A stretch of 60,162 nucleotides of DNA, counting the filler, from Platydemus manokwari (lineage: Eukaryota), in assembly GCA_037951405.1 (NCBI GenBank). It is 5 parts of 5 records of this genome, joined end to end, with 100 filler letters (N's around TTAATTAATTAA, not from the genome) between each part and the next. Parts side by side here need not be neighbours in the genome. Positions count along the whole stretch, not along the records: positions 35,200 to 49,127 come from JBBMOY011573632.1; 4 more parts are not named here. One strand, given 5' to 3'. The notes beneath the pieces were generated by a model, which saw nothing but the letters and a program-made list of their open reading frames with translations, ran no database searches and was not told the origin of the DNA. Of this stretch, positions 1 through 60,162 are shown piece by piece; the stretch's first letter is position 1, and every line of letters starts with the position of its first letter. Made by a program: the position numbers and the translations under genes.

Positions 1-679
1 ATATAACTCACTACACGCAACCTATTAATCTGTGAAGTCTCAGATATTGGTGGAAACATCAATCTCGAACTCACAGCGTTTCACTTAAATACATAGTAAT
101 TATCGGTTGAAAAATCGTTGATTTACTATTAAATTATCACCAAACAAGTTTCCATCAAAAGTACCCAAAAATTCTAAAAATTCTCAACAACCATCGGGTA
201 TAAAGTGCCAAAATTCGACTAGTATATAAGTCGACGACTATCACAATGGATCAATAAATCAAATTGTCATAAAAAATTGTGTTAGACTTTGTGGCAATTG
301 GGAATTTGCAGTTAATAGTGAAATAATAAAACTTCCGGTTATTGGTTTGTGCAGACTTTGCAGTTGGCACTGAAATAATCAACATTCAATGTTAAATTGA
401 ACAATTCGACATTTTTAATTGGTAAAGAAATTTTTTTGTTGCATTTAATTTATTTAGTAATACGTCGAAATAAAATACAATAATTTATTTAAACTATAAA
501 TTAAAATATCTAGGGATTCAATTAATGGTTTGTTTTATAAACTTCTGTGTGAGCTAAATTGCTAATCAATAAAGCATTGAAAAATAATTTGCGTATGTAT
601 AACTAAAGTTATTGTGAGTACATTATAAACATTAATGTATACCTTCAAGAACTCACGCTTTTGAGTTGAAGAACAACAT

Positions 680-800
680 CCAAACAATATAAACTCAAAA
701 AAAGAAAACCGGTAAAGATTTTCTTGGACGTAACAACATTTGTCAAGGAATTATAAATTTTATACAAAATTGTCAAAGTATTCTTGCAAACCTTGAGAGT
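680..800 (+). pseudogene. Very decayed LTR-retrotransposon integrase zinc-finger relic
   Basis: Frameshifted RFSWT...GIINFIQNCQS resembles the integrase HHCC region (YW..M..DI..FI..C..C); short and degenerate. Confidence 0.25.
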
Positions 801-1089
801 AATGGCAAACTGCAATACAGACACTCTTGATAAATCGATCACCAGTATTTTCTATGTATCTCATTCCTATTGTTGTTAGTTTTTGTCAGATCTCTTGAGT
901 TTATCTTAATTATGCTTGTTAGAGTTCACTATATTTATGTTTTTTTAAATCTGGAAATGTGAAATCTTTGTATTTTTGATAAAAATTATTTATTTGTCAT
1001 GCTCCAAATTTTGTCTCTGTTTAATCTTTTTCAAATTAATGTAATTTTTATTTTTTGATGTGTTTTTGGGCTTGTAATTTATTTTGTTT

Positions 1090-1900
1090 TAATCAGTCTT
1101 TCAAATTTATATAATTTTGCTCAAGGATCACTGTTGTCTTGATCAGTCTCAATGAGTCCTAATCAAGCACAAGGTACAATCTACTAAGCCTTATTTCTAT
1201 AACTATTTTCACCTCGCAATTAAAACTATGTGATGACAGAATTGATTGGCAACAATGATCCAAGGGGTTATTTAATCCTATCAGTCTCAATTATTTTATT
1301 ACTATCTATGCCTCAAATTTCCGATCAGTAACGTAACTCCATCTACACTGAAACTTTTATGAAATAAATAACAGCAAAATTACAGTTTACAATACAATAT
1401 ACACCGAATAAAAATGTTGGTTCAACGGGTAAGCTTACAATTCCAGATGATAGCGGCTTATACCACTTGCTCTTGGATTAAAACCGATTACCAAAGAGTT
1501 AGATGAGCACAGTTCTATAGTCGGACTATAAACGATACGTACGATAAATATAAATCAGTTATTTACAAATGATCTAACTTACTACTTGGTAATGGCAAAT
1601 GGCATATACTGTTGACGAGCAAATCGAATAATTCTTCTTAGTGGTTCTTGATAATAAGCTAACGCACTATGCAATCTAGTAGTTTCAGAATTAGGGCAAC
1701 GCACCATAGTCTAGTGGTTTCAATGAAATAATGGGCGAATTCTGATGTTTCGAACTCTTATTTATATGAAATTTTATTCGGTACGCTTAAATGATTTATT
1801 TCGTTACATAATATTTTATTCCCCGTGGGTTTCCCGTACAATGTTAGTCATTTTCGCTTAACTATAGAATCTTATTATTAAAAATGTCGGAATATTGTTA
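1090..1900 (+). repeat. Dispersed repeat family B (LTR-like, ~0.8-1.2 kb), copy 1
   Basis: Shares collinear blocks (atcagtctcNatgag, ttcacctcgca, ctatcagtctcaa, caattcc) with 21080-22250 and 43600-44620; boundaries approximate. Confidence 0.55.
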
Positions 1901-2429
1901 TTAAGAATATTTAAATATTTTCCTATTTCTCCTTCAAACTATTTTATTATTATTTCATTTTTATTGCCGATAGCAAGTGATTTAAATATATTGCTAATTA
2001 AATATTAATCGTTATTATACTATTATAACTATCAATATATCAGCTTTAATCAACCGCCTTTCCTCATAAAATATTCATTTCAATATAAAGATTGGTACAT
2101 TTAGAAATGTATCGAAATACAGAACAAATCGCTTCGAAATTCAGTCGATGTTTCTAAAAATACATTTTTACTTTAATGTAACAATACTTTAGTCTTCAAC
2201 CGTGAACCAAAAAAGTTACATTCATAAAAATTATTTGACTACAATATCAATTAAAAATGGTTTAATTACTACTTCTATCATTATTAAAGATTAAACTATA
2301 CATTCATAAGCATTAAAGGATTACATTGTACATTTATAAAATTATTTGTTATAGATTAATACTTTTATACAATTATAAAAATTGTTTACTACAGATAAAA
2401 CGATATTATTCACTACATAAAATATTATT

Positions 2430-2687
2430 CATTTATTCTCAATATAGTTTCAATATCTTCCTCCTTTTCTATAATTTTCAGTCGTTGATCTTTTCAGAAT
2501 CGAATCCAGATTCATGGTCTTCATGTTAGGCGCTACTATCTTCAAAATCACACATTAAAAACAAACTGAAAAGTCAAGACACCCAAAAATCTATTTAAAT
2601 ACAAATATTTAAACAAATAAATTTGATTTTATATAAAATTGGAAATAAATTTGAATCAAAAATTTAATTAATTCAAAGTATTTCACA
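2430..2687 (-). mobile_element. Truncated TRIM-like element (one LTR 2524-2687 plus adjacent internal sequence)
   Basis: LTR block matches 3510-3655 and 3925-4070 (aaaNaaactgaaaagtca; aaatttgaat...ttcaca); the flank ataattttcagtc..cagaatcgaatccagat matches ~3883-3924. Confidence 0.6.
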
Positions 2688-3509
2688 GAATTAATGAATG
2701 CAGAATTTATGAGAATTTCGATAATTCATATTCCAAAAATAGTGATTATTATTCGTCATAAATTAGAAAAGGTTATCGTACAAAATAATTAATATACAAA
2801 ATTTTAATGTAAACAATTCTAGTGAGTTTTGTAAACAACAAAATTTAATTGAAAATTAAGATATGATTTCAAACTGGATTGAAAAATTTTCAATTTTCAT
2901 CGATAGAGATTAAAATCGTTACTTCGCTCAAATATTTTTAAAATGGTTAAATGAAATAAATTAAACGTAAAATTAAACATTATTTTCATAGTTTACAGTA
3001 AGGCAATTGTCAGGTTTCAGTAATATTATAATGACCAAGAAGCCATGTGTAAGAATATCTAAAATAATGAAAACTAAATCGAATTTTTTCTTCTCTAACT
3101 TGTTTTAATTTTTGATGACTTTTCATTTCTTTATATGAAAATATCTGTCAATATCGAATATTGTTTTTGTTTTTAAATAATTGATCTTTGATTTTTCTTT
3201 GAAAATTTTTTACATTCTTCCTAAATTGTCTTCGTTATACAAATAGCTTTCGTATTGATGTGTAACTTCAAAAGATTTGGAATAATTCAGGACATCTTTA
3301 TCTTGTTTGATTTGAATAGACAGATGAAACATATGAAAGAAAATTAAACAATACATGTATTCGTAAGAAAAAAAAAAAATTTTATGTTTAAAATTCAGTG
3401 ATAACTATTATTAATATATGACTATTATTATTGTGGAATTTATATTTTAAAATATATTCACACGTGATAATGTTTGCTCTCAATTTCTTGGTGTAACAAC
3501 AATATTATA

Positions 3510-4070
3510 TGTAAGCCGCTATTGTTTTAAAACGAACTGAAAAGTCACGACAGCAAATTATATATTTGAATACCTTTACATAAACAAATTAATATTATTT
3601 CATATGAAATTTTAATTAAATCTTCGAAAATTAAATTCATTTAAAAATTCCCACATTCCCATTTCTTTAAAATCTTAGATTTTCTTAATTGTATCTGTAT
3701 CGAATACCCTGCATATTTATTTACATGAAAAATTCAATTGTTCTATCTTTTAAATTTAGTTTTACATTCTCATTATATCTTCTTTTATATGCCCTTTATA
3801 TCTCTTTACAACTTCTTTATATCTTCCTTATATCTTCTTTACATATTCTCAATGTAATCTCAGTATCTTTCTCCTTCTCTTGTATAATTTTCAGTCATTG
3901 CTCTTTACAGAATCGAATCCAGATGATTGAATTATTAATTTATTTTATAAAGTACGCATTAAAAACGAACAGAAAATTCACAACACCAAATGATATAAAC
4001 AATTTAATATCATTTGTTATAAAATTTGAATTAAATCTTTAAAAATAAAATTCATTTAAAAGTTCTCACA
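3510..4070 (-). mobile_element. TRIM-like miniature LTR retroelement (two ~145-bp LTRs, ~270-bp non-coding interior)
   Basis: Direct repeats 3510-3655 and ~3925-4070. On the minus strand the element begins TGTGAG and ends TTACA, with TGG just inside the 5' LTR and a purine tract AAAGAAATGGGGAA abutting the 3' LTR (+ 3656-3669). Flanks ttata/ttatg (4 of 5 match). Confidence 0.6.
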
Positions 4071-7000
4071 TTATGTGTCTTAATCTGTTATGTTCAGAAA
4101 GTATTGCAAAGTCTTCAGAAAACTGTATCAAAAGAACATATATATTTAGATGAGATTTTTTAGTTTTTCCTGGTGTATAATAATAATGAAGAAGTAGAGG
4201 ATAAAGTTCCTCATCGCGTATTAAAACGGAGTGTACACTAGATAACTCAGAATTAGCAATTTTACCGAAAAGATCAGTCACATTTGGAATATTCTTAACT
4301 TGAATAATCTTCAAACTAATTTCGATTTAGTTAAAGCAATGATAGTTGAGAACATTATTGCTCTAGTGAAAGGAAATTCGTTATCTTAGATGACTATCTA
4401 CCGAAAATAAAAAAATGCAGTGTGATGATTATTGGAATTTATATTGGAGAAACAAATAAAATTCCAGGAATCCTGATTAATATCTATCCTGATTGAAAAA
4501 TATCGATCCACCCGGTCAGCAAAACAAATTTTAGAAAAAATAAACTTTTATGGTCATTCTAAATATTTATTTATCATTTAAAATTTTAAATTAAGTATTT
4601 TCAAGATCATGTTTCATGAAAACAGAGTCGTATAAATATTTTATGAATAAGAAATTTTCGACCAAGGAAAATTTAGCCATCATCGCAAAATTATATTCTC
4701 AGATTAGTTTCATGGTTAGGATTGTATCTTAGTCATTCGATATAAATATTCATTACAAATTGATTGTTACTAAGTTTATAAATTTATTCATGTCAACACA
4801 AACATATAGAATAAATAAATATAAACTTGAATTCATTATAAACTTCTATAAATATATATCATATTTTACAAATTTATTTAAATCATTATCATTCAAGTTT
4901 TTTTAATTCTGTCCTGATACATCTGATTAAAACAAAAAGAAATAAGTGATCCATTCGATGCAATTATCTGAGATATATTGAATCAAAATTAAAAATACCA
5001 GTAAGGTAACAAGAGCGAACGTCAGTGCACAATAATTTTCGTTTTCTTTTAAGTTGATATATTTTATCTCGTGTCAAAGAAGAAATGTTTCATGAATAAT
5101 TACTCCCAAGATTCATTAATTTGATGAGTCATCATAAATAATTTGATTTTTTTCTTATCATTTCAATGATAAAAATATTAGACAATAAATTTAGGAAGCC
5201 AGTCAAAGAAAAACCCCATTATGCATAGGAGACAGGACATGAACATGTGAACTGAAATGAACATGGTTAAGAAACACTGATGTACCATTGAAACAGACGA
5301 AGGAATAATAACTTAAGAAATGAGAATAAGAAATGTAGAAATTAAGAAAAGCAGAACGACGGAAACAGAAAAAGTAATTAGTGAAGAAATAAAATATTCC
5401 GACTTGAAAAGTATTTTCAAATGAAAATTCTGATAATAAACCACCGATATTAAACAATTCCAAGTTGGATAGAACAATACATGATTAAACACGATATTAC
5501 AGAATCAATTAACAAACAAACAGCCATAATTATCGGTGAAGATAATTTCTGTGACATATATATCTCTAAGATTCTTGTTTTGAAAATAAATATTTACTAT
5601 TTATTTGTTTACGTTTAATAATAATTCGATTAGTTCTTTGATAAAACGTGGATGATCAAATTTATTAGAGTTAAAAAAATTAAACTTTCGTGGATAAAAT
5701 TTTCAATTTTCGCAAATCATTATTAATATGAATTTCATCAGAAATCCGGACGTATGGAAATATTTCCCACATAGAATGTTTTTGTGAAATTTGAAAATTA
5801 TTTAATATATTTAAAATTAAACCAATTCAAGAGAAACCACGGGTCATTGAAATTTGAAAAATATTTCATTAAATTTAAATTATTTTTCGAATTCGTCGAA
5901 ACAATTCTTAATCTCAACATTCTTAGATAGTTTTGCCATCATCAATAGATTTTTATGATTAATCGGTAATTTTCTTGTCTCGGACATTCCTATCTATCTT
6001 TTGTTACAAATAATATTTTACAAAAATTAAAAAAATGCAAATAATATTTTTTAGAATAATTCTAAAAGAAAATCATTAATATTTTATTCGATTAAAATAA
6101 ATAAATATAACATTTGAGAACATTTTGCTTAAATGGATCACTTTAATAATGTGTGCAGAATGACTACGAAACAACCTCTGTTCCTGACAACAATTCTTGT
6201 GATTATCTTTCATCTTTTGAGTAATTACCCTTTATCTTACAGAGATTATTAGAAGTGGTTTTCGAGTTTATTTAATTATCCTTTATTGATCCATTCTTGA
6301 GTGTCATAAACGAAACATGTTGCATTTTTTAAATGACTTAACCAAGAATCTATGTAATGAGTAAGGAGTTTTTCTATCTCAATAAATAGAATTAACAAAG
6401 GAAGAGACTAAACAATATATTAACAAACGAAAAAATTCAGAAAATATTAAAAAAAATTATTAATAGAAATACGAATTTTCAATATCATTTATTGGATTTT
6501 TATAAAATACGAATTGGTGATTTTTAAAGTTTTATAATTTTAATTATTTTATCATAAAAGATTACAGTGTAATTAGACTGGATTTGTCGCATTAGTTACG
6601 TTAAATGTAAGAGAAATTAAAAGTTAATATTCAAATTTATTTAATGATTGTCGTAAAATCTGAATGATTGCAAAACGCTCAAAATTAACGTTTTGATTAT
6701 TCAAATAGAATAATAAAACATAAATATTTACATAAAAATAATCAATGAATACAATCAAAACATATTAAGTATTCAAGAACGAGTCGAACAATATTCAAAT
6801 AACGATTGAGTTCCAAAAATACTAAATCATTAATCGACACGTTTAAAATAATTTATTGTTAATCCAATGTATAATTTTTTAGGTTTTCTAATCAAGAATT
6901 ATGAAAATATAAAATGAATCGATTTTTAGCTAAATTTTTTTTATAAAAATGTAATTAAACCAATTTAATAATAGATAATCTCAAATATTATTAAAGGATA

Positions 7001-7176
7001 TTTTAAAATATTTAGAGTCAAGACTTTAGAAACAAGTGATACTATTTGGATTTAATGGATACTTTAGGAATTGTTAGGTGTGAGACCCCACCCAATACAA
7101 AAACAATAATTAGAACAAAAAAATTTTCAAGAAAAACCTAAAAATAGATCCGAAAACAAAAATAATAATAAAATGT

Positions 7177-7837
7177 TGTTAGGTGTCAAAGGGTTTAATT
7201 TGATTTTCTTTTTAGAAATGAGTGATGCCAGACTCCAGAAGGCAGTGTCAATAAATGATGTACATGATTTGAATTATAAATAAATAAACATATATATTTT
7301 TTCGAGAACAAACTGATAAATAAAATATAAAATTCAATGACAATAATCAATAATAATTAACTGATATTTTTTACTAAATATTACCCAACAAATAACCAGG
7401 AATTTTTCTTTATATTAATTAGAGTAATAAATCAACCGCTATTATTTTCTTAAAAGTTTATATAATCATTGAGAGGAGAGCGACAAGGTCCTTGATTTAT
7501 TATAGATAGTTGGGACACAATAGTCTGACAACTATAAAGATAATTTAATTTTTTTATTTCAATTTAAGAATTAATTAAAGTGCTTTTGAGCTGGGCCCAC
7601 GACACGATTATTAATAATAAAGTTTATAAAATAATTTTACTTGTTCGAAATAATTGAGCAGTTTCGCGTTTCTTTTGTTTTTGTTTTGTGGCGGTCCTTC
7701 ACTGCGTGCCGGTTATTTTATAGTAACTGTTTTATGATAATTAATGGCCTGAATTGTGTGCTAATAAATGGTCATGAATTGTTTTTTGTACCATTAATGA
7801 ATAGTTAGTTTATTTTAGTTTATTTCTGTACTAAACA
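7177..7837 (+). repeat. LTR-like repeat family A, copy 1
   Basis: Begins TGTTAGGTGTCAAAGGGTTTAA and is collinear over ~550 bp with the reverse complement of ~49500-50146 (gactccagaaggcagtgt, caacaaataaccagga, gcgtttcttttgttttt). Confidence 0.75.
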
Positions 7838-9431
7838 ATATTAAAATGGAAGGATGTAATAAAAAACCAAAAATAGCATCAGAAAATAATAAATTATAAA
7901 AATAGATCCTAATTTTAAACGAACACCTACAGAAAATTATACCTGAATTATTCTATGAGGAAAGAATCTTATTGAGTAGAAAATCGAATGATTGAAAAGG
8001 AATAAGTTTATAAAAACGATGAGAGTTAACTGGCTAATAAGTATTATTGTTATTTCGTCATCGATTCAAGTAATTTTGATTTGTTAAAATGGCTTTTATA
8101 ATAATCATTATATTAATGAATTTATATTACTTGATCCTAACTTTAAATGAATTGGACTCGTTCAGTCATTAAATTAATTAAACCTAAGGCTGTAGCGTAA
8201 ATATATCTCAGCAAGAAAGATTGCTGGTACATATAGGCCCAATTCTCGGTAAGTTTTTCAACAATAAGGAGACTTGCATGGAAAGCACAAGATAAACAAA
8301 TTTATTTCTATAGAAACAAAGGACCCTATATAAATCGTGCATTAAAAGCATGGTTATAGTTTTATCTAAATAATAATCATTCTATTCATATGTTCTGTTT
8401 AAATTTGTAATATTAATTTGTATATTAATATTATATTTTTAATTACATATTATTAAACAGTTTTCATTATTATCTTCGTAGTCAAATATCGTTTCTAATC
8501 TATACATTTGTTCGTATTATATTTATGAATTTACAATTATCTTATTCATAATATTTTAATAAATAAATCAAATCTACCAAAACCATTTATTTATAATTCA
8601 ATTCTTAAATGATTTTTCAGCAATGTTAAATGACTTGATAACCAAATTTAACGATTGAAACTATTTTTTCATGAATTGTTTTTCCATATAACTTAAAGAT
8701 TTGGTAAAGTGATCATCGCATATCAATAGAAATTCAGATATATTATGGTTGTAGAGCATTTAAACAATTTTTAATTAACGAATTAAATTTTGATCAAGCA
8801 GGATGTTTAAGATTTTCTATTATTACGATACATTTAACTTTAAATATTCCAATATTGACACAAAAATAAAAATCTCTTTTTGCTATTTTCTTGGGACACT
8901 CATGATATACGAATTTTACAAGAATCCAGAACAATGCACTAACTGTGAATTCTACCGATTTTTGGGAACACTTCAAGCTTATTGCATAGCATTATGGGTA
9001 TTATAAAACATCAACTATAAATTTAAATAAATTAATAATCAATAAATTAATTTTAATTAATATTTTCAATTGAATTCCACAAACTACTTTATGAAACTGC
9101 CCATCTATTCTCGAAATTTTTATTGATACTACTTAATAATACATTCTAAAGTTTATTAATATCAATTACAAGGATGATATACTCTCGAGAGGAAATTCTT
9201 AATATTAAAATACAAAATCAAAAAACAACTAATGACAAATTTTAAATTATTATCTATAAATTCAAATTATTAGACAAATAAATTTTCGTGCTGTTTCTTT
9301 AAATTATATTTTGAGAAGAACAATTAATCCGATTTAATGAAATTATAAATTAATTAAAACCACAGTGTTATGGATAATTTAATTCGAATTTCTTAAATAA
9401 CTCATTCAACCCGTTTAGTGTTTAAACGGGT

Positions 9432-9445
9432 ATAACCATGGTAAC
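9432..9445. promoter_or_regulatory. Candidate RFX X-box motif
   Basis: ATAACCATGGTAAC fits the RFX X-box consensus; a second half-site CATGGAAAC lies ~25 bp downstream; no target gene identified. Confidence 0.25.
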
Positions 9446-10055
9446 GTCAATTATAATATATAATGAAACATGGAAACGAATCATGGGCCCATAATCCAAT
9501 GTAGAAGTTTAAAAATCAAGTTTTATTGTAAAATTCACGATAAATACAAATAATAAAAGCAACTGATATTCGTTTTATAAATTAAGAACAATAGTTTGTT
9601 CCAGTTTATTTTCTGATTGGAAAAAAAACACATTTTGCAACCTCGTGAAAATCGAAAAAAAACTATCAATTGATTAGCTTAAATGAAAACACTTTCATTT
9701 GGTACACAACATCAATTTATTATATCGATTTCAATTTCCATTTCTGTAAAATAATGAAACCAGGAAGCAATTCGGTAAACATATAAAAACATAGAAACAA
9801 GTCAAAATCAATCAAAAATAAAAGCTTGATGTGTAAATGTTCATGTCATCCCAATAAACGATAAAAAATTTTCCAATAAAAGCCAAATACTTGTTTTGCC
9901 GGATCTTTGGGTGAATTCGATGTCATCGATTAATGAGTTGTGTAAAAATACTGACGAATGTAGGAAATAATTGGTTCCTTGCCAAACAATTAAAATATCA
10001 CTTAAAGAGATACAGAGGCTACATAAACATTTATTGATGCAAGTATGCAGTAGAT

Positions 10056-10155
10056 NNNNNNNNNNNNNNNNNNNNNNNNNNNNNNNNNNNNNNNNNNNNT
10101 TAATTAATTAANNNNNNNNNNNNNNNNNNNNNNNNNNNNNNNNNNNNNNNNNNNN
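10056..10155. other. Artificial contig linker
   Basis: N44-TTAATTAATTAA-N44, stops in all six frames; identical to the other three linkers. Confidence 0.95.
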
Positions 10156-11222
10156 GTAAATTATTAATTGTTTAAAAAGTTACAATTACGACATTGATTT
10201 TAATGACAAAATATTTTCGATTAGTCAAAGATATTGATTGAAAGATTATTAATTCTTATAGTTTTGTCAGAAAGATTAATGTTAGTATTATTTAAGAATT
10301 ATTAATTGTTATTGGGTTCGAACCTCACCATTGCTATTTTTATTTTTTATCACATCTCCTATTATTTCTCATTCAATATTTAACCCACTTTTTCGTTTTA
10401 TCTTTTATTATTTATCCTTTATTATTTTTCGCTGTTTAATTCATTTTTTTTTACTTTTCTAATTTGCTTTCAAATCCGAAAACAAATAACGACAAATGTT
10501 ATCAATTAATTGTAACACTGCTTGGGTCTTCAAAATAAAAAAGAAACAATAAAATATATAATAATAATGCCAAAATCAAAATAAAATTGTTCAGATGTCA
10601 CAATTACTTGAAAAAGAACACACGTTTTCGGTCTGAAATTGAGATTTATTAATTAGCGATGTTTTCTGATTCGATTAAAGAAGATTGAAATTAAAATTGA
10701 TTTGCGGGCCAGGGATTGTAATTGTTAATTAGAAATACGAGATGAAAATTAAGTGAAATTATATATTCGATGAGTTGGTTTCTGTTAAAACTCAACAGCG
10801 TGAGTTCGATCTTCTTTGTCTTACTTGGATTAATACAAAGATAATAAAGAATGATAAAATTGTGAATAAAAAAATATTCTTTTCAATGCGTTTATGGATT
10901 GAGTTTATTTTGGCGACTTGTGCTAATTTTTTTAATCTTATTTATGAAATTTAAAACCTACCGATATCATTTAGTATTTTTTTATTTCAATAGCTACAGG
11001 AACAAAGATTTTAGATCAAATCAAATTAATCTGTAAAAATAAGGTACACCCAAGATCGATAGTGTTTTCAATACTTCAGTTATAAAGAATAGAAAATTTT
11101 TAAAAATATCTTATCTGCTATTCCGATAGAGTGAAACCTATTGGTTGTGAATAAATTATTTTTTTTTTTCAAAAGTTATTGTTAAAAAATTAGCAAAAAA
11201 TTCAAAATTCGACTGACTAACT

Positions 11223-11503
11223 CAGGGATTCCCAAAGTGGACGCTGCAAGGATCCAGAGGGTCGGTGGTGAATGCAACCTCATTTGGTGGCGATAATATT
11301 ATAATACTATAAGAATGTAAGAAAATGATTATTAAAAATTTTGATGTATCTGGTTTGCTTAAAAAGCTTAATTTGTCTTTAAACAGCGTACTGTAAGCTC
11401 TGACTATTTTTTATTGAAGTATTAGTGTGGGTTAGTTTGGGGGCGCTACATGATATTTATTCTGAAAAGGGGGCGGTACACCAGAAAAGTTTGGGAATCA
11501 CTG
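11223..11503. mobile_element. Non-autonomous hAT-superfamily MITE (281 bp)
   Basis: TIRs CAGGGATTCCCAAA / TTTGGGAATCACTG and a perfect 8-bp TSD GACTAACT at 11215-11222 and 11504-11511. Confidence 0.9.
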
Positions 11504-11951
11504 GACTAACTGTATGGAAGTTTAAATTATAATGTTCAGAATATTTGTAAGGTTATATTATTATTAGATAGCTGCATCTCTGATAATATGGCCTCATAAC
11601 AGTTTACTGCCTATTCATGCAGAAGTTTTCGATTTTTGATTTATTTTCATAAATATATTTGGTACTTATTTATCTTACTGCTTTGTTTATTTTGATTATT
11701 AATTCGTCATTTATTTATTCATTTATCTTATGACTTTATTTGGTTTATCATTATTAATGATAAGGTCAATAGTTGTAAAATGATCGAAAATTTACCAGTA
11801 TATAGAGATATAAATAAATGAATAATAATAAAATAAATAAAAATGAAATAAGAAATAATTAATAATATTTCAAATGATAAAGTATTGGAGATATACACAT
11901 AGACCCCTAAAAATAAATATTTAATATCACATAATAATATTCAAATACATT

Positions 11952-11974
11952 ATATATATATATATATATATATA
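11952..11974. repeat. (TA)n microsatellite
   Basis: Direct reading. Confidence 0.9.
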
Positions 11975-14900
11975 TTTTCGCTCTAGATTTCATATTTGGA
12001 CTTAGCCACTATTGTACTATTGTACCGAAATTGTTACAGAATCAGGATCATTTCGAATTTTTATTTTCTCAGTTCGGAATTTTCCTATTGCAATTGAATC
12101 TATATTGATCACGACATTAGTTGTCTTTTATCAATCTCTGAGAGCGAGATTAATTGAAATAATTAATCGCAAAACTCCACAAGGTCTAAACAGAATTTAT
12201 CGAGCATAAATTGCTAATCTTTCATTTTTTTCATATTTGAGTAGGAAGCCACTTAATACCAACCACTGATTTTTATACTTCTTAAGGTCACAACACTACT
12301 ACTTTTAAAACCACGCATTGCACATTTGTTAATATTATCATAATTAATAAGGGTGTCATATTGTTTATTGATATTTATTATTTTAGTAGCACGTACCTAA
12401 TTATATTTTAGTTGTCAGATCCTTGCTAGAAACATCAATTATCGAGTTCCAACTAATTATAACTGTCGATTTGAATCATCGAGAATGACTGTTGATGTAA
12501 ATCTAATAACATCTCCTGAGTAAATTGCACCAAAAGAAATAGAAAATGAAATAAAAATGCCCCAACAAAAACTATTAATTAATAAAGTGTTTTAGATGTC
12601 AGCTAAACAAACAGAATAGGAATAGAAGTTAGAAACAGGAAAATTGACTTTAAAATTAATCATAGTCGAATATGCGCACATGAAGGGGAATGCAATGAAA
12701 TATTATATATATATGTATATATATATATAAACAATCTATTCGGCTCCTTTAAATTGCCATTTGTACCAGACGAAATAATAAAGTACGTATTGTGTTTATA
12801 ATTACAGTAGTCCGCTTAGAAACAAGTGCAATTGCATGACCTATAAGTAGTTTCGAAGTATATTTGATCGAGTCATTAGTTAACAAGCGAGTTCCATGTT
12901 GAGACTGTACCTGTTTCTGGAGTACTTTGTGATAGCCACCAGAAGTAGTCTCCGTGTTCCCATTGGAACATTGTCAAAGTTTATTTCGTTGTAAAGTAAC
13001 CAGAAATAGTTCATTATTCAGTGTGAACCCATTAGTGAAATACAGTCAGATTTAGGAAAAGTTTGGGTAGTTGAAAAATTTAATATTATAAATCTGATGA
13101 TTTATCTGTGATTTAATATATTTTTATTAATGAATAATTATATATTTTATAGATAATATTATGGCATAAATATCGCTATATTATTTATTTATTTATTTAT
13201 CTTCTTTTGATACATCATATTATTGTAATCAATGGATACAATACTTTGAAGGAAGAGGTCGAAATCAAGTTATCAATTAATTCAAATGAACTTAGATGTT
13301 TGTAAAATTTTATGATTTTTCCGATTTAATTGACTTTAATTGATTTTTCTTCATGCTTCTAAATCCACACCTTAGCTGTTCCATATTATTTATTTTTTTC
13401 TGTAATTCTTCTCTTCTTAGATCATCGACAATTCTTTCTGTTTCTTTTTAATCTTTCTTTAAATTCTCATCTATTTTCGTGTTCTTTACCGTTTTTTCCA
13501 GCTTTTATTTTGAGTCTTTTCTTTTACACTTTCTTTTTCCACTAGACCCCACTTTGAATCTGTTTTATATTTTTTCTTTCCTTTTCCATTTTCCGTACGT
13601 CATCTCTTTCATTGATTTCTTCGCCAATGTGTATAGAAATGGCTTGACTTTTCTTAAGTATAGCATTTCTTTATTTTTTTAATTGTTTTTTATTTTAGAT
13701 CTTCCCAAAATATTTATTGATTGTTATCAGGATAATCGAAGCATTAATTTGGAATTGTTGTGTCACCAAATTGAAGAGTGTTATAATCGGGAATTGTTAA
13801 CGATTATTGTTGCTGAGTTCGGTGATACATTATGGTTAGTGGTTATTTTGTTAAGAGGTAATTATTGATAGATCTGGATCCCATAAAAAATATTATAATT
13901 TACCTAAATTCATGACCTGAATTAAATACAAATAAAATCATTAATTAAGGAATACCAATAATTATTTTCTGTTTATAATTGATTATTTCAAATAGCTATA
14001 AGTTTCTTGGGAAAGAACTTACTAGACAAAAACAATAGCCAATCAAAACAAACATAATAGATCTAATTCAAAATATCTAACAATTTGACCATTCCCAAGC
14101 TTTTTACTTAAAACTGTTTTGATTCGTTTGAGATAAATTTTACAAATTTTTTTGTAATTATTAAATGATAATAATAAAATTTATTAATATATATTTTTTG
14201 ACTTTATTGTTGTTCCCCAATTTGTACATTATTTATGATATTTTCAATTTTCTGAAAATCATGTAAAATTGAAAGACTCAAGAATCGAAAATATAATAAA
14301 TGAAGTTATGCGATGAATTTAATAATATTGGCACCAAAATAAAATAATGAAATCGATAAATAAATATTAAGTAAATATCTGGAATATTAAAAATAGTTAA
14401 AAGATAATGAAGTTATTATAATAATAACACAATAAAATAAATTTTAACATACTAACCAACGGTAATTAAAGGAAAATTTTCAAAATAAATAATATAAACC
14501 AGAATAAGAAGAGTTTTAGTCAGACAAAAAGGAAAGTGAGTGGAATAAAAATGATCAAATTTATGAGAAAATAAAAATGCTTGACAAAAGAATATACTCT
14601 GCAATTAAATGTTCTATAGGGTGCTCGATTTATTATAAATATTACTGGTTCCTAGGGGCTTCAGTAACTGGTATGAGAACCGAATTACTGGTAAAGTTAT
14701 AAATTGATATCGAATATCTGTGCGCAGAGGAACTGATATTGTTTTGAGCCTGAAATGATGAATAAATTGTAAAATCCCGAATAGAATCGAGTTGATTTAT
14801 TATATCGTTAATAAATTGAGAAATTATTCCCCCAACACTATATTTACTACCTCTTAAATCAATGAAGAATGAACTAAAACTTGTGGTCCAAAGTGTTTAT

Positions 14901-15184
14901 TGAAAACAGAAAATATAAAAATTAATATTAAAAAGAACAACAAAAATCTTGCACAATAACCGGTACCTCGCCTGAAAGATTAACAGGTGAATCCGTAAGA
15001 CGGACGAAGCAGATGATTATTTAAACTGAGACATGTTATTTGCCGACAATAATATTATCAAAATGTTTCAATAGCATTAACTAATAACTATTATTTAAAT
15101 TATAATGAATTTAAGAAAAATGCGTAGTTACTTGTTAAGCGTTAGGTGATGAATCAAAATTAACAGAAAATATAGAATCCTTAC

Positions 15185-15490
15185 TGTTGGCTGATTACAG
15201 GAACTCCCATCAATACCAAAATTAGATCCACAACGTGTCAATGAAATGAGTTTCACGAAATGTGGATCCGCAATAGCTGACTAAGTCGACTGTGATAGAA
15301 TGTGTGCTCAGACTATAACCTCCTGCTTCGCTCGTGAAAAAAGTGTGCTCTGAATGCGATCAAAGATCGCATTTATAGTTGGCGTTTCCATCACTACTTA
15401 CGCATATGATTTAATTATTTATGTTAATTATTTTATTAATTTGCATTTTTTATTTTTTTAGGATGTTTAGGGTGGGGCTGATATCCAACA
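15185..15490. repeat. Probable solo LTR
   Basis: TGTTGG...CCAACA inverted termini, GC-richer interior, T-rich 3' tract; flanks ttac/ctac. Confidence 0.4.
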
Positions 15491-16042
15491 CTACTATTCA
15501 CAAGAGGACGATTTTCTTATTTCAAGAACACTTGAACTATTGTGATTAATCTTTTTATGTTTATTAATTCATCGCACTACCAAATTAATTTAATTAACAT
15601 TTCATTATTTTTTGACATTACTTAGCCAAAAATTGTTACAAGATTCCATTTTAAAAAGCCTCGATTTAGTATTCCAACATTCGTAAAGTGGATATTTAGC
15701 GTCTATCTAATTTAGTTCTTTATATTATAACTCTTCGTGATTTGTTTCTAAATAAAATCAAAGATTTTTCATAACATTTTGTAATTCTATTTTTTTATAT
15801 AACAACTTCTTGAAATGTTAAGAGAATAAGTACTTTTATTTAATTAATATAAAACTATAGAGTATTTTATTATTCGAGAAATATGAAAAAACTGCTTACA
15901 TTATTGATCACATTAATACAAAATTATGATATTTAAATCTATAATCATTTGTTTAAATAGTTTAATTATTTAAATAGCTTCTGTATAAACATTTAAGGGA
16001 TTTTTAAATTAAAAACATTTCATTTAATTTTCATTATTAAAA

Positions 16043-19000
16043 ATGGCTAATGCTGCTCAAGCTACACTTCCAATTAATAAGGTTATTATGGTTGGATCAG
16101 GAGGAGTTGGAAAAAGTGCTTTAACTCTTCAGTTTATGTATGAGGAAGTAAGGTTTTTTATAAGTACAAATAATTTGATTTACTTTCTCAATTTCAAGTT
16201 CGTTGAGGATTATGAACCAACAAAAGCAGATTCTTATAGAAAAAAGATAATGTTTGACGGTGAAGAAGTGCAAATTGATATACTCGACACTGCAGGTTGG
16301 TCAATAATTAATTTAATTAAAAATTATGTTTAGCTATTGAATGTCAGGTCAAGAAGATTATGTTGGTATTAGAGATCATTATTTTCGAACTGGTGAAGGT
16401 TTTATGTGTGTATTTTCAATCACCGATCACGGATCGTTGGAAGCTGCTTCGGAATTCCGGTAATTTAATCATTGGAATTTTGATTACAATAATTTACGAT
16501 AATATTGTTTTGTAAATATTTCTTCACATTAATAACTGATTTCTAATGGAAAAATGTTATAAATTCATTGATCTTGCTAATATGATACAATTTGATTGGT
16601 TTGCAAGTCATTTGTAACTGTTATGAAATTAATTAATGTTTTCATCTTCTCAATAAAATCATTCAAATAATATTCATGAAAATCGTTTGATATTTGAATT
16701 GAAAGTCGATTGGTTTGTGACGAATGAGAAAGTGGTGAGTTATGTGGCGGTGACGTCATCATAGCCGTTTAGAGTGTGTGCGTGCCAATATGAGAAATAT
16801 TATTATTATTATTAATATTTTATTCATACAATCTAATCTGTGAGCTATTTCAATGATGTTTGATGAGTGATTTGATGATATTTGTTTTATCAAACATACT
16901 TGATCAATGATTTCAATATTGATATTATTGAGGCCCTTTAAATCTTAACAGTTGTCAATCTTATAGATGATAATCACTGATCATGTTTTATCCGAATATC
17001 CGAATCAATTGTTTCACATTATAGATTTTCCAGTTTTAATAAACACAATATTGGCGTTCTGGTTGAGATTATAATAAATAGTTGATTTCTATTTGATGGT
17101 TTTCGAATGAGATTTCAGTGATTCTCAGCTTGCCTCTCTTATATCAGTAACTGGCAATATGTTTCAAATGGAAATGATGGACATTTCTCACTTATAGAAT
17201 ATATATATGCTCCATTACGGGTTCATTTTATCGACCCCTTTAACCCTTTCCTTAATCTGATAACATCTAAGCTATTATTTGACAGCCATTTATATACATA
17301 TAATTATAATTATAATCACTTATTTAACCCATATATTGATTATATCTTGAATAATTTGTGATTAAATGATTCATATCGATACAAATATATCCATTGATTG
17401 AATAAAACTGATCATTTCTGTCGATTCTTTCTTGATTTCTTAGCTTTTTCTCTGATCTTGATCTGAGAATATCGATCGATTAATTAATATTTGTTAATTA
17501 ATTAATTAATTAATTAATTGGTTATTATTGGAAATCTAGTATTTCATTACATCTGTATTAAATATAATTTCAATAAACTGATATTATCCATTATATTATT
17601 ATTATTATTATCATTATCTGTTATTTTAGATCACATTATTGATTTGATAGCACTTCAATAATAAAATTTATTTATCTTAAATTTATTCATTAAGTTGTAG
17701 ACAACAATAAAAAATTATTCCTGTTCATAATGTGATTATTTAATCCATATTTTACACATGTTTTTCTCTATTTCTAATATTTCACATATCAAATATTGAT
17801 TATGTCATGAAATCATGGAATAATATTGATCCATGTTGAAATCAATATATTTAATAATATTATTACTATTCATTATGATAATGTGTTATTATTATTATTA
17901 TTATTCATCTGTGGGAGATTTTCTAATGAATCAGTTAACATTGGCTTTGCAGCATTGTTTGATTGTCATTACCAAAATACAAATCGATTTCATACAGAAT
18001 ATATGTATATGTTGTAGCCAATCAAATATTAGACAATCATTTAGTCGATATATGTGTGTGTGTGGGAGTATGTGTGTATATTATACTGTTACCAATGGCA
18101 TATTGAAACAATGATTAATTAGCATATTTTATGATGCCGCCACTAGTGTTCAGTGATTATTCATGCGATCACTGTATATATTTTGTAAAATTAATTTCAA
18201 ATTTTATAATTAGTTAATCTAGATAATTGTCATGGTATAATTTCTGTGATGGCAAGGAGAACTTTGTCATAATTAGTATATTTATTGGCATGATCATGAT
18301 TTGTTCAATTTTAAGTAGTATTTATCTAAAAAAATACAACAAGGTGAAGACTAGGTTACATTGAAAATATAGATAAACTACTATAAGGATAAATAGAGTT
18401 CGTTCAAAGAGAGCTTCAAATATTTTAGTTATTATCAGTCATCAATTGATCATAGCAGTTTATCTCTGATCAATGATCGATGGACGATGTGTTTATTTGA
18501 TTTATTAATTCTTAACTGTACTGTTAAATATATAGATATTGGTTATCATTGAATATTTAATTGATTCCATTGATCCATCTACCGTGAACATGATTATAAT
18601 TGTGAAATATGCCGTATATTCTTATTTTATCATGAAATTATTTAATCTGAAGGAAAACCAGTCGATTAAAATGATTGATAATAATAATTATTATAATAAA
18701 TATATCAGAATAATTGGAATTGTTATCGGATTTGTAATACACATCATTGTGATTGTAGATAATATTACATTATAAATCATCAATGATAACAATGAGCATG
18801 ATAATTCTATTTGTGGAATGTTATCTGAATTCCATGTTAAAATATATAGCATTGTTGACATTTATTGAGTCTATTAATATTGAATATTTTCAAAGAGCAA
18901 ATATTGATGATATTCATATGGATTTAGGATTATTTAATATTGATTATTATCATCGAATTCGAATTATTTAACCCTTTCAATACGACTTTTGGCCAGTGAA

Positions 19001-19582
19001 AATATTTTTGCATAACTGAACTATATGTGCTGCAAATAAATAAAGGAACATATTTACATAATTTCAGATTTTTAGAAAATATGGTTTTTTGAATATTTTC
19101 TGGGACATATATATCCCCGCAGTATTGAAAGGGTTAATATTGATTATTACTATCGAATTCGAATTATTTGATATTGATTATTACCATCGAGTTACTATTA
19201 TTTATTATTGACCATTGCTATCAGTTTACTTGAGATTTTTTACTATCTATTAAATATCAATCAATAAATCTTTCCAACAATTTCCAGTGAACAAATATTG
19301 AGAGTCAAATCCAATGAAAGTGTGCCATTTATTCTCGTTGGAAACAAAATCGATTTGGAATCTCAACGAGTTGTCACAGCTGAAGAGGCTCGAGAATTGG
19401 CGAACAAATGGAATGTGCAATATATTGAAACATCAGCAAAAACCAAAGAAAATGTTGATCGAGTTTATTTTCAACTGTTAAGAGATATTCAGTTTCACAA
19501 GAAAGAAAAAGATCCTGCTGTTAATGGGAAAACAAAGAAAAATAAAACTGGAAAAAGGAAAATTCATTGCTGCATGCTTTAG
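16043..19582 (+). CDS. Ral: Ras-related protein Ral (202 aa); exons 16043-16147, 16199-16295, 16348-16459, 19288-19582
   Basis: All introns GT-AG (51, 52, 2828 nt); spliced length 609 nt, in frame. G1 GSGGVGKS, Ral-specific effector loop [10 protein letters not shown]3 DTAGQEDY, G4 NKID, G5 ETSAK, polybasic tail and CaaX CCML. Confidence 0.97.
18935..19220 (+). repeat. ~33-bp minisatellite (aatattgattattatcatcgaattcgaattattt) interrupted by a MITE
   Basis: One unit before and two to three progressively degenerate units after the 18972-19133 insertion. Confidence 0.75.
18972..19133. mobile_element. piggyBac-type MITE (162 bp) in Ral intron 3
   Basis: TIRs CCCTTTCAATAC / GTATTGAAAGGG with TTAA on both sides (18968-18971, 19134-19137). 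Confidence 0.9.
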
Positions 19583-19865
19583 AAAACATGAGAAATTTTT
19601 AATATGGACTGTCAGCGTTATGTTTTGTTTGTTTATATTTCTGATTGACTGTTGCTATGAGATACTTGATTTATATTTATGTTCTCACCGAATGTCCGAT
19701 TGGGTGCGGTGGCCTATTTGTGATTGGTGCGTGCACTTCTTTCTGTGTTGATGAGTGTGTGTGCGCGTGTATGTGCTGATGGTCGCCTTTAGCTCGTGTT
19801 GAAACAATATCCATTGAGGGTGTCCATCATTTCATTTGTAAACATTTTATTTTTTGCGGTATATC

Positions 19866-19879
19866 GGTGCCATGGCAAC
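19866..19879. promoter_or_regulatory. Candidate RFX X-box within a CCAAT-rich GC island
   Basis: GGTGCCATGGCAAC, one mismatch from the palindromic X-box GTTGCCATGGCAAC; GATTGG boxes at ~19698, ~19722 and ~20126. Confidence 0.35.
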
Positions 19880-21079
19880 ACAAAATATAAATAATAAATT
19901 AACATTTGGCCCGACATTGAATAACAGTATTCGACATATTGATTGTTTATAGTTTTACCGTTGTCGACTTATCACTAGCGCGATATGCGACAGGTTTAAT
20001 GGAGGATGAAAATAATGAAACGAGAAATCCAGATCATTTTGCTATTTCTTTTGAATTTTCTAAGCAGTTTTATTTCAATTGTTGTTGGCGTTAAACGAAA
20101 CGTTGACGTAATTCGGTAAATTTTCGATTGGCTCAAAATTGCCGCTTGAGAATGATTGAGAGAATCAATTTTTTCAATCGTTACGAATATATTTTCAATA
20201 TAAATAAAATCGGTCTTATTTGATTTGTCGACTGCAGCAACTATTTATACCAATGATTTCAGAAATATAATAGATTTAGAAATAGTTTCCATTCATCATA
20301 ATTTGTTAGAGATGTTTATCATAAAGTTTGTAATAGCGCTATCAATGGAAATTCACTCGATAAAATTAATTCTCATTTTTACTGTTAGAGAATGATTTGT
20401 TTTAATTTTATTTTAAACATCGACATTTTTTACACCATCAAAGAAAATATAAACATCCAATTTAAACAATGGTCGGCACAAATGTTAATTAAAGCATTTA
20501 TTGTTTAGAAAATCATTATTGATTAGAGTAGAAATAATTAATTTAAATTATTTGAAAAATATTTTAATTGATTTGGTTGTTACCCTGTTGTTTGTCGAAA
20601 ATTAATTTTAAATTCAAATATTTAATATTTTCAACATGCGTTAAAACAAATAAATTATCATATACTGGATATAATAAACAATAAATGTGATTATTGATTA
20701 AAAGTTGAAATTAAATGTTTATAAAAACACAAATTGTAAATAATTTAAATGAAAAATCGCAACGAACCTCACAACATTGAAGTTGTCATGATAATCTACA
20801 AAAACAAACAAGGTCGTGGGATTGGAACTAGTTTTATAGAATTAATCCTAACCAAACAAATCAAGTTTAATTAGGTTTCTCTGCTAAAGAAATTAAAAGA
20901 AAATATATGCTTCCTTTTCCAATGAGAAATTTTTATTTGACATTAATGCTTCCATGATCATGACAATCCGGATGATAATTTATCAGTGACACCAATGGTT
21001 CTCGAAACAATATTGATTTTGGGGGTCTATCGTTTTATTTTATTTTAATTTCAAAGTTTGAGATTAACTAGTATTGTCA

Positions 21080-22250
21080 ATATCTGAGTCTAATAAGCTC
21101 TATGAGTCCGTATGACCCATAGGTAATCACTAAACCCAATATTTTTGATATTCCTTCGTCTCGATCACACCAATCCGCGTATGAAGACGGGATGGGTAAC
21201 TCTAGATATTGCTATAATGATTTATATTATTGTTAACCGTTAACTACTTTAACTATATTTTGCCAAAAAGGTGATGAGATAATTTTTGATAATCATAATA
21301 TTTGCAGAAAATGATTTGTGGAAACTAAATGGCACTTGCCGATTTAGTATCAAAAACCAATTTCCTTGATAAACAAGTTTATTAATATGAATTACTACAG
21401 TTATATGACGATAACAATAAGCTTATAAATTACTACTTGTATGTAATTAATAAAAATTGGATTTTACAAATACTTCTATACACATAAGCGGAGAGATTTG
21501 TACAATTCCGACAAAAGTCCCGATTAACAATGCTCCCGAGAGGAGTAGAACTGTTTACTCAAGATTTTTGGGTTCAACCCTACAGATAGGAAGAATATGC
21601 GGTTGTGTATAAAGGATGAAAGATTTTATATTTAAAGTATCTTACTTTATCTTCCTATGAAATTAATGTTCTTCCAGTACGAGTACTGGGCATATAAAAA
21701 GTCTGGATCCCTTATGGACAATCGAATCTTCTTCCACTGATTTATTACCGGGCTTTTCAATAAAATAACTATGCGTCGATTTTGTCAATGTGTTGCTGTC
21801 CTACTGTTGTTATTGTGCTATCGTGTCGTTTATTAATTGCAGTCACTGCATTATATAGACAGCGATGACTTATTCGCTGATATTTTCTGCGAATATTTAT
21901 TTATTATCGTGCATATGTGTTTAATGCACCGAAATTTTTCAAGGCAGTGAGAAATTCTCTGCCATTAATTCTACCAAGTCAGAGAGAAATTCTCTGTGAT
22001 TATTTTATTCCATGGCTATTAAATTTAATGCATGATATTTATTTAATGCCTAGCTATTTAATTTATTTTAGGTGTATATTTTAGATATTTGCTGCGCTAT
22101 AACACATTATATTATAACACATTTATTATAATTATTTTATAGGTATTTTTAATTATAACAGATATTTTTAAAGGGTTTTTTAAATTGTAATATTTTGTGA
22201 GATGTTTTAAACGGGTAATGCAATATTATTTTGGGTCCAAAATTTATATC
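21080..22250 (+). repeat. Dispersed repeat family B, copy 2
   Basis: ctctatgag, tgatattccttc, aggagtagaac, ttatatagNcag and gagaaattctct blocks are shared with 43600-44620. Confidence 0.6.
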
Positions 22251-22599
22251 AACCACAGAACTTGTCCATAGTTATAATCCAAAAAGTTTTGATACAAATA
22301 AATATTATTTTCATGCAGTATACTTTTATACATTGATACAGGGATTGTTTTAGTACACTCAATCATGCAAATAACGGAGTCAATCTTTCAAAACCCCAAC
22401 ATTTCTATTAAATTATTATTCGAAAAAATCGAGAATAAATAGTGTTTACAACAACCAGAAAATACAGTGAAAATTAAAGATTTTAAAGAACAGGGATGGG
22501 GAAATTTTAAAATATTTGTAATGGATCCTTAGTAAAAAATAAAATTTTAATTCAATGAGCTCAAAAATTTGTTCCAGTATTATTGTAAAATATATCGTT

Positions 22600-23250
22600 G
22601 ACGGCGAACCTCTCTAAATTCTATTAATTTCAAAAACAACAGAATTATTGGCTTTGAAATAATAGAATCTACTTTAAAAAGATTGAAGAGCTTTTCGAAG
22701 CATCCATGTTGGTTCTAAGTAAAGCTTTTCATTTGAAAATTGTAATGATTTCTGTAATGATGTTGGTTTAGCTATGAAATCTCTTAATCATGAATATCAA
22801 ACTGAAGAGTAGCGCTTATTTATGAATTCTTCTATGATCCAGTATGAACTTCTCTTTTACACATAAATACTGTTTTTATTCTTTATGCTCCCGATATAAA
22901 CTATAAATAAAAGCAAGACAGTATCAAACTTTACTATAAGAATAAGTACAATGCTTAGTCTAGGGTTTGGGTTTAAAACAAATTTTATTTCCTTTTGATT
23001 GTATGAGAGAGGACTTAAGGAAAAGCCCAAATTTATGAAATAATGCTCCAAATGAAAGACTCAGAAAGAACCAATTAACCCCAGTTTCATTTAATGAAAT
23101 GATGAATGATTTATGAAAGGAACGAAACTCATCATTAAATAATAATTTGAACTCCATAACGAAAAGCCAATGACGAAAATGTGACAGAAATTCTTATATT
23201 TTTCAGATGTTAAGATAAGATTTCCTAAATATTACATATGCATGCACATG
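22600..23250 (+). pseudogene. Degenerate DNA transposase relic, probably Chapaev-like (CMC group)
   Basis: Disrupted ISKTTELLALK, NDVGLAMKSLNHEYQTEE*RLFMNSS and MLSLGFGFKTNF follow, in order, the recalled motifs LSK..AELL, C.DV.GL...L...Y...EWRLFIDSS and LLG.QGG..KYPCFLC; family name from memory. Confidence 0.5.
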
Positions 23251-23489
23251 AATTGTAAAATTTTCAATGACATGTTCTTGTACGACGCAGATGATTGAGA
23301 AAGATCGACAGTAAAATCGCCATTCAATACAATAAAAATTTATTAAAATTTGAAAAACCACGTTATTCAGAATATTTAATTAAAACAAATTAATATCTTT
23401 AATATCCTTTTTATAAATCTTTACAAGTTCCATACATTTCGAAATCATCAGATACTGCTCTACTACTGCTATTTTTATCATTATTATTA

Positions 23490-23589
23490 NNNNNNNNNNN
23501 NNNNNNNNNNNNNNNNNNNNNNNNNNNNNNNNNTTAATTAATTAANNNNNNNNNNNNNNNNNNNNNNNNNNNNNNNNNNNNNNNNNNNN
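23490..23589. other. Artificial contig linker
   Basis: N44-TTAATTAATTAA-N44. Confidence 0.95.
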
Positions 23590-23666
23590 TTTTATATAAA
23601 TATGATTTTATATAAAATTAGAATTAAATTTGAATTAAAAATTTAATTCATTTAAAATATCTCACA
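23590..23666 (-). repeat. Partial TRIM-family LTR
   Basis: Matches 2620-2687 (tgattttatataaaatt...aaatttgaat...tcacag). Confidence 0.6.
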
Positions 23667-23749
23667 GATATGGTGATAACTATAACTATCAATCTCTTTA
23701 CAACAGCTATTTATTAATACGTTAATCAGTCTCACTTTAAAATATTCAA

Positions 23750-25450
23750 ATTCAAATACCATAACCCTTATTTAAATTTAAGTACTTTAACTACACAATT
23801 GTTATTCTAGATATCTCTGAATCAAAACATACTCTGTAATCGAATAATAATTAATTTCTGTCTCGTCGCCGTTAATTTCGCTTACAGTGTTTTCTAATCG
23901 AATATCTACCTTAAAAACATCGAAAAATTAATTTAATCAGCTTCCAAAGAATGTTTTACAACATCATCACATGAAGAAATTATGCAAGTACAATTCATTT
24001 GTTTAGGAATCAAACAGTCGTCAGAAAGATTGACCCAAGCTCGACCAGGAATATTAGGAAATTAGAAGGGCACCATTTCGATATTGTAAGCCGCTGCTCT
24101 TGTATGAAGCACACATTGGAAACGAATTGAAACTTACGAAAATATAAATTATATTTAACTACAATTATTAAACAAATTAATCTTATTTTAATATAAAATC
24201 TGAATTTAAGATTTTATTTAAGATTTTAATTCATTTTAAAGTCACTACACATATCGCGTACACTGTTGGAAAATTATAAGAGTTCACCACTACTTTCACA
24301 TTAAGGAATTTTATTATACAAACACCAGGGAGCTTATTTTACTCCTTGTACATTGTAAATTTAACTTCTACAGACATCAATAGCTACCTTTATTGATTAT
24401 TATATTATTCGGATCACAATTAGTTTAACCTGTCGTAAAGATGTCCCGAAATCTCAATAAGTTTTATAATAAATCTTCTCTATAACTTCGAAAGTTCAGA
24501 TTAAGCTCGTTTATAGCTTTTCATTGATGATTAATTTCAGTGTTTTCAAAAAAATATCATTTTTTTCGATGATTAAAATAACATTTGTACTAAATTTGGA
24601 TAATTAGAGTGACATTTGTTTACATTCCACTGGTATTTTATTTAACGATTTTGATTTATTCCTTTTCAGGTTCTTATATCTTAGAAAATTAATATTTTCA
24701 TATTAAGTTATTGTAAGATATTTTCATTTTCAACTCATGTTATTCAAATGATATCGTTTTAACGAATAAGAAAATTTTAGTTCAATGAATTATTATTAAC
24801 GAATAATCATAGGTTACAAATATGCATGTCTAACTTCTTTGTACAGATATAATACATATCAGATGAGTTATGACAGCTTGTCGACTAGGTCATAGAAGCA
24901 TTGCGCCCAAAAGTCGGTTTGTTTGATCTGACAGTAGATATAACTGCAGGTAATAGAACTTGTGTTCTTCAGAGGCTAAAATTACATTTTCTAATTCCTT
25001 TGTTATCTCTCGTCGGTCTGCATAAATTGAATGCGTGTATTGGCATGTGGTGGGAATATATATTATTCTCTCTTCTGACAAATGACTTTAATATAAATAT
25101 CTCGAATATATAATTATCGTGACTTCTAAGGTTGATCATAACTCATTATTAAATGAAAAGCAATCGATAAATCGTAATTGATATTGGTAAATTAATTTTT
25201 ATTAGCTATTTAATTTTCAAATAATTATTTAAAGGCCCATTTTTTAAATGAATTCAATGTTAGATGTTTATAATTACTATTTAGTATAATAATTATATAA
25301 TTGTTTGACTCCACCAAGTGCCATACGATAATTATTGCAGTTGTCCCAAACCACCACATGGTAAAAATTTGTCCATTAAATTAAGTAAGTGATTGAATGT
25401 CTTCGGATTACTAATTTTGGTGGATTTGAACTCTTCTTGAATAGCAAAAA
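23750..25450 (-). pseudogene. Highly decayed Helitron Rep/PIF1-helicase relic
   Basis: Minus-strand fragments in the expected order: PKTFNHLL..NGQI (cf. PTSFEDLRTVNG), SLRQVKLIV..SIKVAIDVCR (cf. LR.AKLIIWDE...A.E.VDR), KVVV, NTVSEIN (cf. N.DV.EIN). Confidence 0.35.
24085..24249 (-). repeat. Solo LTR of the TRIM-like family
   Basis: TGTAAGCCGCT...aaacgaattgaaa...ttcattttaaagtcactaca; flanks gatat/catat. Confidence 0.65.
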
Positions 25451-26169
25451 TATTAAACATGTTAGAAATGTCACCAATTATACGGTCGAGAAGTACTTAG
25501 ACTGTTCATATGTTGAAAATGTTTACTTTCAATAATCTGTATAAAGAAATTTTTAAAAAAATAAAAATGCTCGAAACAATGAGAAATATTTCTTAGGCTC
25601 ATAAATTGGAATAATTTGAGAAAATAGGGAGATGGATTAATAAAATAGATTAATGGAAAAGGGCTAAAAATAAATTTAGTAATTTGGAAATGAAAACAAT
25701 AATTAATCTATATTTATGACAAGAGTGTGGTTTATTAAATACCATTTCCATTAAATATATTTTAAAAGATATTTATATTCGATTCGAAAAACTAGCGGTG
25801 TCATAATGAAACTCGCTAATTACTTAAAATCCCGATTTGATCTGTGATTTTTAAGGATCTCTGGTAAAATGAGTTGATAGTTTCTGTATTAAAGAATCAT
25901 GTTCAAAGTCTTACTTTAGTTCCGAAAATATTTTGTGTAATTTGAATCTACATTCATAAATAAACAAATGTATTACAAAAGATTTATCAGTGCCTTGATA
26001 AAAAAATGAAAATAAAAGTTAATACGTAGTAGTAGGGCTTTATGTGTGTTTTGTAACGTTATTTTAAAATAATGCTTTATTAAATGCAGCAGAATCTTTA
26101 TTATTATTTATTTAAGAGGAATTTTGAAATAGGATATTTCTTAAAATGTAAAAGTGTGTATTTTAGATT

Positions 26170-26286
26170 TGTAAACCGCTATTATCTTATAAAGGCCCCG
26201 TGGAAACGAACTGAAAGGCAAATAAATATTTTATAAAAATCTAATTTTAACAATTTTCAAATTTCAATTCATTATAAATACTCACA
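26170..26286 (-). repeat. Solo LTR of the TRIM-like family
   Basis: TGTAAACCGCTATT...aaacgaactgaaa...ttcattataaatactcaca. Confidence 0.65.
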
Positions 26287-28699
26287 GGGTTAAAATTAAG
26301 GAAAGGGCTCCGGAAAATAGTCTTTAAAAAGATATTTACTGAAAGTTATTTACATTTATTTACATTATTGTGGAGGCCATCATAGATACCACTGCCATTC
26401 TTAAATCTATAAAATACGATAAAGAATGGTAATTATAAATTTAAATTACAATAATTATATAATAAAGTATTAATAATAGTAATAGTAATCAAAACAAGTT
26501 TAATATATATTTTCTCATTTGTATTCAAAATGTTAAAATAAATAATTCCATGACTGGTACTGTAGGTATTGTTAAAGTCCCACTGCATTACTATTAGTAG
26601 TATAACTGAGATATTCAATCGCGATCCAGAATTTTGTTAAAACCAAGACTATGTAAGCATATAGTCAAAAAACCTATAAAATCAGTCATGGTATTGTCAT
26701 TATGATCAATTGAAGAGTATTTTTATTCAGACAAAAGCAAACGCTATCTAAAACATGATTACAAAAGAAAATAATCCTTCTCCGAGTGTTTACATTATGT
26801 ATTTATCAATTCACTTTCTTTTTCTTAGTTTGTAAAATTTTGTTGTCCCTTAATTTTGTCCCAGAAAACATTGTGATTGAAAAGTCATTTTTATCGATAT
26901 TGGAGAAACTTTATCCCAAACATAGCAGGGATATTATATATTTTAAAATATTGTTTTAGAAAGATTTATACTAATGTTGCTCGGTCTTACAGTTATGAAA
27001 ACTGGGCATAAGCAAATACTTGATTACCGGCACAACCTTGTATCTCACATGGAATTATGGAATCTTTGTAAAATTGTTTTCTGTTTGATTGTGGCTTGTT
27101 ATATTGTGGAAGTAAGTTAGCGTGTTGTTCGACTAGCCTTATAGAGCATTTAATGAGTCCCTGGTAGAAATTCTTTGTGACTGTTTATTTAATACACTGA
27201 ATATAATTTGTCATGTCCGAATATATTATGGAAGAGAGAAATTCTCTATTATTAAATTCATGCGCATTAATTTTTTCTGCACAATTATATTAAATTGTTC
27301 AGAATATTTTTCAGGCCATTATTAGGCACGATTATTTTAATGACTGATATTTTCATGACATAATTTATTAGGTATAATTATTATATGTCTAACGATTTTA
27401 TCAGCATTATTTTTATTACCAAATTTTTATGAAGATTTAACTTATTTTAGTGGGGGAAATTTAAGCAAATTTATTTTAAGGGAATTCAAATTTTAATCGG
27501 ATTTCGTTCATGTAATTTAATTATTAACAAGATAATAATCTATTTGATCATTTTATTATTCCATGTTATTCATAATATTATTGTTATTCTTTACATGTTT
27601 TGGTGGTCGATTTTGAATTAATCTTAGTCATTCCATCTCCATTTGGTTATTTCCAATATTATATAATTTTTCAAGATTAAAAGACTGTGTTTAACGGAAA
27701 TAATTTTAAACTTCAATCAATATCAATTTTCACATTCATAAATCAAAATCAAATCATCACTTTAAATCAATATAATCAAAAATTATTATTAACAAAATAT
27801 TAACAAACAGGAAAATTTAGTTACTAAATTATCAGCTCGGAGATAAATATGGAAGCAAAGTTAATATTCTCTTATCATCCCAGTGCTGATTCGGGCGAGG
27901 TTAGGAGAATGTTAGAATTTGGATGTCTAACTGGCAATTGTATTTAAAGGTTATCAGGTTGACACTTGACATTTAGGGATTGAATAGAGTAACATTTAAC
28001 TGAAAAGATGTTGAAGTTTGGTGGGGTTCTCCCTCAGTAAAAGTATTTCTTAGAATACACGTTACATATAAATAATATCTAAAATAACAAAAAATATCAA
28101 AAACAAGTTTAACAATAACCAAATTATATTAATAAGAAAACTAAATTCTATTGGAATTATAAGATTATAAATTTTTATTTTCACTTTCTGTTTTGATACG
28201 GTTAAATAAAAAATATCCTAAATCCAAGCTTAAATAAGAAACTCTTTTATCTAGGTAATATTATATATGTTCTTGTGCTAACCAAAATTCATCTGTAATT
28301 GTTATTTTACACTATAAAATGTTCTTGAGATTGCTGAGTCGAGAATCTTTATTACAAATATTTATTTTTTTAGCATATGAATTATGTGATTTTTAAAAAG
28401 GACACGTAGACGAATTCTTCAACAAATGCTTTCAAAAGGAAAATGATGTATATGGTATATGTATAAATGATATATAAAACGTATTTTAAAGTGAGGCAAT
28501 CTAATTTTCAAACAAAATAGCTAATTATTAAACTGATCTTTTATTATTAAATTGTTATTGCGATAAAATTTAATGAAAGAAATTCAATCATTGGCGGATA
28601 TAAATTTCAAATATTATGTGAAAATTAGTTATATTATTTAGTAAATAATTTATATGATATAATATATTTGTTGGAGAAAGCCAAGAAACAAATTCTAGA

Positions 28700-29050
28700 G
28701 GAAATCAGAAGAAGTGACGATGGTTGGAATGGTTTTATACTCAGACGGTGAAATTGAGGATAAAAGAGATACTCATATCTTTTAGCCTACGCGAACGAGT
28801 GGAAAAAGAGAAATGTCGAAATAAAATCAGCAAGATAAGCAACAACACCCCATAAATATAGGCTAACAAAGAAGTAGAGCGACAAGGAAAAAACGGATCA
28901 CAACACTTGGCAATAATGAAGAAGTTTTAAACTGGTTGAAAGTAGTTGAAGAGGAATAAAGAGATGGAGCTTGTGAAGAGCTGGACATCAATGTGGACTT
29001 CGATTCATAATAATTCCAAAATGTCAACCAAAGCCCCTGCTGAAAATACA
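28700..29050 (+). pseudogene. Ty3/gypsy-like integrase core relic
   Basis: Frameshifted LYSDG...TTPHK..ANKEVERQ...PAE resembles SDNG...TPYHPQANG.VER...SPAE. Confidence 0.4.
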
Positions 29051-30042
29051 TCAATTCAAATAACATTTTATTCCAATAAAATAAAGACAAATGAATTACA
29101 TCATTTAAATTAAATAAGCCTTAATAATCGCACAAATTACTAAAAATAGTTTAAAATTAGAATTATAAAAGTCAAAACAAAATGATTTGTTGTATAAAAT
29201 TCCAAAAAATGATAAAAATTTAAACTTTGAGGCGTCATTCGTCAGGACAAAGCACTTATAATCGACCGCTGTATAAAGTTAGCGAAAATAATAATCAATT
29301 ATCCCTAAAAAATCGGAAATTGAAAAATTGTGATTCAGAAGCCAATTATAAATTTTGAACGATAAAATTATAATCTGAACCATTATAGTTTTCGAAAAGC
29401 AATACTTTTATATATATATAATTGTCCTGAAAAATAACTGATAAACTAATACACCAAAGGTCCTATCTTTTTGGAAGCAATGTAATCCATAAATTTGACT
29501 CTTTAAGTCATAATGAAGTTCTTGCGGTCCTTAAAATATCACTGCAGATTTGTTTATAAAATTATTTGTGTGCGACGTGTATGATAATTAATTTGTTATA
29601 GGTCTTTAATTTAATGAAGTTTGAAAAATAATTTGTATTGTATTTGTATTTTAGAAAAATAACAGGGATTATGTCACATAAATTAATACATACCTTCATT
29701 AAGAACTATATTGAATTTAGTAACAACATTTAAACGACATAGTGTAGGATATCTAATGCAAAAAATTAATAAATTCCTTTAAAAAGAATAATGTGACATG
29801 TAAATGTCACTCTTTGGGATGTCAGTGGAATGGCGTTTATAAAGAGACAAAGATCCCTTGCCACAAAATCTGCACACAATTGTCTAATAAACCTATAACA
29901 AAGATATGTTAAATAAGAAAAAGTAAAAAAATTTAATTCAAACAACAAATAATCGTACAAAAATTATTTTAAATTCCATTCAAAATTATTGGAATCGATA
30001 TCACACGATTATATCTGGAAATAAAACAAGAACACCGACTTA

Positions 30043-30986
30043 TATTGAGCTCCTGCATAACTTCGTATGGTTTTATTTGTTGCAAAGAAAACACATCAAC
30101 TTCTTGTTTTAACTTATTTGAGTTATTCATTCAGCTGAATTATTTATTCAAATCATTTTAGACTAACTTTCACTTTCATTACCCTCATTAAAATGGAGTG
30201 TCAGGTAGATAAAAATGAACATTTCCGGTATCTACTTCTTTTTCATTTTAATCAACATTTAAACGATGTAGAAACCACCAGAATAATTTGGTTCATTTAT
30301 GGAGAAAAGGCAGTTAGTGAACGAACAGCACAAAAGTGGTTTTCGAAATTTAATAGCGGCAATTTTGATTTAAATGATGCACCTCGGTCAGCCCAACCTA
30401 GTGACTTTTATGAAGACTGTGTGAACCAATTAATTCATGAAGATCCCAGTCAATCGACACGAGAGCTTGGAAAAGCTATGAATTCTCACCACACCACCAT
30501 TTCTCGACATCTCGAGAAAATGGGAAAATTTCAAAAGCTTGGGTCATGGGTACCTCACCTTCTCCAAGAAAGTTAGAAAAATCAACTTGTTTCTATTTCT
30601 GCATCTTTACTCGTTCACCATCACAAAAAACCTTGGGTAAGTCCTCAAAAGTTACCACAGTGACGTGCGAAACCCGAAGTTCACCAACGCAAAATCTTGT
30701 TGTGCGTTAGGTGGGACCAAGTTGTTGTTATTCATTAAGAAATCTTGCCAAGAAACTAAATAATCAATGTCGAACTTTATTGCGAACAACTCAAGCCAGT
30801 AAACACTGCAATAAATGCGAAGACGACCAATAAGAAGCAGATAATTTTACAGCATGACAATGCTCGGCCTCATGTCGTTACATTGACAAAGTTGGTTATT
30901 GAAGAATTTGGCTGAAAAGTTATTCCCCACCTCCATATTCACCAGACTTGGTGTGTTTTCTTTGTAACAAATACGTCAACCCAATA
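30043..30986 (+). mobile_element. Defective mariner (Tc1/mariner) element
   Basis: TA at both ends; termini TTGAGC.../...CAACCCAA; shared subterminal inverted block tatttgttRcaaagaaaacaca; transposase homology inside. Confidence 0.92.
30193..30950 (+). pseudogene. Mariner transposase pseudogene
   Basis: MECQVDKNEHFR HTH region, WF.KF..G..DL.D.PRS, WVPHLL, HDNARPH and YSPDL motifs; stop at 30574-30576, more stops after it, and loss of the first and third catalytic Asp regions. Confidence 0.93.
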
Positions 30987-31354
30987 CTGAGTATCATAAA
31001 TTGTTTTTCCAAATGTAAGTAACTTATGCTATTAAAACGTATCACTGCAGAAAATGTAGCCAAGGCATTATGGAAAGAATGTATGAGGAAATTTGGAGCT
31101 TCGAACAACGGAGAAAATTTTAAATCGACACTGATATCTGAATTATTGGGAAGTATAAAAATAAAGAGAAAATTTTCTTTCTCAATCAAATAGGCTAGTT
31201 GAGATAGTTTTTAAGACCATGAAAAAGATTATTACAGCATTATTAAATGATGATGTAATATCGTACATGAATATTTATTAATAATTTCGCCTCACAAATC
31301 AGTAAAGTATTTACCATTTATAATTCTTCTAAGGAGAAAATGATGACTATTCAT

Positions 31355-31783
31355 TGTTGAGTGAAATGAAATTCTGCAAAAAGAAAAATGGATTTGGAAC
31401 CCTTGTTTAAGCATTTTAAACATTTCCATGACTACACAACTGTATAGGCATCGCAATCAGCCAATCATAGTGAAGTTAGATGACAAACGACAAATGAAAA
31501 AAGGACAGAACTACACAGTTCACGCAAAAACTTAAAAACCGAACAAGAACATGGAAAACCAAATATCAAATCAAAATATGATACAAGATGATACACAAAA
31601 TTACACACATATCGCGAATGTTAAAGTCGATGTAAAGATGGCTAACTGCCAGTTTGAAGCCAAGGTTTGATTGGTAATTTGTACTGTATAGTTTTTGTAA
31701 GTGTACCGATTAGTGCATAAGAAAATATATTATTAGCCTTCTATTCTGGAGTCAGAGTTTAGTTAATTGTTGAAGACCCAACA
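31355..31783 (+). repeat. LTR-like repeat family C, copy 1
   Basis: TGTTGA...CCCAACA termini; strong similarity to 60008-60162 (ttggaacccttgtttaagcattttaaa, tataggcat, aatcatagtgaag). Confidence 0.75.
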
Positions 31784-32686
31784 TTATTAATGAGACAAGG
31801 GCATATAAAATGGAAACAATGGAATATTTTGTGAATTATCATGGGAATAGTTTTAATGGTGTGCAAAAGTGTAATAAGAATCATATATTGAATGATACAG
31901 AATACTATAACCAAGTGAAATAGCTTTGTACAACCATTCTTTAAGTTATATTACGTTTGAATTAAACTTGTATTATATTATTGATCGATTATTTTTAAAT
32001 ATTTAATAACTAAAATATGATTAATAAAGTTTATTGGTTTTCATTCTTAATTATTTTTACACGAAAACTAGAGTTTGAAAAGAAATAGATTATTGGGAGG
32101 ATATCTTCATAATCTAACATTACATTATATAAAATTGGCGATCAAAACACAAATAGAACATAATCAATATCTGTAGTTATACAATTAAAAATTAGTTTTT
32201 AAATATGTTTTTGATAAAAAATTAAATGATGTAGTCTTCACCAAATTAGAACCTTACCTTAAATCTTGCTAGTAAAATGTTAAATTTTTGTGAGAGATCT
32301 TGAGAAAAGAATTTAATGAATGAAAAGTAACTAATTCATATTACTAATATGCAATATAGCTTACTGGCGATGACTTAATGCAGTAACTTCTGCATAGGAA
32401 TTTTAAAATGTTAGACAATTTGACTACTGTGAAAAAACTAATTAGTTGGAATATTTTCTTTAATTTTCCAACCATTGGTCAGGAATATAAACAATTATTT
32501 GAAATAAAAAAATATAATATTTACTGATAGACATGGGGTAAAAGAAATTATTCTTCAAAAATAGTATAAATCTGAAATTTTGATCTTAAAATTGTGTAAT
32601 GCAAAATTATGCTTTCAAAATGATTTTGTGAATTTTAAAAAATCAATCAGTTTATAAAGATTGTTGTCTCTCATCCATATAAATAC

Positions 32687-33095
32687 TGTTGGGGTTCAAA
32701 AGAATTGAAGGTTGTATCATGTATTTCTCTTAAACGTTTTAATCAGTACGAACACAAATAGTTCAAAAACTCCAAAACACGTTATAAATCAATATATAAC
32801 AACAACATATAACTTGGTTTCCAACTGGCAGTTGGTCATCTTGACGTCAGTGTTATCCTTAAGATCACGTTTTAATTTGATTTTTTATTTCCAAATTTCC
32901 AATTGGATTAATTGATTTTGTGTACTTGTGATTGGTCAATTCCAATGCGTGTATGTTACTATGTAGTTGATTGGTTATATCCATATATGGTTGAGTACTC
33001 ATGCAAATTATTAAAATGCAAAAATAAGGGTTCCAGGGTGTAAAATTGTATTTTCTCTTGTGAGATTTCGTCTCTACTAATTTAATGCATCAACT
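32687..33095 (-). repeat. LTR-like repeat family C, inverted copy
   Basis: Its reverse complement contains tggaaccctt..gcattttaa, gatgNNNaactgccagtt and ends cccaaca, as in 31355-31783. Confidence 0.65.
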
Positions 33096-34138
33096 TTAAA
33101 TTTAATAATTACCGTTATTAATTCTTTGAAACTTCTAGAGGTAAAGGACAATTAAATTTTTGGATTAGTTTTGTTAAAAATTATGATATACGTATATATA
33201 GATAACGAAACATAATTATTACATCAATAGCAACTGCACAACGTTCAAACAAAATTTTGGTCAAATAAAAGTTTATAAAAAGAACAAATCACATAAGAGG
33301 ACTCATTACTAGAGACATAATTAAACAATAGAACTAACCGATCAAAACACTAGAGAATTTATAATAGAAAACCTGTGTTGTGAGATAATTTAGATTTTTA
33401 TTTGTAGTCAAAAAAGTATATTTTAACTCAATGAATTTCACTGGCGAGTTTGTGGTTTCTATTTACTATTGATACGTTGGGATGGTTGTACCTTTTGTCT
33501 GTGTCTTGACAGACTGTGAAGATCCAAACAATAGCCTTTAAATGCCAGATCCCTGATTGATTTCTGTCAAAGGAGCAATCTCAAGGTCTTAGTTAAGATT
33601 TTTCCTTTTGTTTTACAAGTTACGTCTTACGTCACAAGTTTTCATAATTTTTGAAAATATTTTTATGCTATAATTCATAATTGCGATGATTTAGTTAAGC
33701 TGAAACAATCGATTTATTTTAATCTTTCTTAACCAAAATGTTTATGCTTACCAAATAGCATTGAAATCTACAATATGGGTAAGTGATTAAATGAAATAAG
33801 TTGATATACAAATATTTATAGATTTATAATGTATATGAAATGCTAGTTCTGAAATTGTTGCACAGTGGATAACTAAATGCCAGAGAATGTTTAATAAACA
33901 CCTGTTAGCTCAATTATGTGGCCTAATAATGAATCCATAAAATTGTCACCAATTATTTGATAAATAAAATTAATTTAATAACAAAAATTGTTGGAATCAT
34001 TTATTAATTTTTACAAAGTTGATAATGAAGCTGTGTTGATAATAACATACAATTAACATAGTTTATGAAATCGATATATTTATTAACAAAATGCTATCAT
34101 TTCCAGATCAAACAAGATTTTTCTGTATAAAATTTGCT

Positions 34139-34594
34139 TCAATTTTTAATATTTTCTTCTGATTCACTGAAAACTTTTCCCGGAAGCGGCTTATTCCAAC
34201 ATTCAAGAGCAGCCTTGCATTCATCAGTGGTATTTTCTGAAAATTGTTTAACATATTCATGATCCAATATCTGATCTAATGTCAATCGATCTTTAGGATT
34301 AACTTGAAGAATCTAATATTGAAATATGATTGGCTGAAATGAAATCAATATCATTTGATTACCTTTTTAATTAAATCTTGTGCGCTAGAATGAACATGTT
34401 GAGGAATTGCAAATGATCCATTTTTGATAAGTTCCAATGTTCCATCTTCACTGGGATTATGAAAAGGAACAGTTGTGGTGAGCATCTCAAAAATAAGAAT
34501 TCCTGTACACCAAATATCAATTTCTTTGGTATAAGAATCTTCTTTCACAATTTCTGGAGCTAAATAATCAAGAGTGCCACACATTGTTTTGCGA
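34139..34594 (-). CDS. Aurora-like Ser/Thr kinase, 3' two exons only (34363-34594, 34139-34312)
   Basis: RKTMCGTLDYLAPE activation segment, DIWCTGILIFEML, SAQDLIKK|ILQVNPKDRLTLDQILDH (subdomains VIII-XI); 50-nt GT-AG intron; no upstream exons before the linker. Confidence 0.85.
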
Positions 34595-35047
34595 CTAAAA
34601 TAACATCATGTTCCAATGGATTCAAGAATAAATATAATTATGTAATCGAGCTTTAAACATTGATAAGTAAAACATGTTTGAATAATGGAAATCATAATCA
34701 AACATTCAATTAATTATAGATTAGATCATTCAATCAAGTGTACTTAGTGTATTATAAATAATATATTATCAACATTTTATAATTGTCACAGCTGTTGTGG
34801 TAATAATTTCTCAATTCAACACTTTTAATATGATATAATTAATATCAGTCTTAAATATTAAAATAGGGGAAATATTTATTTGACAGCATTTTCTAAATTT
34901 TGAACTAATTTCTAGAATTTCCTCATTTCCTATTTGTTTTGTTTAAATGAAACCAATTCATGACGGTTAAATTAATTTAAAAAAAATTGGCATTGCATAA
35001 TATTAAAAAGTAATTTGGGAACAATTTGATGTGTAAAATTAATCATT

Positions 35048-35058
35048 ATCTCTCTCTT

Positions 35059-35099
<41 letters not shown>
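35048..35099. repeat. (CT)n microsatellite at contig end
   Basis: Direct reading. Confidence 0.9.
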
Positions 35100-35199
35100 N
35101 NNNNNNNNNNNNNNNNNNNNNNNNNNNNNNNNNNNNNNNNNNNTTAATTAATTAANNNNNNNNNNNNNNNNNNNNNNNNNNNNNNNNNNNNNNNNNNNN
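35100..35199. other. Artificial contig linker
   Basis: N44-TTAATTAATTAA-N44. Confidence 0.95.
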
Positions 35200-35257
<58 letters not shown>

Positions 35258-35265
35258 TAATAATA
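35200..35265. repeat. (AAT)n microsatellite at contig start
   Basis: Direct reading. Confidence 0.9.
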
Positions 35266-35433
35266 GTACTTATTAATTTTAGAAACAATAACTAACATTA
35301 ATAAAAATAAAAATTATAATTATCATCATTCCTATTATTTTATAATAATTTTCAGTTTTTTGATAAACTTTAGATGTTATAATATTGATTTCTGTTATGT
35401 TTTTCACCAATAATTTTGCCACCAATAATCTAG

Positions 35434-38400
35434 GTTTTCCATTGCAAATATTGGGTTGTACGTCATTGCAATCATTGGTTTTACCTTATCAAGCATTCGA
35501 TATTGTACCAGATGAGATTCAGAATTTAATCAATTTAAAAAAATTTGTGGTTGATGGTTGCATGAATTTACAAACATTGAGTAGCTATCTCGGAACACTG
35601 CCATTGGAGGGTGCTTTTTTTTAATGATTTTTTTCATATTATTTTCATCACAATCAATCGCTTCCAGTTCTCTCTTTGCAAAATTGTAATAATCTCAAAA
35701 CACCACCATACGAAATTCGTAAACAAGGTATGAGAATTACGATTGCTTATTTATTGCGACTGGTTAGTGGCAGTGAGGCTTGTTATAGAACTAAACTGAT
35801 GTTGGTTGGACTCGGTGGAGCTGGAAAAACCAGGTTGAATGATAAATATTCTTTAAGAATCTTTAGTCTCATTTATAGTCTCATGAGAGCACTCACCAGT
35901 AAGGATTTTCGAGCTCCTCATTTATCAGAGGAAGCGATCACTGACGGAATCGACATTAATACATGGTCTACAAAACAAGATGATGGCATAACATTACAGT
36001 TTTCGGTTTGGGATTTTGCCGGTCAAACACTGTATTATAACACTCATCAATTCTATTTGACTGGTCGATCGATTTATTTGTTGATCTGGAATCTTCGACA
36101 AGGATTCGAGCATGCGGGTCTTGATTTCTGTTTGAATAGTATTGGCTGCCATGCCCCGGCATCTCCAATTTTCATAGTAGGCACACATTCTGATAAGGTA
36201 TCTTATAGTTCCGAAAAAGTAATTTTAATGAGCTTTTGCAGGTGGAAAAGAGTGAAATTCCAACTTCTTTGTATAAATCCAGATATCCTGCGGTTGTTGG
36301 GTTTTTTTTCGTTAGTTCATTCAATGGCAAGGTATTATTGGCTTATTTATTTTATTCATCTATTATAAAAGTCTTGAATAAAGCTATTTGATAATATAAT
36401 TTATAACTAATGATTCAATTCAATTGTTCATTCACTTGTAAGTGATGGACAGGGCCTCAACTCCATGCCCACTGTACTCAATATATGTATTAATGACAAG
36501 CCGATAAGTCCTGAACAAATATTCGAATAATATTCCAGTTTTACATTAACCTATCTCTCACATACTTCCTATTTTCAAGCGCCAAAAATAAATTATAATA
36601 AATAAGTATTAACTTACATAACTATTAGCTTTTTTGAGGTTTTCGAGAGAATTATGACTTTTAAATTTGATAAAATACGTGTTGAGATAATTAACAAATG
36701 TGTATAATTATAAAAATAAACTCAATTATAAGTTATAAGTTAAATTTCCGTCTCCAAATGAAATAACGAATGCTGTTTAATAAGATATAATTACGGCTAT
36801 AACAAATAAAAATTAATGTATAGAATATCCACTTAAATATTGACATCAGGGATAAAAAATAAATCGTTAATTAACTAAAACAATAACCAGATACTCATAA
36901 TGCCTTGTTGTTGATTAACTTACTAAGGGTTGGGCCTGTATGTGCCGGCAATCCTTCTTAGTTATTATTGATTTCAAGATAAAATTTAATTCAGTTAATG
37001 CAATGCCAGGGCTGGATCCAATCAATTTGATATAAGAATGGCATTGTTATTCAAATTCATTATCATAAATATCATTTCAACAATTGTGAATTACTGAATA
37101 AAATAATAAAGATCAAAATATTTCTGGTTTTGACAAATTTTCTACGATTAATATTATTCTGTATTCATGGTTTCTTATAAATGATTTTCTATGAGACAGA
37201 ATATTTCTTGTTAATTGCTTAAGTTTCGCCACGTAATATCGATTATAATCGAATAAATTTGGGAACTTTCTTAATTTTATTTCTTGTGTGTTTTCAGTGA
37301 TTATTTTCGGAGGTGGTGTTGATAAGTAATAAGGTATGGAAACCGTAAATGGATTTCTTGTTGGAATTGTCGGTGATTTAATTAGTGAAATCATAATCCT
37401 TGAAATGTCACTGTTCAATAAATTCCAACTGGAAATATTCTATTCGTGGCAATTCGTTTTGTTTATTGTGCTATAATATTCAATAATCAATAGATATTGT
37501 TTCTAATATAAACCTAAACAATGATATTTAATTTAATACCACTGTTGTGAAACTTTGAGTATCGATTATTGACGATTTGGTGTAGTCAGAATTCATTGTG
37601 TTAATATATTTTCACATTAATATTAATTCGTACCCATCACAATAATTTAAAACATTGACTATGTCATTACAAACCATGGAAACTGGCCTTAATGTTATAA
37701 CAGGGCATGAAAGAACTACATGATCGCATCATTGAAGAAACGAAAAAGCAACCGTATATTGGTGAAATCATTCCAAATGCTTGGCTTCGATTGGAAAAAG
37801 ATCTTATCAGGTTAGCTCAATCAATTGTTTGTCATTGATATTTCGTAATATTATCTCCAATTAAGCCAGAGAAACACAGCAGATTATTTAAATTGGGAAG
37901 CCGTCGTAAAACTAGCATCCAACAATGCAATATACGGTTCGGAAGTGAGACGTTCTCTTGATGCACAGATCTTTTGTTATATTTTATCATTTAGATCAAT
38001 AAAGTTGTACGATTCCTACACGATCTGGGAAATATCCAATATTTCGAATTCCCATTACTGAAGGATTTCGTAATTATCAATTCCCAATGGTTGGTTGATG
38101 TGATGGCTTGTGTTGTCAGCGTGAAAAATTCAGTAATCGAGGTAGATTTTCTTCAAATGTTTACCATTCCATTAATCCTGATGTGTCCGTGTAGAACGGA
38201 AAACTATATCATTCCAAAATCAAACTTGTCTGGCCGAAATATCCTGAAACAATCCATTCTTGGCTTTTACGTTTGACTGAAATATTTGATTTAACTTTTC
38301 AAGTACCTGGACAGGATTTCAATTTTATTCCTTGCCTTCTGCCAAATGAGCCACCAGAATTCCAATGGCCTGATTTCGTTGATTTTACACAAATAAGAGA

Positions 38401-41400
38401 ATCGAATATGTTCTATCAATTTGAATATTTGCCTCCTGGTTTATTTAATCGAGCTCAGGTTAATAGATCGTTTTATTGAAATTATATTTCGTTTTATCAC
38501 TATCCAGGTGAGATTATCTCAATTTTCCGATAACTTCATTATTTGGCAACATGGATCTTTACTCAATAAAGATGGCGACAAAGCATTGATGACAAAGCTC
38601 AAGTATAAATCGTTCATTTATTAAAGTGTACTTCTATCTAATTTTGTTCAAAGCGATCGAACCGTCAAAATCTGTGCCAGAGGCTATTGGCCCGATAATA
38701 TATTATTCATCATTCATGAGATGTTCGAAACTCTGATATCAGAAGCTTTCAGTGGGGTTAAATATGAGTATCAAATTTCTTGTAAAAAGTGTGTGTCGGA
38801 GGTTAGTAATTATTATTATTAGTGTTATTATTAGTATTATATTNNNNNNNNNNNNNNNNNNNNNNNNNNNNNNNNNNNNNNNNNNNNNNNNNNNNNNNNN
38901 NNNNNNNNNNNNNNNNNNNNNNNNNNNNNNNNNNNNNNNNNNNNNNNNNNNNNNNNNNNNNNNNNNNNNNNNNNAGTTTTCCTTCTTGAAGTATCTATTT
39001 TGTAATTCTTTCCACTCATCAGTATTGTATTGCAATTCAAGCTCACTATTTTTAAACTTGCTCAATACTGGATTTTCAAAATGTATCTCTTGTGAGTGCA
39101 TTTCAGTCCCATATCAGCACATATTCTATTATTAATCTGATTATTATAGCCATTATTATATTAAATATTAAAGAAATTATCTTTATTATTATAATTATTA
39201 TTTTATTACCCCTTAGAGAGACAGCGATCCCTATTTATTCAATAAAAGTGTCCTTCAAAGAGCAATTCAGTCAAAAACCGTATTTATTCAATGTCATCGC
39301 AATTTTCACATCACTACTATGACCGAGATACAAGGTGATCTCATTTATATTTTTCATATATTATTATTACTTCGAACTACCTAACATTTCTATAATTATA
39401 AATAAAAATTTTAAAAATACTTGTTATCTAAGCGAAAATTTCCAAAAAGTACGAGGAGCATGCAGATTCTTAATTTTTAACAATGCGTTGGATGCGGTTG
39501 TCAAATTCTGCAATGGAGAGTATTTTCTTCTTTCAAATATTGATAGATATTATAACAGTATTATCTACGATGATTGGATAGTACTATTATCATCGGAATT
39601 TATTATTATTAATCACTTATTGATCGGCTTTGTATTTTATAGAAAGCACTCCTCCTGACGCGATAGAAGATTATGATTTACAATTCAAAAAATCCGTAAA
39701 CCTGTTATCGTCGAATTTGCGACCTGATATTTATCCAATCATGATATTGGTTTCGGATATGGATTATCATGATGATTCTTTATTATTGAATACGCCTAAG
39801 CGAATTATAACTGATTTATCCAATCAATATTCTGTGTTCGCTTTTCATTGTATTTAGAATTATATGTTTTAACAATAAAATATTCTTTCAGATGGTGTGA
39901 TCCATTGATAGAAGGCACTCCCGAAGATCAGTACATAGAAATATTGACCCGTGCTGAGGTGAGAGATTAATAACACACATAATAAATCAACTAATAAGAC
40001 ATTTTATATTCAATCACATAACCCGGATTGGATTTTCTCAGCAGTTATTATTGATTTAAACTAGAACTGTGAATATATCATTTTCAAGTTTTGAAAACAG
40101 TTTTTATGATTTTAGTTAAGATTTGGCTTATTTGCATTCATAAATATTTATAAATTTCACCAAGATTTAAATATGAATTTCAAATTGTTTATTCGAAACC
40201 TACCGATAATTATTCAGTTTATCAATTTTCCAATAGATTATCTGAACTTACTTGATAATTGGAAATCAATCTACTAATGTAATTGAATATTTTAATATTC
40301 ACTTATTCTCTAAATAAATTTATTAGGGTGATTTTAAAATACATTTATTAATAATATTAATGTGATTCTTTGATTAATAGTTAGAAAGATGCAAAAATTT
40401 TTTTGATAAAGTGATAATTTCGTGCATCTTATTAGATAATGTAGACAGAACAGAACTAAATCATATCGATAAAAGCAATCCTTTTTATTTGGAGATCATG
40501 AATCCAAAAGATCTTTATTAGAATTATTTTTATTCAACTAATTTTTTCAATAAAATCTCTGGATTGATTTTAGAGTATCAAGGTAAAATTAGATTACCGA
40601 TCGGAGAAAATACAAGGTCAAAATATTTGTAAATCTAGGAAAATGATATTGATTCAGTTGTCTTAAAGTTTCATGAGATTGTTGTGTATCGAATGATATT
40701 TATGTAGGTTTGTATGTGAGGGAATGATTTGATGTTTCATTCACAAAATTTTCAAATTTAATACATTGGAAATAAATATTTTAACCTTTTTAGTTATTGA
40801 TGGAATTCAAAAATACCAATAATGACCTTAATATAATAAGAACAAATCTAAAAATCAGTAATGTATGAATAGATTCAAACAACAATCTGACCCTTAGCAG
40901 ATTAATAGGTTACGTGTTGTAAATATTATTTTAATATCGACATGAATAGAACATATCCACAGTAAAGGTTTATTGATTGATATAGCATTAGATAATAAAA
41001 ATGAACAATTGTGAGATGTATTTATATTTGTGAAGCTTTCCCGTTGGAACTAATAGCATCCGACTCTGGTAAAAAACAAAATCATGGAAGAAGTGTAGCT
41101 TAGAAGTGTAGTCTAAACATTGATTAATTTCTAGCTGGGATTATTGCCCTAATAACCACGAAAATAAATGTACTCATTGTGATCTGAAGATAAAGGTCGA
41201 GCTTGTAATTTTATTCGTGTTGCAGATAAATCCCAGTGACAACGCTGGTGTTATTTTAAATTGATTTTTGCTGAATGAAATCGCGTTGCTTGAAAACAAT
41301 TTGTTGTGAAAGTTTAAAATTTCTTACTGAAAACTGTACTTGATTGAAAAATTTTGTGCCAATTTCCGACTTTTAGCTCAATGTTGACACTCATTCTGTG

Positions 41401-42254
41401 CTCATTTCATTTGTTATTTGAGTATTTTATTGTTTAAATGTGCTTCATTGTCTTGGAAAAGTGTAATGTTCCCATAGCAATCCAAAACGATAATTGATAA
41501 ACATATTTTTTATTTAATATCATTTTACAGTTTTTATCTATTATTATTCATTCAAATTATTTATTATCCAATACTTATCGTTCAAGTCTGTTATTACATC
41601 GTGGTTTTGATTCTCTATTTCTATGTTAATTTTATATTTTCTATGAGTTTTGAACCATTTTGTTTACGTTGAATTTGTGTTACTGCATCATTCTAACATT
41701 TAAGCGGGCTCTATTATTATTATTATTATTATTATTATTATCATTATTGTTATTGTTGTTATTATTATTACTATAATTATAATCAAAATTATACTGATAC
41801 AATTTAATTTTAATATTAATCTTTCAAACAATAAATTCTAATTGTTATCATTTTTTCATTTCTATTTTAAATCTCTCTCCTGATATCTATGATAATATCA
41901 ATATGGTAATATTTATATGAATTTATTAAGAGTATGTATTGATAGATTATAATCAGCTTCATTTCTGGCAACTTCGCCAACAATAAGCTCGGAATGGCCT
42001 TGTTTCGATTAGCTAAAGTAACATTGAGAAAGAATATGATTCTGGTGCGACTCGATAAAGGATATACCGAAAAGAATCTGGGTCTTGAAACAGCAGGAGA
42101 TGTTATTATATTCATCATTGATGCTTAAATTATTCAAAATATCGATTATTTAATTTAGAAATACATCAATTTTGAACGGACTGAACTTTACGATCAAAAA
42201 TTTGGAGATTTGTTACACGATTTGAAAAATCAACTCGAAGAAAGAACCATTCAG
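35434..42254 (+). CDS. Roco-family protein LRR-Roc-COR-(Cys/His)-TIR-like; 5'-truncated, 3' end uncertain. Exons 35434-35610, 35668-35833, 35879-36197, 36242-36331, 37704-37810, 37866-37944, 37995-38141, 38195-38458, 38508-38602, 38654-38801, 39217-39334, 39643-39835, 39892-39958, 41946-42101, 42159-42254
   Basis: Fifteen phase-compatible GT-AG exons give one ~740-aa frame. LRRs (VPDEIQNLINLKKF, LSLQNCNNLKTPP); Roc KLMLVGLGGAGKTS, TDGIDI, WDFAGQ, VGTHSD, VSS; COR FLHDLG..., WLVDVM, IPCLLP, YLPPGLFNR; CKKC...CHRNFH; TIR-like C-terminus. A possible last exon is 42326-42388. Confidence 0.9.
38844..38974. other. Assembly gap (N run without linker)
   Basis: Ns inside a Roco intron; exon order is continuous across it. 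Confidence 0.95.
38975..39100 (-). pseudogene. Second Chapaev-like transposase fragment, in a Roco intron
   Basis: LQYNTDEW plus frameshifted IDTSRR resembles Y...EWRLFIDSSKR and the 22780-22835 relic. Confidence 0.4.
41713..41772. repeat. (TAT)n imperfect microsatellite
   Basis: Direct reading. Confidence 0.85.
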
Positions 42255-43599
42255 GTCATTTTATTTTATAACTGAATCAATCTTTCTTTAATCATTGTAA
42301 TATTATTTTATATTATCATTTTTAGAATACCGGAAATTATATGTTTCGGTTTATAATTATCGATTTTCTCATTTTTATATTTGGATAAGGATGCGAAGTT
42401 AAAGAAAGTTTAATTAAAACAATTTTATCTACTTATTACAATAAGTAGTCAAATTAAATAAAATTATAATTTTATAGACATTACTCGAATGGGAACGAAT
42501 CAAATTAATATTTTACAACCAAAACATTTCCTTGTTTACCTTTTCTTTTATATAAGATTTTATAATTATTAATTCAATTTTCTTCTTGGTGGTGGTTTAT
42601 TGTGGGAGATTGTTTTTAAAAGATTTCGACCACTTGATCATTGTTTTTCGAATTCATTCATTCATTCTTAATCGAAAATGTCCATGAAAAAAACTGGTTT
42701 CGGACTTTCATAAAATTATCAGAACAAAACTGCCATAGTACTCATCACCGACCGTAGATAATCAATATTTTAGTTTAGTATTTTCTTTATGGCCATGTCG
42801 TTGGTCTGTGGTTGCCAAATTCCGAGAACTCCTGCAATAAAAGTGAGCAGTTCCGCAGTCTAGTCGGGCCGTTTTTTTTATCGCGTTTCGGAGGTTTTAG
42901 TATTCTTCTATATTTGTTGAGCTGTTTCGGCCATTTATCCGTTGAAGATCCACTCTTAGTTGGGATTCCGTTAATTGACATTCTATCTCTACAAAGACTC
43001 TGTAATCCGTATTGTTAACAATTTCCTTGGTCCGTGAGTTATGAATAAATCCAAATTCAGTAATAGTTAGGTGGCCACTAAAAATATTTTTGACCACATT
43101 GGATTTTGAAACTTATTGATTAATTTATTTATTTCTATAATATAATGTTTTAATTTTATTTTTTAATTTTATTTGAAATTTTTATTTTTTAAATTTTGAT
43201 TGAATTAAATAATATTTTCATTAATTTTCAATCAAAATATTTTTATTGGTTCAAAAATTTAATTTATTTGAAAATTTAGTTTCGATTTTAAATTGTATTT
43301 GTAATAATTATTTGAAAAATAAATTTTTTAATCTCTTTATTTATTTGTAAAATATTTTCACTAAATTTACTTTTTAAATTTCTTCAAACGATTTCATAAT
43401 TATTTAATTAATAATTATTTTAGATTGGATAAAAAATATTAATTAAAATCGATTTTATTCATTAAATCTAATTAAAACAATGATTCTTTTTGTCATGTTT
43501 GGAATCTTTTCTGTATGTTCAAATAGTTCTTGTATAATTATGTTACATTCGGGCTTTATTGATTTTATTGTATAAATAAGCTTAATGTTATTTGATTCC

Positions 43600-44620
43600 A
43601 CTACTGTATTAATCAGTCTCTATGAGCTCTTGATTAAGACCACTGATGTAATCTACCTAAGGTGATATTCCTTCACCTCGCACAGCATTATTGTTTGAAG
43701 ACAATAAGTGTGGCAGTAGAGATACGTTTAATTAACTTAACTATCAGTCTCAAATTTTATAAAACCTATTTCAACTTTTAGCAATGTTAATGTCAATGAA
43801 AATGAATAACAATTTTACAACTCCTATATGAATGATAACTCAAATTCGCTATTATAAATATTTATTAACAATTAACATCAATACAGAAACTGGATAACAA
43901 TAATAAAATAAAAATTACAAATAACTTTTAAAACTACACCATGTACCAATACTTATAATAGGCCAATTTCCAGATACAAAGACGGTTTATATCTCCAACT
44001 CTAGGAGTAGAACCAATTTACTCTTAATAGGAGATAAAACAATACGATATATAATATAGATCAATATTTTACAAGAAGAGATCTTAAGTTAGGGACATCC
44101 AGTAAAATACTAAGCATATATGGAATATTGTATTCTTCTGCAACTGCGATCTTCTATTTTGTACTAGATTCTCTTGTAAAATTAATGTGTCTTCGAATAA
44201 CTGTAACAGTGAAATTTTGTCATCGAGAATTGTGGCATTGAAAATAATGGCAGAGTTAATTGTGACTGCTACCTTATATAGGCAGTATGAATCACTCGCA
44301 GAATATTCTCGGCGATTAAATCTAATACTAGTGAATTTATTATTTTATCAATAGAATTTATTCACTGGTGAGAGAAATTCTCTCGGAATATATTTATTAG
44401 GCAGAGAAAATATCGCTCGATTAAATTTAATCGAGTGATAATTTTATTCTGTGATAGAATTTACACGCGCGAAAATAGATGACAATTTATTTGTCGCTGT
44501 TATTGCCAGATATCTTATTGTGCATTGATATTTTATAAATTAATTTATTATTTTAGCGGATTTCGACGTATTTGCTCTTGGTGGTTTCGTTGATATTAGC
44601 ATTTTACACACACATACACA
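43600..44620 (+). repeat. Dispersed repeat family B, copy 3
   Basis: Collinear blocks shared with 1090-1900 and 21080-22250. Confidence 0.6.
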
Positions 44621-46741
44621 AAATAATTATTATAAATTTCAATATTTCAAACTTGTTTTTGCTCAAAAATTCCAAGAGTTGTTAAAATACAAAAATACAT
44701 GCCAATTAAGTAAAAATTGATACAAATAAAAATTAATGCATATTTTATACGTACTGTCATGCAAATGTATACATATATTTTTTCGAATGTGAATTAATTG
44801 TTGTGGATAAATTGTTGGGCCAGAACCTCAACAAATATTAAAATATATTTTCAAGAAAAAAGATTAAAATTTGAATTTTTATTTTAATAATTGCCATTTT
44901 ACGTGTGTTGCTTTCATTTTTTGTAATTTCTTTTGAAATTTGTGATCTTTTTTGTAGTTTTTTATCCTCAACTTTCAACTGTTAAATTTAAAAGATAATC
45001 GATTTAAATTATAGATTCTCCCAGTATAAATAGAATGAAATCATTTTCCTTCTCCTCTCTTACGATAAAATGGAGAGTTTTAGCTCTGATCGCACAGAAA
45101 TATGAATTGAATTATAAATAATTTTCAACTATTCAGTATAAAATTATATTTTCAATAATTTTATAAAATCGATTTATATTATTCTAGCATTGGAGAATTT
45201 TGATGAATTTTTTAAATATGATTTTATATTTTATTTTTATAATTTAATATTTTATTTAATTATATTTATTTCAAATTTTTATATTTAATAATATTTTTAT
45301 CAAATTATATAATTATCATGTAGCTCTGTCACATATCTAAAATATTTAGCTTTTCTCTTATTTTTGATGTTACAATCCAAATGCATTGTTGAGTATTTTG
45401 CTAATTATTTGCTAATTATTTTTTCCTCAAAATCCTCAAATATATCCCCCCATTCGTATTCTAAAGAATTGAATTTTTGTACAAAAAATAATTCCATTTA
45501 TTTATACCGATTGCAAATCATGCCAATATGATAAATGGAAATGCTTTGCTTATGAATACTTTTTTTTTACTTTTGACTTGTATTTGATAATTTTTTCCTT
45601 AAAAACGAGATTTTAATTAGTTGAAAGTAAGGTCATTTCGTTGGCCGATTATTAGTTTATGGAATCCCGGTGATTCCTCGTGCCATTATAAAATTTTATT
45701 AATTTTTTTTAGATATCATTTAAATATTATTTTCTACCGGACAAGACTTTCGTTCCAATTCTCTCTCTTTCATATATATACTCGTTTAAAATTGATAAAT
45801 TGTGTGATCAGGTCAATAAATCGAATTTTAAAATGTAGTTATTTTTGTTTAGTCATTTGCTGATCTATTTTTGGAAATTTATAGATCGTATGAATTATCG
45901 ATTAATCGACAATTACAAGTACCGATATGCCTAATATGTGAATTTGAACGATAAATTATTAACGTATATTAAACAATTGATTATCAATAAAAGAGAGAGA
46001 ATACAAATGCACACCTAATAATGTGATTCCACGAAAATGTATCTCAGAATAAATGTTAAAATAAATCTTTATCATTCGAATATAAGACTACGAAAACTGA
46101 GAATTGTGTTCAATATTCATTTGAAATCTGCTTTACATGATAAATTGTTATTGGTACTGCATGTATGTTACAGTTGTTATTGTATTAGCCACTGGGATAT
46201 CATTCGTTTAATATAAATTTGCGAAAAGATCAGATAAATAATAATTATAATTTTAATTATCTTCATTTTTCATCAACATATTGAAAGAGAAATAAGCTTG
46301 AATTTATGTATGGTTCTGGAATAATAAGACTAATTCTGGATTTCACATGAAAACTTGCTTGCAAATAATAATATTAAGATAAAGCAGAAGAAAACATGGA
46401 GTCCTTGTAGTAATAATTATTATCACTAGTTTTTATTTTATTTTTTTTAATCTAAATGTGTACCAAAATAATTATCAGTATCAGTTACATATTATTTATC
46501 TTCAGATAAACATTTGTAAATAAATTTGTTGATTCGATTCATTAAATTTTTGGATAAGCAAATTTCATCAATTAGTATTTCCTTTCGAAATTTATTTGCT
46601 AACAAATCATATTTTGATTTTCGCTTATTTTTTTAGAATTTTAAAATCTCCAACAACCAATCGCAATCGATTGTTGTCTTATAAAAATCATATATTGAAT
46701 GCAGTCTTTCTAGTTTTTGTCGAGGAAAAAAATTATCGAAA

Positions 46742-47020
46742 ATGACTTTCATTCTTGGTTTTCTGTTAATATTGCTCGCAATTGATTACGGATCAACGGA
46801 TCTCGAAACGGTAGGGTGAAAAAATATTACCATTATTCAGTGGAAAATTTGGTTTTGTTTTAAAATATTCTTATTCTTCTTTCAGTACTTCTTTCCTCAG
46901 AAAAGGAATGACAGGCCCAGTGTGATCTTTGAAGGTCAGAGGCCCATCAAACGAATATACGGTCGAAGAGGGAACATTATCCCATGCCAATTTAATGCAA
47001 TAACTTGCTTTGGAAAATAA
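46742..47020 (+). CDS. Allatostatin-C/somatostatin-family neuropeptide precursor (67 aa); exons 46742-46810, 46886-47020
   Basis: MTFILGFLLILLAIDYGSTDLET|YFFPQKRNDRPSVIFEGQRPIKRIYGRRGNIIPCQFNAITCFGK*: hydrophobic signal peptide, phase-0 75-nt GT-AG intron with a pyrimidine tract, KR/KR/RR sites, C-x6-C-F core, Gly-Lys amidation signal before the stop. Confidence 0.88.
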
Positions 47021-49127
47021 AAATATCAATTAATTTATTAATGAAAGAACAAATATATTTTATTCGGTTATTCTTTGCATTTCACTCAGAAAAATCTCCT
47101 TAATAAATCAATATTTTAATAGTGAACTATATATATGTAGACATATTATTGATTTTTTTCAGTGATATTGTTCGATTAGAGTCGTGATATTGTCGATAAT
47201 TTTATTGATTTTTCATTTAAAAAAATATTTATTCAACATTTTATGGTGGTCCTATTCAAAAGTTTTCGATCTGATTCTCGTTTTTTTCTTGTTTTTCGTT
47301 TGGAAAAGATTTGTTTGAATAGATTGATAATGATTATCTCTTTTATTTTCTTGTTATTATTGGTTGTTCAATCTGTTTATCACGTTAAATTCAAAATAAT
47401 TGATCTTGGCAAAGATAATTACTCGATAGTTAGCTGTGTTTAAATTAACTATTCTATCGATTTTGTGTTTTATTTAAAAAAATAATTTTGAAAGAAGCGC
47501 CACATGCTTTGGAATGATTTTTAAAGGAGAATTGATTTGGATTCGTTCTGTGATTAGTTAATTTCGATGACATCATATTATACAATTCCAAAAATGATGT
47601 TGTTACCGCGCTATCATTTTATATGCGTGTGTGTGTTTGAATAAATAAAAGAATAAATATAATTTTATGTTGTAGGAAACGATAAAAATAACAATTAAAT
47701 TAAGAGTATTACTTATTCTGCACTCTGTATTTTTAGATTTAATTTTAACCAGTATTGAAATTTTCTAGCCAATCTACATAGCACTTGATATGAATGATTG
47801 GATGGAAAGAATTAGCAAATTGCTTAATTACTAGGGCTTGTGATTTCAATTATCAAGCGCGTCAAACCAAAAATTTTAGAAATCATAAAACCTAAACATT
47901 TTTGTTTAAATATCGAATATAAAGTTGACAATAAAATATTATCTATCAATTCTTATTCCATTAATAAATTTTTATTGTTTTCATAATTATATTTACTGCC
48001 GAACTTGACTAATATAATAATCTTAATGAAAAAATAATTTAAAACTAGTTAACTGATATGAAATAGATGGTATTACAACTGGTAAAACAAAATTACTTTT
48101 TGAAATATTGGTGGATTTATAAGGTGATCTAGTTGGACTTCGATCATTAATTTATTATCGATTATTTGAACCTTTGTTAAATTCAGGAAGTTAGAAATCG
48201 ATAATTTATTATTCCACAAAGGATCTGTTAGCTAACAGATCAATAGATGTTTTTACTAAGTCAAATAAAATAATAAATATATTCAGAATATTACAAATTA
48301 GCAAATATTCGAAACTAAATTTTAAAGGTTAATTAGTTTTGTGACTTCCAAACAATGACAATTGAATGGGGGGAATTAAGTGACACTCAACTTCGATATG
48401 AAACTAAGGATTTGATTCTGAATATTTTATTTATGTTCGTGTAAATTTGGTTATTAAGAATCAATTATATATTTATATAGAGAGAGAATTACATTTGATT
48501 TTATGAGTTCTTTATTCGTCCACTCAAAAAATGAAAAATTAAATACGAAATATTTATTGATATTGAATTATTGTGATGGTCTTGATTATCGCTTCTTTTT
48601 AATTTTGATTTTTCTCTCGAATCCTTTTCGGTTAGGTGAATTACCCATTCCAGTGTTGTTGCTTTAGCCAAATTCGATTAAAGTCTAACACTTTCGCATA
48701 TCTCCATTTATATCTATTAATTTAAAATTATTTATTAAGAAATAAAATTTTGACATCACAATTGGTTTTTTATCCAATCAGAATCCGAGGTGCGTGAATA
48801 ATAAACCCAGTAATTACAAGATAAAATCGTTGATCTCCATATCCATTGTTTATAAAAGTTTCTTGTAAGTCTTTCATCCATCTTATAAATCAACATGTCA
48901 CTGTCAACCATTCAATGTCCATTGTCAAACGAGAAAATTGAGACTCTTATACCAGAAATTATAGAGTGCAGTGTAAGCACAATTAAAGTTTACCATAAAT
49001 TACAGAAAAATGTGCATCAAATTAAATTATAGAGTCAAATCAGTGCTGAAAAATATTGGGTCTATAACTTAATAACCGGAATTTGACACCAGATGTAAAC
49101 ACTTGTGTGTGTGCTGTAGCAAATCAT

Positions 49128-49227
49128 NNNNNNNNNNNNNNNNNNNNNNNNNNNNNNNNNNNNNNNNNNNNTTAATTAATTAANNNNNNNNNNNNNNNNN
49201 NNNNNNNNNNNNNNNNNNNNNNNNNNN
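49128..49227. other. Artificial contig linker
   Basis: N44-TTAATTAATTAA-N44. Confidence 0.95.
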
Positions 49228-49490
49228 ACTATTTTATAAAAAACGCATCGAAAACGAACTGAAAAGACTCGACATTCAATTCTATTCAAAGACAATTATT
49301 TAAAAAAATTAATAAAATTTAATACCAAATAAAATCTAAAATCAAATAAAATTCAATATCAAATAAAATCTAATATCAAATAAAATTTAATATCACATAA
49401 AATTTAATATCAAATAAAATTTAACATCAAATAAAATCTAATATCAAATTAAATTCAATATAAATTCAAATTCAATTTGATATTCTCACA
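49228..49490 (-). repeat. TRIM-family LTR with an internal 17-bp tandem expansion (aatatcaaataaaatYt x ~8, 49310-49460)
   Basis: aaaacgaactgaaaag at the left and ttctcaca at the right end, as in the other copies; tandem units read directly. Confidence 0.65.
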
Positions 49491-49499
49491 ATTAGCATA

Positions 49500-50146
49500 A
49501 TTCTTAATTAATCAGTCGCTATTAAATAAATAAATACCATGAGATCATTCGATTATAAAAGAGCCTGTCACGTAGTGAAGCACCACCACAAAAACAAAAG
49601 AAACGCAAATCCAATCTAATATTTTTTGCAATAATCAAAATTATTTCATATTTTATAAACTTTATGAAAATCACCGTTATTAATAATCATGTTTTGAGCC
49701 CAGCCCAGACGTGCTCTGATTAATTTTTAAACTTAAAATAATATTGAATTATTCTTATAATTGTCGGACTATTATGTTCAAACTACCGATAATAAACCAA
49801 AGGATCTTGCCTCTCTCCGCACAAGGACGTGTAAACTCTTAAACTGACAATATCGGATAATTAATTAATTTAATTAATAAAAACTCCTGGTTATTTGTTG
49901 GATAATATTTATTAAACAATATTAGTTAATTATTATTGATCATTGTTATTGAATTTTATATTGCGTTTATCATTAATTATTTTATTCTTGAAGAAATATA
50001 TATTGTTATATCATTTTATTTATTTATTTGTTTATTATTCAATTCGCTTACATCATTTTATTACACTGCCTTCTGGAGTCACGGATTACTAATCTATTAA
50101 ACCTTCTGAAGTTAGGAAACCAAATTAAACCCTTTGACGCCTAACA
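49500..50146 (-). repeat. LTR-like repeat family A, inverted copy 2
   Basis: Ends ttaaaccctttgacgcctaaca; its reverse complement is collinear with 7177-7750. Confidence 0.75.
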
Positions 50147-50744
50147 GTCGACATCAATGCATAATATTGACCTTTTCTACACAATACGGAGGAGAGATAA
50201 AAATAAAATTTTCGCGCAAATAAATTAGTTTTTATCACATTTGAATATTGAAAAATGTCTGTTTGTATTCAATGTGTGCATCTTCTTGTGATTTTATAAT
50301 TAAATGGGTAGTTCTAACTTGCTTATATCGTTCATATTTCCCAGCTTGTTAAAAGTTTTAATATTTCTAATTATTATAATTCTATCCAATTTACTTAGGA
50401 AATAGATCTTGAATATTGTTACTGTATGGGCTATTATTACAAGTAAGTTACAGTCATGCTGATTTTACTATATTTTGTTGTCTGGTTTTATTCTAAATAA
50501 TAAGATTTTTATTCAGATATACTGGGTATTAATCAGGAAATTTCTATATTTATTTATATTATTTTCCGTTAACTCTCAATAGTTAAGAATTAAATTTCCC
50601 AAGATATATTTGACATTGTTATAATAACCAATCGATTTCAATTTGCAACTCGTATAAAATTAATTGTTAACACATTAAATTATATCTACGATATATACTA
50701 AAATGTATTACCATTATTATTTTAATACAAATAAAATATAATCA

Positions 50745-50916
50745 GAGAATATAATCATAAAATATAACCATTAAATATAACCATTAAATATAACCATAAT
50801 TATAACCATTAATATAACCATAAAATATAATCATAAAATATAATCATAAAATATAACCATTAAATATAACCATAAAATATTACCATAAAATATAACCATA
50901 AAATATAATCATAAAA
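50745..50916. repeat. 12-bp minisatellite (aaatataaccat-type) running into a gap
   Basis: More than ten adjacent units. Confidence 0.9.
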
Positions 50917-51069
50917 NNNNNNNNNNNNNNNNNNNNNNNNNNNNNNNNNNNNNNNNNNNNNNNNNNNNNNNNNNNNNNNNNNNNNNNNNNNNNNNNNNNN
51001 NNNNNNNNNNNNNNNNNNNNNNNNNNNNNNNNNNNNNNNNNNNNNNNNNNNNNNNNNNNNNNNNNNNNN
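50917..51069. other. Assembly gap
   Basis: N run. Confidence 0.95.
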
Positions 51070-54000
51070 TATGACCTTATAAACACTAATGTTCCTGACG
51101 AATGTGAACACATGAACAGGAAACACATCGAAGAAATGGGTAATGAAAATTAGTATATTAAGAATGGAGTTAGCTCTTCAAAATTGCTATTTAACCAGAT
51201 TACTAAAGCAACGTGCGATGAATTATTGTTTCAAACGTACCACTTTCAACTAATGATGTTGTAATGCAAGCATTAACATTATTATTAAAATTATTATTTG
51301 TTAGAGTAAAACTCAATTTGTTGTAAATAAAGTAATTTGTGATAGCAGCCAGAGGGTAACTCTTTTTTTATCAGCAATTATCGTGCCTTGAAATAATTCG
51401 TCCAATATTTCGAAAGCTTAAATGAAATTTACAATTGAAAATCATGAGGTTCAGTTGATGAAGAATATCATTTGAAATTAATGATGTCGTTATTTCATAA
51501 TTATATTTATGGTGATATAATTATTATTTTAAATTTAATGTTTATTATAATAATAGTTATTAATAATAATAATTATTATTATGAAAATAAATAAATAATA
51601 TTTTACCAATATTTATTAATCATAATAAAGATATATAAATATCTTTTTATCCTAACACTGTTAGATAGTAAGTATCAATGGATCCGAAGTAAATGAATTT
51701 CATTTTCTGTTATTGATACAAAATCGCTCATTAATTATTTCGTTTTGAGCATGGATATCCAATTAAACAAACCATCATTATAGACTGCGATATTTCGATG
51801 AAATCAAAGCATTGCTATTGAGACCTGAAAACACGAAATGGTTATGTCGGTAAAAACAAATGAATTCAAAGCACTTTCCGAAATTAAAACGAAAACAAAT
51901 GAAATTATTAATCGAATATTCCAACGAAATCACTGCCGTTAATTGAAACAAACATAATTCCATAATCAAAGAAGTTCTAAAAAACTCCATGATATACCGA
52001 CTATAGAAGGGGTAAAATAACCCATAAACGGACATGAATAAAAACCGTTTCTATGGAATTGGGCTTATATAAGTTTAACACAACTGGTGATTATGTTTTG
52101 AAGCATTTATGATAATACATGTGTTAAAGGAAATTCTCTATAACTCTAACGTGACACATCACCTTTTTGTAAGTAACATCATCAAGAAATTTGATATAAT
52201 AAATATTTTAATAATGATGAGATTTATAGTTAAAATGGTTTCTTTATTTGAAACAATTTATTATACTTATTTCTACTCGTCAGTATTGGATGAGACAGGA
52301 AATCCACAATTTAATAATTCACAGATCAATGTATTCCAATATGTCACGACGGAAAATAGAATCTCAAAATTTACGTTGAACAAAATCACCAAAAATACAC
52401 GTTTATAAAACTTGTCATAAATAATCAAAATGAGAGACAATCATTTCAAGAAACGATATCTTCATCAAAATGAATGACTATCAAAGAATGGCAATTTTTC
52501 GTGACAGTCAACTATTTCATAAAGTACACTGTGTGTTTTTATTTAATATTCGAAGATTAATTTTTTATTTGTCTCAACCATTCCAAACCTTTCACAAAGA
52601 TTTCATTACCAGATATTTTGTCTCAGATATCAATAAGTGACTTTTGTGTTCATTGTTTACTGTACCGATGTACTAAATGAAATTGACAATCCAATCAGAG
52701 TGTGTTGATTTGAAAGCTTCTGATTGGCTTGTACCTGTGTATGTGTGTTTACACTTTTGAATATTATTCCAGTAGTTTTGTTCAGGATGTTCGGTCCATT
52801 TTAGCTCATATTCTGTTTGTTTAATCAACTCTTAGAGCACCTCAATAATTGGATGTAATTTGATTTTGTTTCATATCAGTACCACTAATAACAACAATAT
52901 GAAATATTAAAGAGATTAATTCTGAAAAATTTCTATGATCTTTAAGTTTAAAGAATATTATATTATTGTTATCGATTTATCGATTAATATTGAATTAAAT
53001 AATAATAATATACTCTCCACAGTTTAACATGTTCTCAATAATGAATTATATGTATGTGAGCAATTTCATAACTATTTATATAATAAATAAAATGAAGATG
53101 AAAAATAAAATTGAAGAATAAAATATTATTTTTTGAAGAGCAGGAATTTTTTACACAGTTAACTGGCCGATGGCCCAAGGTTATGTTTAGAACAAAAACC
53201 ATCTGAGTTGGTACTCACAATCAATATTGCCTCACAGCAAATACCAAATATATTTCATTATCAAAGTTAGAAATCTCAAAATAAAAGTGATCGAATTAAA
53301 ACAAAGCAATGTAATCAGAGAAATAATCATTGAAATATTTATACCAACATTTTCGCATCGTTAAAGAAATTTGGATAAAATATCAAGAGAATTGAAACGA
53401 ATTAGAAAATGAATTGAAAGCAAGTTTGTCCGAATAAATGAGGAAAAATGAAATTAAACGAGTAAGTAAATTCTTAAGTAGTGAATGGGAAATAGATGAG
53501 ATAGAAACGATGTTTCGTTTATCGAAAGTTTTTGTTTTTATTTTATCTACAGGAATAATTTCTTTGTGATATTTCGAACTATTTGGACTCCACATTCAAT
53601 ATTTGAGTAATTTCAGATTAAGATAGATCTCAATTTTAAAATAAAAGTGATATCAAAACAAAGCATTTAAAGAAAAAAACAACAAGCAGTCAACAAATGA
53701 AGAGTTTGATTCTTTGCATAAACTAGATTATATTTATAAAACTTTTTTGATCATTTTTACTATACCTCTTCAATTAGTAGAAATTCCACCAAGCACCAAT
53801 TTACAAGTACTCCAAATGACCAATCACAAACGAGATAAACCAGAGAATCATTTTGCTGGAATGCATGTTTGTTTACATAGATAGATGGGTGTCGAAATGA
53901 AGAATTAGAGATATCTAGAAATCAAAGCAAACAGCTTGAGAATCTTAGACGGAAATTAAAATCACATACATTTAAATAAACTGTGCTTCTGTCAGCCGGA

Positions 54001-57000
54001 AATCCAGAGACGATCTTGATTTATTCCATGTTAATTGTGATTACATTTTTGTTTACATATTTGTTGAAAGGTAAATATTGATATATTAAATATTAGATCA
54101 ATTTGTAATATGGATGGAAATAACATGGATTAAAATTATCGAATCCTGAATAAAATAAACATGAAATAGTCAATTGACCTTGTACTAAGAAGAAAAAACA
54201 TGCAATCCATGTGTCAATTGTGCAGTCATTGTAACTCATAAACATCTGAATCTAATAAATAAAGAATTATTAAAAATTAAAACTGAGATTATGAGGAAAC
54301 AATTCGAAAACAATAAAACTGCAATCCAAAGTTACAACTTAATTTTGTGTTTTTTAAAATAATGGGAACTTAACCTTAAAAATTGATATGAATCGAATTC
54401 TATTATTTCAATGATACCTGTAAAGGTTGTTATCTCTAATATATTCAATATAACTTATAATAACTGCAAAGATATTGTATAATACATGGTAAAACTGTCT
54501 GCATGAAATTACCAGAGGTCTCATACGAAAGAAATAAAAAGTAAAAATCATTATTACTTAGAAAATTCTATTAACCTTTGAAAATAATAATTGATGTGCA
54601 CGTATTAATTAAAAAGTCGCCAATATTTTCTTTCAATCGTCGAATATTTAAACATAAACTAAAAAACATTCATTGTTTATTTAATCCGTGGAATTTGAAG
54701 ACTCTCAATATAACCACGTCAACCAGAAATTCCCCAATAATATAATTTATTAGAAGTAAATAATAAATAATTGTTTAAATTGTTAGGAATTGGTCGATAT
54801 ATAAATAATATTAAAAGATTTTCAGTTCATCTAGATTTACAGTGAAAAAATAAACGAAAAATTTATCAGTTATTGAGGTTTAAATAATTAAGAAACGAAT
54901 CTTGTTGAGAAGATAAATATGTAAATTCCGCGGAAAAGTTAAAAATTTTGGCAAAGATTATTACGTAAAAATTATCAAAGATGTGTAACCATATCGACGA
55001 ACGGGAGTGCTTCTTAACGTGAAACCCCAAAAATTAAATAACAAAATTCAATAGGTCTAATTCAGGATATAAGTGTTGAAACAAATGGTTGTACATTAAT
55101 TTATTATCGTTTGTTCTTTGGATTTAATATCCTTAGATCAACAAGATCAGAAGGACTTAATGCATAAGCGGAATTCAATAGCCTCAACGTTCCTGATCAA
55201 TCGGTCCTAATGCCATCAAAAACGACCAATGGTAAAAGAGAGTGCAGTTATCAGAATTCCCGAAGAATGTGCCTTTCTCAATTCCGAGTCTACGGCAAAA
55301 CAGGGATTGTTGAACGTTCAGATCGTCACCTCGGATAAAATAAAAAGTGGTGATTTAGAGCTGATGTTTTTGTATAATTTTTTTTTGATAATTTGGTTAA
55401 ATATTTTATTTTGGTTTATTTTATTTTATTTGTAGAGTTTCGTCTATCATTGTTACAGACTGGTTTCTACTTTTTAAAAACATTTTTGTAAAGCATAAAT
55501 ATCATCAAAATTATAAAATTATTAGGTTAAACATCTTTGTTTTAATTTTACAAGGAAATTTTTAAACTCGTTCCAATCATTTAATAAAACAAACGATCAT
55601 TTTTCTCAATTTTGAAAAAAAAACATAAACAAATGATTTTGTGTTGACAAATTTGAGGTAAAGAATAACAAAACGGAAAAATAAATATTTGAACAAGAAA
55701 GCTTTTTAGAAACTTGAGATGTCAGACTGAAGAAATAGTTGAAAACAGACTTATTTCGATTATTGAGAGATTATAACAATATTTTCAATATTATTGCTCA
55801 TCTAATAAATATTGCAGCTTTTATAATGGATTAGCGTGATAATCGAATTGTAAATTATCATTCTGATGAATGCCTAAGCAAAAAGCTTATTTGATGGATC
55901 ATTTGAATTGATATCGTTAATTGTAAATAATCGAATTATTAATGAAAAACCCAAGAACCTTAACAGTCAATGTATGATTAAAGAAAGATTAAATTTCAAT
56001 AAAAATCCATCATTAGAATTCATAGAATACTTCGCAACACTTTTCCTCAAAATCTTCTAATTATTTTTGAATTTTTCAAAAAGAAAAGTGTTTATTGAAA
56101 ACTTTTTTGTATCAATTTTAATTAAATAACTTCATTTCAATCAATTCGATTGAAATGCAACTCGTTTGCAATGTTATACAGGTGAAAAATAATTAAAGGA
56201 AATTAGCAACAGTGTGGAACTTTGTAACTTATCCTGTCATTTGTGAAGATAACATTTATTCCATCCCCAATAATGCAATCTCGGATAACAATTGCAAATT
56301 TCACCATCCTGTTAATTTGTCTTTGTTTTTCTATTGTTAATTGAATTACAGCGACTGCTCGTGTTGTGGAGGGAAATTGAATAAAGCGACTAATTATTAA
56401 CATCCTCAATTATGCACAAGAATGAATTAAAAAATTAAACCTTTAGTTTTATCATTAAGAATTTTAATTTTATTAATATTTTGTTTTCCTTAAATAATAA
56501 TAGAATAATTATAATAATAACATAATATTTTATTAACTGATAAATGAACTTTATTTCTATTAAATACAATGACGTAGTTGCTTTCTTGATGTAATTTATA
56601 CATCACCTTCACCAGGTCCAAACCATTAATCAAATGTGCATTTTATTTTCTAATTCATATTGTTGTGTTTCTGCATCATGCACACGTGTTTTTAAGGTCA
56701 TTACGCAAGAAAATTACTGACCACTTGTTATTCAGTTAATTTCATTGAAAATTTAGAAATTTGTTTTGGAAACGTTAGCTTTATTTTTTTATATTTAACT
56801 TATATATGAAATATATTGGAGTGCCTTTTCATTTATCCTTACGGTCTAGATAAGAGATATGAGCAAATCATAAAGTGAAATTTAAGTTCATTAAAAAGGA
56901 AAAAAATACTTGTTTGGAATTAATGCAAAAATGTTATCTATGAATGGGGACATTGTGATAAATCTGTTAATCCATCGAATAATCAAAACAAATTAAAAGG

Positions 57001-58399
57001 TTATGTTTCAATGAATATGATCACAGGCCATCTTTCAATTTCAAGCAATTTATTATGACATTCTTTTTTCCGAAGAATTTCCATATTCCTGATTCTAAAC
57101 ATTCATTTAAAAAACCAAGTTTACACTAAATAATATTAGTATCAAAATTATTTCTAACAATTATTATCTCATTATAAACAATTTTATGAGAGATATTACT
57201 TCCCATTTGAAATAATTGAGGAAAACATGTATAGATCCATTAAAAATGAAACTGTAAACTAAATTTCTTTAAAATTATTTTATAAATTTATCGAATACCA
57301 GACACTCGAATTGTCGTTTTGCATTCACAGCACATTAGTCATCATTTTTACAATAAATTACAAGCATGTCATTCACATGTTATTGTGCAATCGCAATGAG
57401 TTATTTAGAGGGTTGTACAATTACACATTCATTCAGATTAAGTTTACATATGTGTGTTCGGAAGTCTAAAACGAATTTTATGAACCAGAGAAGCAGATTA
57501 AACCTGGTGTATTTTTGGTGTTTGAATCATTCACATTTGCAATCAATGTTTAGTTTCCACAATTTAAGCGTGAATCTATTTAATAAGAGTTGCGATTAAT
57601 AACAAACTAAATAATAAAGCTTTTATTGTTCAAAATAAAAACTTAACAATAAATAAATTAAAATGTTGCCCCACAGCTACCCGCAAAATTGATTAACCAA
57701 CCACAATATGATACCAATTTTACGTAACATTAACGGCATATGGTTAACCTCGAGAGTACACACTTATTGTATGTATTGTTAAATGAGCCTATCTGCTTAT
57801 AACACTTATAAACTTTGCATATATTTGTTTGGGAGATTTCCTTCATTGATGCACTTTGAAGTTCGTAATGTTTTGGTGGTGTGCACCATTCGGAAAGTGA
57901 AATGCAATCAAAGACTGTTATTTAGAGGGCCGGTCATAATCTCTTAGATTTTTGTATGTTATTTGACGACATATATACTCTTGTAGATACCATTTCAAAT
58001 TATTGATCATAATTATTGATTATTGTGCACAAAAGTAATTTCTTCTTCTGAAAATCCTATTAATATGTAAGTTCTAATTAAAATTTCTACAAGAAATAAA
58101 TGTAAAACCAACACATATAACACAGAGTTAATAATAAATATAGACAACGAGAATTCGAAACAACAACTATAACAAAAACCTATTGGTTTCGTGGAGCATA
58201 TTTTTGTTTTAACAAATAACGAAGAAAACAGTTATGAATTATTAAATCTAGCTTTCTGTCCAATCACCAATGAAGACCAGGACTATTTGTCTGTCTTCAC
58301 GAAAACATTCTTACTACTACTAAGTTTAAAAAAGACAAAAGCCTAGAAAAGCACCATAACATGAACATCAAGGTTTTAATATTATCCTAAATACTGGTG

Positions 58400-59420
58400 A
58401 CTTACTAGATTTGAACTTCGATTATAATTAAATATCTTTGGATTCACATGTTATCGCCAATAATTATAAGTCTTTTCATACATATTAGATTTATTGTACC
58501 ATTTTCTGAGATAACAGGAGAATGTTTATCTCTTCAGTAACAAAAGCAAGCATAATTCGCGAATCCAAGGATATTGAAATAAAATTTTCAAAAACATAAG
58601 TTAATCTCCATATCAAGCTAACATTAGCACTACACATTTAATAAGACTGTCAAAGTCTAGACAAAACTATGGTTTCTAAGCTCACCATTTGAAGTACATT
58701 TTCAGTACAGTAAAAAGAAAGGTCACTTTTCATCACTGCTAGATGAATTATTCTTTAAGTTATGATTAAACTTGACCAGTGTTGTTTATACTTTCTTTGT
58801 GTCACCTGACTTTCTGATGGGTTGGTGTTGCAATTCTTTGAGTCAGCCTAACTAATTTTACTTTGATGATTCCCAGCCACCGTTGGACGTAAATTATTGA
58901 TTCCTACAATTACAACAAAAAAGTTAGACTTTAAACATGGTTTTAGGGCTTCGAAACGTCTCATAAAATAATCGTGATATTTATAGATAAAAGAAGATAT
59001 TTATAAGATATTTTTTGAGAAAATTCTATTAAATCTTTTTTGAAATGAAACCTTTGGACTTAAATGAAACTTCAGCCGACACTATTAACAAAGAAAACAT
59101 TAAGAATAAAAGTAAATGCAATAAGATTTTCTCAGCTTAAAATTAGCTTGGAGCTGACATAGCTTACGAAACTGAATAAAGCAATACATATCAAGTTAAA
59201 GTAAAATGTATCGCACCCCAATAGTGGGCCGTTTACTCCAGCGGGATTTAATTAAAATAAAAAACTCAAACCATCTGATCTATTTATAAATTTAAATGAA
59301 CCCAGTTGTATTTGAAAACATTTCAAGCATTTTCTGCTGGTATTGTAAAAGGCTTTACCATGAAAATGCCATTTCTGAATGATTTAAAAGACTGCCGTTT
59401 ACAATTGCTCTATGTTTTTT
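58400..59420 (+). pseudogene. Very decayed gypsy-like pol relic (RT connection/RNase H/integrase)
   Basis: Ordered but weak fragments GFTCYRQ, WFL....F.Y.KK, IKEDIYK, IVG, YHENAISE*FKR. Confidence 0.3.
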
Positions 59421-60007
59421 AAACAATTATATTTGTTAGCTGATTTATATATAATTTAATTATTTAATATCATAATATTAGTGATTTATACAGCGATATT
59501 TATTTTTCTACTTTTTAAATTTTTTAATTCTGATTATTTGTTTTAATTTTAACTTTAGATACAATAGTTATGTTCAATTTCCTTTCTGTCATTCCACCAA
59601 TTGTTTATATAGATTTTATTCATAAATATCTTTTAAAATTGTTTTCAAGAATTCCTATTCCTATCACGATATGTTTAATGAGGTTTTTAAAATGTTTCTC
59701 CAACATATCAAACTGTAAAAGTCTTTGGAGATCTGATATAAATTTAAATTTAGCTCCAAATGACTGGATGAATAATGGAATTGTGATTAGAATTGTAATT
59801 ATTGAGAGAGAGAGAACCTAAATAAAATAAGCCAACACATTGAAATTGAGTCTACCATAAAACAAAATTGTGTTTAGTCAGTTCTAATATTTCCATCATA
59901 TAGTCCATGAAAGATAAAAAGTATTTTCTGTCTTATTACAATTTATAATTGTTTTTTAGAGCCTTGTTTTTTCTTTTATGTAATTTGATTTCCACTTCTT
60001 TGTTATT

Positions 60008-60162
60008 GTTGAATGAGATGAAATACTGCAAAAGAAAAACGGATTTGCACCTTGGAACCCTTGTTTAAGCATTTTAAATATTTACATGCCGACACAACCA
60101 TATAGGCATAGCAGTGAGCGAATCATAGTGAAGCTCGATGGTGAACTACAATTCGAAAAATG
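60008..60162 (+). repeat. LTR-like repeat family C, copy 3 (runs off window)
   Basis: Begins TGTTGAATGAGATGAAA; strong similarity to 31355-31500. Confidence 0.8.

What the first reader, a model, noticed from the sequence alone, without database searches (positions are those of the whole stretch)
46742..47020. Hidden neuropeptide gene: compact allatostatin-C/somatostatin-type precursor with a divergent amidated peptide
Missed by the ORF track because both exons are under 60 codons. Seen: signal-peptide-like N-terminus, one clean intron, and RR-GNIIPCQFNAITCF-GK-stop (peptide at 46970-47011). Established: AstC-family peptides are C-terminal, disulfide-cyclised C-x6-C-F peptides (insect AstC ...CYFNPISCF; arthropod AstCC/AstCCC ...C(Y/A)FNAVSCF, AstCCC typically amidated) acting on somatostatin-receptor-like GPCRs. 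Here the ring CQFNAITC with Pro before the first Cys is a sequence I do not recognise. The FNA core looks more ecdysozoan than the mollusc/annelid CLVN-type peptides. It implies an unannotated ligand-receptor system in this animal.
Basis: partly seen in the sequence, partly recalled or inferred. Interest (0 to 1): 0.85.

Follow-up and report, generated by a model that had tools for sequence, protein, structure and literature searches.

The report
Unannotated allatostatin-C-type neuropeptide gene
A small two-exon gene in an AT-rich invertebrate genome very probably encodes a secreted precursor of a ring-closed, amidated allatostatin-C-type neuropeptide; the hormone family is well known, the peptide sequence is new, and transcription could not be tested.

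Summary
Exon 1 (46742-46810) plus exon 2 (46886-47020), joined over a 75-nt GT..AG phase-0 intron, give a 67-aa precursor. It has a hydrophobic N-terminus, three dibasic sites, and ends RR-GNIIPCQFNAITCF-GK-stop.

The C-terminal motif is far beyond chance: about 9e-11 expected in the piece and 8e-5 over the whole scan. A degenerate DNA pattern for it found ten loci in 241 million metagenome records, and all ten were genuine arthropod allatostatin-CCC genes.

A profile of those exons aligns to exon 2 end to end (hhalign E 1e-7). The match has the same 14-residue peptide length and the same Gly-Lys-stop. Pairwise BLASTP to bee and other "prohormone-1" (AstCCC) precursors gives E 7e-7 to 6e-9, collinear into the proregion.

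The mature peptide differs at 8 of 14 positions from the near-invariant arthropod SYWKQCAFNAVSCFamide. It was not found in the papers or protein collections searched.

Amidated AstC-type peptides have already been reported outside arthropods, in Priapulus and in the rotifer Adineta. This is therefore a new member of a known kind.

Not shown: transcription and splicing (the only run holding the locus is DNA), signal-peptide cleavage, the receptor, and the animal's phylum.

The parts
46680..46687 (+). TATA-like box (TATAAAAA), 62 nt upstream of the ATG; CAGTC initiator-like motif at 46702-46706
   Evidence: Read directly in the sequence. Function as a promoter is inferred, not tested.
46742..46810 (+). 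Coding exon 1: MTFILGFLLILLAIDYGSTDLET. It carries a signal-peptide-like h-region, FILGFLLILLAI, followed by a short polar stretch.
   Evidence: Mean Kyte-Doolittle hydropathy of residues 3-14 is 3.29. It is the only spliceable signal-peptide-like exon within 500 nt upstream of exon 2. SignalP was not available.
46811..46885 (+). Intron: 75 nt, GT..AG, phase 0, with an in-frame TGA. It has a polypyrimidine tract and a tttcag acceptor.
   Evidence: The DNA contig of run X1 retains it, as expected for genomic DNA. Splicing itself is not confirmed by RNA.
46886..47020 (+). Coding exon 2 including the stop codon. It holds the proregion with dibasic sites KR (46901-46906), KR (46949-46954) and RR (46964-46969), then the peptide, Gly-Lys and TAA.
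   Evidence: hhalign against the AstCCC profile gives E 1.1e-7. BLASTP to AstCCC precursors gives E 6e-9 to 7e-7.
46896..46900 (+). Possible alternative acceptor (cctcag ending at 46900). It is also in frame and would drop YFFPQ from the proregion.
   Evidence: Read in the sequence. It is 15 nt downstream of the main acceptor. Untested.
46970..47011 (+). Predicted mature peptide GNIIPCQFNAITCF: 14 residues with a Cys6-Cys13 ring of six residues.
   Evidence: It has the same length and register as arthropod SYWKQCAFNAVSCF. The calculated monoisotopic mass, amidated and oxidised, is 1536.7217.
47012..47020 (+). Gly (amide donor), Lys (removed by carboxypeptidase) and the TAA stop.
   Evidence: 86 of the 120 listed AstCCC precursors end in the same CF-GK; the others end in G, GKK, GKRK or GRK.
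47102..47107 (+). AATAAA polyadenylation-signal-like hexamer, 82 nt after the stop.
   Evidence: Function inferred.

Best explanation
This is a real, unannotated two-coding-exon gene for an allatostatin-C-family neuropeptide precursor of the amidated 'AstCCC / prohormone-1' style.

The proposed mechanism is inferred from established prohormone processing; none of it is shown here.

1. The 67-aa prepropeptide enters the secretory pathway through its N-terminal hydrophobic signal sequence.
2. Prohormone convertases cut at KR(29-30), KR(45-46) and RR(50-51).
3. Carboxypeptidase removes the terminal Lys.
4. The Gly is used by peptidylglycine alpha-amidating monooxygenase to amidate the terminal Phe.
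5. The two cysteines form a six-residue disulfide ring.
6. The product is cyclic GNIIPCQFNAITCF-NH2.

By homology, this peptide would act on a somatostatin/AstC-type rhodopsin-gamma GPCR as an inhibitory neurohormone.

What is shown: the gene anatomy, the non-random motif, and significant similarity to AstCCC precursors.
For: (1) The anatomy is complete and self-contained. It runs TATA-like box, ATG in an A-rich context, hydrophobic N-terminus, GT..AG phase-0 intron, dibasic sites, C-terminal peptide, GK-stop and AATAAA.

(2) The motif is beyond chance. The matching DNA pattern found only true AstCCC genes in 241 million metagenome records, 10 of 10.

(3) hhalign of nine AstCCC last exons against exon 2 gives Prob 94% and E 1.1e-7. 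KRSYWKQCAFNAVSCFGK aligns with RRGNIIPCQFNAITCFGK without gaps up to the C-terminus.

(4) Pairwise BLASTP of the 67-aa product against AstCCC precursors:
- Apis prohormone-1: E 7e-7, 35% identity over 62 aa.
- P0165: E 6e-8.
- P0082: E 6e-9.
All three alignments are collinear through the proregion (DYGS--TDLETYFF against DDGSIETALINYLF).

[quoted passage not shown] In insects, one exon codes for the signal peptide plus a few residues and the last coding exon carries the peptide (PMC6585902).

(6) Language-model neighbours of exon 2 are an 87-aa arthropod cluster. After that come Prohormone-1-like, calcitonin, somatostatin and urotensin precursor clusters (a lead only).

(7) In the second haplotype seen in run X1, all three coding differences fall in the spacer (R42T, Y48F, R50Q). 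None falls in the signal sequence or in the peptide-GK.
Against: - There is no RNA evidence. The only public run holding the locus is DNA and retains the intron.
- No orthologue with the same peptide was found. The word-indexed search of 5.8 billion proteins gave no candidate.
- phmmer over 1.84 billion representatives gave only spurious repeat proteins. Family members were too short to reach database-wide significance.
- There is no Pfam match.
- The donor site (GTAGGG) is weak.
- The signal peptide has no charged n-region and no clean -3/-1 cleavage site by eye. SignalP was not run.
- The precursor is shorter than the listed full-length AstCCC precursors (67 aa against roughly 80-115).
- The proregion similarity on its own is weak: shuffle P = 0.04, and the HMM gave no hit.
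- One haplotype changes the RR site to QR.
- No receptor could be looked for.
Confidence: 0.8

Rival explanations
1. The locus derives from an AstC-family gene but is a decaying or silent copy (pseudogene or relic). It is no longer expressed or processed into an active peptide.
For: - There is no RNA support.
- The precursor is truncated relative to arthropod AstCCC and lacks most of the conserved DDGS-ETAL-NYLFAKQ proregion.
- Five differences cluster within 105 nt in the other haplotype. Three are non-synonymous, and one removes the first Arg of the RR site.
- The peptide differs at 8 of 14 positions from an otherwise near-invariant sequence.
Against: - The ORF, both cysteines, the F-N core, the Gly-Lys-stop, the splice sites, the TATA-like box and the AATAAA are all intact.
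- Neither haplotype has a change in the peptide or the signal sequence.
- The QR variant keeps Arg at P1 and Arg at P6, which fits monobasic cleavage as seen in other spiralian precursors (PMC8557429).
- Non-arthropod AstCCC-type peptides are just as divergent: Priapulus CQVNPISCFG and Adineta CFFNTVTCFG.
Confidence: 0.09
2. The gene is real but the exon structure differs from the reader's model. Either the acceptor at 46900 is used, or there is a further 5' exon or a different signal-peptide exon. The mature peptide would be the same but the prepro-sequence would differ.
For: - A second in-frame acceptor (cctcag) lies 15 nt downstream.
- Insect AstCCC genes have an untranslated first exon, and some have alternative acceptors (PMC6585902).
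- The GTAGGG donor is weak.
Against: Exon 1 is the only ATG-initiated, signal-peptide-like ORF within 500 nt that can splice in phase 0 to exon 2. The tttcag acceptor at 46885 follows the better polypyrimidine tract.
Confidence: 0.07
3. Chance open reading frames in AT-rich non-coding DNA: not a gene at all.
For: Both exons are short. AT-rich DNA readily encodes F/I/L-rich 'signal peptides': 2-6% of control sites give one. No database-wide significant homologue exists.
Against: - The expected number of the full motif is 9e-11 in the piece and about 8e-5 in the whole scan.
- The pattern scan of the metagenome collection produced no random hit at all.
- Pairwise E-values to AstCCC precursors are 1e-7 to 6e-9.
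Confidence: 0.02
4. A different cysteine-loop amidated peptide (CCAP-type, somatostatin/urotensin-related SSRP-like, or a toxin derived from one), not an AstC-type peptide.
For: There is superficial likeness to CCAP (P-F-C-N-A-F-T-G-C-NH2, recalled from memory) in the N-A-x-T stretch and in amidation. Somatostatin and urotensin clusters appear among weak language-model neighbours.
Against: - The ring has six residues, and Phe-Asn sits at ring positions 2-3 with Phe after the second Cys. This is exactly the AstC layout.
- CCAP has a five-residue ring, Asn directly after Cys, and an amidated terminal Cys.
- SSRP-like peptides carry a WK motif and a four-residue loop (PMC9048919), and neither is present.
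- The profile and BLAST matches are to AstCCC.
Confidence: 0.02

Closest known systems
Arthropod allatostatin-CCC (NCBI name 'prohormone-1'), peptide SYWKQCAFNAVSCF-NH2
   Same: - A 14-residue peptide at the very C-terminus of the precursor.
- A dibasic site five residues before the first Cys.
- A C-x-F-N-A-[VI]-[ST]-C-F ring.
- A Gly-Lys-stop ending.
- A small precursor with the signal peptide on one exon and the peptide on the last exon.
- BLASTP similarity collinear over about 60 residues.
   Different: - 8 of 14 peptide residues differ (GNIIP for SYWKQ, Gln for Ala, Ile for Val, Thr for Ser). In contrast, 118 of the 120 listed arthropod precursors carry the identical peptide.
- The precursor is 67 aa against roughly 80-115 for the full-length ones.
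- The DDGS-ETAL-NYLFAKQ proregion is only faintly recognisable.
- The intron lies just before the Tyr that aligns with the Tyr codon split by the phase-2 intron of cladoceran-type genes. It does not lie at the arthropod phase-0 site.
- No AstC/AstCC paralogue lies within the 14-kb piece.
AstCCC-type precursors reported in non-arthropods: Adineta ricciae (bdelloid rotifer) ...KRRMLCFFNTVTCFG and Priapulus caudatus ...KRDYFRKCQVNPISCFGG..., ...RCLLNPITCFGR... (bioRxiv 10.1101/2024.07.20.604414)
   Same: All have a six-residue ring ending C-F-G, which implies amidation, and a peptide that diverges from the arthropod consensus. Thr before the second Cys is shared with Adineta. Gln after the first Cys is shared with Priapulus.
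   Different: Similarity is confined to the ring: 7 of 10 identities to Adineta and 6 of the 9 ring residues to Priapulus AstCCC_2. The N-terminal extension and the proregion are unrelated by eye. The Priapulus precursors continue after the Gly.
Arthropod AstC (e.g. QVRYRQCYFNPISCF) and AstCC (e.g. GQAKGRVYWRCYFNAVTCF)
   Same: The same C-x-F-N-x-[IV]-[ST]-C-F ring. AstCC shares 7 of 9 ring residues, including N-A-x-T-C-F (Figure S5 of the preprint).
   Different: AstC and AstCC are not amidated: they end CF, CFRK or CF-stop. They have an aromatic residue after the first Cys, and AstC has Pro where this peptide has Ala.
Lophotrochozoan AstC (Aplysia SHYSSMCMFNVVACY; functional receptor known)
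   Same: A single C-terminal copy, a six-residue ring with F-N, and a precursor of about 100 aa or fewer. Per Koch et al., spiralian genes have only the phase-0 intron (PMC8786951; PMC9048919).
   Different: These peptides are not amidated and end in Tyr. They have an aliphatic residue after the first Cys and V/L/I instead of Ala after the Asn (PMC8851493).

Membership tests
Allatostatin-C family (AstC/AstCC/AstCCC) | Two cysteines separated by exactly six residues (disulfide ring) | tested here: met
   C57-QFNAIT-C64. The ring size is stated as always six in protostomes (PMC9048919). Disulfide formation itself is inferred.
Allatostatin-C family (AstC/AstCC/AstCCC) | Conserved ring residues: Phe-Asn at ring positions 2-3, an aliphatic residue then Ser/Thr before the second Cys, and an aromatic residue after it | tested here: met
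   CQFNAITCF compared with CYFNPISCF, CYFNAVTCF and CAFNAVSCF. hhalign E 1.1e-7.
Allatostatin-C family (AstC/AstCC/AstCCC) | A single peptide copy at the C-terminal end of a small precursor, preceded by a basic cleavage site | tested here: met
   RR at residues 50-51, peptide at 52-65, then GK-stop. The single-copy feature is described in PMC8786951.
Allatostatin-C family (AstC/AstCC/AstCCC) | N-terminal signal peptide | tested here: inconclusive
   A 12-residue uncharged hydrophobic core is present (mean hydropathy 3.29). No charged n-region or clear cleavage site is visible, and no signal-peptide predictor was available.
Allatostatin-C family (AstC/AstCC/AstCCC) | [quoted passage not shown] | tested here: met
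   The GT..AG intron at 46811-46885 falls between codons 23 and 24. The feature is taken from PMC9048919. The intron is predicted from sequence and not confirmed by RNA.
Allatostatin-C family (AstC/AstCC/AstCCC) | Ligand of a somatostatin/AstC-type GPCR | not testable with these tools
   Only a 14-kb piece of the genome is available, and no receptor gene lies in it.
Allatostatin-C family (AstC/AstCC/AstCCC) | Expressed and spliced mRNA | not testable with these tools
   The single run holding the locus is DNA contigs with the intron retained.
AstCCC subtype ('prohormone-1') | C-terminal Gly amidation signal followed by basic residue(s) and the stop | tested here: met
   CF-GK-stop. This is identical to 86 of the 120 listed AstCCC precursors.
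AstCCC subtype ('prohormone-1') | Ala after Phe-Asn (F-N-A), as in arthropod AstCC/AstCCC | tested here: met
   F59-N60-A61. The criterion is from PMC8851493.
AstCCC subtype ('prohormone-1') | Near-invariant mature peptide SYWKQCAFNAVSCF | tested here: not met
   8 of 14 residues differ. 118 of the 120 listed family members have the invariant peptide.
AstCCC subtype ('prohormone-1') | Conserved proregion motif DDGS[IV]ETAL[IL]NYLFAKQ | tested here: inconclusive
   BLASTP and MAFFT align DYGS--TDLETYFFPQK to it. The proregion alone gives shuffle P = 0.04 and no HMM hit.
AstCCC subtype ('prohormone-1') | Genomic neighbourhood with AstCC/AstC paralogues (the arthropod local triplication) | tested here: inconclusive
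   No second C-x6-C-[FYW] AstC-like ORF exists in 35200-49127. The piece is too short to exclude a neighbour.
Somatostatin-related (SSRP-like / urotensin II-like) peptides | WK (or FWK) motif inside the cysteine loop; four-residue loop in protostome members | tested here: not met
   There is no Trp or Lys in the ring, and the loop has six residues. The criteria are from PMC9048919.
CCAP-type peptides | F-C-N start, five-residue ring, amidated C-terminal Cys | tested here: not met
   The sequence shows P-C-Q-F-N, a six-residue ring and Phe after the second Cys. The CCAP consensus is recalled from memory.

The most novel reading that the evidence does not exclude
The animal may not be an arthropod.

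- Its neighbouring ROCO gene is closest, among named proteins, to gastropod ROCO proteins.
- Its introns are 45-55 nt.
- Its peptide is far from the invariant arthropod sequence.

Yet the precursor is collinear with arthropod AstCCC/'prohormone-1' into the proregion, and it ends in the same 14-residue, Gly-Lys-terminated amidated peptide.

That would mean the AstCCC-type precursor is not a product of an arthropod-specific local triplication. It would instead be an older protostome form, here in a lineage where no AstC-type gene has been annotated.
Probability: 0.35. Interest if true: 0.5.

Novelty: new member of a known kind. Interest (0 to 1): 0.33.

Why it matters
Short neuropeptide genes are routinely missed by annotation. 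This one adds an AstC-family ligand to an AT-rich invertebrate genome and gives a concrete peptide to synthesise: cyclic GNIIPCQFNAITCF-NH2, 1536.72 Da. It also gives a splice junction to test.

The arthropod AstCCC peptide is nearly invariant, so a precursor that keeps the architecture but changes 8 of 14 residues is informative. It shows which positions the receptor needs: the ring C-x-F-N-A-[IV]-[ST]-C-F-NH2. It also bears on how old the amidated subtype is.

This does not reveal a new kind of signalling system.

Tried and rejected
- **Word-indexed homologue search with the full 67-aa product:** no candidate.
- **phmmer of exon 2 over 1.84 billion representatives:** six hits, all long repetitive proteins. 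BLASTP showed no real similarity.
- **Pfam on both exons:** nothing.
- **Rfam and tRNA scans of the piece:** nothing.
- **Full-text searches for the peptide and sub-strings:** no relevant paper.
- **RNA evidence:** the only holder, X1, is genomic DNA.
- **Synteny:** contigs carrying relatives of the neighbouring ROCO gene (L011-L015) have no AstC-like ORF.
- **Proregion homology:** an HMM of arthropod proregions gave no hit. The shuffle test gave only P = 0.04, so I do not rest the case on it.
- **Identifying the organism:**
  - Named ROCO hits are gastropods at 52-53% identity.
  - Cluster look-ups gave no accessions.
  - Atlas look-alikes of the Roc exon mixed bacteria, algae, molluscs and rotifers.
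  - Atlas look-alikes of a COR exon were noise.
  - The phylum therefore stays unresolved.
- **One broad literature search:** badly targeted and gave nothing.
- **Pfam on ten intergenic ORFs:** nothing.
- **Considered and rejected:** CCAP-type, SSRP-type and chance ORF (see rivals).

Full report
**What is there**

The piece 35200-49127 is 27% G+C. On the + strand, an ATG at 46742 is the first possible start after an in-frame TAA at 46682. It opens a 23-codon ORF, MTFILGFLLILLAIDYGSTDLET, which runs into GTAGGGTGA.

Seventy-five bases later a pyrimidine-rich tract ends in tttcag (46885). The next 44 codons read YFFPQKRNDRPSVIFEGQRPIKRIYGRRGNIIPCQFNAITCFGK, followed by TAA.

The intron is phase 0 and contains an in-frame stop. 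The exon-2 frame is open back to 46820 but has no Met, so the peptide can only be made from a spliced message.

TATAAA lies at 46680, a CAGTC at 46702 and AATAAA at 47102. A second in-frame acceptor (cctcag) ends at 46900.

**Is it more than chance?**

I used the amino-acid frequencies of the piece's own six-frame translation.

| Motif | Expected in the piece | Expected in 250,000 windows |
|---|---|---|
| CxFNxxxC[FY]-G-[KR]-stop | 2e-6 | about 2 |
| Same, plus an upstream dibasic pair and the family-typical Ala, Ile/Val and Ser/Thr in the ring | 9e-11 | 8e-5 |

There is also an empirical control. I scanned 241 million metagenome records with a degenerate DNA pattern for C-x-F-N-A-[IVM]-[ST..]-C-F-G-[KR..]. 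It returned ten loci, and every one is a genuine arthropod allatostatin-CCC last exon...KR-SYWKQCAFNAVSCF-GK-stop. The pattern therefore does not occur at random at any appreciable rate.

The upstream exon adds less. A spliceable, ATG-initiated, signal-peptide-like exon in phase 0 within 500 nt arises in 2% of Markov-1 sequences. It arises at 6% of real AG sites in the piece. In the real sequence it is the only such candidate.

**Family assignment**

A profile of nine of these AstCCC exons (A1) aligns to exon 2 with hhalign probability 94% and E 1.1e-7. KRSYWKQCAFNAVSCFGK pairs with RRGNIIPCQFNAITCFGK without gaps and flush with both C-termini. The dibasic site, the 14-residue peptide length, the ring and the Gly-Lys end are all in register.

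A profile search seeded with this precursor plus the arthropod exons returned 165 proteins. Every named one is an arthropod 'prohormone-1', 'allatostatin C-like' or 'Allatostatin-CCC'.

Pairwise BLASTP of the 67-aa product against three of them gave the following.

| Subject | E-value | Note |
|---|---|---|
| Apis prohormone-1 (P0156) | 7e-7 | 35% identity over 62 residues |
| P0165 | 6e-8 | 37% identity over 63 residues |
| P0082 | 6e-9 | 33% identity over 66 residues |

The alignments run collinearly from the end of the hydrophobic N-terminus through the proregion: DYGS--TDLETYFF against DDGSIETALINYLF. Taken alone, the proregion similarity is weak. The shuffle test gives P = 0.04 and an HMM of arthropod proregions gives nothing. 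I treat it as suggestive only.

Language-model neighbours of exon 2 are an 87-aa arthropod cluster, followed by Prohormone-1-like, calcitonin, somatostatin and urotensin precursor clusters. This is a lead, not evidence.

Database-wide searches with the short query alone found nothing significant. That is expected for a 14-residue conserved core.

**Gene structure**

Koch et al. [quoted passage not shown] Spiralian AstC genes have only that one, and ecdysozoan genes have an extra phase-2 intron (PMC9048919).

I verified this on the fetched loci.

- L010 is nearly identical to Daphnia pulex AstCCC. L010 and L007 each have a signal-peptide exon, a phase-0 intron, an exon ending ...ETALLN-TA, and a phase-2 intron splitting the Tyr codon of NYLFAKQ.
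- L001, L002 and L009 have only the phase-0 intron, just before L-x-x-DDGS.

The gene here has one phase-0 intron, which fits the family-wide feature. If the BLAST alignment of the proregion is right, however, the intron sits immediately before the Tyr that aligns with the split Tyr of the cladoceran-type genes. It would then not sit at the arthropod phase-0 site. I cannot decide which intron it corresponds to.

**How it differs**

Arthropod AstCCC is almost invariant. 118 of the 120 listed precursors carry SYWKQCAFNAVSCF, and the other two differ only in the first two residues (NFWKQ, NYWKQ).

This peptide differs at 8 of 14 positions: GNIIP for SYWKQ, Gln for Ala, Ile for Val, and Thr for Ser. 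The precursor is also shorter, at 67 aa.

F-N-A is typical of arthropod AstCC/CCC, whereas lophotrochozoan AstC has V/L/I at that place (PMC8851493). Aplysia AstC is SHYSSMCMFNVVACY, not amidated (PMC8786951).

Amidated AstC-type peptides are not confined to arthropods. The NP-HMMer preprint lists Priapulus caudatus ...KRDYFRKCQVNPISCFGG... and ...RCLLNPITCFGR.... It also lists the bdelloid rotifer Adineta ricciae ...KRRMLCFFNTVTCFG. It lists none for Brachionus, Rotaria or Didymodactylos (10.1101/2024.07.20.604414).

The present ring shares Gln with Priapulus and Thr with Adineta. The exact peptide and its sub-strings occur in no paper searched.

**Population hint**

The only public run holding the locus (X1) is genomic DNA. 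One contig covers 46518-49075 with the intron in place.

It differs from the window at five positions, all within 46861-46965. Two are in the intron and three are non-synonymous changes in the spacer (R42T, Y48F, R50Q). None is in the signal sequence or in the peptide-GK.

The numbers are too small for a test, but the pattern is what a prohormone shows: a free spacer and a fixed peptide. R50Q turns RR into QR. Arg stays at P1 with Arg at P6, a context seen for monobasic cleavage in other spiralian precursors (PMC8557429).

**Which animal?**

This is unresolved.

- The upstream neighbour (about 35367-39967, + strand) is an LRR-Roc-COR (ROCO) gene (Pfam Roc 2e-16). Its introns are 45-55 nt.
- Its best named relatives are gastropod ROCO proteins at 52-53% identity, from Aplysia and Biomphalaria. 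The better unnamed hits (63%) come from environmental assemblies.
- This, and the distance from the invariant arthropod peptide, argue mildly against an arthropod.
- The F-N-A core and the proregion likeness argue for closeness to the arthropod CCC type.

**Mechanism (inferred from standard prohormone processing)**

1. The signal sequence is removed.
2. Convertases cut at KR29-30, KR45-46 and RR50-51.
3. Carboxypeptidase removes Lys67.
4. Gly66 is used to amidate the terminal Phe.
5. The Cys57-Cys64 disulfide forms.

The product is cyclic GNIIPCQFNAITCF-NH2, monoisotopic mass 1536.7217. By homology it would act on an AstC/somatostatin-type GPCR. Other fragments (STDLETYFFPQ, NDRPSVIFEGQRPI, IY-amide) are probably spacers.

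**Verdict**

The gene is very probably real (0.8) and belongs to the AstC family, of the amidated CCC style.

It is a new member of a known kind, not a new system. Transcription, processing, the receptor and the host phylum remain open.

Noticed in passing
window 35367-39967 (+): A multi-exon LRR-Roc-COR (ROCO) gene with very short introns (45-55 nt). The Roc exon matches Pfam Roc at 2e-16. The best named relatives are gastropod 'pats1-like' ROCO proteins at 52-53% identity. An N run (38844-38974) interrupts it and was left untouched.
   Followed up: partly
window 44500-44810, 45585-45894 and 48995-49127: High-copy repeats. In the DNA run X1, the summed contig depth reaches about 5,000-11,000, about 4,500 and about 430,000 at these three places. 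The single-copy background is about 13. Many contigs join these places to each other, as dispersed repeats or satellites would.
   Followed up: no
window 46861-46965: All five differences between the window and the 2,558-nt X1 contig cluster within 105 nt (intron plus spacer of the neuropeptide gene). The other roughly 2,450 nt are identical. This is a local pocket of heterozygosity or a gene-conversion tract.
   Followed up: partly
window 42779-43112: A patch of higher G+C (0.35-0.43 against 0.27) with 70-80-codon open frames on both strands. There is no Pfam, Rfam or tRNA match, and its nature is unknown.
   Followed up: partly
window 35200-35258: A (TAA)n microsatellite at the left edge of the piece.
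   Followed up: no
L010 (JACCDP010978519.1) and L007 (JACCDP011408267.1): These 'metagenome' contigs carry complete three-exon AstCCC genes. The spliced L010 product is nearly identical to Daphnia pulex AstCCC as printed in the NP-HMMer supplement. These records are therefore cladoceran DNA within a metagenome assembly.
   Followed up: partly
L012 (ENA GROS21-1 scaffold_5057), 472-5099: An environmental eukaryote contig (32% G+C) carries a ROCO relative whose COR exon also shows a faint TIR_2 hit. This would be an LRR-Roc-COR-TIR architecture.
   Followed up: no
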